DNA of 64,000 bases from an uncultured Spirochaetota bacterium. Its GTDB lineage: Bacteria > Spirochaetota > Spirochaetia > SZUA-6 > Fen-1364. The stretch spans positions 64,001 to 128,000 of the forward strand of contig CAVUXE010000052.1 in the NCBI GenBank assembly GCA_963745235.1, read 5' to 3'. The position numbers and the translations under genes were made by a program. Shown piece by piece: positions 1 through 64,000 of the stretch (positions within the stretch are counted from its first letter, which is position 1; each line of letters starts with the position of its first letter). Under the pieces are notes generated by a model. The model ran no database searches, was not told the DNA's origin, and saw only the letters and a list, made by a program, of their open reading frames with translations.

Positions 1-773
1 ACCAGGGCCCGCCGCTCCCCGAGATGTCGTTCATTCCGTCCCTTGATTCCAGGGAAGGGCGGGAGCTGGTGGACAAGGGGCTGGTGGACATCCCCAAAGG
101 GGAGGACGTGATCGGCTCCGTGATATCGAAGCTCAATCCCATCCTTGACGAGACGCGCATGACAATCTCGGAGATCAGGCACATGGCAGGCACGCTGGAC
201 GCAGCCATGAGCGGCCGCGGGGGCGGACCGGTGGGGGACATGGTCGTGGACCTCTCCGCGACGCCGGCAAAGGTGAACAAGGCGGTGGACGGGGTATCGG
301 TGAGGGTCAACACCCTTCTTGACAAGCTGGCGGTGATCTCGGACAACCTCCAGGACATCACGGTCAAGACGCGGGGTGTGATCGGGGACCTGTCCACCAA
401 CCTCGACGAGATATCGCAAAACGTCAAGGACATGACAGCAGATCTGAAAAATACGCAGGGGCTCGCGAAACGGCTCATTGACCCCAAGGGCTCCATTGAT
501 ACATTCCTGAATGACCAGAACCAGCTGTACAACCAGGTGGAGGACTCCATCAAGAACGCGGACCAGATCATCGCCCAGATGAGAAGCTTCATGGAGTTCG
601 TCAACGGAACGCGCCCGCAGATATCGAGTGTCCTTGAAAAGGGGAGCGCCGCCCTGGATACGGGCAAGGACGTCCTGGAAGCCGCGAAAAACAACCCGCT
701 CCTGAGGGGAGGTGTCCCCAAGAAGACCGAGCCGCCCGACCTTCTGAAGGGCTACCGGGACGAGGACTTCTGA
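1..773 (+). CDS. MlaD/MCE-family protein, C-terminal coiled-coil part (5' end probably upstream of the window)
   Basis: Long heptad-rich helical ORF ending in 'KNNPLLRGGVP', typical of MCE/MlaD C-termini; no signal or MCE domain visible, so probably truncated by the window edge. Confidence 0.6.
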   Translation, partial: QGPPLPEMSFIPSLDSREGRELVDKGLVDIPKGEDVIGSVISKLNPILDETRMTISEIRHMAGTLDAAMSGRGGGPVGDMVVDLSATPAKVNKAVDGVSVRVNTLLDKLAVISDNLQDITVKTRGVIGDLSTNLDEISQNVKDMTADLKNTQGLAKRLIDPKGSIDTFLNDQNQLYNQVEDSIKNADQIIAQMRSFMEFVNGTRPQISSVLEKGSAALDTGKDVLEAAKNNPLLRGGVPKKTEPPDLLKGYRDEDF

Positions 774-1708
774 TGAGACCGGCGCGTTTTGCAGTCTGCG
801 GCCTCGCGGGCGCGGTGCTGGTGACGGCGGCCCTCTCCTGCTCGTCCGCCCCGCCCAAGAGTGACACCGTCACGGACGTCAAGAACCAGGCAATCGATGC
901 CACGGTGTCGGGGCAGCAATACTACAGCCAGGGACGCTATGACCTCGCGCTGCAGTTCTTCACGCAGGCGTTGAACGACAACGCCTCAGTGGACAACGTT
1001 GACGGGGTCATCAAGGCGCGGATTTCCATTGGGCAGGTGTATCTTGCCACAGGCCAGGTGGATGCCGCGGAGGACATGCTGATCCGGGCCAGGGAACAGG
1101 CTCGCGCTCGGAGCCTGTCGCTTTTCATCGATTCATCCATCAGCCTTGGTGAGCTCTATCTCGAAAAGGAAGACCCGCAGAAGGCCCTGCCCGTCTTTCA
1201 AGAGGTCGTTGATACCCCTCAGGCGCAGCCGACCCCTGCCCAGACAGGCGTCCTGTATCATGACATCGGGTCCGCGTGGAAGGGCATGGGCGATATGGCG
1301 AAGGCCCTCGACTGGCTGTCCCGGTCACTCCAGAGCAATCTTTCCCACAAGCTCCTGGAGGAGGCTGCCGCGGACTACTACATGATCGCTTCAGTCCACT
1401 CCAAGCAGGGGGATTTCCCCGACGCCTTGAGCAACGCGCAGAAGGCCCTGGAGCTGGACAAGAAGGTCGAAAGCTCTCCGGGGATCGCGAAGGACCTCTT
1501 TGCCCTCGGGCTCATCTCGTCACGAAAGGGTGACGCGGCAGCCGCGTACGACTACTTCCAGCGCTCCTACGGCGTTTTTGCCACTCTCGGCCAAAAAACC
1601 GGGATGAAGAAGAGCCTGACCGAGCTGATCTCCATCGCGGAAGGGCTGGGCAGAACAGAAGAAGCGCAAGGCTACCGGCAGGCGCTCCAGAGGGCGGGAG
1701 CCCAGTGA
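773..1708 (+). CDS. TPR-repeat lipoprotein
   Basis: Signal peptide with lipobox-like 'ALSC', followed by multiple TPR-like helical repeats. Confidence 0.8.
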   Translation: MRPARFAVCGLAGAVLVTAALSCSSAPPKSDTVTDVKNQAIDATVSGQQYYSQGRYDLALQFFTQALNDNASVDNVDGVIKARISIGQVYLATGQVDAAEDMLIRAREQARARSLSLFIDSSISLGELYLEKEDPQKALPVFQEVVDTPQAQPTPAQTGVLYHDIGSAWKGMGDMAKALDWLSRSLQSNLSHKLLEEAAADYYMIASVHSKQGDFPDALSNAQKALELDKKVESSPGIAKDLFALGLISSRKGDAAAAYDYFQRSYGVFATLGQKTGMKKSLTELISIAEGLGRTEEAQGYRQALQRAGAQ

Positions 1709-2175
1709 ACCGCGAGCTTCGATCCCTTGTCCGCTCCTGGGGGGAGCTTGGCCAGAAGATAGGCTTCTTCCTCCTGCTCGTCCTGGGAAGCGCCGCGGTG
1801 GGCGCGGCAATTGCCTGGCCGCTGTGGTACTTTGCCACCTCTGCCCGGCGCGCATATACCGCGTTCGCGCTCATCCTTGCGGCCGCGGGCGTGGTCTTCC
1901 TGATCGTCCGCGCAATCCTCAGGGCCCGCGGCGCCCCCCGTGAGACGGCGGGCCCTCGACGCTCCGCGCTCTCAGGTTTCCTTGCTCTTGTCCAGGCAAT
2001 CGTTCTCCTCGCGGGGCTGTACCTGGCAGCGGTGTTGTTCTTCCACGGCGTGTGGATCTTCGCCGTGCCCCTTGTCCTGGTGTGCGCAGCACTGCTCGTC
2101 CTCCTGGGGCTGGCCCGGCGCGCCGCAAAGGCGTCCAGACCCCGGTCGATCCTGCCGAAAATCAGAAAAGAGTGA
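1705..2175 (+). CDS. Hypothetical membrane protein (about 4 TM helices)
   Basis: GTGA overlap with the upstream gene; four hydrophobic stretches. Confidence 0.7.
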   Translation: MNRELRSLVRSWGELGQKIGFFLLLVLGSAAVGAAIAWPLWYFATSARRAYTAFALILAAAGVVFLIVRAILRARGAPRETAGPRRSALSGFLALVQAIVLLAGLYLAAVLFFHGVWIFAVPLVLVCAALLVLLGLARRAAKASRPRSILPKIRKE

Positions 2176-3088
2176 GTCGAAAGCCCCGGTTCTTCAGTCT
2201 TTTCCTGTTCCTCGTGATGGCGGCGCGGGCCGGCGCGGCTGACTATCCGCAGATCCGCGTGTTGAGCTCTGATGATCCTCTCTTCGTTCAGCACCAATCG
2301 GAGCTGGAGGACTACTATCGCGCGGCCAGGGCGCGGGAGCCCGGTGCTCTGCCCCCGCTCAGCATATTCGAATACCGGACGCGCGCCGGTGAGGACCTTT
2401 TTTCCGTCAACGCCCGCCTGGGTCTCCCCTATGACACCCTTGCGACACTCAACGGTGTGACCAGCAAGGAGGCGTTCGACTCCCCCGGCAGATCCTGATC
2501 GCCAACCAGGCCGGGCTTTTCGTCAATAACCCTCCGCGCTCGGCCCTTGAAGACATGATGCTCTCAACGCTGCGGGCCAGCGGGAAGACCCCGCAGAAGC
2601 TGGTTGTTCTGCGCCAGGGACGAGGATTCCCCGTTCTGTTTTTTCCCGGTGAGCAGTTCACCCCGATCGAGCGGGCGTACTTCCTGGGCATCCTGTTCGA
2701 GTTCCCTATTGCGCGGGGCCACATCACCTCGTTGTTCGGCCCACGCAAAGACCCCTTCACGGGAAAGGCAGAGTTTCATACGGGCATCGACATCGGCGCG
2801 CCGGACGGCACCGAAGTGCACGCGGCCCGCGACGGCGTGGTTTCAGAGGCGGGACGCGACGAGGGGTTGGGCAATTTCGTCGTCCTGGACCATCCCGGGG
2901 GCTACCAGACCGTCTATGGACACCTGTCGGTGATTGGTGTTACTATGAATGAGAAGGTGAGCGCGGGGTTCGTGCTTGGCGCGGTGGGGCACACGGGCCG
3001 GGCCACGGGGCCGCACCTGCACTTCGAGGTGAAGAGAAAAGGAAGAGTCACGGATCCTTTTCCGCTGCTCGCTGTCAGAAAAGATTAA
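2172..3088 (+). CDS. LysM-like + M23 family peptidoglycan endopeptidase (frameshift near 2485)
   Basis: GTG at 2172 starts a signal peptide and LysM-like 'DTLATLNG'; after a C-run shift the frame continues to M23 motifs 'FHTGIDIG', 'YGHL', 'TGPHLHFE'. Confidence 0.85.
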
Positions 3089-3114
3089 AGTTTCCGGAGG
3101 TACAGGGACGATAA
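3086..3114 (+). promoter_or_regulatory. sigma28 (FliA)-like promoter
   Basis: TAAAGTTT-N13-GACGATAA against the enteric consensus TAAAGTTT-N11-GCCGATAA; spacer longer than canonical. Confidence 0.5.
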
Positions 3115-3118
3115 TAAA

Positions 3119-3217
3119 GGTGTTGGTGTCCAAGATATAGTTCCCCTCCCAGTTTACTATATTGGACGACACCACACCAGGCAGGCCGGCTCCTTCGGGG
3201 GTCGGCCTCTTTTTTTT
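3119..3217 (+). ncRNA. Candidate small RNA: long hairpin with C-rich loop plus intrinsic terminator
   Basis: GGTG/TGGTGTC/CAA/TATAGT (3119-3141) pair with ACTATA/TTG/GACACCA/CACC (3156-3178); loop TCCCCTCCCAGTTT; terminator follows immediately. Confidence 0.55.
3183..3217 (+). terminator. Rho-independent terminator
   Basis: AGGCCGGCTCC-TTCG-GGGGTCGGCCT stem with UUCG tetraloop, then C and T8. Confidence 0.9.
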
Positions 3218-3345
3218 GCGCGAGTCTTCGCTTCGCGTCTTCGCTGCGCCCCTTCCCGCCGATTGCGCGCGTCGGCGTGTGCAGGTTCTGGGCGTTGCAG
3301 TTTCCCTCTTGCGACTGGCGCGTTGACAGTGACTGCCGTGCTCCA

Positions 3346-3374
3346 TTGACAAAGGTTACGCCGGTTCTTATCAT
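3346..3374 (+). promoter_or_regulatory. sigma70 promoter of the PBP1A gene (leaderless geometry)
   Basis: TTGACA-N17-TATCAT; GTG start 6 nt after the -10 box, no SD. Confidence 0.7.
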
Positions 3375-3380
3375 TTTCCC

Positions 3381-5855
3381 GTGCGTCAAACCCCCCGCAA
3401 AAGGTCCCTCTTCGAGATATTGCTGATCTCGGCTTTCGCCGTGGCTGTCCTGCTCGGCGTTTCCCTTGGTCTTGCCCTTGCGGCTACCCGGAACATCTCG
3501 AGGAAAGAACAGTTCGGCGACCACAAGCCGGCTCTTCCCACCCGGATCCTGGACATCAAGGACAGGGAGATCACCGAGTTCTTCGGTGACCAGAACCGGG
3601 AGCTGGTCACGATTGACCAGATCCCGCAGCACCTCATTGACGCGCTGCTCACGCGGGAGGACCGCAACTTTTTTTCTCACCATGGATTCAGCCTCCACGG
3701 GCTCCTGCGCGCGCTCTTCAATATCGTGACGGGCCAGTACGTCTCGGGGGCCAGTACGCTGACCCAGCAGCTGGCGGGGCGGCTGTACGCGGACCGGTCG
3801 GACATCTCCATTCGCCGAAAGCTCGTGGAGCTGTGGTGGGCAATCCAGATGGAGCGCAGGTACACCAAGCAGGAGATCCTGCAGATGTACCTCAACGAGA
3901 TGCCCTTCGGCCACAACACGCAGGGTGTGCAGGCGGCCAGCAAGTTCTTCTTCAAGCACCCCGTGCAGGAGGACACGCTGGCGGAGTCCGTCATGCTCGT
4001 GATCCAGCTGGCCAAGCCGGGCCTGTACTCCCCCTTCAAGAACCCGCAGCGCGCCCGCAAGCTGCAGCGTCTTGTGCTGGACCAGATGGTCGGCCTGGGA
4101 TACGTCACGAAAAAGGAGGCTGATTCTTCTTTCGACGAGTACTGGTCGAAATACGACTACACACGGGGGAACAGCACCGCCTACTTCGAGAGAGAGGACA
4201 AGGCGCCCTGGTTCAGCGAATACATCCGCAATCAGCTCGACGAGCTGCTCTTTGGCTCCTATGACGTCCTCACGGACGGACTGGTGGTCCACACCACGCT
4301 GAACCTCGATTACCAGAGCATCGCGGAAGACCGCATGAAGAAAGACCTCGAGGAGGTCAACAACCGCTACCTCGCTCTTTCCAACAGCCGCATCAACTTT
4401 TCCAACGCGCAGTTCCTGCCCATGATCGACATGCTGGGGCTGGGGTTCAACATCGACGACCTGATGTACCGCAACAGGAACGCCAGCGGGAACGCGAAGC
4501 GCCTGTATGCGAAGAGCATCACCCCCGTAGTTGAGCTTCTCACGTCCCTGTTTTCCATGAACCGCCCCCAGGACATCGTTGCGGCTGGAAACGAGGCCTC
4601 GCTCAACGTGACCCGCCGAACCCAGGTGGAGGGAGCGCTCGTCAGCATCGACCCGAGCAACGGTTATATCCTTGCCATGGTCGGCGGCAAGGAGTTCGGC
4701 GTGGACCAGTTCAACAGGGCAACCATGGCGAAGGTGGAGCCCGGCTCCGCGTTCAAGCCGCTGTACTACTCAGCGGCAATAGATTCCCGCAAGTTCACCC
4801 CCGCCACCATGATCCTCGACGCCCCCGTGGTGTTCACCAATCCTGACGGAACGCTGTACGAGCCCCTCAACTACAAGGGGGAGTGGCATGGGCGCGTCCT
4901 GATGCGGGACGCCCTTGCTGAATCCATGAACGTCCCGTCCTTGAAGATCCTGGACGGGATCGGCTTCGATGCCGCAATCCAGCGAGCCAGCCGGATGCTC
5001 GGGATCACCGACCCGGCGGAGATCGAGAAGACCTTCCCCCGCTACTATCCCCTCGGGCTGGGCGTCATCACGGTCTCCCCGCTGCAGATGGCCAGGGCGT
5101 TTTCCACCTTTCCCAACGGGGGACGGGAGGTGGTGCCGGTTGCCATCCGGTACATCGAAGACCGCAACGGCAAGATCATCCTTGAGCCCGCAAAGGAGAT
5201 CATGGCCCAGGAGAGTCGCAAGGGGGATTCCGCGCAGATCATGAGCCCGCAGACCGCGTACATCATGACGAGCATGCTCCAGAGCACCATCAAGGAAGGG
5301 ACCCTTGGCGGCGTGGCCTCCCTGCTGGACATCTGGAGCGACAAGAACCAGCCCTTTGCCGGCAAGACAGGGACCACGCAGAACTGGTCTGATGCCTGGA
5401 CCGTCGGCTTTTCCCCCTACATGACAACTGCCGTCTGGTACGGCTTCGACCAGGGCAACCGGTCGCTCGGCACCGAAATGACGGGGGCCGCAATCGCCGG
5501 GCCCACGTGGGCGAAGTACATGAAGGACGTGCACAAGAACCTGCCGGTCAGGCCCTTCGACCGGCCGGAGAGCGGCCTGGTGAGCGTGGAGGTCAGCGCG
5601 ACCTCGGGCCTGCTGCCCACCGCGTTTACGAAGAAGACCATCAAGGAGATCTTCCTTGCCGGCACGGAGCCCAAGGCGTTCGACGAGATCGACGAATACA
5701 ATGCGAACCGCGCCGAAACGATCGAGGACAACCTGAGGAAGTCTCTCATCAATTCGAACATAGGCGGCGGGGATACAACCGTTGCCCCCATTGACGTGCC
5801 GGCGCCCGACGCGAGCACCCCCACCACGGGCAAGGGCAACCCCCTTCTGGACTGA
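3381..5855 (+). CDS. Penicillin-binding protein 1A (transglycosylase/transpeptidase)
   Basis: GT51 motifs 'EDRNFFSHHG', 'GASTLTQQL', 'RKLVE'; transpeptidase SxxK 'SAFK', SxN 'SMN', 'KTG'. Confidence 0.95.
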   Translation: MRQTPRKRSLFEILLISAFAVAVLLGVSLGLALAATRNISRKEQFGDHKPALPTRILDIKDREITEFFGDQNRELVTIDQIPQHLIDALLTREDRNFFSHHGFSLHGLLRALFNIVTGQYVSGASTLTQQLAGRLYADRSDISIRRKLVELWWAIQMERRYTKQEILQMYLNEMPFGHNTQGVQAASKFFFKHPVQEDTLAESVMLVIQLAKPGLYSPFKNPQRARKLQRLVLDQMVGLGYVTKKEADSSFDEYWSKYDYTRGNSTAYFEREDKAPWFSEYIRNQLDELLFGSYDVLTDGLVVHTTLNLDYQSIAEDRMKKDLEEVNNRYLALSNSRINFSNAQFLPMIDMLGLGFNIDDLMYRNRNASGNAKRLYAKSITPVVELLTSLFSMNRPQDIVAAGNEASLNVTRRTQVEGALVSIDPSNGYILAMVGGKEFGVDQFNRATMAKVEPGSAFKPLYYSAAIDSRKFTPATMILDAPVVFTNPDGTLYEPLNYKGEWHGRVLMRDALAESMNVPSLKILDGIGFDAAIQRASRMLGITDPAEIEKTFPRYYPLGLGVITVSPLQMARAFSTFPNGGREVVPVAIRYIEDRNGKIILEPAKEIMAQESRKGDSAQIMSPQTAYIMTSMLQSTIKEGTLGGVASLLDIWSDKNQPFAGKTGTTQNWSDAWTVGFSPYMTTAVWYGFDQGNRSLGTEMTGAAIAGPTWAKYMKDVHKNLPVRPFDRPESGLVSVEVSATSGLLPTAFTKKTIKEIFLAGTEPKAFDEIDEYNANRAETIEDNLRKSLINSNIGGGDTTVAPIDVPAPDASTPTTGKGNPLLD

Positions 5856-5863
5856 AGCGCGGA

Positions 5864-6253
5864 ATGGAGCCCGCAGGCATGCGGTTGTACACCAGGGACC
5901 ACACGTGGGTCGTCGTCAGCGGGGGCAGGGCCCGGGTGGGGATATCAGACTTTGCGCAGAAAGAGCTCGGGGAGATCGCCTACGTGGAGCTTCCCAAGGT
6001 GGGGAGACGGCTGCAGCGTGGCGAGGTCGGATGTACGGTGGACTCCATGAAGACCTCCAGCGAGGTCTACTCCCCCGTCTCTGGAACCGTTGCCGAGGTG
6101 AACGCCATGGTGGCCACGGAGGAGAGCTGCGGCCTCATCAACAGCGATCCTCTGGGGGATGGGTGGCTGTTCGAGCTGGAAATGGACAATGCCGCCGAGC
6201 TCGATTATCTCCTCCCGGAGAAGGACTACCTCGCCTTCGTCCAAGGCAACTGA
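5864..6253 (+). CDS. gcvH: Glycine cleavage system H protein (lipoyl carrier)
   Basis: 'YTRDHTWV', 'VGISDFAQKELGEIAYVELP', lipoyl-Lys in 'DSMKTSSEVYSPVSG', 'INSDPLGDGW'. Confidence 0.92.
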   Translation: MEPAGMRLYTRDHTWVVVSGGRARVGISDFAQKELGEIAYVELPKVGRRLQRGEVGCTVDSMKTSSEVYSPVSGTVAEVNAMVATEESCGLINSDPLGDGWLFELEMDNAAELDYLLPEKDYLAFVQGN

Positions 6254-6292
6254 CCTTCTCGGCAAACTGCATTTCTTGGGCGGCGCGCGGAC

Positions 6293-7216
6293 TCAGCGGC
6301 CCCGAAGGATTGCCCCGACGCGTGACAGCAGAGACTGAACGCCCTTGAGCACGCGCGAGCTGCCGGAGGAAGAAAGGTCCTCCGCCGCCTCCTCCAGCGT
6401 GAACAGCGGTCCGTAGCGGGCATTCAATTCTCCCCAGTGCTTCCCTATGTACACATACAGGTCGGCTTCCGTCGCGCCGGAGAACCGCGAGAGGAGGCTG
6501 GTCTCACGGATGACGGCAATGATGGGTGAGTAGACCTTGTCGTACCAGGAGACAGCCGCCTCGTCGAAAGGGATCTCTTCGGTCTTGTCCAGGTTGATGT
6601 ACCACTTGTGCTCGCGGATATGGGAAAGGATCTCGTCGTAGCGTCCGACCTCGGTGAACTCCAGTGAGCACCCCGGTCGATGCTTGTCCAGCTTCGTCAC
6701 CTCGAAGAACCTGCGCTTCTCGAACTGGATCACGGCGAGCTTGATCTGGTCCCGCGTCATGTCCGGCGTGAGCGGAATCTCCGAGGAAAGTGAAATGACC
6801 TCCGCGTCAATGAACTCCGCCCCCTGCGTCTTGGCGACGGAGACGCGGTGATTCCCGTCCCGCACGAAATACGCGCCGCCGATCTCGAAAAGCTTGATGG
6901 GGGGAAGGATGATGTTGCGGTAGTGAGCCTCATCGACGCTCATCCACCGGCGCATCAGCTTGTCGTGCCTGGGAAGAAAGGCCTTGTTGAAGTCCCGGTA
7001 GCGCCCCTCGCTCCCCACGATCTTCTCTATGGGGACGGTCTGCATCCCCTTGTAGGTCTCCGATTCAGGGCGAAGCAGCGACCGGATGTCTCCCAGGGAG
7101 AGCATCTCGTCCTTCTGCGGTTTGAGCAGCGCAAGGATGCGCCCCAGGGTCTCCTTCATGCGGGCCCTGCCGAAATCCTGGCGGGTCATCGACGAGTACA
7201 TGCTGCTGCCGCTCAT
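6293..7216 (-). CDS. ParB/Srx-like domain protein (function unknown)
   Basis: 'IVGSEGRYRDF', 'LPPIKL', 'YFVRDGNHRVSVA' (DGxHR motif of ParB/Srx fold). Confidence 0.75.
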   Translation of the reverse strand: MSGSSMYSSMTRQDFGRARMKETLGRILALLKPQKDEMLSLGDIRSLLRPESETYKGMQTVPIEKIVGSEGRYRDFNKAFLPRHDKLMRRWMSVDEAHYRNIILPPIKLFEIGGAYFVRDGNHRVSVAKTQGAEFIDAEVISLSSEIPLTPDMTRDQIKLAVIQFEKRRFFEVTKLDKHRPGCSLEFTEVGRYDEILSHIREHKWYINLDKTEEIPFDEAAVSWYDKVYSPIIAVIRETSLLSRFSGATEADLYVYIGKHWGELNARYGPLFTLEEAAEDLSSSGSSRVLKGVQSLLSRVGAILRGR

Positions 7217-7865
7217 CGGGAGACCTCCAGGTTCAACACGGTGTGGTCATACGCGTTGAGCACCGTGGTCCCGGCGTAAGAGGCTTCCCGCGCCGCGTTT
7301 CGGTCGTAGAGATGCACGTGCCCGTGCACCAGGAAAGCGGGGCGGAAGCTCCTGATGAACCAGAGAAAGACCCGAAAGCCCGTATGACAGGGGTCAGGAA
7401 GGTCGTTGATACCGTACGGAGGGGAATGGGTGAGGAGAATGTCGAGGTACCTGCCATGGACGATCCTGTTCCAGATCATCCGGGGGAGCAGCCTCAACAT
7501 GACGAGAAACATTGTGAAATCACTGTACTGGTTGTCTCCCCCATTGTACCAGATGCTCCCTCCCAGCCCCGCGACGATGAGCCCTTTCACCCGCGTGACC
7601 TTCCCCTCCACGTTCGTCGCCCCGACCCCTTTCTGCCATGACGGCGTCTCCTCGAAGGGGTCGTGCCGGTACTCGGCCGGCCCTCCAGGTGATGGTTCCC
7701 GAATACGAAAAGAAGGGGCTTGTTCAGGGTGCTCACGATGAAATCGTAGTACTCCAGTGCGAGATCTCCGGCGCTCAGCACGAGGTCGACATCCGCGAAC
7801 CTGGCTTTCAGGTTCGCGCTGTAGATGACCGGATCTATGTGGTCGGCGATGCAGAGGACCTTCAT
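7213..7865 (-). CDS. Metallophosphoesterase (frameshift near 7680)
   Basis: 'CIADH', 'SAGDL', 'FGNH' in one frame; 'LLTHSPP', 'VHGHVH' in the next. Confidence 0.85.
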
Positions 7866-8036
7866 CCCGTTGTGCATCCCACTATAGCCAAAGGAGGAGA
7901 GCGCTTCGAATGCGGCCCGGCAGTCGAGTGTTTACATCGCCCCCGGCCATGCCGACCATTGAAGCATGGGGTCCCCCCCGGCGAATATCCGTGCACTTGC
8001 CGACCCGGCGAGGTATACTGGAAAAGGACGGATGAG

Positions 8037-8720
8037 ATGGTGAAGCGTGTCCTGGTAACTGTCGCTGTCCTGCTGGCAGGCCTTCCGGCATTCAGCGCAT
8101 CCACGTTCCTGGAAAAAGGAGAGGCCCTCTTCATCCAGAACCAGCCCCGGGAGGCCGAGCCCCTGCTGGAGAGCGCCCTCGATGACGATCCCTCCAACGA
8201 GAAGATCTATCTCTACCTTGGCATCATCTACCAGCAGCTGGGAGACCTCGACAAGGCCATCGACGTGCTGAAGCGCGGCCTCCCGGTTTCGACCTCGTAC
8301 AAGGACCTCATGTACTACAACATGGGCAACGACATGTTCGCCCGGAAGGACTACGCCCTGGCGGAACAGATGTACTCGGAAGCCATCGGCGTGAACAAGA
8401 ACCTCGCCGACGGCTACCTGAACAGGGCGAATGCCAGGCTTCAACTGCAAAGCTATGACGCGGCCGTGGACGACTACACCGTCTTCCTCCAGCTGCAGCC
8501 CCAGGACCCGCAGAGACCAAAGATCGAAGAGCTGATCCGCCTGCTTCGCCAGATGAAGGAAGCGAAGGTGAAGCAGCAGGAAGACGACATCGCCCGGCAG
8601 AAGGCGCTCATGAATGACGTCATGAGCAGCCTGAACAACGCCGGGGACGACACGAAGAACCTGTCCGTGGAGTCCATCAAGGCAAAGGACGACCCGGTCA
8701 GCGTCGACATCAAGGACTGA
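8037..8720 (+). CDS. Secreted TPR-repeat protein
   Basis: Signal peptide from ATG 8037, TPR repeats, C-terminal coiled coil; upstream TATACT -10 box. Confidence 0.8.
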   Translation: MVKRVLVTVAVLLAGLPAFSASTFLEKGEALFIQNQPREAEPLLESALDDDPSNEKIYLYLGIIYQQLGDLDKAIDVLKRGLPVSTSYKDLMYYNMGNDMFARKDYALAEQMYSEAIGVNKNLADGYLNRANARLQLQSYDAAVDDYTVFLQLQPQDPQRPKIEELIRLLRQMKEAKVKQQEDDIARQKALMNDVMSSLNNAGDDTKNLSVESIKAKDDPVSVDIKD

Positions 8721-8725
8721 AAGAA

Positions 8726-10652
8726 ATGAAAACACCCCTGGCCGGCCGCGACAGCGCCTCAGGAAAAGGCCGCTCGCGGGCCACGCGCGCGGCGAACGAT
8801 CTCCCTCCGCGGCAGCCGGAACAGCGCAGGCGACCGCGGGGTCTCCTCATCGCCGGGATCATCGTCCTGTGCGTCCTGGCAGCGGGGGGGACTTTCCTCG
8901 GGATAACCCTGAAAAAAGCCGCGGACGCCGGCCGCGTCGCCTCCAGCCTGAAGCAGGCCTCGTACTACGAGGGAAAGGGAGAATACGAGGAAGCCCTGAA
9001 GATCCTCAACGGCCTGGACATCGATGACCCCCGGGTGAAGCAGCTCCTGGACGACGTGCTTGCGAAGAAGAAGGCTGCCGATGAGGCCGCCCGGCAGCAG
9101 GAGCTTTCCGCGCTCCTGGCCCAGCAGGAGCAGCTTCGCGCGGGCTTGAACGAGCTGGGGGAAAAGCTGAAGAACCAGCCCCAGAAGATCGTCATCCAGC
9201 CGCCCCCGGAAAAGACCGCCGCTGAGAACGCAACGACCGCGGAGAAAGAGCGCCAGAAAAAGGTCCAGGACCTGCTGCAAAAAGGGCGCCGCGGCCTTCA
9301 ACGCGGGCCGGTACGCGCGAGGCCCGCAAGGATTTCGAGCAGGCAGCCGCTCTGGACCCGGGAAACTCCGACGCCCTCGCCTATGCCGGCCTTTCCTATC
9401 TTCGCGAGGATCCCTCGAATCCCGACGAACGTCCAGAAGGCGGTGGACCTGTCGAACAAGGCCATCGACAAGAACCCCGACAACTGGCTGCCGCACAGGA
9501 CCCTCGGCGAGATCTACGACAGCCGGAAGCTCGCCGACGACGCCATGAGGGAGTACAAGATGGCCGCCCGGCTGAACCCTGACGACGCCGACACCCTGTT
9601 CGCGCTCGGCAAGCTGCAGTACCGCGCAAAGCTGTTCGCCGACGCCCTGAAGTCATTCGACGGGTGCGTGCGCGCTGCGCCCGGATTTCACGTCAGCCCA
9701 TTTCAACAGGGGCATGAGCCTCGTTCAGCTCGGCCAGGGCGCACAGGCCATCGACGCGTTCAAATCGGCGCTGGCAACGAAGAAAGATTTCGCTGACGCC
9801 TACTACATGATCGGAAGCATTCTGGGACAGAAGGGCGACACCGCCGGAGCAGTGGACTACTTCAAGCAGGCCGTGCAGTACGCTCCCGACAACCCGGGCT
9901 TCCTGCGAGAGCTCGGCACCGCGTACATGACGCGGGGAGATTTCAGCAACGCGGAAGGCTCCTACGCGAAGGCTCTTGCCCTGCAGCCTGACAGCGCGAC
10001 GGCCAACTACAACATGGCCTCCGTCAAGATCAAGCTCGGCAAGGCCTCCGAGGCCCTTCCGTACGCGCAGAAAGCGGAGGACAAGGACCCGGATTCGGCC
10101 CCCAGCGCCTACATCCTCGGGCTGGCCAACGAGAAGCTGGGCAACTCGGATGACGCAATCAGGTACTACGGGATGGCCGTCCAGAAGGACCCCAAGTTCA
10201 GCCCCGCGCTCATCAATCTTGGCGGCATCTACGACAGCAAGGGCATGCCTGACCAGGCCTTGAGCTACCTCCAGTCAGCGGTGGAGATTGCCCCGGAATC
10301 CTACGAGGTGCACAACAACCTCGGCAATGTCTTCCTTCACAAGCAGCAGTTCCAGGACAGCATCACGCAGCTGACCAAGGCGCTCTCCCTGAAGCCCGAT
10401 GCGCGCGACACGCAGTACAACCTGGGTCTTGCCTACTCGGCGAACGGCCAGACCACGGAGGCAAAAACCGCGTTCATAGCCGTCCTGCGCCTGGACCCCA
10501 CCTACTGGGACGCGTACCTGAACCTGGCGCGGATATTGGTGAAGGAAGGAAACAACAAGGACGCCCGGGACATCCTGACGAAGCTCATTGCCAAGACCCC
10601 GAAGGCTGACGTGAAACAGGAGGCGCAGAAGCTGCTGGACCAGTTGAAGTAG
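8726..10652 (+). CDS. Membrane-anchored multi-TPR protein (several frameshifts, about 9285-9700)
   Basis: N-terminal TM anchor and coiled coil; continuous TPR repeats spread over ORFs 8726-9796 and 9714-10652. Confidence 0.8.
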
Positions 10653-10655
10653 CGC

Positions 10656-12404
10656 TCAGGCCCGGGGCGGCCTGTCCACGAGCTTTCGAAGGCTCTCCTC
10701 CGACAGCTCGTGCCAGATAGGCCTCCCGTGCGGGCAGCGCGGGACAGGCAGACGCAAAGCCTGGGCGCAGAGCTCGCGCGCGGTCACCGGGTCCACGACG
10801 TCTCCGTCCTTGATGGCCAGCCTGCATGCCGCCGTTGCTCGAAGAGACGAGCGCCACTCCTCTCCGCCGGCGCCGCGCACCAGCTCCACTAGGACCTCTT
10901 CGCGAAGGGAGCGAAAGTCATCTGCCAATGCCGCTATCTCGTAGGAACGGGATCCCACGCGCCGGACTTCTATGCCAAGGCCTGCCAGCTCCTCCTGAAT
11001 GCGCTCGAGGCGGACGCCCTCCTCCTCCGAGACATCGAAAGAAAGCGGGAAAAGCATTTCCTGCATTCGTGGCGCGGTCCCTGCAAGCCGCTCGAAGATG
11101 ATCCGCTCGTGCGCCGCGTGCTGATCCAGGATCAGCAGGCGGCCGGAAACCTCGAACACCAGGAACACGCCGAACACCTGGCCCAGGAATCGAATGTCCG
11201 GCCCTTCTTCCAGTCTCTGCGGCGCACCACCCTCCCGGGGAACAAAAGGAAGAGTCTGTCCGGGAGCGTAGGACGGAGGATACACGGGCGTGTTCGGTTG
11301 GCCGGGTGCCGGGGCCTGGGTTCGCGCGGATGACGGCACGGGATTGCCCGCCGGCGGCAGGCCAGCGTGAGCTTGACCCGCCAGGGCTGCATGGGCTTGC
11401 CCTGCCAGCCCCGCGCGCACCGCGCTCACCACCACCGAGTGGACATCAGCGGGGTTGCGGAACCGGACCTCCTTTTTTGCGGGATGTATATTGAAATCGA
11501 TCAGGCCAGGGTCTATGTCCACGAATACGAATGCAACCGGGAACCAGCCCCCGGGCATGAAGCCGGAAAATCCATACTCGACCGCCTGCATCAGGGAAAA
11601 CTCCGACACCCTGCGGCGGTTCACGAAGACCTGGACGAGCTTCCTGTCCCTGCGGCGCAGCTCGGGCCGACCCGCAACGACTTCAACCCTGAACCCGTTC
11701 CCTTCAGCCGAAGATGACACGAGCATGCGCGCATCCAGCCGCTGGGAGTAGCACAGCGAGATTCGGTCCATCGCGTTCGCCGGCGGGAGGGAGAGTCTCG
11801 CTTCCGTGTCATTGAACAGGCGGAAAGAAACAGCAGGGTGAGACACCGCCCGATCCACAAAGACAGCTCTGCACATCGCGGACTCCGCCGAAGCGCTTCG
11901 AAGGAACTTCCTTCGAGCGGGGAAATTGTAGAATAGCTCCGCGACGTCCACCACTGTCCCTTTTCGCCCCGGGCAGGCTTCTCCTCCCTGGAGCGCGCCT
12001 CCGAGGACCTCCAGCCGGTACGCAGGCTGGTCCGCAGCCGGGCAGCTCGTGATGGAAAGCCTGCTGCAGATGGCGATGCTGGACAGCGCCTCTCCTCGAA
12101 ATCCAAGGGTCGACACCCGCAGCAGGTCGTCTTCCGATTCGATCTTCGACGTCGCATGGGGCTTCCAGCACACCTGGAGGTCTTCCCGGCTCATGCCCGC
12201 TCCGTCATCCACCACGCGAACGCGGGCAAGGCCGCCCGCCTCCAGAAATACGTCAATCGAAGCGGCTCCCGAATCGACGGAGTTGTCCAGCAGCTCGCGG
12301 ACAATGGACTGCGGCCGGTCGATGACCTCGCCGGCCGCTATCTTTCGGGTTACCTCGTCCCGGAGGATCCTGATCCTCCGGGAACGAAGCTGGGAGTCGC
12401 TCAT
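10656..12404 (-). CDS. mutL: DNA mismatch repair endonuclease MutL
   Basis: 'KIAAGEVI', 'HATSKI', 'GFRGEAL', 'NIHPAKKEVRF', endonuclease motifs 'DQHAAHERIIFE', 'ACR', 'CPHGRP'. Confidence 0.97.
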   Translation of the reverse strand: MSDSQLRSRRIRILRDEVTRKIAAGEVIDRPQSIVRELLDNSVDSGAASIDVFLEAGGLARVRVVDDGAGMSREDLQVCWKPHATSKIESEDDLLRVSTLGFRGEALSSIAICSRLSITSCPAADQPAYRLEVLGGALQGGEACPGRKGTVVDVAELFYNFPARRKFLRSASAESAMCRAVFVDRAVSHPAVSFRLFNDTEARLSLPPANAMDRISLCYSQRLDARMLVSSSAEGNGFRVEVVAGRPELRRRDRKLVQVFVNRRRVSEFSLMQAVEYGFSGFMPGGWFPVAFVFVDIDPGLIDFNIHPAKKEVRFRNPADVHSVVVSAVRAGLAGQAHAALAGQAHAGLPPAGNPVPSSARTQAPAPGQPNTPVYPPSYAPGQTLPFVPREGGAPQRLEEGPDIRFLGQVFGVFLVFEVSGRLLILDQHAAHERIIFERLAGTAPRMQEMLFPLSFDVSEEEGVRLERIQEELAGLGIEVRRVGSRSYEIAALADDFRSLREEVLVELVRGAGGEEWRSSLRATAACRLAIKDGDVVDPVTARELCAQALRLPVPRCPHGRPIWHELSEESLRKLVDRPPRA

Positions 12405-12409
12405 CCCGC

Positions 12410-14665
12410 CTACAACTGGATCGACGTGGTTATCGAAACGGAGGTCGCCATGTCGGGCAGGGTGTTCCCCGGCGAATAGTGCAGCGTGCCATCCGGGTTG
12501 AGCACGGGTGTGATTGTGTACAGAAGAGAGAGCTCCATGATAGGGCTCACCGGGTAGTTGATCTGCGCCGTGATGTCCGTGTTCGCATTGAAGAACGCGT
12601 CATTCAAAGTGGACGGGATGTTGTTCCCCGAGAACAGGCTTGTGCGTTCGTACGAAACTGATCCCCAGATCTTCACGACTGGTATGGCACCCTTTTCTAT
12701 CTCGAAGCTCGCGATAAAGTGGTCCGGGTTGTTCGGGTCAGGCCCCCAAGAACCGCTGGATGAGTTGATGGTCCATGGCCAGAAGTAGCCCACTCTCAAC
12801 GCGAAGACCTTGCTCAGCTTGAACCCGCCCTCTCCGTAAATGCCCATGTTGTAGTTGTTGAACAGGGGGCTGGAAGGATTCTGGAGATAGCTCAGGACGT
12901 TCAAGACGTAGGCGGACCTGTTTCGCTCGTAGCCAGTGTCATAGAGCTGCGGCTGGAAGGTCCCGGTGAAATACCGGTACTCGAGCCTCCACGTGAGGTC
13001 CGCAGTGATCAGGTTGCCGAAGAATCCAGCGGCAGTGCCCCAGTTCTTCAAGGCGATTGTGGACGAAGGGCTCCAGACCGCGTCCGTTGCGAACCCCTGT
13101 GCTATCCAGGGGTAGGTCGGAGTGGTCGAACGGAAATACGGGAGCATGAGCGCTCCGTCAGTGAAGAACACGAGCCCGAAGGCGTCGCTCTCCACGAAAG
13201 GCAGATCCAGGTCTATCCCCGGGTCGATGAAGATGGGGTACCCTGCCGCTGCCGGGCCCACCGCTCCCGTGGACGGATCATAGAAATCCCGTGCCGGGTT
13301 CAGGTCCACGATCGCGGAAAATCCGATGGCTCCGCGGAAGCCCGGGATGGGCCGCACGTAGAGCCGGCCGCCCAGGATGTCCGGGGGATAGACGGAGCCG
13401 TTGACGATGGTGGGGACGGCGTCATTGACCATTGCCTCGAAACCACCCCCGCCGAAATCCGCCCCGATGTTGACCCCGACTCGACGAACCACGGGGAAGT
13501 CCCCGTCGTTGGAGAAATCCCGCATGATCAGCCCGTGGCCGATGGTGATGTCCTCCAGGTTGCCCAGCTTGAAGAAAAACGGATCACGCTGCCGTCCGTA
13601 TTCGACGTACTTGAACTTCAGCAGCAGGTCGCGGCTGATGTCTGCAACCACCCTCCCCGGGTCCCCGCCCTGGTCAGTTCCGAAGCTCCACTCGTCGTTG
13701 CCTTGGGGGTGGTACCAGTCCCCGGGGTCCAGCATGTTGTCCTGGTAGATGATGGGCAGGTAGAGCGCCATTTTCAGGTTGCCAACGGTAAAGGTCGGCT
13801 CGAGAACAGCCTTGCCATAGGTCTGCCCGTTGATCGTGACCGAGCCGATCTCGAATCCAAGAATGTCATGCAAGGCAGCAAAGAGATTGTCCATGAATCC
13901 GTTCTGCGCGGGGGCCGGCGGCGTGGCGGGGTTCTGCGCTGCCTGTTGCGCCTGGCTCGCCTGCTCCTGGTCGTAAGCCTTCTCCTGGGACAGCGCGTCA
14001 GCAGGATCCAGCTTGACGAAGTTCATTTCCTGCTGCAGCCCGGAAAGCACATCCTGCGGGATGGGTTCCGGCTTGAAGGACGCGGCAAGAGCGTCAGCGA
14101 AGTCTCCCTGGGGGACATCCAGGGCCTGGCCGGTCTTGATGTCCTGGATCCACCCCGTTCCTTCCAGGGTGTACAGCTTGGAGGTGCTTGCTTCCACGAA
14201 CTCCACCACGATATCGGACCCCCGGACTCCGCAGACCGCGGAGCCCGTCTTTATCTGGTACTTGTCCTTGGTGGAAGCCCTCCCGGCGACCGTGCGCACC
14301 TTGCCGACCCCCAGGGAGAAGATGTCCTGGCCGCTGGTCTCGGTCCGCAAGGCCTCCACGGTAAAGTTGGTGTTCTGGGAGATCTTGATGATGGTTCCGG
14401 TGTGGTTGACCTTCAGCTCCGCCAGGTCGCCTTCACCCGTGACGATGGTCCATCCGGGTTTCAGCTCATCCCCATCCTGGATTCCGGTCACCTCGGTGGT
14501 CTTGCCGGACATCACCCTGAATGTTCCGCTGTTGTCTTCATGATAGGAAAGGGTCACGGAGATCGCGGGAGGCTTTGCGGTTGCGGCAGCGGCCTGCGCC
14601 AGGAGAATGGCGGGCGATGCCAGGAGGGCCGCGAGTGCAAGTGCCGTGGAGAATCTCTTCCTCAT
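12410..14665 (-). CDS. FecR-domain protein fused to a predicted outer-membrane beta-barrel
   Basis: Signal peptide; FecR-like 'IKTGSAVCGVRGS'; C-terminal ~480 aa of amphipathic beta-strands paralogous to the upstream gene. Confidence 0.7.
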   Translation of the reverse strand: MRKRFSTALALAALLASPAILLAQAAAATAKPPAISVTLSYHEDNSGTFRVMSGKTTEVTGIQDGDELKPGWTIVTGEGDLAELKVNHTGTIIKISQNTNFTVEALRTETSGQDIFSLGVGKVRTVAGRASTKDKYQIKTGSAVCGVRGSDIVVEFVEASTSKLYTLEGTGWIQDIKTGQALDVPQGDFADALAASFKPEPIPQDVLSGLQQEMNFVKLDPADALSQEKAYDQEQASQAQQAAQNPATPPAPAQNGFMDNLFAALHDILGFEIGSVTINGQTYGKAVLEPTFTVGNLKMALYLPIIYQDNMLDPGDWYHPQGNDEWSFGTDQGGDPGRVVADISRDLLLKFKYVEYGRQRDPFFFKLGNLEDITIGHGLIMRDFSNDGDFPVVRRVGVNIGADFGGGGFEAMVNDAVPTIVNGSVYPPDILGGRLYVRPIPGFRGAIGFSAIVDLNPARDFYDPSTGAVGPAAAGYPIFIDPGIDLDLPFVESDAFGLVFFTDGALMLPYFRSTTPTYPWIAQGFATDAVWSPSSTIALKNWGTAAGFFGNLITADLTWRLEYRYFTGTFQPQLYDTGYERNRSAYVLNVLSYLQNPSSPLFNNYNMGIYGEGGFKLSKVFALRVGYFWPWTINSSSGSWGPDPNNPDHFIASFEIEKGAIPVVKIWGSVSYERTSLFSGNNIPSTLNDAFFNANTDITAQINYPVSPIMELSLLYTITPVLNPDGTLHYSPGNTLPDMATSVSITTSIQL

Positions 14666-14676
14666 ACAGTCCTCCG

Positions 14677-16026
14677 TCAGAACAGAGCGATGGAGCTCTG
14701 CAGCCCGGACGTGATGATTGTGCTCGGAGACTGCCCCGGCCCCAGGTAGGAGAGCTGGTAGACGAACGAAATGACGGCGGGCCCCGACTTGAAGCTTATC
14801 TGCGCGCCGACCGACCCGTTCTGCTGGCTTACCAGGTCCCCGAGACTCGTTATGGACTGCTTGTCATACGAGAAGCTGAAGAAGAACCCTGGCACGACTC
14901 CCTCCCCGACAGTGAGGCTGGCGCGCAGCTCAGGATCCTGCAGGGACGCGAGGGTGGCTGACGTCTGGAAAGGGCCATCGAGTGTCACCGTGAAGACGAG
15001 CTTGTCACCCAGGAGCGAGGTGCCGGCGCTCACCAGGTATCCGAATGTGGAGCCGGTGACCCCGGAGGTCACGTAGGCATAGTCGGTCTGCCGGGACACA
15101 TCATACAGGGGTCCGAAGTAGTCGGGGATGAAGCTTGCCTGCATGAGCCGAAGCTGGGCGCCATAGGTGAAGATATTAATCAACCTGCCGCTGACTCCCA
15201 GCGCTCCTCCAACATTCAGCGAATTGATGCTGGCGACATCGGTGAAGACGGTCATGGAGGCGACGTCCTTGACGAAAAGCACAGGCACGCGGATGTCACC
15301 GCCGTACACGTAGACCGGCGCCGCCGGCGCCACCGCGGCGGGCTCAGTGCTCGTCTGCAGGGGGTTCGCGGACGCGGTGTCCGTGACGAATGTGCCGCCC
15401 ACCTGCATGTCCTTCAGGATGGAAATGTCGGTCCCGGCAAGCGGGCGAAGGTACAGCCTTCCGCCCAGGACGTCCATGAGAGCCAGGTTGCCCGCGAATG
15501 TCTCGACCCCGAGGTACGGGAAGCTCAGCAGCGCGCCGTCGACATCGGCCTCCAGGCCGAAATGCCTGTCTTGAGGAATGAAGTACATGTTGGTGTAGTC
15601 CCCCGCGATGAAACCGTCACCGAGGGTCACGTCGTCGAAGGACCCGAGCTTGAGGAACAAGGGGTCTCCCTTGAGGCCCCAACGGATGTAGTTGATCTTC
15701 GCAAGGTAGATCTGCAGGAAGGTCTGGAAGGTGGTCGGGACCCAGTCCGCCTGGCGAACGTAGATGGAGTTTCCCGGGCCGGTGAAGTTGTAGTTCAGCG
15801 TTATTGCCAACCCCACGCCGAGCTTTCCGAAAGAAATGTCGGGGAACAGGGAGAGGGACTGGTAGGCCACGGGCTGAGGCTCGTTGAATGTCTGCACACC
15901 AATGCCCAGGCTCATTCCAAAGCCGAGCGTCGGGTTTTCCGTGGAGGTTGCCTGCGAAAATGCCGGCCTCGCTGCCAGGCAGATCAGCAGCAGCGCAAGC
16001 GCGCTGCGCTCCAGGACTTTCACCAT
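14677..16026 (-). CDS. Predicted outer-membrane beta-barrel protein
   Basis: AGGAGG SD before ATG 16026; signal peptide; beta-strand pattern; terminal Phe; shares 'YIRWGLKGDPLFLKLGSFDDVTLGDG' motif with 12410-14665. Confidence 0.65.
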   Translation of the reverse strand: MVKVLERSALALLLICLAARPAFSQATSTENPTLGFGMSLGIGVQTFNEPQPVAYQSLSLFPDISFGKLGVGLAITLNYNFTGPGNSIYVRQADWVPTTFQTFLQIYLAKINYIRWGLKGDPLFLKLGSFDDVTLGDGFIAGDYTNMYFIPQDRHFGLEADVDGALLSFPYLGVETFAGNLALMDVLGGRLYLRPLAGTDISILKDMQVGGTFVTDTASANPLQTSTEPAAVAPAAPVYVYGGDIRVPVLFVKDVASMTVFTDVASINSLNVGGALGVSGRLINIFTYGAQLRLMQASFIPDYFGPLYDVSRQTDYAYVTSGVTGSTFGYLVSAGTSLLGDKLVFTVTLDGPFQTSATLASLQDPELRASLTVGEGVVPGFFFSFSYDKQSITSLGDLVSQQNGSVGAQISFKSGPAVISFVYQLSYLGPGQSPSTIITSGLQSSIALF

Positions 16027-16094
16027 TCGAGCCCTCCTTGTTACCAACGACTAAGTATATCGCCGGACAAGGGGCAAAACTACAGTCGCGGACC

Positions 16095-19000
16095 TCAGAA
16101 AGTCAGCTTCGCCTCGATGCCAAAGCTGACAGCGAGGCGCCAGATGAGGCCGCCCGTGAGAGCAGTCTCCGTGTCGGCCCCCAGGTCGACGCTTCCCTTG
16201 ACCGAGCCATGGTTTCGAAACACGAGTGAGGTCGCATGCCCGAAAAGGAGAGTGGCGGGATGGTAGTCGCTCCCGGGGGCGTAGTTGAGCGCGAAGTTCG
16301 CGCTTTCCCGATGGGCGATCCAGGCGTCCTTGCCGAGCGCGGCAGAGACATAGGGCACATTGATGCCCCCATCGGGATGAATGGACCAGTCCAGGTAGGT
16401 CTGAATCGAATTGATCAAAGAGATCTGCTCCGTTATTACGTTCTGATCCCACTTGAAGCTGTCCGCCAGGGTGAAACCCGTTTCCTTTTCCCCGAGCAGG
16501 CTCGCGGAGAGGACCGCCGTGGCCTCGGAGAACTGAAGGCTGTCAGCGGAGTCGCCTTCCACGGAAGCGCTCAGATTGATGCCGTATTCGTCGGTGGTGA
16601 TCATGGGCAGTCGCGGGATGGATCCAAGCCTTCCGAACAGGTTGACGGCATGGGAGGCGGTGTCCATCGTGATGTAGATGTTCGTCTGCGAAATTGAGGA
16701 TGCGAGACGAAGCATCTGTCCCACGGAAAGGTCCGCGCTCGATGGAATGAACAGGTCGCTGAGATGTGAGCCGTAGTTCCTCTTGACGCCCACCGTGAGG
16801 GCGGGGTTGTACGACGCCTGCGTGGTGGCGCCGTAACTTTCCCAGATGGGCAGGATGGCGCTCGTGTTGTCAGTGAAAAGCTCGATCAGGGGGAGCGAGG
16901 TCAGGAGGTATCCCTGCTGGGCGAGCACGTTCAGGAGCTCGTTCGTCTCCGTCACGAATCGAGGACCGGGCATGGGAGTTGTGGTCACGGAGAGCAGACG
17001 CTTGTAGCCGACGCTGAGGGTGGAATCCCCCTGGCCGACCTTGAACAGCGTTGCCGCGGAGAGCAGGACGTCGTTCTCCTGCGTATACGGTCCGGGGGCG
17101 GCCGGCAGGGCGTAGTTGCTTCCCTGGGCCTGCGTGCTGGCTTCCAGGTCCACGCCGATCGGATTCACAGGCATCTTGAGACTGGCGCCCAGCTTTTCAA
17201 GCCGGGCGTAGTCAAGACCGCTTTCATAGGGCGCAAGGAGGGAGAAGCCCTGCGTCCACTGGGTAATGTAGGCCTCCGAGCTGAGGGAGTAGCCAAGCAG
17301 CGACTGGGAAAGCTGCAGGTCAGATGTAAGAGTGAGGGGAATGGGCGGGGCAACCGACAGGTGTCCCAGCCATGTCTGGGTCAGGAGACCCGTTGTCGGA
17401 TCAAGGGCGGATTGGGAATCCGCGGATGCAGTTGTGGCCAGCACGGGGCCAAGATCCACCCGGTTCTCCCGGGAAAACCCGCCCCCACCGTCGATCGAGA
17501 ATGCATCCATGACTGTGAGAGGGACGATGACCGCGGGCACCGTCACCTTGTGCCCGCCGAACACCGCGAAGCTCCCGGCAGCTTCCCTCACCTTGATGTC
17601 CGCCTGCACCTGCGCGACGAAAACGTCCGCCCCCACCTCGGTTCGCGAGTAGAGGTTCTCCGCCGCCGAGGGGACTCCATACAGGGAGGAAAAGCCCGCT
17701 GACATCATGCTCAGGTCCTGCTGGATCTTGAGGTTCGACAGGATTGCGACGTTGCCTGCCTTCAGCACAGGGCCGGGAAGCTCCCCGGCGAAGGAGCCGG
17801 TGAAGGCCGCCCCCAGCGAACCCTGCGGGTCGGTGAAATAGATCTCGTCGATGAAGAAGACACCAGGGGCGGGCGGGGGACTCGTCGAGCCGCTCGTGGC
17901 GGCAACGGATATCTGAAGCTGCGTTATGTCACCCGTTGACGAATCGAATTTCGTCGGCGCGCCGACGGTGTTCCCGTCGATTTTCACCGTGTTGTCCGAA
18001 CGGGAGACTCTCAGCTCATGCCAGACGTTGCCGCTGAAAGCGGTGTCGTTGAGCTGCCACGATACCCCCAACCCGCCCGAATCGTAGAGGGTGAAGGTGA
18101 ATGTCGTCCCGGGGCTCGCCGGTGTTGGCATCCTCACATATGCCACCACTGTCTGGTACTTGATCCCTCCCGTGCCCTGAGTCGTAAACCCCCTGATCGA
18201 AAATGGATTCGCGATATTTGCAGGAGAGCCCCACTGCACCTCCAGGACATCCTGTTCTTCTCCGTTGGGATGGAATTGCTGGAGTTTTTGGGGGAACTTG
18301 TCAGGGAGACGGTTTCCAGCGCCCGGATCGAAAGGAGCGAACTGCTCCTGGATTTCCTGAACGGTGATGTTGTTGCGATCCGTTGCAGGCGGCGGAGCGG
18401 CCTGCACCCAGAACGGGGTAGCCTCAACGGAGATCGAGTCGATGAGGACGTACCCTGTTGCGCTCGTCACGCCCGTGTGCGGAACCAGGATGATCCGGAC
18501 CTCTCGCGCCTGGAGCAGCTTGGCGCGGTCCTGGTCGCTGAGGGCAACGGTGGCCGTCAACCATCCCGTCGTTATCGGCGTGGTGGAGGTGGCTCCCGAC
18601 GCAAGAGACAGGATAGAGGAGATTTCATCCGAGCCAGCTCCCGGTCCGATGGTCACGATCCTGGTAGCATCTTCCTGGTCAAGGAGACCGTTGGCGTTCC
18701 TGTCCTCGGAGTCGAGCTTCCCGTTGCCCTGCAGCTTGGGGCCGGCACCCACCAGGAGACTGATGTTGCCGTGACTGGGATTCGAATCCGTAAACGGAAA
18801 ACCGACGTCAGCAGAAGAAACCTTGGCCTTCAGGATCCCGCTTCCGTCCAGGTCTTCCGAAATGCTTCCAATCTGCACGTAGACGTCGGTCTGGCCGGTG
18901 ATGTTGTATCCCTCCAGCCTGATCGTGAGCGCTCGCGCCGTCGACACGTCGACGTCGCTGCCAGGTGAGATTGGCATCTGCGTGCCGACCCACAGGTTGC

Positions 19001-21107
19001 TCGTGTTGTCCAACTGGTACTGCAGCACGAGGCTCGTTCCGTTCGAGTCTCCCTGCGAGCTGCCAAGCACATTGAACGGACCCGCGCGGGAACCGTTGAC
19101 GTACGGCAAGGGAGCGGGCGCGCCTGACCAGTCAATCGGCTCCAGGCTGTACGAGCCCAGGGCGCCATACTGTCGGTAGTCCGTGTAATAGAGATATCCG
19201 CGGTTCGACTGACTGAGGCCGAGACCGCTCAACGCGGATTCCAGGGGAAGGCTGGCCGGATACGCCTGGTCCTCGGAAAGATCGAGGTTGATCGAGTGGC
19301 CTTCCATGCCGAAGAGGCGGAGAATTCCCGTGGTGTCTGGGTCCGTGAATGACACGGCGCCCTGCGCCATCCATGAGTAGTTCTTCCCCTTCCCTTGCAG
19401 CTCTGCCGCCCCGATGACCGTGCCCGATTTCGAGTACGCCTCCTGCGTGAAAGTCCATGGATCCGCGTTCCATCGCAGCCCCGCGGAGAGGGTGAGGGCA
19501 AGATTGTTTTTCAGGTCAATCTTGTCCTCCCAGGCAAAGAGAATGTCGCCTCCTGACAGCCCCTGCTCCGCGACCCGATACGTGACATCGATCTGATCCG
19601 TGGGCTGGATGGGCACCTGGAAGGTCAGCGTGCCGGAAGCCGCGTCCGCCTGGAAGCGCGTCTCCGTGATGCCGTTGATGGTGACCTGGACCGAGCCGGG
19701 AACGATGTTCTGCTCCAGAACGAAGGCGGTGACGGGCGCCACGAACTGGACGCGCATGCCGAAGCTGAACTGTCCGGCCAGAGAGTCGCGGTTCGGTCCG
19801 TAGAGGAGGTTGGATGGGTCCTGATTCACGAAGGGATAGAAGTCCGGGAAATTGCGCGGGAGCGAATCCTGCACGACCATGAACCGGCTTTGCCCCACGA
19901 CTGTCCGAAATGCAAATCCCGTTGGGATCGCGGATGCGGACGAAGAGGCCGATGTCGGCGCGGTGGCCACGAACTGGTACGCGATGTTCGAGGGGTCGGT
20001 CGGGGGCGTATTGGAGAAGGCATAGGAGTTGTCTATCTCGAAGGGTGAATTGTCCCCCGGCTGCCAGATCATCAGCGCAAGGCCGACCCCCTGCAGATTG
20101 AACCGCCTGGTCGAAACGAAACTCTGCCCTAAATAGGTCGTGAGCGGGTTCCAGTCGAAGTTTGTCGTGGCACCGGAGAACTTCAGAAGGCCGGTTGTCG
20201 AGTCTCGCGGAATTGCGTTGACAAGCAGGTTGGTCCCCACCGGTTGATTTCCGACCGTATAGTAGACCAGCACCCTCCCCTTCACCGCGTTGTTCAGCGA
20301 CACCAGCCCGTTCGTCGTGTCGATCGTAACGTCGGTCAACGTCGCCAGACGGTACGTGCTGGCGTGTCCAGCAGTGTCCGTGCCCATCACGGTCCCGTAC
20401 TTGTCTTCGAGGTACACGACCAGGCTGCCCACATCAATGTTCGTGTCCGGCAGGAAGAAGTACCGTCCTTTGGTGTAGGTTTCCAGGCCAACGTCCTGCT
20501 GGATCAGCTCGTTCTTTCCGACGAAAGTCTTGTGCTTGATGGCCGTGGAATCCCAGCGCAGCAGGAAGTCGTTCGTGGACGGGCCGGAGACGAGCTCCGC
20601 GGACGCCCCGATGGAGCTTGTCGGCTGCGCGGGAATCTCGAGGAAAGGACTTGGCGGAATGCTTATGCCGCTGTTTCCGATGACGAGGGACCTGAGCACC
20701 TCGTCAGGATCTCCCTTGTAGCCCATGCGGATCGTGTTGCCCTGCGCGCCGCTCAGCACGGATACGTCGAGGAAGTATTTCCTCATCAAGAGGAGGGAGA
20801 TCAGGAGATCCGGTGATTGGGTAAAGACAAAACCAGGGGCCAGCCCCGGAAATGAGTCGAGGGCCTGCACGGGGAGCCCCGGCGAGAAAAGCAACCCGGT
20901 TGTGAAGAGGAGGCTCGCATTCCAGGACCCTTGCAGGCTGAGGTCCACATCCGCGCCTCCCAGCTTGCTGGAAAAAACAGTGGTCGGCGCCTCCGGTTGC
21001 GGCAATGTGACGGTCTGGCCGAACGCCGATGCAGCGGCGATGAGCGCCAGGAGGGCTAGTGAGGCGGTCAGGGCGCTGTATCGGGTCACGCTGCCGGCAT
21101 TATCCAA
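16095..21107 (-). CDS. Very large outer-membrane protein, SprA/Sov-like (real start probably GTG 21089)
   Basis: Signal peptide, terminal Phe, and motifs collinear with SprA: 'YKGDPDEVLRSLVIGN', 'YTKGRYFFL', 'NIVPGSVQVT', 'QIGSISEDLDGSG', 'LDSEDRNANGLLD', 'FIDEIYF'. Confidence 0.6.
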   Translation of the reverse strand: MDNAGSVTRYSALTASLALLALIAAASAFGQTVTLPQPEAPTTVFSSKLGGADVDLSLQGSWNASLLFTTGLLFSPGLPVQALDSFPGLAPGFVFTQSPDLLISLLLMRKYFLDVSVLSGAQGNTIRMGYKGDPDEVLRSLVIGNSGISIPPSPFLEIPAQPTSSIGASAELVSGPSTNDFLLRWDSTAIKHKTFVGKNELIQQDVGLETYTKGRYFFLPDTNIDVGSLVVYLEDKYGTVMGTDTAGHASTYRLATLTDVTIDTTNGLVSLNNAVKGRVLVYYTVGNQPVGTNLLVNAIPRDSTTGLLKFSGATTNFDWNPLTTYLGQSFVSTRRFNLQGVGLALMIWQPGDNSPFEIDNSYAFSNTPPTDPSNIAYQFVATAPTSASSSASAIPTGFAFRTVVGQSRFMVVQDSLPRNFPDFYPFVNQDPSNLLYGPNRDSLAGQFSFGMRVQFVAPVTAFVLEQNIVPGSVQVTINGITETRFQADAASGTLTFQVPIQPTDQIDVTYRVAEQGLSGGDILFAWEDKIDLKNNLALTLSAGLRWNADPWTFTQEAYSKSGTVIGAAELQGKGKNYSWMAQGAVSFTDPDTTGILRLFGMEGHSINLDLSEDQAYPASLPLESALSGLGLSQSNRGYLYYTDYRQYGALGSYSLEPIDWSGAPAPLPYVNGSRAGPFNVLGSSQGDSNGTSLVLQYQLDNTSNLWVGTQMPISPGSDVDVSTARALTIRLEGYNITGQTDVYVQIGSISEDLDGSGILKAKVSSADVGFPFTDSNPSHGNISLLVGAGPKLQGNGKLDSEDRNANGLLDQEDATRIVTIGPGAGSDEISSILSLASGATSTTPITTGWLTATVALSDQDRAKLLQAREVRIILVPHTGVTSATGYVLIDSISVEATPFWVQAAPPPATDRNNITVQEIQEQFAPFDPGAGNRLPDKFPQKLQQFHPNGEEQDVLEVQWGSPANIANPFSIRGFTTQGTGGIKYQTVVAYVRMPTPASPGTTFTFTLYDSGGLGVSWQLNDTAFSGNVWHELRVSRSDNTVKIDGNTVGAPTKFDSSTGDITQLQISVAATSGSTSPPPAPGVFFIDEIYFTDPQGSLGAAFTGSFAGELPGPVLKAGNVAILSNLKIQQDLSMMSAGFSSLYGVPSAAENLYSRTEVGADVFVAQVQADIKVREAAGSFAVFGGHKVTVPAVIVPLTVMDAFSIDGGGGFSRENRVDLGPVLATTASADSQSALDPTTGLLTQTWLGHLSVAPPIPLTLTSDLQLSQSLLGYSLSSEAYITQWTQGFSLLAPYESGLDYARLEKLGASLKMPVNPIGVDLEASTQAQGSNYALPAAPGPYTQENDVLLSAATLFKVGQGDSTLSVGYKRLLSVTTTPMPGPRFVTETNELLNVLAQQGYLLTSLPLIELFTDNTSAILPIWESYGATTQASYNPALTVGVKRNYGSHLSDLFIPSSADLSVGQMLRLASSISQTNIYITMDTASHAVNLFGRLGSIPRLPMITTDEYGINLSASVEGDSADSLQFSEATAVLSASLLGEKETGFTLADSFKWDQNVITEQISLINSIQTYLDWSIHPDGGINVPYVSAALGKDAWIAHRESANFALNYAPGSDYHPATLLFGHATSLVFRNHGSVKGSVDLGADTETALTGGLIWRLAVSFGIEAKLTF

Positions 21108-21155
21108 TGGAACCCCGATTCATGCAAATGCTTGTCCGGGCCGAAAATGAGAAAA

Positions 21156-22085
21156 ATGGACGCTCACAGCGACGCCATCCCACGATTCGTCTCCCGCATG
21201 TTCGAAGCCCCCGCGCTGAAGGCGTTGCCCGCGCTCCAGAAGGAGGAACAGGCCCTGCAGTTCCTCAAGGTGAACGGCGCCCAGCTTCAGCCCCTTCTGG
21301 CTTCGATGGGGATTGCCGCATCCGCGGGCTGGCACGAAACCACCGCGCGCCTGGCGCGGGAGATACGGCTGCTCGCAGACAAGGCGCTCGAAAGCGAGAT
21401 CTTTCGAGCGGTCGAGGAGCGGCTCCAATTTTCTTTCTACCCCGCTGTGGGCGCAAGCAAGCAGCCTCCTGCAATCGCGCGGGAAGAGCTCAGGGCCCTG
21501 TGTCGACGGAACGCCACCCATCCGGTCGGCCGCAGAGCGCTGGCCGGATCCCTTTCCGCGGTTCTCTCCGACCTCACGGAAAAGTATATCCCGCAGATCT
21601 GGGACAGACGGAAGTACACCTACGTGGAGCTGACACGTGTTCAGCGACTCGGGGTGAACGCCGGGGGATGCGTTGATCTGCTGCGCTTCACCCTCCTGGT
21701 GCGGCCCGCGGCCTATCTTCACGTCATGTCCGACGGCCAGGTGGCCCCGGAGTCCGGATTCGCTCCGGTCCAGGAACAGTCTCTGCAGAGGGCGTTCCCG
21801 GGGCTGTTCGCGCAGCTGGCCGCCACGCCGCCGGATCTCGTCAGGATGGCTCTGCGGAGTGCTCTCCCCTTCCCGGCAACTCAGGGGCTGGAGGCGACAG
21901 CCCGATTGACCTCGATCTTTGCCCTGCGGGGACGGGCGATGACACCGGCGCTGGTCGTCGACAGGGGCGCGGACTCACCGGACAAGAGCTGGTTCAACAT
22001 CGCGCGGCGCAACGCCGGATGGCGGGGGATAGATCCCCGGATGCTGGACGAGCTGTATTCGATTGCCTCAGAGAACCGATGGTAG
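21156..22085 (+). CDS. Hypothetical cytoplasmic protein
   Basis: Long ORF with host-like codon usage, divergent from the large OM gene; first gene of a + strand run. Confidence 0.7.
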   Translation: MDAHSDAIPRFVSRMFEAPALKALPALQKEEQALQFLKVNGAQLQPLLASMGIAASAGWHETTARLAREIRLLADKALESEIFRAVEERLQFSFYPAVGASKQPPAIAREELRALCRRNATHPVGRRALAGSLSAVLSDLTEKYIPQIWDRRKYTYVELTRVQRLGVNAGGCVDLLRFTLLVRPAAYLHVMSDGQVAPESGFAPVQEQSLQRAFPGLFAQLAATPPDLVRMALRSALPFPATQGLEATARLTSIFALRGRAMTPALVVDRGADSPDKSWFNIARRNAGWRGIDPRMLDELYSIASENRW

Positions 22086-22093
22086 GAGCCTGC

Positions 22094-23219
22094 ATGAAGA
22101 GGATCGGCCTTCTTTTGGAGTCCCTCGTTGTCGTGGTCATCATCGTGGCGCTGGGACACACGTTCGTCGAGGATTTCTCAATCCTTGCGGGCTGGACGGT
22201 TGCCGCTCGGCGCTGGATCATCTGGGCCGGGCTGGGAATCGATGTTTTTTTTACCATTCGAGTTCTTCTGCCGGCTGTACTTTGCTCTGACAGCGGGCCA
22301 GGCAGCGGACTACCTCCTCCGGCAAAGGGGGTGGATAGATTTTGTTGCCTCCATCCCGCTCCTGCTCTTCAATTCCCTGCCCAACGCGCTTGCCCTCCTG
22401 GCCGGGGCGGGCCTGGTGACGGGCCTCGGAAGCTTCCTGAATGTGCTCAAGGTCATCAAGGCGGTGCGGATCGCAAGGATCCTCAGGCTCCTGAGGATAG
22501 TGAAGCTGTTCCGGGGGATCCGCTACGCCAGGTCCCCGATGGCCCAGAGGCACATCGCGATCATCACGACGATCAGTGTCACCGTGCTGGTCCTCTGGGT
22601 GCTGGTGGCGAACCTGCTCGGCGGCTTTGGGATCCTGCCCGGCCTGGAGAGCACTGTTCTCGGCTCGCAAAGTGCACACGCGCGCTACCTCGCCCGGGCA
22701 GGCTCCGACGCCACGGGCCTCGCTGCCCGCGCGCGCGAGGTTGCAGCCCTGGATTCCACCCTGCTGGTTGCGCGGTCCCCGGGTGGGTCAACCGCGTGGA
22801 CCCGATACGACGATGTATACTACTCGGCACACTTCCTGGCCGGCGACTACCAGTACTTCAGCGTGAACGGGGTTGAGTCTTTCTTCGACGGGAGGCCCGT
22901 CGCGCAGGCCGCTGCGAGGGAAGGCATCGTCTTCTTCGTGGCAATCCTCTTGAGCGTGCTTGCGTACCTCGTGCTGTACAGCCCCCGATTCGCGCTGGGC
23001 ATCACTGATCCCATCCATGTCATGAAGCGGGGCATGGAAGAAAGCGCCTACAACCTGGAGGTCAAGATCCCACCCCGGCAGGCGGATGACGATGTTTTCG
23101 AGCTGGCGCGCCTCTATAACAGCGTCTTTCTTCCCCTCAAGGATCGGGGAAGCGCCGCAGAGGACCGGCCAGCCGCCCTGGGAATTGACGACATACGCTC
23201 TTTCGTAGAGAAAGAATGA
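22094..23219 (+). CDS. Voltage-sensor-like (ion transport S1-S4) membrane protein with HAMP-like domain (frameshift in T-run near 22250)
   Basis: AGGAG SD; 'GWIDFVASIP' and S4-like 'KAVRIARILRLLRIVKLFR'; later TM plus 'ITDPIHVMKRGM...DDVFELARLYN'. Confidence 0.7.
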
Positions 23220-23223
23220 CGGA

Positions 23224-23649
23224 ATGGTTGTGTCAATGATTCAGTTCCTCATTGAGCTTCCGCCCATCGAGTCGATCAAGGAAAAGCGAAGGATCGTCTC
23301 ATCTTTGAAGGAAAAGCTCTACCAGAAGTTCAGGCTTTCGGTGGCGGAGGTGGATCTGCTGGACTCCCTGCGATACGCGCAGATCGGCGCGGCGCTCGTC
23401 TCGAACTCGAAGAAGTTCGGGGAATCGGTGATGCACAAGGCCCTCGCCCTGGTGGAAAACCACGCTGAAGGCAGGTTGGAAAGCGCGGAGATATTCTCGG
23501 AGACGTATTCAGCCGGCGGGTTTGCTACGCCTCTTCCCCGCTCTTGCCCATCTCCAGCAGGTCCATCAGCGCGCCGACGCATTCCCGGAAATCGCGCAGG
23601 CTGTCCCGCAGGGAATAGTAGTTCAGTCCGGAGTAGTAGATCTTCGTGA
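23224..23649 (+). CDS. DUF503 (YlxP-like) protein; extension beyond ~aa 96 is doubtful
   Basis: 'SIKEKRRIVSSLKEKLYQKFRLSVAEVD...AQIGAALVSN'. Confidence 0.8.
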   Translation: MVVSMIQFLIELPPIESIKEKRRIVSSLKEKLYQKFRLSVAEVDLLDSLRYAQIGAALVSNSKKFGESVMHKALALVENHAEGRLESAEIFSETYSAGGFATPLPRSCPSPAGPSARRRIPGNRAGCPAGNSSSVRSSRSS

Positions 23650-23962
23650 AGACCGAGAAGCTGATCTCGCTTGCCGTCTGCTGAAGGCTGACGTAGCAGC
23701 CGAACTCGTAGCAGGTCTTCAGCATCTCCTCCAGCTTTCCCTTCATGAGCTGGGAAAAGGAAGGCGGAAAGGTCAGGGCATACGCCAGCTCCAGGAACCT
23801 GCTTCCCCTCTCGATGAGGACTCCCGCCTGGAACGCATCGTCGTCCTCGAACGTCGCCGAGTACGCATTGTGCGACCGTTCGTCCTCAATGACGCGGAAG
23901 CTGAGCTCGGAAAAGAGCACCGTGACACGGCGTATCCTTTCCTCCATGAGCTGCGATTTCAT
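23525..23962 (-). CDS. Hypothetical protein (possibly YbjN-like fold)
   Basis: GAGGGGG SD, last gene of the - strand operon; family not firmly recognised. Confidence 0.6.
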   Translation of the reverse strand: MKSQLMEERIRRVTVLFSELSFRVIEDERSHNAYSATFEDDDAFQAGVLIERGSRFLELAYALTFPPSFSQLMKGKLEEMLKTCYEFGCYVSLQQTASEISFSVFTKIYYSGLNYYSLRDSLRDFRECVGALMDLLEMGKSGEEA

Positions 23963-23979
23963 TCCCCCCTCCTCAAGTC

Positions 23980-24729
23980 CTACCTCCCCTCGGCAAGCCG
24001 AAGCGCAAGCTCGTCGGGAAGCCCCGCCGCCAAGATCTTCCTTTGGGTATCCTCCACCGCGTAGGCGACCCGCAGGTTCCTGTACACCAGGCTCCTAGTG
24101 TCAAATATACCAAAAGATGCCCTTGGATTACCATCCCTCGGCTGACCCACGGACCCGGGGTTGATCAGGTACCTGGTTTCCGCTTTCAGACGGACCTCGT
24201 GGGCGTCACGGATCACCCGAACCCTTTCCCGGCCCTCCGGATTCTCGAAAACCATGGGAAGATGCGAGTGCCCGTGGAAACAGACCATGGCCTTTGGACC
24301 TTGACCATCCATCCAGACCAGACTTTCTTCCACGGCGGAAGAGCTCAACATGTATTCGTCTTCATCCACCGGCGTCCCATGGCAGATGACAACACCGTCT
24401 TCCAGGACGACCGGGCCCTTGGGCAAAGCCCCCAGCGCCGACAACGTCTCCCGGCTCGCGTGCCTCCGGTTCCAGAGCGCCGCCATCCGTGCGGTGCTGT
24501 TGAACCACTCCAGGTCGATGAGCCCTGCCACCGCTTTGTCATGGTTGCCGCGAACGATCGAGGCGCTGCGGGCAAGAGCCTCCCGCACACAGTGGTCGGG
24601 ATCTGCTCCGTATCCGACAATGTCCCCGAGACAATAGATGGAATCCACGGCCAGGGCCGCAATTTCCTGCAGCACCGCGGCAAGAGCTTCCCGATTGCTG
24701 TGGATGTCGCTGATGATGGCGAGAGTCAT
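23980..24729 (-). CDS. Metallophosphoesterase family protein
   Basis: 'ISDIHSN', 'LGDIVGYG', 'RGNHD', 'GHSH', 'NPGSVGQPRDG'. Confidence 0.9.
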   Translation of the reverse strand: MTLAIISDIHSNREALAAVLQEIAALAVDSIYCLGDIVGYGADPDHCVREALARSASIVRGNHDKAVAGLIDLEWFNSTARMAALWNRRHASRETLSALGALPKGPVVLEDGVVICHGTPVDEDEYMLSSSAVEESLVWMDGQGPKAMVCFHGHSHLPMVFENPEGRERVRVIRDAHEVRLKAETRYLINPGSVGQPRDGNPRASFGIFDTRSLVYRNLRVAYAVEDTQRKILAAGLPDELALRLAEGR

Positions 24730-25463
24730 GGAAGATAGTCCCGGTTGATCCGCCACGCCGCCCCGTAGACGTTGGTGGCAGCGTGCCTGTCCACGAGGGA
24801 GACCTGCTTGATGACATCTTTCATCAGCGGGCGCTGGTTGGTTTCGGCATTCGGACACCGCGTCGGAACCACGGGGAGGGACAGCCGGGAGGCAAGCCGC
24901 TGGACCTCGTTTTCCCGCACCTCGCACAGGGGACGAATGATGGAGACCTTCCCCCCGAAGAACTCCTGCACGGGCATCATCGTGGAAAACTCGCCCCGGA
25001 AAAAGAGGTTCATGAGTGTCGTGCGGGCAATATCGTCCAAATGATGGCCCAGCGCAATCCGCGTTGCACTGATCCGCGCCGCCTCGTCAAAGAGAAGCCT
25101 TTTCCTGTTGCGCGAGCATGTGTAACAGCTGAACTTCTTTCTGAAAGTCGGCGGGCAGATCGAGGCGAGGACCCTTCGAAACGGGATGCGGAGATCCGCA
25201 TAGAATCCCTCAATGGCCTGCCGCTCCGCATCGGTCAGGGGATATTCCCGCCACTCGATATGCATGGCATGCAGCTCGTAGTCCACGGGGACCCACTTCT
25301 TCCTTTCCACGAGCGCGAGGGTCATTGCCAGGGAATCCTTGCCGCCCGAAACGCCAATGAGGACCTTGTCCCCCGGAACGATCATGCGGAAGCGATGGAT
25401 TCCGCGTCCGGCCCGGTGAGCAAAGCGCTCCAGGAGCCTCGCCTGCGAGTCTGTCAGGATCAT
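24726..25463 (-). CDS. ttcA: tRNA 2-thiocytidine biosynthesis protein TtcA family
   Basis: PP-loop 'SGGKDS', 'CYTCSRNR', 'ALGHHLDD', 'IRPL', 'CP'. Confidence 0.85.
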   Translation of the reverse strand: MILTDSQARLLERFAHRAGRGIHRFRMIVPGDKVLIGVSGGKDSLAMTLALVERKKWVPVDYELHAMHIEWREYPLTDAERQAIEGFYADLRIPFRRVLASICPPTFRKKFSCYTCSRNRKRLLFDEAARISATRIALGHHLDDIARTTLMNLFFRGEFSTMMPVQEFFGGKVSIIRPLCEVRENEVQRLASRLSLPVVPTRCPNAETNQRPLMKDVIKQVSLVDRHAATNVYGAAWRINRDYLP

Positions 25464-26752
25464 TGAGAAAGGATCTCCCCGATGTTCAGTTTTTCGACCG
25501 CCGCCAGGAGGGCCTCGTCGCGGCTCGCGCTGACGGAGATGTAGCGGATGGACCGGGGAAGATCATCGCTTGCCATCCCCGAAAACACCGAGCTGCCCTC
25601 CGCCCCTTTCGCGCGGAACGCGCGACCTGATCCCGGCTCGATGACCGGTACGTCGAAGTCGAACGAGACGCGTTCCGGCACGTCCACGACAATAGCCTCG
25701 ACGGAAACTCTTTTCCCGGAGATTGCCGCCGCTTCACGCGCTATCCTCTCCTCCGCGCGGAGCCGCTCACCGATGTCCTCTATGCGCAGGTGCGCCGGGT
25801 TCCCGTCGTCAAAAGGGACCCTCCAGACCTGGCGGTGCAGCTCCCGTCGCCTGACCTGCTGGATCAACTGAAAGGCCGGATATCGCGAAGCGGAAAACGC
25901 GGCGAAGAACTCCTCATCGTCCAGCCCGTAGAGATCTCCGCGGGTGATGGCGCCGTCCTTCAAGGCCATTGCGATGGCTTTCTTGATCATGGCCGTAGCG
26001 ATTCGCACCGTCTTGTGCCAGTACACGGTCTTGTACATGAGGTACTTGGAGAAAAGGATGTTCTCCAGCGCCGTGATTCCCTTCGGGCTGATTGCAACTC
26101 CACTCTCCCTGTCCGGGAATATCTCCTCGAGGATGAAGTCCACGTCCTGAATGCCGTACGGGACTCCGCAGAAATACGCGTCGCGGTTGAGATAATCCAG
26201 CTTGTCGGGATCCAGGACGCCGGACAGGATGCTTCTGTAGAACCCGATTGCCGGGAGGCCGGCGCCCGGAGAGCCACGATCGATGATTGCCGCCACGGCG
26301 GCGGGATCGATTTCCAGCTGGGAGCGGATTACGGATGAGAGCCCGCCGAGGATCTCCCTGGCGGCGAGCGCTTCATGCGCCTCCACGTCGAGATCCTTCA
26401 GCGAATGGGCAAAAGGATAATGGCCGATGTCATGGAGAAGGCATGCGCAGAGAAACGACTTGACCCCCGGCAGAGAGACCGGCACCTCCGTGTTTCGCCT
26501 GATCAGGCTGGTGATCATCCGGCGGGCAATGTGAAACGCGCCGAGGCTGTGGCTGCGGCGGGTGTGCGTTGCCCCCGGGTACACGAGGTAGGCGGGGCCC
26601 AGCTGGCGGATGCGGTCCAGCTTCTGGAACTGGGCGTGCTCCGCGACGCGAAGGAGAGGGCGGGAGAGCGAAATGTGCTTCCAGACCGGGTCACGGACCG
26701 GCTCGGTGTAGTCGTTTTGAAGGTGGTCGAGGATCTTCTCCCGTTCGCCCAT
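25460..26752 (-). CDS. HD-domain phosphohydrolase (SAMHD1/YdhJ-like)
   Basis: 'RDPVW', 'RIRQLG...YPGATHTRRSHSLG', 'LLHDIGHYPFAH', 'DPDKLDYLNRDA', 'VYWHK'. Confidence 0.9.
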   Translation of the reverse strand: MGEREKILDHLQNDYTEPVRDPVWKHISLSRPLLRVAEHAQFQKLDRIRQLGPAYLVYPGATHTRRSHSLGAFHIARRMITSLIRRNTEVPVSLPGVKSFLCACLLHDIGHYPFAHSLKDLDVEAHEALAAREILGGLSSVIRSQLEIDPAAVAAIIDRGSPGAGLPAIGFYRSILSGVLDPDKLDYLNRDAYFCGVPYGIQDVDFILEEIFPDRESGVAISPKGITALENILFSKYLMYKTVYWHKTVRIATAMIKKAIAMALKDGAITRGDLYGLDDEEFFAAFSASRYPAFQLIQQVRRRELHRQVWRVPFDDGNPAHLRIEDIGERLRAEERIAREAAAISGKRVSVEAIVVDVPERVSFDFDVPVIEPGSGRAFRAKGAEGSSVFSGMASDDLPRSIRYISVSASRDEALLAAVEKLNIGEILSQ

Positions 26753-26809
26753 CTGGCACCACAGTATGACGCCGGAAAAGTCATGTAAAGCCGGCCCGGA
26801 GTTGCGCAT

Positions 26810-26838
26810 TTGACGAACGCAGCGGCTTCTGGTACAAG
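26810..26838 (+). promoter_or_regulatory. sigma70-like promoter (leaderless geometry)
   Basis: TTGACG-N17-TACAAG with TG extension; GTG start 6 nt downstream. Confidence 0.45.
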
Positions 26839-26844
26839 GAAATC

Positions 26845-27612
26845 GTGAGAATGTGGCTGGGGGGCTTGACCTCTGTAATTCTCCTCCTGGCTCTGACGAG
26901 CTGCACCAGGAGCCCGCGGACAGCGCAAGCTCCGGGCTCTGCAAGTCCACCCGCCCCCGTAGCCTCGACGACGGCTCCCGCAGCTTCTTCCCCGGCAGCT
27001 GCCGCTCCTCCCACCCCGGCCTCTGCTGCGGGTCCCTCCCCGGCCGGCGCTCCCTCCCAACCCGGGCCTGCCGCTCGAACAATCACCCTCGCCCAGGAAC
27101 AGCTTCCCAGTGCGCCCGCGGTGGCCGCGCGCCAGAACACGGATGTCTCCTCCCTCCTTCCCCTGGGCCGCGCTGCGCGTGTTCTCCCTGAGGACTTCAA
27201 GATTGGCGTCCTTGCAGACGCACGCGTCGGGGACGCGGAGGAGCAACAGGCCATGACAACCGCCATCTCGTTCCTCTCCCGCCTGGTTGCCGGCAAGGTG
27301 GATTCTTCACTGCTGGATCCCGAGACGGGAGGGCGAGTGTCCGATATGCTGGCCTTCGGCCTCGAACGGGGAGACCTTCCCCGCGCGTACCGTGTCGGCG
27401 CGCCGAAGAAGCATGAGAGCGGCGAGGTGACCGCGACCGTTCGGCTTTTCGGCCCCGAGGGTACGAGCGAGGGAGAGATTGCCTTGTCACGGACTGGCGG
27501 CCGTTGGCTCGTGAAGGACCTCCAGATCAGCATGGACGACCTTCAGGTGAAGACGGAGAAGCCGAAAGAGCGCTTCTTCCCGTCCTCATACCGCTGGATG
27601 CTGGAGGAATGA
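26845..27612 (+). CDS. Hypothetical lipoprotein with Pro/Ala-rich linker
   Basis: Lipobox-like 'LTSC', low-complexity linker, globular C-terminus. Confidence 0.7.
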   Translation: MRMWLGGLTSVILLLALTSCTRSPRTAQAPGSASPPAPVASTTAPAASSPAAAAPPTPASAAGPSPAGAPSQPGPAARTITLAQEQLPSAPAVAARQNTDVSSLLPLGRAARVLPEDFKIGVLADARVGDAEEQQAMTTAISFLSRLVAGKVDSSLLDPETGGRVSDMLAFGLERGDLPRAYRVGAPKKHESGEVTATVRLFGPEGTSEGEIALSRTGGRWLVKDLQISMDDLQVKTEKPKERFFPSSYRWMLEE

Positions 27613-27616
27613 GCAC

Positions 27617-28873
27617 GTGGGCACAGCAGTCGGCAGGATAGAAAAAGAGTTCGTGTTCAAGGCCCTGATCGACGACGCAACTCCCTGCGATGTGCACGGC
27701 TCAGGCAAGGAGGCCAAATGTCGATTTTCCCAGGTCACTGAAGAACGTCTCGAAATGGTTCCCCTTGAAGGGGTCCTGCCGGGCTTCCAGGGGGGCGAAG
27801 AGGTCCGGGTTTTCTTCTATCTCAAGAACAACTACCACACCTTTGCCGCCCGGGTGATCGAGTCAAGCCCGGAGAGGATGGTGGTCCAGCACCCCCGGGG
27901 CGTGTACAAGAACCTCCAGAGGAAATACGAGCGCGTGAGGCCGGCGGAGGACATCCAGGTATCCTTCAGCCTGAAGGGCACCAAGATCGAGCTCAATTTC
28001 CCGAAGTCGGAGAGGTTCAGTCCCGTGGAGCCTCCTGAGATTTCTCCGGAGTTCGATTCGAGGCGGATCCAGGAGCTGGTCAGGGCGTTTCGGGAAAAAA
28101 TGAACACCATCGTGTCCGACAACAAGATCGTCATGATGCGGGATCGGCTGCCGCGTGCCTGGGAAGAGAAGGTCATGGTTCGGCTCGGAAAGTGCCTCTG
28201 GATCCCGTCCACCGACGAGGACTTCCCCGCAAAGGATCCGTTCCCTGATGAGCGGGTGATCACGAAGGCTGACCTCATCAGGCTGGAGGAAGAAAGCGGA
28301 GCGCAGCCCTACGTGATCACGGGCAAGCTGGGCAACATTCTCTATGAAAAGTTCAAGAAGGGCCTCTTCTCCGAGCTCTGGTGCCCGGTCCTCTACAACG
28401 AGTATGTGGTCGGTTTCCTTCATCTCTGGAACACCCTGGACAAGAAGAATCGGATCGGAAAAGACCTTCTTGAGTATGCGTGGCAGTTCGGCCGGATCCT
28501 CTGCTATTCCCTTGTCACCAACGGGTACTTCAAGGCGGAAAGCGCCACGGAAAGACGTTACGAAGCGCCGATAATCGACATGAGCGCTTCGGGGCTCCTT
28601 TTTGCGCACAGCTCGAGTGACCTCGTGCGCGACCTTCTGGTGCACACGGACCTCGACCTCACCGTGAGGCTTGGCAAGAGGACCTTCAAGGTCGGCGCCC
28701 GTGTCATGAGGAAGTTCAGGGATGCTGAGAATATCTATTTCGGCGTCCTCTTCCTGCGCGTGGATCCCGAGGACTTTGCCTTCCTCTTCGCGTACCTCTA
28801 CGGAAAACCCTTTGACCCGTTGTACGAGGGGGTGTGGGAAGGTGGCGCGCCTCCTCCTCCCCTGCAGATGTGA
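27617..28873 (+). CDS. Spirochete-type PilZ-domain protein (DUF1577-like), putative c-di-GMP receptor
   Basis: RxxxR 'QRKYERV' and DxSxxG 'DMSASG' motifs. Confidence 0.8.
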   Translation: MGTAVGRIEKEFVFKALIDDATPCDVHGSGKEAKCRFSQVTEERLEMVPLEGVLPGFQGGEEVRVFFYLKNNYHTFAARVIESSPERMVVQHPRGVYKNLQRKYERVRPAEDIQVSFSLKGTKIELNFPKSERFSPVEPPEISPEFDSRRIQELVRAFREKMNTIVSDNKIVMMRDRLPRAWEEKVMVRLGKCLWIPSTDEDFPAKDPFPDERVITKADLIRLEEESGAQPYVITGKLGNILYEKFKKGLFSELWCPVLYNEYVVGFLHLWNTLDKKNRIGKDLLEYAWQFGRILCYSLVTNGYFKAESATERRYEAPIIDMSASGLLFAHSSSDLVRDLLVHTDLDLTVRLGKRTFKVGARVMRKFRDAENIYFGVLFLRVDPEDFAFLFAYLYGKPFDPLYEGVWEGGAPPPPLQM

Positions 28874-29426
28874 CGCTATCGGCAGGGTCCTGATCCTTTT
28901 CCTTGCCGGCGCGCTGCTCCTTCTGCCCGGTCAGCTGCACGCAGAAGGAGGAAACGCCCCGGGACTCTACCGGGTTGACGTGGAGGGAGTCGGCAGCTGC
29001 TACGACGCGGACCTTTCCCTCATGCTCTCCGCATACGTCTTTGCATACCTGGATGCCGGAGCCCTTGAAGTGTCTTTTCCCCGGCCCCCTGCAGGAATCA
29101 AGGTCCGGGAGAGAGTGCAGCTTCTCGGGATCCTTGCGGCGGACTTCCCGGCCCAAGCCAGCCGCTACCTTGTGCGCGCGGTGATTGGGCGCAATGTCCT
29201 GCTGGCCTTCGATGGAGTTGAACGAAGCGCCTCGGGAGCGCTCCTTGCATACGTCTACCTGCCGGAGGACGGAACCTGCGTCAACCTCAAGCTGGTTCGC
29301 GACGGATATGCGCGCGTGGCCCCCGTTGATGTCCCCTTTCAGTTCAGGAGCGAGTTTGAAATGTACGAGCAGCAGGCACGGCTGAACCATACCGGGATCT
29401 GGGAGCAGCAGCTACCCCGGCATTGA
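28870..29426 (+). CDS. Thermonuclease (SNase)-like secreted protein; start uncertain
   Basis: 'RVQLLGI', 'LLAYVYL', 'VNLKLVRDGYARV', 'EQQARLNHTGIW'; some catalytic residues look substituted. Confidence 0.7.
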
Positions 29427-30188
29427 CGCGCTCAGCTCTTCCAGTAGCCGCAAGGACTGATTGCAGTCTTCGACGAATGCGCACAGGTATTTTTCTTTTT
29501 CCGTGAAATCGCTGATGAATGCGGAGAGGTCGTCCACCAGGTCCTGTCCACGGTCAACCAGGCCGCGGGCATTCTGCCCGCACGCGAGCCGGAGCCATCG
29601 CAGGGCGATGGTTCTCAGCAGTGGAAACAGAACGGACGGGGGCGCCACCATGATGCCACGTTCTGAAAGGTCCCGGCAGTTCACGCGGCTGAGCTCTCGA
29701 GGCACATACACCATTGTCAATCCGCGCCTGGCGTGGCCTGCGTCGCGCGCGGGGATCTCTTTGAGCGCTTCGTAAAGATCTGCCTCGCATTGCCTGCCGC
29801 CGCGGAGACGGCCGTCCACAAGAATGGTTTCCCCGCCGGGCTCATGAATGACCAGGTCGACGTTGTCACCGGCCTCCCGCCTGATAATGTCGACATGGTC
29901 TTTCATGCCGCAAAGCTCCGCTGCCTCTGCAAGGGAGATGTCCTGATCCGTGGGGTTCTCTACGGGAAGCGTCTGCGAAAGTGAGCCGCGCATTGCGCGA
30001 AGCTCCTCAGAGAGCCCGGCGAGGCGCCCGCGGACCTCCCTGCATTTTCCTTCAAGGCCGCTGACTTTTTCCTCGAACTGCCCTATCTCCCGGGCGAGTG
30101 TCCGGATGAGCAGCTCTGAGTCCTGCCCTCCAACCATTCCTTCTGCTCCATTACTGGCCGCCCTCATTCCGCGGCCATGAAGCAGCAC
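29412..30188 (-). CDS. Divergent RmuC-like protein
   Basis: Coiled coil, 'ELCGMKDHVD', 'DLVIHEPGG..ILVD', 'MVYVP', 'IMVAPPSVLFPLLRTI'. Confidence 0.55.
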   Translation of the reverse strand: MLLHGRGMRAASNGAEGMVGGQDSELLIRTLAREIGQFEEKVSGLEGKCREVRGRLAGLSEELRAMRGSLSQTLPVENPTDQDISLAEAAELCGMKDHVDIIRREAGDNVDLVIHEPGGETILVDGRLRGGRQCEADLYEALKEIPARDAGHARRGLTMVYVPRELSRVNCRDLSERGIMVAPPSVLFPLLRTIALRWLRLACGQNARGLVDRGQDLVDDLSAFISDFTEKEKYLCAFVEDCNQSLRLLEELSASMPG

Positions 30189-30268
30189 ACTTGTTGTTGA
30201 TTCCGATAGTACACGCCTGCGCGGAAATCCGCAACCAAAAAAAAGAGCGGTAGGAACGCTTGTGTTTC

Positions 30269-30297
30269 TTGACAGCGCTTCCGGGCGGATTTATAAT
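30269..30297 (+). promoter_or_regulatory. Consensus sigma70 promoter of the hydrogenase operon
   Basis: Perfect TTGACA-N17-TATAAT, about 110 nt upstream of ATG 30408. Confidence 0.85.
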
Positions 30298-30407
30298 GCC
30301 CGTAAATAATGTGAACGCGTGTGCTGGAGCGAGTCAGGCACCGTTTGTCGGTTCAACAGCTAACCCCACCGCGATAATCTGAGGCTTTCAACGAAGAGGG
30401 TTACTGT

Positions 30408-30905
30408 ATGGCCATACAGGCGTTGGTGCTGGCCAGCATGCTCCTCTGTGCCGTCCAGGCAATCAGATCAGAAAGGCTCCTTGTCTCTGCTCTCTGGCTC
30501 GCGGGGTGCAGCGCCCTGCTGGGGGTGGCGCTCGCGCTGCTTGGAGCTCCCGAGGTGGGCGTCATCGAGCTATCCGTGGGCGCCGGGCTGGTCACTGTCA
30601 TATTCGTCTTTGCCATCAGCATCGCCGGCGAGGAGCCCGCCGCGTACAGAAGCGTCGTTCCGCGCTCCCTGGCGTGGGTGCTCATGACTCTTTTCTTCGT
30701 CCTGCTGGTGTTCCTGGTAGTGCCGCGCCTGGTGGCCCCCGCCCTGGCGCCGCAGTCCCAGTCTGTGGTCCGGGCAGTGTGGGAAATGCGCGCCCTGGAC
30801 ACGCTTCTGCAGGTGACGCTCATTTTCTGCGGAGTGCTCGGGTCCCTTGGGCTGTTGGCGGAGCCTCGGGCGGTTGTTTCGGCGGTGAAGGGGGGCGCGC
30901 CATGA
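30408..30905 (+). CDS. Hydrogenase membrane subunit, MbhD/DUF4040 (NuoJ/MnhB-like)
   Basis: 'LGAPEVGVIELSVGAGL', 'WEMRALDTLLQ'. Confidence 0.8.
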   Translation: MAIQALVLASMLLCAVQAIRSERLLVSALWLAGCSALLGVALALLGAPEVGVIELSVGAGLVTVIFVFAISIAGEEPAAYRSVVPRSLAWVLMTLFFVLLVFLVVPRLVAPALAPQSQSVVRAVWEMRALDTLLQVTLIFCGVLGSLGLLAEPRAVVSAVKGGAP

Positions 30906-31216
30906 GCGGCGTTTCCATCTGGAGCATCTCACTGGTTGCCGTGTTCGCGCTGGTCATGACTGGATTGTACGGCCTTCTGATCCTCCGCAACCTGATCAAG
31001 ATCGTCGTTTCGCTCCAGATATTCGCAAAGGGAACGATCCTGATCATGGTGGTTGCCGGAGGCATGCAGGGGCAACCCGGAGTCGGTTCGAGCCTCGCCA
31101 TCACGGTGATCGTCGCGGATACCGTGGTGACCGTCATAGCCCTGGCGCTCGCGATCCAGGTTCGCCGGTATTGCGGCACGCTGGATTCCCGGGCCATCTC
31201 GAGCCTCAAGAGATGA
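30902..31216 (+). CDS. Hydrogenase membrane subunit, NuoK/MnhC-like
   Basis: 'GLYGLLILRNLIKIVVSLQI', three TM helices. Confidence 0.85.
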   Translation: MSGVSIWSISLVAVFALVMTGLYGLLILRNLIKIVVSLQIFAKGTILIMVVAGGMQGQPGVGSSLAITVIVADTVVTVIALALAIQVRRYCGTLDSRAISSLKR

Positions 31217-32975
31217 GAATGGACACCTCGCTGCTTTTCCCGCTGGCCATCTTTCTCCCCTGGGTTGGCGCGCTTGCCGTGCTGGCAGTCGGGCGGGACG
31301 GCGGCCTTCGCACGGCGCTTGCCATTGGTTTCGCGGCCGCTGAGGGGCTGGTGAGCGTTGCCCTGATCCCGCTTGCCGGCAGCGCCACGGCCTTTTCTGT
31401 TTCCATCGGCGGAATATTCGGTGACTTCAGCCTCGTCGGGGACGGACTGGGCGTGTTCCTGGCGGCTGTCGCGGCCGTGGTTGGATGCCTCGCGGTCGTT
31501 TTTTCCGTGGACTACATGCGCGGTGAAGAGAGCCTGGGCCGCTACTACGCCCTCGTGCTCTTCTTCATTGGCTCCATGGTCGGGCTTGTCCTCTCCTCGA
31601 ACCTCCTCATGGTCGTCGTCTTCTGGGAAATCACGGCGTTTTGCTCGTATGCGCTTATCTCGTTCCACAGCGATGATCCCAAGGCGGTAGCCGGAGGCAT
31701 CAAGGCGCTGATCGTTACGGGGCTGGGCGGTGTCGGCCTGCTGGGAGGCGCATTCCTGATCCACGCACAGATTGGCACCTTCGACCTTCCCACATTCCTC
31801 TCCCGGGCCGGCGCCATGCGCCCCGACCTCCTTGCCTGGGTCGCATTCGCATTTCTGGCCGCCGCCGCGGCCAAGTCAGCGCAGTTCCCGTTTCAGACGT
31901 GGCTGCCGGACGCCATGGAAGCCCCTACCCCGATCTCCGCCCTGATTCATGCCGCTACAATGGTAAATGCAGGAGTCTACCTCCTGGCGCGCGTGTATCC
32001 TGCCTGCAGCGGCGTCACCGGCTGGTCCACCACCGTGGTTGCGGTAGGCGCGGTGTCAGCGATCCTGGCGGCCATCATGGCCGTTGCATCGACAGACCTG
32101 AAGCGGGTCCTCGCCTACTCCACCGTGAGCCAGCTCGGATTCATGGTCTTCTCCATCGGCTCTGGCGGTCTTTTCCAGAGCCAGTTTCACCTCCTCAGCC
32201 ACTCCCTGTTCAAGGCCCTGCTTTTCCTCGGCGCGGGCGCGGTCATCCATGCCGTGGGAACGCGTGACATGCGCGCCATGGGCGGTCTCTCCAGAAAGAT
32301 GCCGCTCACGTGCACCGTGTTCATCATGGGCGCGCTGGCCCTTGCCGGTGTCCTGCCGGTCAACGGCTTCTGGAGCAAGGAACTGATACTGGAGGCCGGC
32401 AAGCTGCACGCGCCTTCGGCGGCGTCTATCGTCATGATGGTCACGGTCGGGCTGACGGCGCTCTACAGCGCCCGCTGCGTATGGATGGTTTTCTTCGCCC
32501 GTGCCGCGGCCGAGCCCCATGCCCACGAGGCCGGCCCGGAATGCAGGTTGCGCTCATCCCGCTTGCGGCGGGAACTCTGGTGAGCTGGCTCCTCGCGGGG
32601 CCGTTCCAGTCCCTGCTTGCCCGCACCCTCCCCCTGCATTTCGGCGGCGCACCCGTGATCCGCGGCACGCGGGAGATTGCGCAGGAGGTCCTCAACTCAC
32701 CGGGAACGTTGGTTGCAATGGGCGTGGTCGCGGTCGGTGTCCTTGCCTGGGTGCTCTGGCGGACACTCATCCGCACGGCGGACAGGCTCGAGCCCGCGCG
32801 AAAAGCGGCTGAAGCTGGTCTGGGGTTCGAAGCTTTGAACAGGGGCATCACGCGCGCCGTTCAATGGTCGGGGGAGAAACTTCGCGTGACGCAATCCGGC
32901 GTCCTCAACTGGAACGTGGCTGGAATCGTCATGGCCGTCGTGGCCGTCCTGGCCATCCTGGCAGCAGGAGGGTGA
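31213..32975 (+). CDS. Antiporter-like subunit NuoL/MrpA (frameshift near 32540)
   Basis: 'KSAQFPFQTWLPDAMEAPTPISALIHAATMV', 'KRVLAYSTVSQLG', 'HSLFKALLFL'. Confidence 0.9.
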
Positions 32976-32976
32976 C

Positions 32977-34569
32977 ATGAGCTGGCCTCCTTTCGTCTGG
33001 CTCATGCTGCTCCCCATCGTCTCTTCTCCTTTCGTCTACATCGTTGGACGGCTCCTCCAGAGATCACTGGAGGGTCTTGAAGCGCACGGAGGCATCCCCG
33101 CGACTCGGCTCGGCGTCCATCCGGGAAGGAAGTGGAGGTCGAACCCGGTCCGATGGGTCAGCCTCGCAATCCTGCTCTGCACGCTGGTCCCGCTCGTTCT
33201 TGCCGGACGCGAATTGGCGCAGGGAAAAGTGGCGCAATTCTCGTACGGGATCATTGCGCTCAGATTCGACGGGATCAGCTTCCTGCTCGCGGCGGCCGTG
33301 CTTTCCCTTGGGGTCCTGGTTTCCCTCTTCTCCGGGCCGTACATCGGCCACGAAGGAGGGCAGGAGAAATATCACGCCCTGCTCAACACCATGATCGGTG
33401 CGATGATAGGCCTCGGGTGCGCTTCGGACCTGTTCAACCTGTGGGTCTGGTTCGAGACCGCGGCCGTGGCTTCCTACATGCTCGTTTCCTATCACGCGCA
33501 GCAGCCGTCAAGCCTCGAGGCTGGAGTGAAATACCTCGTCCAGAACTCGGTGGGCTCCATGCTCGTCCTCATCGGAATCGGGCTGGTGTTCGCCGAAGCG
33601 GGCACACTGGACCTGCCCGCGCTGAAGGCCCTGGCGGGCGGGGCCGCGCCGGGGCCCGGACGGCTTCCGCTGCTGGCGGCCGGCGCGCTTTTTTCAGTCG
33701 GCTTTGGAGTGAAGATCGCTATCGTTCCCATGCATACGTGGCTCCCGGATGCGCACTCCCAGGCGCCAAGTGGAATCAGCGCCGTCCTTTCGGGGGTGGT
33801 CATTGAAACCGGGCTCGTGGCGCTCCTGCGGGCGCTTTCCGTGGTGTCAGGCGCGTCGGTGAGCTGGGGACCGCTCCTCCTGGCCTTCGGGTGCGTGAAC
33901 ATGCTGGTCGGGAACCTGCTTGCCCTCAGGCAGACCCAGGTGAAACGCCTCCTTGCCTTTTCCAGCCTCAGCCATATGGGCTACATGCTCCTTGGGCTCG
34001 GAACCGCAATCACCTTCCGACAGCTCGGCGGCGCGCAGGGAGGGTTTTTTCATCTTCTCACTCACGCCATGATGAAAGGGCTCGCGTTCCTTTCAGCGGG
34101 GGCGTTCCTGTACGTGTTTCGCATCTCCCGTGGCCAGCAGGGTCCCCTGATGGCGGAGGACCTGGCAGGGGCGGCGCGAAAATACCCGTTGCCCGCCCTC
34201 GCATTCAGCGTAGCGCTTCTTGGATTAGGCGGGCTTCCACCGTTTGCGGGCTTCATGTCGAAGTGGCAGATCTTCGCGGCAGGATTCAGCACGGGAAACG
34301 CTCTTATGGCAGCCCTTGTCGTCTTCGCTTTGCTCAACAGCCTGCTTTCCCTCGCCTACTATGCGCCGCTGGTGAACGTCATGTACCGAAGAGAGCCTTC
34401 AACCGCGGTAAGGGCCGGGACGCGCGTCCCGCCGGCAATGGCAGTTACCATGATCATCCTCATCCTGTCGGTGCTGGCTTTCGGTGTCTGGCCCGCCCTG
34501 GCCGCAGGAGTGACGGCGCCCGCGGGGCAGACCGTGCTTGACCTTTTTGCAGGAACGGGAGGCATGTGA
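32977..34569 (+). CDS. Antiporter-like subunit NuoN/MrpD-like
   Basis: 'DLFNLWVWFE', 'EAGVKY', 'PMHTWLPDAHSQAP', 'GLPPFAGFMSKW'. Confidence 0.9.
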   Translation: MSWPPFVWLMLLPIVSSPFVYIVGRLLQRSLEGLEAHGGIPATRLGVHPGRKWRSNPVRWVSLAILLCTLVPLVLAGRELAQGKVAQFSYGIIALRFDGISFLLAAAVLSLGVLVSLFSGPYIGHEGGQEKYHALLNTMIGAMIGLGCASDLFNLWVWFETAAVASYMLVSYHAQQPSSLEAGVKYLVQNSVGSMLVLIGIGLVFAEAGTLDLPALKALAGGAAPGPGRLPLLAAGALFSVGFGVKIAIVPMHTWLPDAHSQAPSGISAVLSGVVIETGLVALLRALSVVSGASVSWGPLLLAFGCVNMLVGNLLALRQTQVKRLLAFSSLSHMGYMLLGLGTAITFRQLGGAQGGFFHLLTHAMMKGLAFLSAGAFLYVFRISRGQQGPLMAEDLAGAARKYPLPALAFSVALLGLGGLPPFAGFMSKWQIFAAGFSTGNALMAALVVFALLNSLLSLAYYAPLVNVMYRREPSTAVRAGTRVPPAMAVTMIILILSVLAFGVWPALAAGVTAPAGQTVLDLFAGTGGM

Positions 34570-34570
34570 C

Positions 34571-34883
34571 ATGGTGCATCCATTCTCACCGCCGGTGGCC
34601 TTCGCCGTGTACCTGGCGCTCGCCGCAATTCTGCTTGCGATTGCCGGCGCCGCCGCGGCAAGGGGCAAGGCGAGTGACCTGAAGACCGCCGTGTATGGGA
34701 GCGGTGAGGCGGCCCGGTCCAGCGCCGCTTCCCCCGGCTACCGGCCGTTTTTCATGACGGCGTTCTTTTTCGCGATGCTCCACCTTGGCGTGGTCATTGT
34801 CGGCAGTGGAGGTCTCACTATAATGACAGGCGCCTACATTGCCGGGTCTGATTCTTTCTTTGGTTGCCCTGGCCCTGGGCTGA
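34571..34883 (+). CDS. NuoA-like small membrane subunit (frameshift near 34846)
   Basis: TM, then 'KTAVYGSGE', 'YRPFFMTAFFFAMLH', third TM ending at TGA 34883. Confidence 0.65.
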
Positions 34884-34899
34884 AGGGAAAGGAGGACCC

Positions 34900-35400
34900 G
34901 TGCCCGCGCAGATTCCGCGATCTCTCAGGGGTATTGTGGACCGCATAGCGCTCTGGTCCCGGATCAATTCCCCGTGGCTCGTGCATTTCAACAGCGGGTC
35001 GTGTAATGGATGCGACATCGAGATACTTGCCACCCTTGCGCCGCGGTATGACCTGGAAAGGCTCGGGGTCAAGCTCTGGGGGTCGCCCCGGCACGCTGAC
35101 GTCCTGGTCTGCACCGGGCCGGTGACCCGCCAGTCCCGGGACAGGCTCTTTCGGACCTATGAACAGATGCCGGCCCCCAAGTTCGTCGTTGCGGTGGGGT
35201 CCTGCGGGATCACGGGCGGAGCCTTCCACGGTTGCTACAATATCGTCGGCGACATCGGAGACATCATTCCCGTGGACGTCTACATCCCGGGCTGCCCTCC
35301 GCGGCCAGAGGCGATCATAGACGGCGTTGTGCAGCTCCTGACAAAGCTGAGGGCAAGCGCGGTCGTGCAATCTCCCCTGCGAATGGAGGCCAAAGCATGA
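34900..35400 (+). CDS. Group 4 [NiFe]-hydrogenase small subunit (NuoB-like)
   Basis: AGGAGG SD; 'GSCNGCDIE', 'SPRHADVL', 'GSC', 'PGCPPRPE'. Confidence 0.92.
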   Translation: MPAQIPRSLRGIVDRIALWSRINSPWLVHFNSGSCNGCDIEILATLAPRYDLERLGVKLWGSPRHADVLVCTGPVTRQSRDRLFRTYEQMPAPKFVVAVGSCGITGGAFHGCYNIVGDIGDIIPVDVYIPGCPPRPEAIIDGVVQLLTKLRASAVVQSPLRMEAKA

Positions 35401-37062
35401 GCACGGGCAGCGAGATGGAAGCGGTTCCTCAGCTTGTGACACGGCTGGGCAGGGCACAGCCGGGCAGGTGACAACAGGCTCAGCGTGGAGCTGGCCGTTG
35501 AGCATCTCCCGGCTGCTGTCGAAGCGCTGACCAAGGCGAGATGGGGCTACCTTTCCGCCATCACCGGCCTGGATCGCACGCCGGGGGAGACGGAAGGAGC
35601 GGACAGCGGCGAATCGGCGCCCCCCCGACGAGCTCAGTTCGAGGCGCTGTATCACTTCTGCCGGGGCGCAACCGTGCTCACCCTGAGAGTGAAGGCATCA
35701 GGAGAAAACCCGACACTGCCCAGCATCACGGCTGTCGCTCCCGGAGCCATCCTCCAGGAGCGTGAGCTCGCCGAGGTATTCGGCATGCATATCACGAACC
35801 TCCCGGCGCGCGGAAGGCTTCTGCTGTCAGAGGACTGGCCCGAGAACCTCTTCCCGATGCGCAAGAAGAACACGCCGGAGGCCATCCGCGCGAGGATCTC
35901 CGAGCCTCCCCCGGCGCCTCTGCCGGCTTCCTCGCCCGAGCGGCCGGGCAGGTTCGTGGTGCCTATCGGCCCGCAGCATCCCGCGCTCAAGGAGCCCGCG
36001 CACTTCGAGCTCGAAGTCGATGGGGAGATCGTCAAGGACGTGTCGCTGCGGCTCGGCTACGTGCACAGGGGAATAGAGAAAGCCGCTGAGAGCAGGTCGT
36101 GGATCCACAACCTCTACCTCATGGAACGGATCTGCGGCATCTGTTCGCATATCCACGCCACCGCATACGCCCTTGGCGTCGAGCAGTTGGCGGGCATCAC
36201 CGCGCCCCCGCGGGCGCAGGCCATCAGGGTCCTGTTTGCCGAGATGGAACGGATCCACAGTCACCTCCTCTGGCTGGGGGTGGCCGCCCATCAGGCGGGG
36301 TTCGACACGCTGTTCATGTTCACCTGGCGGGACCGTGAGACCATCATGAACCTGCTGGACGAGGTGAGCGGCAACCGCGTGAACTATTCGGTGAACGTGC
36401 TGGGAGGGGTCAAGTACGACATCGATGATCCGCGGGCGGATGCCATCCGCCGCGGCGTGGACAGCCTGGAACGGCGGATCCACCATTACCTGGATATCGT
36501 CACAGCGGATGAAAGCTTCCTGAGAAGAACACGGGGAGTCGGGGTTTTCCCGACGGAGAAGGCTGATGTCCTGGGAGTCGTCGGCCCCACTGCACGGGCG
36601 TCAGGGATCCTGCGGGATGTGCGCGTGGACGCGCCCTACAGCGCCTACAGGGATTTCCCCGTGACCCCGGTTACGGATCAGGGATGCGACCTCGCCGCGA
36701 GGTTTGTCGTTCGGATCAAGGAGCTTTTCGAATGCTGCCGTCTGATCAGAGCCATTCTGGGCTCCTTCCCACCGGGAGAGCTTCGCGTGGACGTCCCCCG
36801 ACGCATCCCGGAGGGCGAGGTGATCAGCCGGGTGGAGGCGCCGCGGGGGGAGCTCTTTTACTACCTGAGGAGCGCGGGCGGACCAATGCCTGACCGGGTG
36901 AAAGTGCGCACTCCGAGCCTCGCAAACTGGGCCTACGTCCTGAGCGTTGCCGTCGGCCTCAAGCTGGCAGACATCCCCATGGTGGTGGTCGGCATCGACC
37001 CGTGCTTCTCCTGCAACGACAGGATGTTCAGCGTCCACCAGGTCGGGAGGAATGCCGAGTGA
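35397..37062 (+). CDS. Group 4 [NiFe]-hydrogenase large subunit fused to NuoC-like domain (frameshift near 35440)
   Basis: NuoC-like 'ERELAEVFG...WPENLFPMRK'; 'GPQHP', 'HRGIE'; Ni ligands 'ERICGICSHIH' and 'DPCFSCNDR'. Confidence 0.92.
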
Positions 37063-37991
37063 AAAGCCTGCTGGCCGTCATGGCGTATCTTATTTTCCCC
37101 GGGGGCCTTTTCGTGGTCGTAGGAAGCCTGGCCTATGAATACGTGGATCGCAAGCTCATCGCGAGGTTCCAGAATCGAGTAGGCCCCCGCTGGTTTCAGC
37201 CGCTGGCGGACTTCGTGAAGCTGCTCGTGAAAGAGGAAATAATACCGCAGGGCGTGAACCCGGGCCTGTTCGTCTGGCTGCCGGTTGTGGCGCTCGCCGC
37301 CGCGCTTGCCACGGCGTTGTACGTCCCCATGGCTGGCCTGAACCCGACCTGGAGCTTCCGGGGGGACGTTGTCGCAACAGTCTACCTTCTCATGATGATG
37401 ACGCTGTGCATCGGGCTGGCGGGGGCAAACACGTCGGACAGGTTCTCCGTCATTGGAGCCGTCCGCGCGCTGACGCAGCTTTTCTCCTACGAAGCCCCAT
37501 TCCTCCTGGCACTCCTCGGACCCGCGGTGGTGGCGGGAAGCTGGAGGATCGCGGATATCAACGCGTTCGCCCAGGAAAGGCTCTGGATGATCGTCACGCA
37601 GCCCCTGGGCTTCCTGGTGGCTCTCATCGGGCTCATGGGAAAGCTCGAGCTGTCGCCGTTTGACGCTCCGGAGGCTGAGACAGAGATCGTCTCCGGTGCC
37701 CTCACCGAATACAGCGGTCGAGGTCTCGCATTTTTCCGCCTGGGCAGGGACATCGAGCTTTTCGTCGGTCTCACCCTGATCTCCGCCTTCTACCTGGGCG
37801 GTCTGGCCAATCCGCTCCAGTTCCTGGTGAAGACCCTCGCGCTCCTGTTTGTGACCGCGGGGCTGCAGTCCCTCTTCGCGCGGCTGCGAATCGACCAGAC
37901 CGTCGGCCTCTGGTGGCGGATCGGTGCCCTGCTGGCCCTCACCCAGCTGCTGATCCTGATCGGGCTGAAGACACTGGGGGTGGCCATATGA
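37059..37991 (+). CDS. NuoH/HycD-like membrane subunit
   Basis: 'RKLIARFQNRVGP..QPLADFVKL', 'PFDAPEAETEIVSG..TEYSG'. Confidence 0.92.
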   Translation: MKSLLAVMAYLIFPGGLFVVVGSLAYEYVDRKLIARFQNRVGPRWFQPLADFVKLLVKEEIIPQGVNPGLFVWLPVVALAAALATALYVPMAGLNPTWSFRGDVVATVYLLMMMTLCIGLAGANTSDRFSVIGAVRALTQLFSYEAPFLLALLGPAVVAGSWRIADINAFAQERLWMIVTQPLGFLVALIGLMGKLELSPFDAPEAETEIVSGALTEYSGRGLAFFRLGRDIELFVGLTLISAFYLGGLANPLQFLVKTLALLFVTAGLQSLFARLRIDQTVGLWWRIGALLALTQLLILIGLKTLGVAI

Positions 37992-38374
37992 TGAGGATAG
38001 GCTCCATGCTGAGTGACATCATGCGCTCGCTCGTGCGCAGGCCGTTCACCGAGCGGTATCCCTTCGTCGTGAAACCCGCCCCCGAGCGCACGCGCGGCCG
38101 CCTGGAATGGGATGCGGAGAAATGCACCGGCTGCATGCTGTGCGTGAAGGATTGCCCCGCGGACGCCATCCAGGTCACCGTGGTGGACAGGGCCGCGAAG
38201 AAGTTGATCTTCCGATACCGCACTGACCGGTGCGTCTATTGCGGCCAGTGCGTTGTGAGCTGCAAGCCGGGCGCCCTCTCCATGTCACCGGAGCACTGGC
38301 ATCTTTCCTCGACAACGAAAGAGTCATTTTCAGTGGTCTACCAGAACCACCAGGGAAGCTCAGAGAAGGGGTGA
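37988..38374 (+). CDS. 2x[4Fe-4S] ferredoxin-like subunit (NuoI-like)
   Basis: 'CTGCMLCVKDCP' and 'CVYCGQCVVSC'. Confidence 0.92.
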   Translation: MMRIGSMLSDIMRSLVRRPFTERYPFVVKPAPERTRGRLEWDAEKCTGCMLCVKDCPADAIQVTVVDRAAKKLIFRYRTDRCVYCGQCVVSCKPGALSMSPEHWHLSSTTKESFSVVYQNHQGSSEKG

Positions 38375-38860
38375 CAGCTTTTGCGCCCATTTTCGGATGG
38401 CTTCCCAGTCCCGAATGTCCGATGCAGGCATCTTCTTGAGCGCTGGGATCATGGACCAGGGAAAACCAAGCCGGGACGGGTCGAACCTGCCGCCGAAAAC
38501 CTCCTTTGTAATCGGGCTGAACCAGGGGTATTTCTGGAGCTCCTTGTCAAGTTGCGCGCGTACGTCGTTCCATTCCTTCTCCACGTCATGGAAAGGTCCG
38601 AGGGCGAAAACGGCCGCCGGCATGTTTGCCAGAGTGCCCTTGTGCCGGGACAGAAAGCTCACTGCATCCTTGTGCCAACGGAACATGAAAAACGGCGCTC
38701 CGAGCACCACCGACCGGTACCCTTCGAGGGACTTCACCTCCTCGAGCCGCTTCACGGCGACTTCCCGCGGGCCCGCTCGGAGTGTCTCGCTTATTGCATC
38801 TGCAATCTCCTTCGTGGAACCACTGCGCGTGGCGTAACCAACAAGAATGGCATCTGGCAT
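38360..38860 (-). CDS. Flavodoxin-domain protein (HemG/Flavodoxin_5-like)
   Basis: 'YATRSGSTKEIA', 'FGGRFDP', 'DIRDWEAIRKWA'. Confidence 0.88.
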   Translation of the reverse strand: MPDAILVGYATRSGSTKEIADAISETLRAGPREVAVKRLEEVKSLEGYRSVVLGAPFFMFRWHKDAVSFLSRHKGTLANMPAAVFALGPFHDVEKEWNDVRAQLDKELQKYPWFSPITKEVFGGRFDPSRLGFPWSMIPALKKMPASDIRDWEAIRKWAQKLSPLL

Positions 38861-38959
38861 GGGGATCTCCTTCTCAGACTATTCAACACCGGTATGAGAG
38901 CGGCGCTGGCACCAGACAAATTCACCTTGCAAAGCACTGGCGGGCGAAAGTCGTTCACG

Positions 38960-39069
38960 GTTCTCCGCCCAGGGCCTTGAAGATGTCCTTCCGGGCCCTG
39001 GCTCGATTCATGTTGGACGCGGCGGAAGGGGGGCTCTACAAGAAGGAGGTCGTCGGGCTGGGCGCGTAG
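38960..39069 (+). pseudogene. C-terminal remnant of an NAD(P)H-binding (flavin reductase-like) protein
   Basis: 'MSFRALARFMLDAAEGGLYKKEVVGLGA*' resembles the C-terminus of that family; no N-terminal part present. Confidence 0.4.
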
Positions 39070-39087
39070 AAACAAAGGGGGGATACT

Positions 39088-39459
39088 TTACACCGCCTTT
39101 TCTTCATTCTCCTTTACCCGAAACTCAACGATCTTCCTTATCAATTCGATCGGCAAATCCATGGCATGGGGAAACTGAATTGTTCCATGCCCGCTTTGCT
39201 TGAACTCCTTCAGCTCGTGTTTGAATCGGCTGAAGACCGTCATGCTTGCCGGGTAGAAGCCGATGTGATCCTTGAATGCGCCAAAGTAAACCAACCTGCC
39301 TTTGTAGAAAAAAGCGGGCATATCGTAGCTGATCTTCCCCTCGGCCTTGGGCGCTGCTTCCCGAATGACATGGCAAATCGAGTGCAGCCTTTCTCGGACT
39401 TCATCCTGGCGTACCTGGATGTATTCATCGATCGATGCAAGCGTTGCCTTGTGCTTCAT
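39088..39459 (-). CDS. DUF1801 (YdhG-like) protein
   Basis: 'SIDEYI', 'KISYDMPAF', 'FGAFKDHIGFYP', 'GTIQFP..LPIELIRKIV'. Confidence 0.88.
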   Translation of the reverse strand: MKHKATLASIDEYIQVRQDEVRERLHSICHVIREAAPKAEGKISYDMPAFFYKGRLVYFGAFKDHIGFYPASMTVFSRFKHELKEFKQSGHGTIQFPHAMDLPIELIRKIVEFRVKENEEKAV

Positions 39460-39621
39460 TTGCGGTGGCCACCTGTCATAGTTCGAAAGATACAAACGCG
39501 CCCGCAGACCAGCAAGCCAGCGCAGCAATCGGGGGGGTCCGTCCGCTTTCGTTCGCGGGCTCCCTCACGAACAACTCCGTGTGGGGCCGCAGAATCTGCC
39601 TTTCCTTGATGCCTTATTTGA

Positions 39622-39668
39622 AGTCGGGCTGGCCGGATTTGAACCGGCGGCCTTTCGGTCCCGAACCG
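39622..39668 (-). repeat. att site: displaced 3' part of tRNA-Pro (47-bp direct repeat)
   Basis: Identical to 45781-45827 except one base (A39637 vs G45796). Confidence 0.95.
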
Positions 39669-39791
39669 CAAAAAGCTCCAAAAAGCGCCTTTTTGACCAG
39701 GAAAAGCCCAACTTTCTTCAATAGTAATGCATGAGCAAGTGAGCGCATCTGCGCGCGAAATGGCAAAATCAGGTCAAACAAATCAAATCGC

Positions 39792-39989
39792 CTACCACGC
39801 TTTGAGTGCGTGCCCTATGATGTATACTCCTTCGCCGGCCGCCGCCACGCTCACCGTCACGATGCCCACCTTGAGCACCGTGATCTCCGTGGCCAGGGCG
39901 TCCGCCTGGATCTTGGCGTCTCCCAGTGGAGCGGCCTGCATCCGATCGTCGTAGAGATGGTTGGTCGCGAGGTTGATGTTCGTCTCCAC
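39792..39989 (-). pseudogene. Short coiled-coil + C-terminal TM fragment, possibly phage-derived
   Basis: Host-like GC; ends in TM 'VGIVTVSVAAAGEGVYIIGHALKAW'; no clear start signal. Confidence 0.3.
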
Positions 39990-40018
39990 CTGTTGGAGCT
40001 CCGCAGGGGAGTCAATTT

Positions 40019-40603
40019 GTGGATGGGCCGCTTGTTGGAAGGGATGCGACGGTTATTGGGACATACACACGTCAGCTGGGAAAGGACGAGTCCGGCGATA
40101 GACTCTCTTCTCAAAGCTTCTATGTCTGCAAGGTCGATCTTCAAGACGTCTCGATCGGCTTTAGTTGGTTCCCGCGGTTGATCGGGAACTCGATAAACAA
40201 TCAAGGTATTGTCTTCGCTCCGATCAATGATCGTTCGATAGCCGACGCAAGGGAAAAGGCCAAAGAGGAAGCTGTGGAACAAATGAAGCGTGCTGAATCA
40301 GATAGGCAACAACAAAGCATCGTCCAAGCCCCCGTAGGCCTCAAGTCGAACTTGGCCCTACGACTTCTTATAACGATGATTCAACGCGGTACATTGCCAG
40401 GGACAGCTCTAAATACCACCGGCACGACTATGGCCTCTGTCACAATCTGGGTCAACTTCTACGACCAAAGCGGAGCGCAGGTAAGCTCCGATCTTGCCAT
40501 GATTGCGAATCTCGCGCCAGGCCAGACATGGAAGTGGAAGATAGCCTATTACGATGACAGCGTGAGATCTTACAAGATAGTGAAAGTCGATGTCGATTAT
40601 TGA
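40019..40603 (+). pseudogene. FxLYD-domain protein, 5'-truncated
   Basis: 'VNFYDQSGAQV...NLAPGQTWKW'; no SD or signal peptide; apparent compensating frameshifts near 40345-40400. Confidence 0.6.
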
Positions 40604-40608
40604 AGCGT

Positions 40609-40740
40609 TGCGGGGACGGCAATATCGCCACGGCGGCGGCGCTGCATGAACCGTGGGGACTTGCGTTCGACCTTTCTGGCAATCTTCTCATAGCGGATCG
40701 CATCAATAATCGCATAAGAAAGGTCGCCCTTGGCCAGTGA
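40609..40740 (+). pseudogene. Single NHL-repeat fragment
   Basis: Translates 'CGDGNIATAAALHEPWGLAFDLSGNLLIADRINNRIRKVALGQ*'; no start. Confidence 0.7.
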
Positions 40741-40773
40741 ACCTCTGGCCGATGCGACAGAGGAATCGCGCTG

Positions 40774-40836
40774 ATGGCTGAGAATCTGCTCTACTACGGC
40801 GACAACCTCAGATGGAAATCCGGATTCGTCCCTTGA
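40774..40836 (+). pseudogene. N-terminal stub of a site-specific DNA methyltransferase
   Basis: GAGGA SD, then 'MAENLLYYGDNL' (typical beta-class MTase start) and a stop after 20 codons. Confidence 0.55.
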
Positions 40837-40851
40837 AGTCGGAGGTGAGAA

Positions 40852-41367
40852 ATGCGTTTCAAAGAGATATTGGCACGCCTTACGGGACTGAGTTCGCCGG
40901 TATTTGGTGTGTCATGGAACCCTCCTGAACCACACATCGCTGTCGCCAGGCGAGTCGTTACTTTTCTCGAGGATCGGCGCGTTCTTTATAGCCCTTTTGA
41001 AATGGAACTGCCGAATCACTGCATCGAATCGGTACTTGAGATTCGCGGGTATCTGACGAAGGAACTACAACCTCTCGAAGCTATCACCGAAATCGCCAAT
41101 TCACTCCGTGCCATGCGATCTGCCTGTCGCAAGTTCATGGACGCAGTAGGTCCTCGGTCAGATGTTGCCCGTTTTCGCGGAAACAATGGCCCAGCGACTT
41201 GGGTTTTCAACAGTGCACTCGGAGAGCTCCGGGGCGTCTTCGGCATTCATGTCGCCAGGCTCGCTGCAGCCCATGGCCTGGACGTGGAAGACGATCTGGC
41301 CGCCATTCTGCCCGGCAAAGACGATGACGATGAACGCACGATAGAAGACGAGTACGCCCTTCGCTGA
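40852..41367 (+). CDS. DUF6650-like protein
   Basis: GGAGG SD; 'RLTGLSSPVFGVSWNP', 'FLEDRRVLY', 'SLRAMRSACRKF', 'LGELRGVFG'. Confidence 0.75.
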   Translation: MRFKEILARLTGLSSPVFGVSWNPPEPHIAVARRVVTFLEDRRVLYSPFEMELPNHCIESVLEIRGYLTKELQPLEAITEIANSLRAMRSACRKFMDAVGPRSDVARFRGNNGPATWVFNSALGELRGVFGIHVARLAAAHGLDVEDDLAAILPGKDDDDERTIEDEYALR

Positions 41368-41597
41368 CTCGGTAGGGAGCTAAGCAGAGCTTGCAAAGAT
41401 CAGCATGCCTCGAATTCGGTCGCCAGGACATCGAGCTCCATTTCCGCGATTAGTGCTGGACGACAGGCTCTCGGCGGGATCCGGCCGACGCAGCGCTCTT
41501 ATCAAGAAAAAAAGTTCTTGAAAAGCCCAATTTCTTTATGGTAGCTGGAACAATCACAGTTCATCCATTTCAAGAACTTCCAGGAGAGATAATCTTT

Positions 41598-43891
41598 CTA
41601 TTCCCAGAGCGTCGAAATTTCTTCTTGGATATTTCTTGCCAGACCCTTTATCTGACTCTTCTTTTTTTCCATGGCTCTGTGGATCGCAATGATCCGCTTT
41701 TGTGCCTGTCGATTAGGCAGTGGAACCTTGATTGTGAGAAAGATATCATCTGGAATGCTTCTTCTCCGATCAACGGCTCCTTGCATGAGTTGTTTGTATA
41801 CCTCACGCATTTTTAGCGATCGCAATAGCAACTCCAAAAAGGTCATATTAGTCTTTGAACGCCTCAGTTTCCAAATCTTGTATGCCGGACTAACAGCGGC
41901 TGCATCATACTTCGTTTGAAATCCCAATACTCCTTCATCAATTGGAAAGCCAACGACGAGTTCATTACGATAGGCTTTCTTGTAATGTGCGATATCGCTA
42001 CTTGCAATTCTTTTTCTAAATTTATCTCCCTGGTCGATCAGTCCATCGTTCATTGTTATCGACATAATTGGCAAGTCTAAATTTCCTACGCGGTCTTTCC
42101 CGGAAATCTCCAATAAATCGCCAAAAGTCAATTCAGTCGTTCCAGGGGCAAACGATTCATTCATTCGTATATAAGGCCCAGCGGTCAGAACATACTGATT
42201 GTTGGCGACCTCTCCAATTTCAATTTTCGAAACACCTATCTTCGTAGCATAGTCTTGAGGTTGAATATCGAGTTCTTTTTCTGACAATACTAGTTCCAGA
42301 TCGTTTATTCCCTCGACCTTCCTACGCTTTCTGTCCAAAGTGTATCCGTCGTTTTGAACGTTGAAGAACCAATAATGATCTTTGGTTTTTGAAATCCTTA
42401 CATCCGTGAGATAGAGAATGCTAGCCTTAGTCCGATTATAAGGCTCAAAAGCCCCCCTTGGCAACGAGATGACGCTCTTTAGCGTCGAATTCTCAAGCAA
42501 TAATCTTCTAACGCTGCCGAAGCTTCTGTCGTTCTTGTTCGACAAAAAACCGTCAGGCGCGATTATTGCCATGCGGCCACCGCGCTTCAAGGACCGGAAA
42601 CAATGCTGTGGACAAACGAGGTCGCCGTTCCTACTGGGAACAGAATATTTCTCTCCGTAGCGCGTCTTTTGAGCAAATGGATAGTTTGTTATAACAAGGT
42701 CGAACTTGTCGTCAACGGGATTCGCCAGACTGTCTAGTCTCTCTATGTTATTATGGCCGTCCCCAGCAAGGATCATGTTCATTTTTGCGATGCTTGCTGT
42801 CCGTGTCAATTCACGACCATAAAGAGTAGATTCTCTTAAGCGCTTTTGATTTACTTCTGTATGGGCCATATTGGCCATAATATGTTTGAAAGCTACAATC
42901 AGCATTCCTCCCGTGCCACAGAATGGATCGTAGATCGTTTCTCCGATTTGTGGATTGACGAGTTTGACCAGCGTCTTGACAATATGTCGTGGCGTAAATA
43001 TCTCGCCCAAATCTGATGGATTGCTTGCGCTGTAAGACCGTATGAAGTACTCGAATGCGTCTCCCTTGACGTCAGCGTTGATATCCGTCAGCTGCAAGTC
43101 ATCAAGTAATCTGATAATCTCTCTCAAGTTATCTGGGTGCCGGATTTTTAGGCCCCTAAACAGACTTTCGTCTTTATACTCGCTTGAAAACCACTTCAGC
43201 ACCGTATCGCCAACGTAACTAAGTAATTCTGTCCCCTTCTTCTCCTTAAAGTAGTTCCAGCGGTAGACATGATCGATGCTCGATGGTTACCGGTAGCCTC
43301 CTTGCCATCCTCGACTTCGCTGAGAACTTTCAAGAACAAGATGTTGGAGAACTCGGTGAATCTTTCGAGACCTTGCTGCAATCCCTCTTCTCGTAGCAAA
43401 TCGTTAACGCGCTCAAAAACGGAAATCAGTTCGCTCCTCGACTTTATTACCCTCTTATTGAGTGTATTGACTTCGTTTGAAGACAGAAACCGGAGTGCCA
43501 GCGCCTCACGTATGAGCTCATCTACTTCTTCGCCGTTCAACACCAGCGGTCTATCAAACTTCACATGCATCGTTTTCGTAAAGACACCATCCGTCGCAAA
43601 GACGATGGGTGCCTCTAAGGCTTTGGCGTATTCGATTCCTTGACCGAGAGCTTCTTGTATATTTCGTCCCGGCCTTTTCGCCTCAATTACTGCAATAGGG
43701 TCGTTCCCCATACTAGGATATAGGACATAGTCAGGTCTCTTGCCATGCAAGTTTCGTCTTTGCGCTTCCGTTTTCACACGCTGTTGATAGACGTTTCGGT
43801 CCCGCGCCCTCGGATTCGAACTCCATCCCAGATTCCTAAGCTGAGTATCTATCAGGACTTCAGTGTCACGCTCAATTGACAAAGTACTCAT
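41598..43891 (-). CDS. Fused restriction endonuclease-N6 adenine methyltransferase-TRD (type IIG/type I-like), frameshift near 43287
   Basis: PD-(D/E)xK 'RPDYVL...IEAK'; motif I 'DPFCGTGG'; motif IV 'NYPF'; C-terminal HsdS-like TRD 'VSPAY...IKVPLP'. Confidence 0.85.
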
Positions 43892-44101
43892 TGATCATAG
43901 CCTTTTTTGTCGCTGAAACGTGTTCTGACAATTAATATCATTCATGCTTACTATCGGCCTATCTGCAAAGCCAGTTGAACCTTCTCAAGAGTGCACGGGG
44001 TGATATGGCCTTATAATGGTCTTCTGCTCCCCTTCCGGACAGTGTCTCTTGAGATTGCCCTATTGATCTCGTCCCTGTTGGACGTGAGCTGGCACATACG
44101 A

Positions 44102-44494
44102 TCATAGCAGCCCTTCTATGGCCTCTCTCGCTGCCTCGAGTTCCGCTACCCTCTCCGCGATCGAAGGATGATCGTAGATGTCCGTCGTCTCCTCCGATGG
44201 ATGGCCGAGCAGCTTGGGCAATAAGCCCGGTTTCGGCATGTTCCTACGAAAGACGGTGGTAAAAGTGTGACGAAAGGAGTGCGCAACCAGGTTGCGGTCG
44301 CCTACGACAATCGGAGGCGGCAGCTGCTTCTCCTTGGCTTCACGTGCGAGTCGCTCTATGGCTCGAGAAAATGCACTCGGTCCCTGTAGCTCGATCTCTT
44401 CAGCCGATCGCCTTGTTGATCTCTTCCCTATAGGGAGCGAGTTGACGCATCCGCTCCAGGAGGACCGGGACATATGGCGCTCGGAAACGCTCAC
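44102..44494 (-). pseudogene. Second tyrosine recombinase, internally deleted (C-terminal catalytic part only)
   Basis: 'AHSFRHTF', 'LLGH', 'TDIYDH'; only 130 aa; GTGA overlap with the integrase. Confidence 0.75.
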
Positions 44495-45675
44495 TGGATC
44501 GCCTCGTTGAGTTTCTTTTTCCAGGGTGTGAGCTGGCGCATGCGGTCGATCAACACTGGCTGATCATAGTGCTCCGGCATCGCGGGATCGATATGTCCCA
44601 TAATGGCCATGAGGACTTCTTGTGGGAGAATCGGGCGGAAGACCGAGTCGAAGGTGTAGCGTCCCGAGTACGGTATGATCTTCCGCCCCGCTGCGGGGAT
44701 CTTCGCGCGATCGACGGCCACATGTAGACGGGAATGGAGCAGCTCCGGCCGGATCGGCGCGCCGTTGTAAATGAAAAGGAAATCCCGCGGCTTCTGCGCT
44801 GATAGCCAAGCCTCGAGGACTTTCATCGCCCAATCGATCAGGAATGTCCCTCGATAGCGTTTGTCACGCTCCCCGCCCATCTTGAGGTAAGGCAGAACCT
44901 TCCCTTCGGAGCTCATCGACCTGGTCACCAGCAGGACGGAAAGCTTCTTGAGAAGCTGCTCAGGGGCTACCGCACGGGCCTCCTGGGGACGAAGCCCTCC
45001 GAAAAACAGCACGGAGGCGCATGCAGCCAGGGCAAGGCCTGCGTCCTTGGGCTCCCGCCGTGCCTTTTCACGGGGATCGCCCCAGAGCTCGCGCAGAGAG
45101 GCCTTGTCGCGCGGGAAGAGCTGCTTCAGCTCCTGGATCGTCAGCGTTGAGGGTTTCGCGGACTGCTTTGAGGGAAGCTCAATGTCAGGGACGACGTGGA
45201 TGATCTGCCGGCGCTTTGCTTCTTTGAGTATCCGAATCAACGTCGCAGTCACATTGCGGCGTCCACGATTGCTCATGTCCAGGCCGTAGATCCAGTCGTC
45301 AATGCCCTCCGAAGTCAGATCTGCCAGGGCTTCTTCGCCCAGGCCTGGGATAATGTGCAAACGGACATTGAGCTCGTGCTCCTGCAGCGTATGCGGGGCG
45401 AGCGACCGATTGCCGCGTCTCCGCGCCTGGCGCTGTGCCCAGGGTCCCCCGGGAGTGAAGAGGTGCTTCGCGAGTTCCTTCACCTTCGCGCTGGATCCCC
45501 GAACCTTCTGCCCGCGGAGATCCTCGATCAGACGCTCGACCTCCGCGCGCGATTGGAAGGGATCCCCGGTCTCTGGATGAACGATGATGCGACGGCGCTT
45601 GCCGTTTTCAGTCGCGTTGAGAGCCCAGCGGCGGACACCATTGACCAGAGGCCGGAAGGGCCTGTATCTGCGCAT
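44491..45675 (-). CDS. Tyrosine recombinase/integrase
   Basis: 'GLRPQEARA', 'YSGRYTF', 'IMGH', 'HYD'; next to the att site; promoter TTGACT-N17-TACAAT at 45716-45688. Confidence 0.9.
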   Translation of the reverse strand: MRRYRPFRPLVNGVRRWALNATENGKRRRIIVHPETGDPFQSRAEVERLIEDLRGQKVRGSSAKVKELAKHLFTPGGPWAQRQARRRGNRSLAPHTLQEHELNVRLHIIPGLGEEALADLTSEGIDDWIYGLDMSNRGRRNVTATLIRILKEAKRRQIIHVVPDIELPSKQSAKPSTLTIQELKQLFPRDKASLRELWGDPREKARREPKDAGLALAACASVLFFGGLRPQEARAVAPEQLLKKLSVLLVTRSMSSEGKVLPYLKMGGERDKRYRGTFLIDWAMKVLEAWLSAQKPRDFLFIYNGAPIRPELLHSRLHVAVDRAKIPAAGRKIIPYSGRYTFDSVFRPILPQEVLMAIMGHIDPAMPEHYDQPVLIDRMRQLTPWKKKLNEAIQ

Positions 45676-45737
45676 TTCTTTAAGCAGATTGTAGGATCCT
45701 GGCAAATGGAAGTCAATCGAAAAATGTCTTGTGGAAT

Positions 45738-45780
45738 AAAAAATCCCCAATCCTGTAATTGCTTACAGGGCTGGGGATTG
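45738..45780 (-). terminator. Intrinsic terminator downstream of tRNA-Pro
   Basis: AATCCCCAGCCCTGTAA-GCAA-TTACAGGATTGGGGAT followed by a T-run on the - strand. Confidence 0.8.
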
Positions 45781-45782
45781 AG

Positions 45783-45855
45783 TCGGGCTGGCCGGGTTTG
45801 AACCGGCGGCCTTTCGGTCCCGAACCGAACGCGCTACCAACTGCGCTACAGCCCG
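45783..45855 (-). tRNA. tRNA-Pro(CGG)
   Basis: CGGGCTG acceptor stem, anticodon arm TTCGG-TTCGGGA-CCGAA, GGTTCAAAC T-loop; CCA not encoded. Confidence 0.95.
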
Positions 45856-45952
45856 AAGAGTGCGATTCTTGCTGCTGATGCCGCGACCCGCTGAAACCCT
45901 TGCGGGACGGAGCATCCCCGACGAAGCCCTGTATTTTCGATGAAAAAAAGAG

Positions 45953-46026
45953 CGGGAGCGACGGGACTTGAACCCGCGGCCTCCGGCTTGACAGGCCAGC
46001 GCGATAACCAGCTTCGCCACGCCCCC
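45953..46026 (-). tRNA. tRNA-Asp(GTC)
   Basis: GGGGGCG acceptor stem, anticodon loop CTGTCAA, GGTTCAAGT T-loop; upstream TTGACA-N18-TACATT. Confidence 0.95.
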
Positions 46027-46209
46027 GTTGAGCTGAATGTACCAGCCATGCACGCGCAATGTCAAGGCATGGACATGACGGTGCGGGCGGCCGCGGCCTC
46101 CGCATGGGGTATACCGGGGGGGCCCAGCGGCGGCGGGCCGCATTGACAGCCGCGCATGCCGCGTGGTAACTTTTCCTGTCGACACTTAACCTCCATACAG
46201 GAAAAGGCA

Positions 46210-47763
46210 ATGCCATCACGAGACATCAGACGAGCACAAGGGAAAAAAGGAGAGACCGTCTCCGACGCGATAGAAAAGAGGCACGAGAGCCATCCCTTCA
46301 TCTACGGTTTCAGCATAGTCGTCCTTGTGGTCATCGTCGTCACATTCGTCCTGGCGGGCCCCGGCGGTCCAATGACCCGCGGCAGCTTCGGCAGCGGGCA
46401 GTCAATTGTATTCGGCTCCTATGAAGGGCACGATGTTGCCTACTACCCCGGCGGGTACTTCGCCCAGCAGCGGGACAGGCTTGCGGCGCAGGTCCGGCAG
46501 AGCTCCTCTCAGCAGAACACGGAGGCCATGGTCCAGGCGGTCTGGTACCAGGCATTCCAACAGACCGCAATGCATGTTGCCGTGCTGGCTCTTGGCGCGA
46601 AGGCTGGCCTTCATGTCTCGGATGACGCGGTGGACAAGGCGCTCATAAACTACCCGGGCTACCTTGATGACAACGGCAGGTTCAGCGAAGAGAGGTACCA
46701 GAAAGCCTCGGGCCAGGAAAAGGAGAGCACGCGGAAGCTCTATCGAGAGAACCTGCTGACCTCCCTGATAGCCACGGACATCCTCGCGGGGGTCAAGACC
46801 GGAACGAAGGAATCGAGCTTCATCGTCTCCATGGTCAAGCCTGAGCGGAGCTTCCAGTTCGCAAGCTTCTCTTTCTCCACCTTCCCGCAGGGGGAGGTTC
46901 GAAAATACGCTGAGGCCAACAAGTCCCGCTTCCGCAAGATCAAGGTGAGCAGGATCCTCGTGAAGAGCGGGGACGCGGAAGCGACGCAGATCAGGCGCAA
47001 AATCGTGGAGAAGACGAGCACCTTCCAGGAGCTGGCCAAGACCTACTCCAAGGACGCATACGCCGACAACGGCGGGGACATGGGTTGGCGCTACGCGTAC
47101 GACCTGCAGGCTGATTTCGAGAACAAGGACACGGTGAACCAGATCTTCAACCTCAGGACGGGTGACGTGAGTGACGTCCTGAAGGGGACGTACGGCTGGA
47201 TGGTCTATCGCTGCGACGCGGATCCGACGGACCCTGATCTGTCAAACCCCAGCGTTCTTGATGACGTCAAGGCGTACCTCACGAAGTACGAGAAAGGCAA
47301 AATCGAGGACTACTTCAACGGGCAGGCCGCGCAGCTGACACGGGGTGCCGCTGACATCGGTTTCGACAAGGCGGCCATGCAGGCCGGGCTGAAAGTGAAG
47401 CGCACGGACTACTTCCCCGTCAACCTGGAGAACGTCTTTTCCTTTGCGCCGCTGCAGGCGGTCCCCGAGACGGACACGCCCTCCAATGCTGTCAATAGCG
47501 AGGACTTCTTCTATCGGGCATTCTCCCTGGGCAAGGACCAGGCCTCGGCGCCTGTTGTCCTTGACGACCAGGTCATGGTTCTCAAGCTGCTCGGAGAACG
47601 CCAAATGCCCGACACGACCGTCAACCTGCTCGGGAACTGGATAGACTACATGGCAGGGCAGTCTGCCCAGGCGGACCTCACGGCCCAGTTGATGGCCCCG
47701 GGGAAGCTCACGGACAACTTCGAGGAAGTCTTCTCACAGTACGTCATGCCGCGGCGGCAATAG
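46210..47763 (+). CDS. SurA N-terminal/parvulin-type peptidyl-prolyl isomerase (PpiD-like)
   Basis: N-terminal TM; 'FQELAKTYSKD...GGDMGW', 'GDVSDVLK..YGW'. Confidence 0.8.
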   Translation: MPSRDIRRAQGKKGETVSDAIEKRHESHPFIYGFSIVVLVVIVVTFVLAGPGGPMTRGSFGSGQSIVFGSYEGHDVAYYPGGYFAQQRDRLAAQVRQSSSQQNTEAMVQAVWYQAFQQTAMHVAVLALGAKAGLHVSDDAVDKALINYPGYLDDNGRFSEERYQKASGQEKESTRKLYRENLLTSLIATDILAGVKTGTKESSFIVSMVKPERSFQFASFSFSTFPQGEVRKYAEANKSRFRKIKVSRILVKSGDAEATQIRRKIVEKTSTFQELAKTYSKDAYADNGGDMGWRYAYDLQADFENKDTVNQIFNLRTGDVSDVLKGTYGWMVYRCDADPTDPDLSNPSVLDDVKAYLTKYEKGKIEDYFNGQAAQLTRGAADIGFDKAAMQAGLKVKRTDYFPVNLENVFSFAPLQAVPETDTPSNAVNSEDFFYRAFSLGKDQASAPVVLDDQVMVLKLLGERQMPDTTVNLLGNWIDYMAGQSAQADLTAQLMAPGKLTDNFEEVFSQYVMPRRQ

Positions 47764-47770
47764 GCCGAGC

Positions 47771-49385
47771 ATGACGGAAGAGGAGCCCTCCCTTGTCCGC
47801 ACGGAAAACGGCTTTACGGCGGTCTGGAGGGGCCTGAATCTCTACCCCGCCTCTGATCCTGTTGAATACGCGCGCCGAAAGGCGCGCGTTTTTTCGTTCC
47901 CGCCTCGCACGCTCGTCTATGTGCCGTCCGTTGGCCTGGGATACGGCCTGGAGGACCTTCTCTCCCGTCTCCCGCCGACTTCGTCCGTTCTGTGCGTCGA
48001 AGCGCACCAGCCGCTCATGGCGCTCGCAATGGCGCGGGGCCTGCCTCGAGATGCCAGGCTGTTCATCCTTCGAGCGGACGACGAAAACGCGGTGACCCGC
48101 ACGGTGAGGGAAATCGGCGTGTCACGTTTTCGCAGGGTCGTTGAGGTCCCGCTGAGCGCGGGCTACCGGCTGGCTCCCGCGGTGTATGCCCGCATTCGTC
48201 GGGCGCTGGAAGGCCAGGTTCACGAGTACTGGAGGAACAGGCTCACGCTGATTGCGCTGGGCAGCCTCCAGGTGCGGAACGTGTTTGCAAACATCGCCCT
48301 GTTTCCCATGGCCGGAGATTTCGCGGCGCTTTCCACTTCCCTGCCGGTGATTGTTGCTGGTGCGGGACCTTCGCTGGAAGAAATGATCCCGACGCTGCAC
48401 GCCGTCAGGAAGGATTCTCTCCTGGTCGCGGTGGACACGGCGCTGCCACGGCTTGCCACGGAGTCCTTGTGGCCCGACCTGGTTGTTGCCCTCGAAGCGC
48501 AGGAGGCGAACCTTCGCGATTTCCTTCCTCCGCCACCGGCGGGAATGCTCCTGGCATGCGAGCTCTCCTCCCTCCCGTCGATTCCGCGTCTTTTTCGGGA
48601 CAGAGTGCGCTTCTTTTCCTCGGAGTTCGCGCCCCTGCAGCTTTTTGCCAGGATGGCGAGCGCGCGGCTTCTCCCCTGCCCTTTTCCAGCTCTCGGGTCG
48701 GTCGGCGTGGCGGCAGTAAACGCGGCTCTTCGTCTCACCAGCGGGGAAATCTTCCTCACGGGGCTGGATTTCAGCTATCCGCGCCTCCAGACCCATGCGC
48801 GGGGCACGCCGTACCATCTTTCAGCGCTGGCGGGGGCCTCCCGTCTGAGCGCTCCTGACGGCCCCTCTTTCCGCGCAATCTCCGCCAGGAGACGGAGGCT
48901 CGCCGAGGACAAGCACGGCAAGCGCGTTCTGACCGATTCCGTTCTGGAGTCCTACGGTGAAAGCCTGCGAAGAATTGTCGCTGGAGCCGGCGCCCGGGTG
49001 CTGGATGCAGGGTCCACGGGTCTTCCCCTGGGAGCCCCGCTCATCACCCCGAGTGAGCTGCAAGAGAGAGTGCGCGGCGCGGGAGGAAGAAGAGGCGCCC
49101 CTTGAACCAGGGTGTGCTCCTCTTTGCTCGCCGGAGTCAGTGCGCGCGTTCGTCCGGGCCGAGAGTGAGATCCTGCGCCACGGAGACGGTCTCCTTCGAG
49201 CTGCCATCAGCTCCGGGGCCGCCTCCGAGGAGTGCCTTTCGTTTCTCCGTGAAGCGGACTACACGTGGGTTCACTTCCCGGATGCGCCCGGGGATGGGAT
49301 GCCGGACCGAGGCTTTCTTGCCAGGGCACGGGCGGCGGCAGGCTACTACGCTGAGCGGCTTCGCAGGCTGGAATCACTCCTCTGA
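47771..49385 (+). CDS. MptE-like/Maf (DUF115) family protein (frameshift near 49085)
   Basis: 'IVAGAGPSL', 'AVDTA', 'GSV', 'LTGLDFSY...HARGT'. Confidence 0.8.
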
Positions 49386-51176
49386 GGTCTTGAGCACGGC
49401 GAGAAACGCGGACTGGGGCAGCTCCACGTCGCCCACCATCTTCATGCGCTTCTTTCCTTCCTTCTGCTTTTCCAGCAGCTTCCGCTTGCGGGTGATGTCC
49501 CCGCCATAGCACTTCGCCGTCACGTCCTTGCGGAAGGCGTTGACCGTCTCCCGCGCAATGATCTGGCTCCCGATTGCGCCCTGGATCGCGATCTTGAACT
49601 GGTGCCGGGGGATCACGTCCCGCAGGCGCTCGCAGACGCGGCGCGCGGTCTGATAGGCGTTTCCCCGAAACACGAGCTGCGCCAGGGCGTCCACCACTTT
49701 CCCGTTCAACATGATGTCCAGCTTGACCAGCTGCGTTTCGCGGAACCCGAGGATCTGGTAATCAAACGATGCGTAGCCCCTGCTGATGGACTTCAGCCTG
49801 TCATAGAAGTCGAACACGACTTCCGCGAGAGGCATTTCGAACACCAGCTCGATTCGCTTCTCGTCCAGGTAGGTCATGCTCTTCTGCACGCCGCGCTTCT
49901 CCAGACAGAGCGTGATGATGTTGCCCAGATACTGCGACGGGGTGATCATGGAGGCCGCGATGAACGGCTCCTCCGCCCGCTGGATCTGGGAGGGGTCCGG
50001 GAAGTTTGCCGGATTGTCAACCAGGGTTTCCTTCCCGCCCTGGAGCGTGATCCTGTACTGGACCGACGGGGCCGTGAAGACGACCGACATCTCGAACTCA
50101 CGCTCCAGCCTTTCCTGGACGATCTCCAGGTGGAGGAGCCCGAGAAACCCGCAGCGAAACCCGTAGCCCAGGGCCACGGAGGAATCCTTCTCGTAGACGA
50201 GGGATGCATCGTTGAGCTTGAGCTTCGCCATGGCCTCCACGAGCTCTTCGTAGTCGTTGGCGTCAACCGGATAGATGGAGGAAAAGACGACCGGCTTGAC
50301 CTCCCGAAAGCCGGCAAGCGGCGCGGCGCACGGCCTGTCGTTGTCCGTGACCGTGTCTCCGACCCGGGTATCCGCAACGGTCTTGATTCCGGCTATGAGG
50401 TAGCCGACCTCCCCCGGGCCAAGGGAAGGGGAAGGCACCAGGCTCAGGCGGAACAGGCCCGTTTCCTCCACCTTGTAGGCGGACGCGTTCCACCAGAAGC
50501 GGATGTTCATGCCTGGCCGCAGCGTGCCTTCATAAACGCGGACGTGCACAATGACCCCGCGATACACGTCGTAGTGCGAATCGAAAATCAGGGCCTTGAG
50601 CGGCTCGCTCGGGCTTCCCGCCGGAGCCGGCACGCGCCGGACAATGGCCTCGCACAGCTCATCCACGCCCGTCCCGAGCTTCCCGGAGACCAGGAGTGCG
50701 CCCTCCGGATCCAGGCCGAGATCGTGCTTGATCTGCTTCTTCACGCCCTCGATGTCCGCGCTGGGGAGATCGATCTTGTTGATAACGGGGATGATCTCCA
50801 GGTTGTGCTCCAGCGCCATGTACATGTTCGCCAGGGTCTGCGCCTCCACGCCCTGGCTCGCGTCTATGAGGAGGACCGCGCCCTCGCAGGCGGAGATGGA
50901 GCGGGAAACCTCGTAGGAAAAATCCACGTGCCCCGGGGTGTCCACCAGGTTCAGGACGTAATCCATGCCGTCCCTTGCCGTGTAGGGAATGGCGACAGCC
51001 TGGCTCTTGATCGTGATGCCGCGCTCCCGTTCGATGTCCATGTTGTCGAGGATCTGGTCATGGAAATCCCTGTCGGACACCAGACGGGCGCGCTGGATGA
51101 ACCTGTCCGCCAGGGTGGATTTTCCATGATCTATGTGGGCGATGATGCAGAAGTTCCTGATTCTTTGATTTTCCAC
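49374..51176 (-). CDS. lepA: Elongation factor 4 (LepA)
   Basis: 'IRNFCIIAHIDHGKSTLADR', 'ERERGITIK', 'KCYGGDITRKRKLLEKQKEGKKRMK'. Confidence 0.98.
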   Translation of the reverse strand: MENQRIRNFCIIAHIDHGKSTLADRFIQRARLVSDRDFHDQILDNMDIERERGITIKSQAVAIPYTARDGMDYVLNLVDTPGHVDFSYEVSRSISACEGAVLLIDASQGVEAQTLANMYMALEHNLEIIPVINKIDLPSADIEGVKKQIKHDLGLDPEGALLVSGKLGTGVDELCEAIVRRVPAPAGSPSEPLKALIFDSHYDVYRGVIVHVRVYEGTLRPGMNIRFWWNASAYKVEETGLFRLSLVPSPSLGPGEVGYLIAGIKTVADTRVGDTVTDNDRPCAAPLAGFREVKPVVFSSIYPVDANDYEELVEAMAKLKLNDASLVYEKDSSVALGYGFRCGFLGLLHLEIVQERLEREFEMSVVFTAPSVQYRITLQGGKETLVDNPANFPDPSQIQRAEEPFIAASMITPSQYLGNIITLCLEKRGVQKSMTYLDEKRIELVFEMPLAEVVFDFYDRLKSISRGYASFDYQILGFRETQLVKLDIMLNGKVVDALAQLVFRGNAYQTARRVCERLRDVIPRHQFKIAIQGAIGSQIIARETVNAFRKDVTAKCYGGDITRKRKLLEKQKEGKKRMKMVGDVELPQSAFLAVLKTSEE

Positions 51177-51216
51177 TGCTGGCGCAGTATAGACAAAGCA
51201 CCGTCTTGGTTCAATT

Positions 51217-51281
51217 GGAACGCGGGTCCGGAACGCGGGTCCAGGAACGGAAGTCCAGAACGGAGAGAACGGAGGTCCAGG
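51217..51281 (+). repeat. Degenerate 13-14 bp tandem repeats between divergent promoters
   Basis: GGAACGCGGGTCC GGAACGCGGGTCCA GGAACGGAAGTCCA GAACGGAGA GAACGGAGGTCCA. Confidence 0.75.
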
Positions 51282-51310
51282 CTTGACAGGGTGGGACCCC
51301 GCCCATAGGC

Positions 51311-52213
51311 TTGAACCCCGTGGGCACCAGCGCGAGTCCGGGAATAATGGTCGTCGACGATGAAGAGGCCTTGAGGTCTCTGCTCATTCGCCTGCTTGAG
51401 AAAGAGGGTTTCGAGTCCTTCCCGGCCAACGACGGGGAAGAAGCCATCAGGCTCTTTCGGGAGAGGTCCCCCCTCGTCGTCGTTTCTGACATCAGGATGC
51501 CGAGAATGGACGGGCTCACCATGCTCACGGAGATCCGCAAAATGGACCGCAGCGCGGCGGTCATCCTGATGACGGGCCAGGGAAACGAGGAGATCCTTCT
51601 CTCGGCCCTCCGTGGGGGTGCCACCAACTTCTTCAAGAAGCCGTTCAGCAGCAGGGAGCTGATCGATGAGATCCGCAGGATTGTCGGTTTCCGGCTCGAA
51701 GCCGCCAGGTCCAGCCTGTTCTCCCCCTATCTCACGGCAGAGACGAAGTCATTCGTGCTGCCCCCGCTCGTCTCCAGCTATTATCCCATCATCAACCAGG
51801 TGACGCTGCAGCTCCCCTGCCTGGTGCCGCCGGAGGAGATTCTGAACCTGAAGATCGGCATTGAGGAGATGATCACGAACGCCGTTGAGCACGGCAACCT
51901 GGGCATCAGCTTCGACGAAAAGTCGGCCGCAATCCGGGAGGGCCGGCTTGCAGAGCTCGTTGCGGAGCGCACCGCGCAGAGCGAGCGAGCCGGGCGCAGG
52001 GTCTTCATCACCTCACGGCTTCGCCCGGATGCCTTTGAGATCACAATCCGCGACGAGGGCACAGGATTCGACTGGAGGGGGTTGCCGGAGGTTGCCCCGG
52101 AGAACCTCCTGGCGTTCAGCGGCCGGGGGATATTCCTCACCAAGATCTATTTCGACGAGGTGGAGTACAACGAAACAGGCAACCAGGTCACGCTCCGCAA
52201 GAACGCCCGGTGA
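51311..52213 (+). CDS. Response regulator: REC + RsbW-like HATPase domain (start may be GTG 51320)
   Basis: REC 'VVDDE', 'SDIRMP', 'KP'; 'EMITNAVEHGN', 'DEGTGFD', 'GRGI'; promoter TTGACA-N17-TAGGCT. Confidence 0.85.
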   Translation: MNPVGTSASPGIMVVDDEEALRSLLIRLLEKEGFESFPANDGEEAIRLFRERSPLVVVSDIRMPRMDGLTMLTEIRKMDRSAAVILMTGQGNEEILLSALRGGATNFFKKPFSSRELIDEIRRIVGFRLEAARSSLFSPYLTAETKSFVLPPLVSSYYPIINQVTLQLPCLVPPEEILNLKIGIEEMITNAVEHGNLGISFDEKSAAIREGRLAELVAERTAQSERAGRRVFITSRLRPDAFEITIRDEGTGFDWRGLPEVAPENLLAFSGRGIFLTKIYFDEVEYNETGNQVTLRKNAR

Positions 52214-52237
52214 CCGCGATGGCCGGGCCGGATGGCC

Positions 52238-54022
52238 TCACACGAAGTTGTCGGTCTCGAGGTCCGTGGCAATCTGGACAGCACTCTCGATGAAGCCCGC
52301 CTTGCGTTTCTTGATGACGAGCAGGAGCGCTGCAAACCCCTTGTCGCTGTCCACCTTCCAGTCCTGGATGGACAGGGGGTCATTTTCCGAGAGCCCCGAC
52401 TGGTCTGCAACCGAGCCCCGCGTAACGCGCGTGACGATATAGTCGTTGCTCCAGAAGAACGATCCCACCTTCTGCAGCTTCATGCCAAACAGGGGATACA
52501 GGACGTTGTCACGGGTGTCCCGCTGGAGGGCCACCTCAATGGGCCGCTCGGGTCGGTTGGAGAGGCACAGGATGGCGTCCATGGTGCGCGTTCCGCGGCG
52601 CACGGTGATTTTCACGAGAGCCGGCACGGCATGGGAAAGCATGGCTTCCTGCACGTCCTGGATCTTCGTGTAGCTCGTTCCGTCCACTGACTCCAGGATG
52701 TCTCCCGAGAGGATTCCCGCCAGCGCGGCGGGCTCATCAGGAACGGTGTACACGACCTCCAGCCCCTGGTTCGTTTCAGCAAGAGCCATGCCGAGCCACG
52801 GGTGAGCAACCTCGCCTGGCTTGTAGAGGGCCGGGAGAATCTTCTCTATCCAATGGTAGGGGACGGCAAAGTTCAACCCCTGGAACTGCTCCAGCCCCGC
52901 GAACCCCACCCCAATGAGGTCCCCCTTGTCGTTCAACATGGGCCCGCCGCTGTTGCCGGGGTTCAGGGGGACGTCCACCTGCATGATATCTCCCATCTGG
53001 AGAAGGTGACGGCCCATTGCGGACACAATGCCCGAGGTAATTGTCTTCTCCAGCCCCGCGGGAGAGCCGATGGCGAATATCCGGTCTCCCGGCAATACCT
53101 GCTCTCCGCCGTAACCCCCGAAGGTGAAGGAGGAATTGATCTCAGTCTTGATGAGCGCGAGATCGAAAGTCGGGTCATACCCGATGACCTTGGCCGGTAT
53201 CCGCTCCCCCGCCGGGCTTTCGGACAGCCGGATGTACAGGCGCGAATAGCCCTTGTCCTTGGGATCCACCTCGCTCTTGATGACGTGGTGGTTGGTCAGA
53301 ATGTATCCTCTGCGGTCGATGAAGAACCCGCTGCCGATGATCTGATCGGGATAGCCGACGCCGTTCTGCACCTTGATTCCCCGGTCCACCAGGATGGTGA
53401 CGGTTCCGGTCAGCATCTGGGGGAAGGACGGCGCCGCATCCGCCTCCGCGACGGCCGCGGGCGGAATGGCAAAGCCCTTCTCTTTCATCTTCCCCAATAT
53501 GAACCGCTCCACGGCCCTGTTGCCCACGCGCCGGGCGGATTCAAGGGCGGCATTCAAGTCCGCTTCCGAAGGGTCAGGAAGGGAGATGGAGCGCTGCCGG
53601 CTCATGAGGGAAAGCACATCGTTTCCGTCCGCCTGCTCTGCCGAGGCGAGCTGGTCAAGGAGGGCTCTCTCCGTCCAATTCCCCGTCAAGGTGGTTTTCC
53701 CCAACGCTGTGGCCGAATCGAGGAGGCGCAACGCATCCTCGTACTTCTTGTCGTTGATGGCTTTCGTGAAGGAAGCGGACAGGGCGTCAAGGGCCTTGGA
53801 CTCCAGGGAATCCAGGTCAGCGGCTGACACCTCTCCCGGCTTCTCGCGCCGCAGCCAGGAGATTTCCTGCAGCGCCTGAAGGAAGGAGCCGGAGGAAATG
53901 CTGTCCTGCATTTCCTTGACCCGCACGGCGGGAAGTGGAGGAGCCGGAGGCGCAGGAGGCGTGGAGGCGCAGGAGACGAGGAGCAGCGCGGAAAGGGCAA
54001 CGATCAGAGAAAATGACTTCAC
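52238..54022 (-). CDS. HtrA/S1C-family serine protease lipoprotein with PDZ domain
   Basis: Lipobox 'LVSC'; 'GSGFF', 'LTNHHV', 'DLAL', 'NPGNSGGP'; PDZ-like C-terminus. Confidence 0.9.
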   Translation of the reverse strand: MKSFSLIVALSALLLVSCASTPPAPPAPPLPAVRVKEMQDSISSGSFLQALQEISWLRREKPGEVSAADLDSLESKALDALSASFTKAINDKKYEDALRLLDSATALGKTTLTGNWTERALLDQLASAEQADGNDVLSLMSRQRSISLPDPSEADLNAALESARRVGNRAVERFILGKMKEKGFAIPPAAVAEADAAPSFPQMLTGTVTILVDRGIKVQNGVGYPDQIIGSGFFIDRRGYILTNHHVIKSEVDPKDKGYSRLYIRLSESPAGERIPAKVIGYDPTFDLALIKTEINSSFTFGGYGGEQVLPGDRIFAIGSPAGLEKTITSGIVSAMGRHLLQMGDIMQVDVPLNPGNSGGPMLNDKGDLIGVGFAGLEQFQGLNFAVPYHWIEKILPALYKPGEVAHPWLGMALAETNQGLEVVYTVPDEPAALAGILSGDILESVDGTSYTKIQDVQEAMLSHAVPALVKITVRRGTRTMDAILCLSNRPERPIEVALQRDTRDNVLYPLFGMKLQKVGSFFWSNDYIVTRVTRGSVADQSGLSENDPLSIQDWKVDSDKGFAALLLVIKKRKAGFIESAVQIATDLETDNFV

Positions 54023-55938
54023 GGCAGCTCCTCCATGTATGTGACGCCCTCCTGGCGGAAGACGAGGTACCGGCTCCCGCTGATGGTGCGGTACCCTTCC
54101 GCGCTGCCGGCGTCAACCGGGACGCTTGCGGGGGCAGGCGGACCAATCCAGACCACTCCGCGGGCGGCGTCATGCGTCACCGCGACGGCGTGACCGCGGA
54201 TCGTGGCGCGAACCAGGTCTCCCTTCTTCCACACGTAGCTGACATCGAAGACGCCGTTTCTGCCCGTGGAGAAGTCCCTCACAACCGTGTCCGGCCCAGC
54301 GGGGTACTCCCGGGCGTCGTCAACTCCGTCCTCGTCGTAGTCCCAGGACTTCATCGGGCTCGGCAGGTACCTCTCACGATAATCTACTTTGCCGTCCCCG
54401 TTGGTGTCCACAGCAATCCCCGCAAGCCTGCCATCCCGCCACGTTTCGCTGACGGAGAATCTGCCTGATCCGTCCAGGTCGCGCTCTCCGCGAACCGGCT
54501 GGCCGTTCTCGTACCAGACAAGGTGGTCAAAAGCGCCGATCCCTGCCTGGGTCTTTTCTTCCATGAAGACTGGTTTGCCCCGCAGGAGATCGGTCCTCCG
54601 CGTGACTCCTCCCTCCGGATCGAGATCTTCGACGATATAGGAGGATCTGAGGATCTGGTCGACGGATGGGCTTCCCGGCTGTTCGAGTTGCGAGGGGAGC
54701 CAGTCCGGCGGGAACGGGGAGCGTCTGGCTCGCGAGAAAGGGGAACTTCATTTCGTAAGGAACAAGCAGGAAAGTGCGCGCCGTCTCGCCCCCGGGGGTG
54801 CTCAGTTTTGCAGAGTCGACGAACGGATAGGTGTTGTAGCTCAGGGTGAGAATCGTATCCGCGCCCGTGCGGACGGTCAAGGAGACCGGCATTCCCCCCT
54901 TGAACCCTGCGGTGTATTCCGGCAACCCATCTTTGTGCGTATCCCGCACCCATGAGACAAGGGATCCTCCGTCGAATACCCACCGCTCCTGATAGTAGCC
55001 GTCGCCTTGAGGATCCAGATCTCGGTTTCCGCTGAAGCGCGAAAGAGCGGACCTGAATGCGGCGGTCAGGCCTCTCCCTGCCCGGACAGCGGCCGCTACC
55101 CTCTCCACCAGGTCCTCCCGGGAGAGTCCCCCGTTGTCGATGAACTGCGACAGGTATTTCTGCGGGTTCCCAGCGTGCGGCCTCCAGGGCAAGGACAGCC
55201 GCAAGCGGATCCTTGCCTCCCCTTCCCGCATAGCGGTCCACCGCGGCCACCCTTGCGGCGGGGCCCGGCTCCAGCTCCGCCGCGCGCAGAAGGAGGGCAA
55301 GGCTCCCCGGATGCACATCGAGCTGGGTCGCGATGAGCTGACGAGCCGCGGACCTCCTCCCTTCACGCTCAAGCGCCCCCGCAGCAATGAGCGCGAACCG
55401 GTCTTCAAGCGGGAACCTGGCCTCTGCATCTGTAAGGAGGCGCCGCAACGCGCCGGTGTTGCCATCTCTTTCGTACACCATGGCAAGAAGCAGCGGCGCT
55501 TCCGGATCCGACGGGTCTTGCGCCGCAAGGGGCACCAGCAAATCCTGCGCCTCGGGGAGCCTGCCCATGCGAAGGAGAAGTCCAGCCAGGGCCTTCCGCG
55601 CGGCGGAGGGATCAGTCAGGGTCCACGATCCGCCGGCAATCGCCCGGCGCAAATCATCCATCGCTCCCAGCGTTCTGGCGCGGTCCGTCAGCTCCAGCTC
55701 GAGCGCGGAGGTAAAGCGCCTCCGAATAGTCAGGTGCAAGCTGGAGTGCCGCGGCAACGAGATCAGAGGCATCTGACTGTGCGCCTGCGGCGAGCGATGA
55801 GCGCGCCTGGACCAGGAAGGCATCCGCCTGCGCGCGCGCCGCATCGACGCCCACCGGTTGCGCAGCCGCGCGGGTCGGTCGACCGGAGGCGAGAATTGCG
55901 AAGAGCAGGAGGAAAGCGACGGCAGGGTTCTTCTTCAC
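54019..55938 (-). CDS. Secreted TPR-containing hypothetical protein (several frameshifts)
   Basis: Signal peptide at 55938, TPR-like N-terminal half and DxDxDG-type repeats, spread over four overlapping - strand ORFs. Confidence 0.65.
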
Positions 55939-55970
55939 TCTACCCTGAATATCGGCGCGGGCCGACCGTT

Positions 55971-57889
55971 CTATCGAGGGCCGACGGAAGCAGGGATCAC
56001 CGGCGTTGTGTCGACATCGTATTCCCGCTTCCTCGGGGGAAACCCAAGGAGGGTGCGGATCTCATCATCGTCCAGATTTTCCTTCACGAGGAGCGTGTCG
56101 CTGAGCAGCTTGAGCTTGTCCTTCTGCTCCGTGAGGATCCGAAGGGCGTCGGAAAGGGAGGCCTCGACGATCTTCTTGATCTCGTCATCGATGGCGCGAG
56201 CGGTCTCCTCAGAGTAGTCCTTGTGGCGCGCAATCTCCTTGCCGAGGAAGATGGGCTCCTCCTTCTGTCCATACGCGATGGGCCCCAGCACGTCGCTCAT
56301 CCCCCATTCGCAGACCATCCTCCGGGCAATCTCCGTAGCCTGCTCCAGGTCGTTCGCGGCTCCCGTGGTGGTCTCGTTATAGAAGATTTTTTCCGCGGCG
56401 TAGCCGCCCATCGCGATGGTGATGCGGTCCTCCAGCCATCCCTTGTTGCGCGAATACGTGTCGTTCTCCGGCAGAGAGAAGGCGACCCCAAGCGCCCGGC
56501 CGTGAGGGATGATGGTAATCTTGTGCAGAGGATCCGCGTTCTTCAGGAAATAGTGGAGCAGCCCGTGGCCTGCCTCGTGGCAAGCGACCATCTGCTTTTC
56601 CTTGGGGGGGATGACCTTGGACTTGCGGGCAACTCCCATGAGCGTCTTGTCCCGGGCCTCCTCGAAGTCATCCATGTCCACGGCGTCCTTGCCCTTGCGG
56701 CCGGCAAACAGGGCCGCCTCGTTCACGAGGTTGGCAAGATCCGCCCCGGAAGACCCGGGAGTTGCGCGCGCCAGCCGGGCAGAGCTCCACGTTTGCGGCA
56801 AGCGGAAGCTTGCGGGCGTGAAGCCTCAGGATCAGCTCCCGCTCTTTCACATCCGGCATGTCGACCACGACCTGCCTGTCGAAGCGGCCGGGCCGAAGGA
56901 GCGCAGGGTCAAGGACGTCCGGCCTGTTGGTGGCCGCCAGGATGATCACACCGTCCTTGGTGTCGAAGCCGTCCATCTCCACCAGCATCTGGTTGAGGGT
57001 CTGTTCCCGCTCATCATGACCGCCGCCGTAGCCGGCGCCTCGGGTGCGGCCCACGGCGTCCAGCTCGTCAATGAAAAGGATGCACGGCGCATGGCGCCTG
57101 CCCTGCTCGAAAAGGTCACGCACCCTGCTTGCGCCCACGCCGACGAACATTTCAACGAAGTCAGAACCGGACATGTGGAAGAAAGCAACGTTGGCTTCTC
57201 CCGCAATGGCCTTTGCGAGGAGGGTCTTCCCCGTGCCCGGGCATGCCGACCAGGAGGACTCCCTTCGGGATCTTCGCCCCGAGGCGGGAGAACTTCTGCG
57301 GGCTCTTGAGAAACTCCACCACTTCCTGCAGCTCGTACTTGGCTTCATCCTGCCCCGCGACGTCCGTGAAGGTGATCCGCTTCGACCCTTCCAGGTAGCG
57401 CTTGGCCCTGCTTTTGCCGAATGAGAACGCCTTGTTCCCATTCCCCTGCACCTGGCGGAACATGAACCATATGAAGAAGAAACCGATCACCCAGGGAAGG
57501 AACTGGATCAGGACCGCGAGCGGTGATACGGCCTTTGCCCCTCCGGAAACCTTCACGCCCTTGTCCTTGAGCGTCTTCATCAGGTCGTTGTCCGGGTAGG
57601 GAATGGTGGTCTTGAAGAAGTTCGTCTCACCTGACTTCGACTTGAAGGTCCCCTGGATCTCGTACTGGTCAATGATCTTCACCGAGTCTACCTGTCCCTC
57701 GTCGAGATAGGTCTGAAAGGCGGAATAGGACAGCTCCTGGGAGAGGGTCCTGTCGTTGTACACGAAGAAGAAGATGAAGAACGAGACCAGGATCAGCAGG
57801 GAAATAAGGGCGATGCGGTTGTTGAAGTTGAACCGCGGGATCCGAGGATCCGGTCCCTTGTCGTCTCTGTTGTCGTTATTGTTGCTCAC
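55971..57889 (-). CDS. ftsH: ATP-dependent zinc metalloprotease FtsH (frameshifts near 57240 and 56780)
   Basis: Two TMs, '[11 protein letters not shown]', 'FIDELDAVG', '[10 protein letters not shown]', 'HEAGH'. Confidence 0.95.
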
Positions 57890-59299
57890 GTCCCTCTTCC
57901 ATGTTCCCTGCTTGCTCGTACAACGATGCGATCCGCGTCCCCGCCGCCGGGAACCAGAGCGCCCCACCGCGTCCGGCTCGGGTATCCGAGCGCGCGCCCC
58001 AGGACAGCCACCACCCCCTTCCTGTCAGCCAGGATGGGGACTTGTTGCCTGTGTCCCACGGAAACCTTCCACCCGGCAAACAGCTCTTTCAGAGGTGTTG
58101 CACCGTGTTCAAGAAGAATTTCGTCTCCTCTTCTCCTTGACCTGAGGACGAGCGGCGGCTCGATATCCCGCGCCAGCAACGCGGTTTCTTCTGCCGCTGG
58201 ACTCCTTTTTCCACTGCACCGGGCAAACTTCACGCGCACACCGATTCCCGGTACGCTGAAGCTTCCGGTTTCGGAGACTTCTATAAAATAGCTCTTTTTG
58301 CCGGGCCTGACAATATGGCGTTCCCAGGAAAGGCTTCCGGAGCGCACAACAAGCTGAACACCGTGTCCTCGGACAACCGTCCCCGCCGTCGCGGGCAGGC
58401 TCCGCCCAAGGGCGGGCGCGATAAATCGCCACGGAAGCCTTCGCGGGGAAGACGGCGCTCTCAGCAAATCGTACATTCTCATGAGCTCGGCAGCCCGTAC
58501 CGCTGGGGCGGATGCAAAGAACGCCCCCCGGGGGATGGAAAACCCCTCGGGAGTGCTTGTCCAGCCCATTCGCTTGCCTTCCTCGCGCAGCAGTTGAGCT
58601 ACCAGGGGCGCCTTGCGTGAGAAGCCGAGGATGCCCGAGCGGGAGCCTGGAAACTCCTTTGCCAGCAGCGGCAGAAGAACATGGCGAACGCGGTTTCGAA
58701 GGATTGCGAGGTCCTGGTTTGTCTCGTCCTCCCGCCATCCCTGCTCGAGGGACCTCAGGTATTCGATGATCTCCATCCGCGTGCATCCAAGCAAGGGGCG
58801 TATGAGCCGTCCCCTCACCATCGCCATCCCGGCCAATCCGGCGACATCAGAACCCTGGAGGAATCGCATCAGAATGGTTTCAAGCAGGTCGTCCTGCGTG
58901 TGGCCGAGGGCAATCCAATCGAGGCCGAGCCGGGACGACGTGTCCAGCAGGAGCCTGTGACGCTCCTCTCTGGCAATCTCCTCGAGACTCCGTGACTCGT
59001 CCCTGGCCCTCTGCCTGCAGTGCCCGGAGGCAACCCGGGCAAATGGTCAGGGGAATTCGCAAAGACTCACAGAGCGACCCCGCGAAAGCGATGTCTGCTT
59101 CGACCTCGGAGGCAGCGCGTATGCCGTGATCCACGATGCATGCGTGCAGCGTCATGCCCCACTCAGCCTGTATCGATGCAAGAAACCGCAGCATGGCGGT
59201 CGAGTCCGGTCCGCCTGAAAGACCGATCACCAGGGAGGCTCCGCTTGAAACTCCACAGTCACGAAGAGCATCCCGCGCGCGTGCTTCCAAGAGCGTCAT
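57886..59299 (-). CDS. tilS: tRNA(Ile)-lysidine synthetase (frameshifts about 58950-59045)
   Basis: 'SGGPDS', 'VDHGIR', 'IRPLL', 'EDETN..RNRVR'; position between pth and ftsH. Confidence 0.9.
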
Positions 59300-59883
59300 G
59301 ACTGGCTTGCTGGCTCTTTGCGGTTGTACGTGTTCATCACTTTTTCCGGCCCATGCTGGACCAGCGTCAGGACAGCGTCCACTGCCTTGCCTACCCCTTC
59401 GGCCATCAGGGCGGCCTCGTCCCTGCCCGGAGGCGTGAGGACGTGGCCAATGACTTTTCCCTTGTGCGACGGCCTTCCGATGCCAACCGTCAGGCGCATG
59501 AACTCCTCCGTGCCCAGAGCCTGGATGACAGATTCCAATCCCTTCTGGCCGCCGGAAGAGCCGCGAAGCCGGAACCTGCAGTTTCCGGGGGAGAGATCCA
59601 AGGTGTCGCAAACAACCACCAGCTCAGCCGGTGAGCTCCCCGTCTCCCTGAGCGCCTCACGGACGGCCTTTCCAGAGTTGTTCATGAAGGTCAACGGCTT
59701 GAGAAGGTAGAAGCTTCCGCCCCCCGCAGACGCCTTTGTGATGCTGTAGGAGCGGAAAAGCTTCTTCCTGAAGGAAACGCCAAGGCGTTCCGCCAGACTG
59801 TCCACGACCGAGAACCCGACGTTGTGGCGGGTATCCGCGTACCTCTCGCCGGGATTCCCCAGACCGACGACGACCAGGGGCAG
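59296..59883 (-). CDS. pth: Peptidyl-tRNA hydrolase (probable CTG start)
   Basis: In-frame 'LVVVGLGNPGERYADTRHNVGF', 'KPLTFMNNSG', 'RLTVGIGRP'. Confidence 0.9.
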   Translation of the reverse strand: MPLVVVGLGNPGERYADTRHNVGFSVVDSLAERLGVSFRKKLFRSYSITKASAGGGSFYLLKPLTFMNNSGKAVREALRETGSSPAELVVVCDTLDLSPGNCRFRLRGSSGGQKGLESVIQALGTEEFMRLTVGIGRPSHKGKVIGHVLTPPGRDEAALMAEGVGKAVDAVLTLVQHGPEKVMNTYNRKEPASQS

Positions 59884-59886
59884 GGA

Positions 59887-60546
59887 CTACTCCTCTTTCT
59901 CCTCTGATTCCTCGGTGGCTTCGCCCTCTCCCTCCGCAGCGGCCTCTCCTTCCGCGGGGACTTCGCCTTCCACGGGTACGGGAGCGACTTCCTCTTCCGC
60001 CTTCCGATGGGCCACGAGGCAGACAACCTGGTCCGGGGCCAGAAGCACCCTGAGACCAGGCGGCAGCGTGAGGTCCCTGACGTGGAGCGCCCGATCGAGA
60101 GCAAGCTCCGAAATGTCCAGGATGATCTCTTCCGGCAGGTCCTTCGGGAGGCACTCCACGTCAAGCTCGCGCAGCTGCGTCTCGAGGATACCGCCTTCCT
60201 TCACGCCAACGGGGTTGCCCGTCAGGCGGATGGGGACCCTCGTCCGCAGAGCCTTGCCCTTCTCGAACTCGTAGAAGTCGACATGGAGGATCTGCCCGGT
60301 GAGGTTGTCCCTCTGGTAGTCCTTGACCAGCACTTCATGAACGCCTTCCGGCATGCGCAGCTCGACGATGGTGTTCTCCGTGATCCTCTTGAAAGCATTC
60401 CTGAACTCGCGGGCATCTACGGTGATGGCCGTGGGTGAGGTGTGCCCGTAGATGACCGCGGGGATCTTTCCATCACGCCGCAGCCGGCCGGCGGCCGACT
60501 TGCCGCCTCCCTGGCGTGACTCGACATTCAGTTTCTTCGCTTCCAT
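59887..60546 (-). CDS. rplY: 50S ribosomal protein L25/Ctc
   Basis: AAGGAG SD; 'RLRRDGKIPAVIYG', 'ILHVDF', 'GVKEGG', acidic tail. Confidence 0.95.
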   Translation of the reverse strand: MEAKKLNVESRQGGGKSAAGRLRRDGKIPAVIYGHTSPTAITVDAREFRNAFKRITENTIVELRMPEGVHEVLVKDYQRDNLTGQILHVDFYEFEKGKALRTRVPIRLTGNPVGVKEGGILETQLRELDVECLPKDLPEEIILDISELALDRALHVRDLTLPPGLRVLLAPDQVVCLVAHRKAEEEVAPVPVEGEVPAEGEAAAEGEGEATEESEEKEE

Positions 60547-60665
60547 GCAAAGACTCCTTGGTAGCCTCGTCTCCCCGCCAGGGAAGCGAAGCAGATATGT
60601 GCCTGGGGCCGCCGCAACCCACCCGTGGCACCGGGTGAGCGGCGGCCGTACCGCCTGCACGATCG

Positions 60666-60738
60666 CTGGGACGGCAGGATTCGAACCTGCGAAATGCCGG
60701 AACCAAAATCCGGTGGCTTACCGCTTGCCGACGTCCCA
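60666..60738 (-). tRNA. tRNA-Gln(TTG)
   Basis: TGGGACG acceptor stem, anticodon arm CCGGA-TTTTGGT-TCCGG, GGTTCGAAT T-loop. Confidence 0.95.
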
Positions 60739-60821
60739 AGGCGGCGCGGGTTTGAAGCATCTGGCTGCCTCCGCGCCCGGAACCCGGAGCCCTCCCGCGT
60801 GAGGGGCCGCTGCGGCCAGGC

Positions 60822-61175
60822 TCAGCCCGGCTCCGGCTCCCCGCTCTCGAGGGGCTCACCGTCATCCGAAGCGCCATCCGAGAGCGTCACATCCATATCC
60901 TGGCCCGAAATATGCTGTTCTCCGCCCCCTTTGTCAAACTCCTCCAGGATTTTCGCCTGGATTTTCCTGCGGAACTCGGAGTTGATGGGATGGGCAATGT
61001 CCTTGAACTCCCCATCCCGCGTCTTCCTGCTCGGCATCGCCACGAACCGACCGAACTGGCCCATGATGATCTTGAGGTTGTGCACGACGAAGCAGTTGTC
61101 GAAGGTGATCGTGACGTACGCCTTCAGCTTGTTGTCAGACTCTACCTTCTTGATGCGAATGTCCGTTATCTCCAT
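60822..61175 (-). CDS. spoVG: SpoVG family DNA/RNA-binding protein
   Basis: GGGAGG SD; 'MEITDIRIKK', 'FVAMPSRK', 'FKDIAHPIN'. Confidence 0.95.
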   Translation of the reverse strand: MEITDIRIKKVESDNKLKAYVTITFDNCFVVHNLKIIMGQFGRFVAMPSRKTRDGEFKDIAHPINSEFRRKIQAKILEEFDKGGGEQHISGQDMDVTLSDGASDDGEPLESGEPEPG

Positions 61176-61417
61176 GGGTGGCCTCCCACTGGCGAATCCG
61201 CATCTGGCCATTCTAACAGACGGCGGGAAGGGAAGCAAGAGGCGCGGAAAAGGGTGAAAAGGGTGCGGAAAAGGGGCCCGAAGTGGCGCCGCGCCCGTGC
61301 CTTTTCCGTGATTCAACGATCCCACGTTTGAAAGGAAAAAACTAGTTGACAAGTCTCAAAATCTGGACGTAGATTCAGCTGGGTTTCATACTTCACGGGC
61401 TCAGACGGGGTGTAAAC

Positions 61418-61819
61418 ATGCTGGAAAATATGAGAAACAATGACGGCGAGATCCCGGCCGGATTCCTCCCGTATTCCCTGGCAAAGGGCAAAGGAAAAGA
61501 AGAAGAAGAGCCCGCTTCCGGTGGAGATGAGGAGGAAGAAGATCTGGACGAGGACTTCGATGACTACGAGGATGATCTCGAAGAGGACTATGACGAGGAA
61601 GAAATAGAAGAAGAGGAAGACGAGGATTTCGAAGAGGACCTCGATGAGGACTTCGAGGAAGAAGAAGAGGAAGAAGAGGAGGAGGAAGAGGAAGAGGAGG
61701 AAGACGAAGAGGATTTTGACGAGGACGAGGAAGAAGAAGAATACGACGAGGAAGACTATCTCGACGAAGAAGAATACGACATTGACGAAGACCTCGACTA
61801 CGAGGACTTCGACCAGTAA
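61418..61819 (+). CDS. Extremely acidic small protein (about 64% Asp/Glu)
   Basis: Open 133-codon frame with mixed GAA/GAG/GAC/GAT codons; upstream TTGACA-N18-TAGATT at 61347-61376. Confidence 0.7.
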   Translation: MLENMRNNDGEIPAGFLPYSLAKGKGKEEEEPASGGDEEEEDLDEDFDDYEDDLEEDYDEEEIEEEEDEDFEEDLDEDFEEEEEEEEEEEEEEEEDEEDFDEDEEEEEYDEEDYLDEEEYDIDEDLDYEDFDQ

Positions 61820-62166
61820 GGGATGCGCTCTGCCTTGAACCAGAGCCGTTCCAGGTCATAAAAGTCCCGCTGTTCCTTTTCCATCAAGTGCACAATGAAG
61901 TCCCCGCAATCCAGAAGAAGCCACCCGTTGACCGCCGACCGGCGGTGATGACCCCGCGGTTGGATTCCGCGGGAATTGAAGAACTCAGTCAGCTCCCGAA
62001 GGAGCCCGGCGAGGTGAGCCGAGCTGCGCGCCGTGGTGATGACGAAAAAGTCGGCAAACGTGGATGTGCCCGTGATGTCCAGCACCACGGTGTCCTCTCC
62101 CTTGTGATCCGTGATCAGCCGGGCCGCCTCGAGGACGGTATCCCTACTGTTTGACGAACCTGCCAT
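61798..62166 (-). CDS. rsfS: Ribosome silencing factor
   Basis: 'DHKGEDTVVLD', 'ADFFVITT', 'WLLLDCGDFIVH', 'FYDLERLW'. Confidence 0.93.
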   Translation of the reverse strand: MAGSSNSRDTVLEAARLITDHKGEDTVVLDITGTSTFADFFVITTARSSAHLAGLLRELTEFFNSRGIQPRGHHRRSAVNGWLLLDCGDFIVHLMEKEQRDFYDLERLWFKAERIPYWSKSS

Positions 62167-63331
62167 CGAAGTCCCTTCCCAGGATCACCGTGACATCGAC
62201 CGCCTGGTCCATCTGAGGGTCCGGCTTGGAGTAGATCCTGGTGCACTTGATGATATCAGCCACCTTTTTTGCGTCATCCAGCTTGCCCTTGCGATCAAGA
62301 ACCACTGTATTCTGATACTGGTCGTTGTCGGCGTTGCTCGCGGGCATGACCTCCATGTCATAGCTTTGCAGCAGGTCCCGTGCGCGCGTGGCCAGCCCGG
62401 GAGTCTTTGTGCCGTTCAGGACCTCCACCGTTATGGAGAGTGAATCAGGGGCCACGAACTCGCTGGAGGCGTTCGCGGCAACAGCCTGTTTCACCGCTTG
62501 TTTCAGGAGCTCCCCCTCCTGGTGGGGGAAGAGAAGGTCACGGCCGTCCACGGCGCGGGTGGTGCCAAGGACCCGCTGCAGCACCATGCGCTCGGAATCG
62601 AAGCGGCCCATCTCCTGCACAAAAGAGGCGAGGGCGCGGAGGGAAAGGTTGGTTCGCACGATCGAGCGGAGGACCCGGAGGGAGGGACGCTGGAGGAGGA
62701 AGGCATTCTTTTCACCCAGCCCCTTCAACAGGGATTGGAGAAACTTCTGCCGCCTGCCGATCATGTCCGCGTCGGTCTCCAGCGGGTCCACATAGCTGAT
62801 GTATTCCCGGGCCTTCTCCCCGTCCAGGACCACGCTGCCGGAAGGCAGCAGCACCCGCTTCCCGTCACGCGTGAGGTCCACCGCGTTCGGGATGAACACA
62901 TCCACGCCGCCGATGAGGTCAACCAGCTTCCCGACGTCGTCGCCGCCGATGTCTATGACACAGGAAATCCCCACGCCCAGAAGGTTCTCGATCCTGGATT
63001 TCAGCTCCGCCGGGTTTGACCGTCGGTAGAGCGCATCCAGGCCGTCAACCTTGTTGAGCCGGGGGATGACGCCGCCAAGGTTTGCCGGCACGTAGAAGAG
63101 CGATCCCTTGCGGGTATCCGGCGTATAGAAGAACACCTCGAAAAACTGCGCCCTCTCACCATCTGAGAAGATGAACAGGGTGTTCAGGGGAAGCTTCTTC
63201 TTCAAGGCATCCGTGATCTGATCAACGCGAAGCTGAAGGTACGCGTACACGGCGGAGGCGGCGATGACAAGGACGATGAGGGCCAGGAGGATCACGCTGC
63301 GGTCCGGCTTGCGGCTTCTTCTCTCAAGCAT
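62144..63331 (-). CDS. LCP (LytR-CpsA-Psr) family protein with LytR_C domain
   Basis: N-terminal TM; 'LVDLIGGV', 'RRQKFL'; 'VEVLNGT..GLA', 'DVTVILGRDF'. Confidence 0.85.
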   Translation of the reverse strand: MLERRSRKPDRSVILLALIVLVIAASAVYAYLQLRVDQITDALKKKLPLNTLFIFSDGERAQFFEVFFYTPDTRKGSLFYVPANLGGVIPRLNKVDGLDALYRRSNPAELKSRIENLLGVGISCVIDIGGDDVGKLVDLIGGVDVFIPNAVDLTRDGKRVLLPSGSVVLDGEKAREYISYVDPLETDADMIGRRQKFLQSLLKGLGEKNAFLLQRPSLRVLRSIVRTNLSLRALASFVQEMGRFDSERMVLQRVLGTTRAVDGRDLLFPHQEGELLKQAVKQAVAANASSEFVAPDSLSITVEVLNGTKTPGLATRARDLLQSYDMEVMPASNADNDQYQNTVVLDRKGKLDDAKKVADIIKCTRIYSKPDPQMDQAVDVTVILGRDFDGRFVKQ

Positions 63332-63902
63332 TCCGAGTGAGCTCCTCGTGCAGGGCCTTCGCGGCGGGGGCTATCTCCCGCGACTGGGCGCGCACGTGAT
63401 GAATCTTCCTTTCCAGAACGGCGAGCACCATCTCGTCGAGGCTCAGCGCGAGAGTCCGCCGTCGGAACTCCGGGGACACGAACTCCCGCGTCGGCTCAAG
63501 GTAGTCTGCCGCAAAGACGATCTTGGAAAGGTTTCCCATCCCCGCGCGACCCGTGATGTGGTCCCGGATGGCATCCAGGGCAACGGGGTCGGAATAGCCG
63601 GTGTCCTTCTGAAGTATTGCCGCCCCGGCTCGACCGTGGAGGAGCAGGGGGTTCTCACGCTCCCAGGAGGCCAGGGGCAGACCATCGCCCTCGCACAAGA
63701 GCAGTATCTCGGAGGTCTCCAGCTCGCGTCCCAGGTCGTGACACATTCCCGCGATGTACCCCTTTTCTTCGTCCACGTGGAAGCGGTCGCAGAGCTCGCA
63801 GCTCAGCCGGGCAACCTCGCGGGAGTGGGAAAGCCGGGGCCGTGAGAGGCTGGCCTCCGCGAGCGCCGCGGCCCGGGAACGCCACACATTCCTTTCATCC
63901 AT
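63324..63902 (-). CDS. yqeK: YqeK-like HD hydrolase (Ap4A hydrolase)
   Basis: 'RLSHS', 'CHDLG', 'LLHG', 'DH.TG', 'ADYLEP'; downstream of nadD. Confidence 0.85.
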   Translation of the reverse strand: MDERNVWRSRAAALAEASLSRPRLSHSREVARLSCELCDRFHVDEEKGYIAGMCHDLGRELETSEILLLCEGDGLPLASWERENPLLLHGRAGAAILQKDTGYSDPVALDAIRDHITGRAGMGNLSKIVFAADYLEPTREFVSPEFRRRTLALSLDEMVLAVLERKIHHVRAQSREIAPAAKALHEELTRNA

Positions 63903-64000
63903 ACAGCTTGTTCGCCTTTATGTAGTCCAGCACTCCGTCGGGAAGAAGGAAGCGCACCGAGTGACCCTCGGAAATCCGGCGGCGGATCTCTGAGGAGGAT
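63895..64000 (-). CDS. nadD: Nicotinate-nucleotide adenylyltransferase, C-terminal end (partial)
   Basis: Translates 'SSSEIRRRISEGHSVRFLLPDGVLDYIKANKLYG*'. Confidence 0.88.
   Translation of the reverse strand, partial: SSSEIRRRISEGHSVRFLLPDGVLDYIKANKLYG

Follow-up and report, generated by a model that had tools for sequence, protein, structure and literature searches.

A predicted SprA-like giant outer-membrane protein in Spirochaetota, possibly part of a reduced type IX-like export module

The locus and its genes

The window (the whole stretch of 64,000 nucleotides from an uncultured Spirochaetota bacterium analysed here) carries on its minus strand a gene for a giant secreted protein, P0001, followed by two genes for beta-rich secreted proteins and by mutL, the gaps between consecutive genes being 47, 11 and 5 nt:

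16095 to 21107, minus strand: P0001, predicted SprA-like giant outer-membrane protein (from the open reading frame and its translation; its strong structural matches are SprA chains only)
14677 to 16047, minus strand: P0002, secreted, beta-rich, 456 aa, ending in ALF, of an unnamed family
12410 to 14665, minus strand: P0003, secreted, beta-rich, 751 aa; its N-terminal domain is FecR/LipL45-like, its C-terminal one a paralogue of P0002
10656 to 12404, minus strand: mutL (TIGR00585, 419.7 bits), a syntenic neighbour that is not claimed as part of any system

An earlier note on this DNA had described a secreted protein of 1,670 amino acids with a terminal Phe, and the ORF listing and translation bear this out: the reading frame opens with a TTG codon at 21107 (an alternative GTG start at 21089 retains the signal peptide), the N-terminus (LTASLALLALIAAASAFGQ) resembles a signal peptide, and the C-terminus reads ...EAKLTF. 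The six motif strings quoted in that note are all present, at residues 130, 211, 467, 745, 798 and 1085, and coincide with the best-conserved columns of a 28-sequence alignment of the P0001 family; the invariant columns of these 28 sequences include Y130, G132, G144, G214, F217, L219, P220, D221, S472, G747, E751, D752 and D1087. Since all ten family representatives that were looked up, including two proteins from a cultured species, carry the labels 'hypothetical' or 'uncharacterized', the family also represents an annotation gap; uncharacterised members occur in Spirochaeta (Winmispira) thermophila. A scan for promoters and terminators gave results at chance level, one promoter-like site overlapping the start codon. 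One peat metatranscriptome run contained 5% of the sampled words and yielded four contigs of 151-212 nt, three on P0003 and one on P0001; these are a hint at most, given that DNA carry-over is possible.

Residues 73-169 of P0003 belong to the FecR family (PF04773, 28.2 bits, cut-off 24); the score against the LipL45 model NF033165 (35.5 bits, 5.7e-9) is far under its cut-off of 350 bits, and P0003 is therefore not a LipL45 orthologue. The relationship between the two downstream proteins is apparent in BLASTP, where residues 283-719 of P0003 match P0002 (2e-16, 25% identity). The look-alike clusters of P0002 in a protein atlas are unnamed and occur most often in Spirochaetota, and named clusters of porin-like type, at 0.90-0.91, are weak leads; profiles of P0002 and P0003 searched against solved structures returned chance-level rows only (E 0.28-3.6).

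Predicted fold of P0001 and its resemblance to SprA

P0001 was modelled with AlphaFold, without templates, as two overlapping parts which together cover residues 31-1670, from alignments of 19 sequences only; the pLDDT was 72.5 for the model of residues 31-1150 and 76.2 for that of residues 471-1670, with pTM values of 0.47-0.50. The predicted parts of the chain are the following:

20490 to 20975, minus strand: N-terminal strand region, residues 45-206 (DSSP of model m59cc6ce4d327), inside the part aligned to SprA from residue 132 onward
19341 to 19547, minus strand: four long barrel-type strands, residues 521-589, common to both models
17865 to 19340, minus strand: large inserted non-barrel region, residues ~590-1081, with VIA matches to CBM11, CBM27 and CBM30 (Z ~11-12 over ~150 residues)
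16104 to 17864, minus strand: residues 1082-1668, a run of 26 long beta-strands up to the terminal Phe (DSSP of model m7fc95b92e327), within the portion that aligns with the SprA C-terminus

The N-terminal region is predicted to comprise two 16-residue strands (54-69 and 92-107) and several shorter ones, and contains the YKGDPDE...IGN motif; the inserted region 590-1081, which in the models includes a CBM-like beta-sandwich, holds the QIGSISEDLDGSG and LDSEDRNANGLLD motifs and probably provides cap or decoration domains, and the C-terminal run of 26 strands is predicted to be the bulk of the barrel wall. DSSP of the two partial models counts, in the segments 521-589 and 1082-1668, 30 strands that are 10 or more residues long; 2-8 N-terminal strands are to be added, leading to an estimate of ~32-40. 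SprA itself is described, in PMC10994853 and in PDB entries 6H3I, 6H3J, 8GL6 and 8GL8, as a capped 36-strand barrel with a lateral opening.

When the model of residues 31-1150 was compared with solved structures by Foldseek, the top four matches were all SprA chains (8gl6_A, 2.7e-33; 8gl8_A, 4.8e-32; 6h3i_A, 1.6e-28; 6h3j_A, 2.1e-20), with query-normalised TM values of 0.44-0.59, the next match being at 8.1e-10. VIA superimposed the same model on 8gl6_A with a Z of 21.3 and an rmsd of 5.4 Å over 810 aligned residues (model residues 21-1120 against SprA 132-1560), the runner-up after SprA being a 151-residue CBM at Z 12.3; in a search independent of Foldseek, 6h3i_A ranked first among 48,161 chains (Z 18.9, 818 aligned), followed by a match of Z 12.7 over 221 residues. 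The model of residues 471-1670 also has SprA chains as its top four Foldseek matches (3.2e-25 to 4.1e-20; next match 1.1e-6), and VIA aligns 890 of its residues to 6h3j_A, reaching SprA residue 2402. In the rigid-body scores of VIA, SprA (Z 11.5-12.1) is not separated from porins and TonB-dependent receptors (Z 12-13.7) on this C-terminal model, a behaviour attributed to the fact that a partial, unclosed barrel was aligned as a rigid body; for this reason Foldseek is relied on for the C-terminal half and VIA for the N-terminal half. The match as a whole is collinear, the N-terminal model corresponding to SprA 132-1560 and the C-terminal one extending up to 2402, and it comprises 810-907 aligned residues of both barrel and non-barrel parts, with a sequence identity of 10-14%. 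LptD and Deinococcus SlpA/SDBC, which share with P0001 a beta-barrel wall, are weak Foldseek matches to the C-terminal model (1e-4 to 9e-6), trailing SprA by at least 19 orders of magnitude and leaving the inserted domains uncovered. A lead in the same direction came from the protein atlas, where 25 of 30 feature matches fall in a set in which 12% of members carry PF14349 (SprA_N).

The HMM search against SprA profiles proposed in the earlier note gave no HMMER match of P0001 to PF14349 or TIGR04189 (E<=1). At E<=10, the two profiles matched none of 28 P0001 family members and none of five versions taken from other lineages; they also matched none of 28 members at greater distance (E<=0.01), and nothing in the host genome or in 401 Spirochaetota genomes, no control genome being matched by PF14349 either. 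Solved structures searched by sequence, with P0001 alone and with the full-family profile, yielded no match at E<=10; a homologue search from the distant-member alignment contained no bridge to SprA among the 11 matches listed, and in a representative search with the P0001 family the best 150 of 1,182 matches were all clear family members.

The SprA-like giant barrel that the earlier note had proposed on the basis of motifs is thus supported by structure prediction, SprA being the sole strong match of both models. Like SprA/Sov, P0001 is secreted, ends in an aromatic residue and is predicted to be a giant barrel of the outer membrane into which folded domains are inserted, the structural match being collinear over 800-900 residues; P0001 differs in being ~730 residues shorter than the ~2,400-residue SprA chains, in the lack of a HMMER match to PF14349/TIGR04189, and in its occurrence in Spirochaetota and not in the FCB group. 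From the predicted structures, we infer homology with SprA/Sov as a very distant relative, recognisable by its fold and not by HMMER.

Candidate cargo and carrier proteins

Of the 401 Spirochaetota genomes sampled, 186 contain the SprA-like family, each with 1-3 profile matches; 30 related loci all derive from Spirochaetota, Spirochaetia, Spirochaetales or Spirochaetaceae MAGs. Type IX secretion (T9SS) is described in PMC4793230 and PMC10994853 as a system of the Bacteroidota or the FCB group. The literature search retrieved no paper tying SprA or T9SS to spirochetes, supplementary tables such as those of TXSScan lying outside its scope; apparent 'SprA' text matches in Treponema papers turned out to be 'spray' or 'Sprague'.

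A search for a shared C-terminal sorting domain, also suggested in the earlier note, was positive: four paralogous host proteins of more than 1,000 aa match TIGR04183 (T9SS type A sorting domain, Por_Secre_tail) with 29.6-31.7 bits (cut-off 23), the match stopping 2 residues short of the C-terminus, whereas none of 14 control genomes has a match at the cut-off. These C-terminal domains (CTDs) share with the known sorting domain their length of ~75 residues and their placement at the very C-terminal end of large proteins of surface type; they differ in that Pfam places them in FlgD_ig (PF13860, 40.4 bits) and not in its own Por_Secre_tail model. Profile iteration from the four CTDs gave no further CTD proteins in the host genome. 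The CTD occurs in 113 of the 401 Spirochaetota genomes, in 96 of 186 with the SprA-like gene against 17 of 215 without it; in family f2, 32 of 50 genomes carry the SprA-like gene, and the 10 genomes positive for the CTD all belong to these 32 (hypergeometric p 0.006).

A candidate carrier is encoded outside the window, on contig C48. This protein of 411 aa matches the PorV/PorQ model NF033709 over positions 2-323 of 326 (E 1e-17), with 65 bits against a cut-off of 90, and PorQ at E 5e-9; it belongs to UPF0164 (PF03687, 158.1 bits, cut-off 21.4), in agreement with the precomputed Pfam assignments of the protein and of its relatives, many rows of the latter also listing TPR families. UPF0164 we take to be the family of the Treponema pallidum FadL-like outer-membrane paralogues. 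Complex prediction of the C48 protein with the CTD gave a score of 0.85, the best of three controls scoring 0.00; 58 of 80 solved complexes, but 2 of 110 mismatched pairs, attain the mark applied. The runs share at least 87% of contacts, with a partner pLDDT of at least 83; this positive outcome may stem from the solved PorV-CTD complex (8gl6) and not from binding by the C48 copy. UPF0164 was found in 140 of 381 genomes, 124 with the SprA-like gene and 16 without a SprA-like match, one of the latter having five copies. In three other genomes (all f19, chosen because the coordinates of the gene pair already lay on one contig) the UPF0164 gene lies immediately upstream of a gene whose product ends in a CTD, both being on one strand. 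In the consulted part of a Brachyspira preprint (10.1101/2025.01.03.631275), a PorV/PorQ-family 14-strand protein is noted, and no translocon. The C48 protein resembles PorV/PorQ (NF033709, NF033710, NF033711) in its near-full-length match, in its predicted CTD binding and in the CTD-gene adjacency of its relatives, and differs in scoring below the curated cut-off and in its membership of UPF0164. Across the phylum, the distributions of CTD and UPF0164 both follow that of the SprA-like gene, in counts that ignore phylogeny and are in large part driven by large clades devoid of all of these genes.

A possible reduced export module and its alternatives

The reading preferred here, to which a probability of about 0.6 is assigned, is that P0001 is a SprA/Sov relative acting in an outer-membrane export module that is T9SS-like but reduced, and in which no motor is recognisable. 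P0001 would form a giant barrel of ~36 strands, its wall being contributed by the N-terminus, the four central strands and the 26 C-terminal strands, and the folded domains inserted between these parts would correspond to the SprA cap; most likely it would serve to export surface proteins that are delivered by Sec, are folded and carry a T9SS-type beta-sandwich at their C-terminus, the CTD being handed, by analogy with PorV, to the UPF0164 protein, a putative PorV/PorQ-like carrier of the 14-strand type encoded elsewhere in the genome. As to the single roles (channel function of P0001, CTD proteins as cargo, UPF0164 as carrier), we infer them from the predicted fold and complex, the domain matches and the co-distribution.

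Alternatively, the SprA fold may serve another job, P0001 being a housekeeping outer-membrane factor that works with P0002 and P0003 (for instance in building the envelope, taking up large substrates or anchoring a surface layer), and the CTD proteins and UPF0164 being unrelated to it. The wide conservation of the gene, with 1-3 matches per genome, its housekeeping neighbourhood beside mutL and its tight packing with P0002 and P0003 are in keeping with this proposal, as are the 90 of 186 SprA-like genomes without a CTD match at E<=1e-4, the 16 genomes having UPF0164 without a SprA-like match, and the failure to find motor and sortase in the host genome. The downstream genes, however, do not behave as fixed partners. 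The earlier note had observed that two barrel genes follow P0001 and had inferred a different accessory set; both are indeed downstream, while their being that set is not supported, as they are adjacent to the SprA-like gene in only 5 of 16 other-lineage loci. Among 30 close loci, P0002 and P0003 lie downstream in 23, six of the seven misses ending within 220 nt past the gene; at locus L024, ~1,440 nt downstream of the SprA-like gene contain no P0002 or P0003 match. P0002 was detected (E<=1e-8) in 121 of 401 Spirochaetota genomes: 84 have both it and the SprA-like gene, 102 the SprA-like gene only, 37 P0002 only and 178 neither. The idea of P0002 and P0003 as obligate partners was thus rejected on the 5 of 16 loci and on the lack of P0002 in 102 of 186 genomes; the best reading is that they are lineage-specific companions of the SprA-like gene, and the PorV/PorQ-like UPF0164 protein is the better accessory candidate. 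The conserved neighbours in other lineages, an unnamed ~690-aa protein, an M23 peptidase and a DHH protein, are uninformative. Considering also the strong enrichment of both CTD and UPF0164 where the SprA-like gene is present, and that T9SS translocation is given as the sole known function of the SprA fold in the consulted portion of PMC10994853, a different job for P0001 appears unlikely, although it is the best of the alternatives.

The composition of the host genome, which is 85.7% complete in 104 contigs, bears on a second alternative, namely that a complete canonical T9SS is present, with PorK, PorL, PorM, PorN, PorU, PorV and other parts too divergent for curated HMMs or missing from the assembly. 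The incompleteness of the genome leaves room for this, as does the fact that P0001 is itself invisible to SprA HMMs, so that other parts could be too. The earlier note had recognised no PorK, L, M, N or PorV genes: for PorL, PorM and PorN the absence extends to the whole of this 85.7% complete genome in profile searches, whereas the PorK and PorV families give matches below threshold. PorU was likewise not found, its model NF033707 matching through the CTD part only; consequently, cleavage and attachment of the CTD proteins cannot be deduced. A functioning T9SS is defined by its motor (PorL/GldL with PorM/GldM), its ring (PorK/GldK with PorN/GldN) and its sortase (PorU). Of the single models, GldM has no match, GldL a best E of 0.019, GldN none (a model that matched no control genome either), PorP (TIGR03519) none, and the PorV equivalog NF033710 reaches 15.5 bits only. 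The partial match to the GldK model on contig C99 (99.5 bits), which would favour a complete system, is far under the 350-bit cut-off and spans model positions 218-404 only, and no cluster of T9SS genes was seen near the SprA-like gene in 46 loci inspected, P0002, P0003 and mutL being the neighbours here; a complete canonical system is accordingly judged improbable. Finally, a convergent or artefactual resemblance, with P0001 as an unrelated giant barrel bearing inserted beta-sandwich domains, might be suspected from the missing sequence-level match to SprA, the 10-14% identity, the pTM of 0.47-0.50 and the 19-sequence alignments, but is highly implausible in view of two independently modelled, template-free halves that both pick SprA 19-23 orders of magnitude before any other chain, collinearly and with barrel and non-barrel parts together over 810-907 aligned residues.

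What is new in the preferred reading of a reduced export module is a predicted structural homologue of the T9SS translocon in roughly half of the spirochete genomes that were sampled, together with a cargo tag and a PorV-like partner, and without a motor. Extended to the phylum, it leads to the tentative suggestion, for which the odds are somewhat short of even, that many Spirochaetota carry a minimal T9SS made up of an SprA-like translocon, a PorV-like UPF0164 carrier and CTD-tagged surface proteins, with no recognisable motor. If this is true, the outer-membrane module of T9SS is not confined to the FCB group, and either predates the phylum split or was transferred; carrier release would be powered by something other than PorLM/PorKN, and the spirochetal UPF0164 'FadL-like' outer-membrane proteins would be secretion carriers and not lipid importers. 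To our knowledge, the passage of large spirochetal surface proteins across the outer membrane is poorly understood; the module, should it work as proposed, would offer an export route for such proteins, would widen the range of T9SS, and would represent a natural 'minimal' version in which to ask which step needs energy.

The P0001 gene and its family

The gene for P0001, the SprA-like giant outer-membrane protein, is followed on its own strand by three others:

16095-21107, minus strand: P0001, 1,670 aa
14677-16047, minus strand: P0002, 456 aa, ending ALF, 3' of P0001 after a gap of 47 nt
12410-14665, minus strand: P0003, 751 aa, with an N-terminal FecR/LipL45-like domain, after P0002 with a gap of 11 nt
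minus strand, 5 nt after P0003: mutL

The earlier note had described P0001 as a secreted protein of this length with a terminal Phe and six quoted strings likened to SprA motifs, and all of these are present in the ORF listing and translation: the N-terminus is hydrophobic and signal-peptide-like, the C-terminal end reads ...KLTF, and the six motifs, at residues 130, 211, 467, 745, 798 and 1085, fall on invariant or near-invariant columns of the family alignment (28 sequences). The start codon is a TTG at 21107, an alternative GTG six codons downstream retaining the signal peptide. The lone sigma-70-like site in 13 kb (21099-21128, minus strand; a count at chance level) overlaps the annotated TTG.

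A word-indexed search returned 57 relatives of P0001, none with a Pfam domain, the named ones being 'hypothetical protein' of Spirochaetia MAGs; a profile of the N-terminal 1,120 residues, searched exhaustively, reached 1,182 clusters at E<=1e-3 and 590 at E<=1e-30. All ten family representatives looked up, including Spirochaeta (Winmispira) thermophila proteins, are labelled 'hypothetical' or 'uncharacterized', and no mention of their locus tags was found in the literature searched. By profile search the gene occurs in 186 of 401 sampled Spirochaetota genomes (152/335 of high quality; 102/153 genera), entire families being without it (0/75 in family f20 and 0/8 in f5; 1/38 in f25).

The frame is broken in five of the 24 loci inspected (L007, L010, L016, L021 and L023), probably by assembly frameshifts rather than as pseudogenes, and these were excluded from the alignments. 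At locus L033 (genome G015, 8258-12873) the gene consists of two adjoining frames of 402 and 1,137 aa, and a frame of ~1,137-1,146 aa is seen again in genomes of the related genus g2, which could be a true split or a common frameshift. At L031 (G250, 6600-12911, minus strand) a 2,104-aa frame runs without a stop from an IMS/DinB-type polymerase (residues 56-395) into the SprA-like part, so the barrel protein itself is not 2,104 aa long.

Relation of P0001 to SprA

Sequence profiles did not recover the relationship that the earlier note had proposed to check in this way: HMMER gave no Pfam or NCBIfam match to a SprA family in P0001 at E<=1, SprA_N matched 0/28 family members at E<=10, and the SprA families matched 0/28 more distant relatives at E<=0.01 and 0/5 versions from other lineages at E<=10. 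PF14349 and TIGR04189 had no match in the host genome, nor had PF14349 across the 401 Spirochaetota genomes, no control genome matching PF14349 in either search; P0001, as sequence and as profile, had no matches among PDB sequences. The sole sequence-derived pointer to SprA, to be taken as a lead only, comes from a protein-language-model atlas, in which 25 of the 30 nearest clusters lie in a set with SprA_N on 12% of members.

The proposed homology to SprA rests on predicted structure. Alignments of 19 sequences from related loci were used to model P0001 in two overlapping halves, and in the Foldseek comparison, which the earlier note had suggested, both rank SprA chains first. For residues 31-1150 (pLDDT 72.5, pTM 0.50), Foldseek against the PDB gave SprA chains at 2.7e-33 to 2.1e-20 (best other 8.1e-10), with a query-normalised TM of 0.57-0.59 for three of them. 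VIA-align superposed model residues 21-1120 on SprA 132-1560 of 8gl6_A (Z 21.3, rmsd 5.4 A, 810 aligned residues), the remaining three SprA entries scoring Z 14.7-18.8 and the best non-SprA entry, one 151-residue CBM domain, Z 12.3; in a Foldseek-independent search 6h3i_A was first of 48,161 representative chains (Z 18.9, 818 aligned), the second reaching Z 12.7 over 221 residues. For residues 471-1670 (pLDDT 76.2, pTM 0.47), with 26 long strands in succession at 1082-1668 and four further at 521-589, the four SprA chains (8gl6_A, 8gl8_A, 6h3i_A, 6h3j_A) came on top in Foldseek (3.2e-25 to 4.1e-20), against 1.1e-6 for the best non-SprA match and ~1e-4 for LptD; 6h3j_A aligned over 890 residues, reaching SprA residue 2402. 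Rigid-body alignment of this part did not discriminate, porins scoring up to Z 13.7 and SprA Z 11.5-12.1. The DSSP strings of the two partial models suggest ~32-40 strands, compatible with the 36 of the SprA barrel (PMC10994853).

Candidate carrier, cargo and neighbouring genes

On contig C48 of the host, outside the window, a 411-aa protein whose relatives are annotated UPF0164 (PF03687) is matched full length by the PorV/PorQ family model (E 1e-17; 65 bits, below the cut-off of 90) and by the PorQ model (5e-9). Its predicted complex with a T9SS-type C-terminal domain (CTD) scored 0.85, the best of three controls scoring 0.00; at least 87% of contacts are shared between runs, partner pLDDT is at least 83, and the mark used is reached by 58/80 solved complexes and 2/110 mismatched pairs. 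The prediction supports binding of the CTD by this protein, although the pass may reflect mere likeness to the solved PorV-CTD complex (8gl6). Divergent from the UPF0164 gene lie three large unannotated genes (L049, 10209-17876, plus strand; 1,002, 447 and 1,338 aa) with weak 'choice-of-anchor' and OmpL47-type matches and no CTD.

The common C-terminal Ig-like sorting domain for which the earlier note had advised a search was found in four paralogous host proteins of >1,000 aa, which match TIGR04183 (T9SS type A sorting domain) at 29.6-31.7 bits (cut-off 23, reached by 0/14 control genomes), the matches stopping two residues short of the stop codon in all four; the same domain is FlgD_ig in Pfam (40.4 bits). 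In nine other genomes (G004, G006, G020, G034, G046, G058, G069, G079 and G264) the scored CTD matches number at least 13-14 and the first-look candidates up to 83, which suggests large CTD-tagged secretomes in their lineages.

P0002 is paralogous to residues 283-719 of P0003 (BLASTP 2e-16, 25% identity), and neither profile found anything in the PDB. The pair lies downstream of the SprA-like gene in 23 of 30 close loci; six of the other seven are contig ends near the gene, and L024 has ~1,440 nt downstream with no match. The upstream genes are also syntenic in the close loci, which thus represent a conserved chromosomal region. Among 16 more distant loci the pair adjoins the gene in five (families f3, f9, f11 and f19) and is missing at the other 11; in at least one genome it stands together at another place. 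P0002 occurs in 121/401 genomes (84 with both, 102 with the SprA-like gene only, 37 with P0002 only). The two following genes of the earlier note's account do lie on the same strand; the idea of a fixed accessory set was rejected on the 5/16 adjacency and the 102 genomes, and the pair are companions of the SprA-like gene in some lineages. Elsewhere in the window, at 38000-46000, G+C falls from ~0.61-0.65 to 0.45-0.58 (minimum at 42001-44000), and this stretch could be a foreign DNA island.

A proposed reduced module and its rivals

A first rival explanation is a SprA fold with a different, housekeeping role. The CTD occurs in 113/401 genomes, 96 of them with the SprA-like gene, and in 17/215 genomes without it (odds ratio 12.4, a statistic that ignores phylogeny); in family f2 all ten CTD-positive genomes are among the 32/50 with the gene (p 0.006). 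UPF0164 is found in 140/381 genomes, 124 with the gene and 16 without, one of the genomes lacking it having five UPF0164 copies. In three f19 genomes, selected for having UPF0164 and CTD on one contig, a UPF0164 gene directly precedes, in the same orientation, a gene of 871-1,112 aa whose product ends in a CTD of this type.

A second rival is a complete T9SS too divergent to detect. In profile searches of the host genome (85.7% complete) PorP, GldM and GldN were not found, nor, as counted here, were the PorV equivalog (15.5 bits at best) and GldL (best E 0.019); the GldK model gave a partial match (99.5 bits against a 350-bit cut-off), and the PorU model matched through its CTD part alone. On host contig C35, a protein open at its 3' end (L051, 1285-3201, plus strand) carries a barrel-like region at its N-terminus and, after it, several FlgD-Ig-like repeats (WDG...PDG.Y motifs); its downstream part matches the PorU model in the CTD region (E 0.018). 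Resemblance to SprA by convergence is unlikely; taken together, the predicted match runs collinearly over nearly the whole chain, from close to the N-terminus as far as the C-terminus, and includes the inserted domains as well as the barrel.

In Flavobacterium, PorV loops bind the CTD within the SprA pore, and energy is needed to pull the carrier-substrate complex off the translocon (PMC10994853); no homologue of this release energy chain was detectable in the host genome. The available part of a systematic survey places T9SS in Bacteroidetes only (PMC4793230), and no description of a SprA homologue or of a T9SS in spirochetes was found in the literature searched. The most economical reading of the P0001 system is a reduced T9SS-like outer-membrane module, which would bring together CTD-tagged surface proteins, a carrier resembling PorV and a channel resembling SprA; the parts that these play as cargo, carrier and channel are all inferred.
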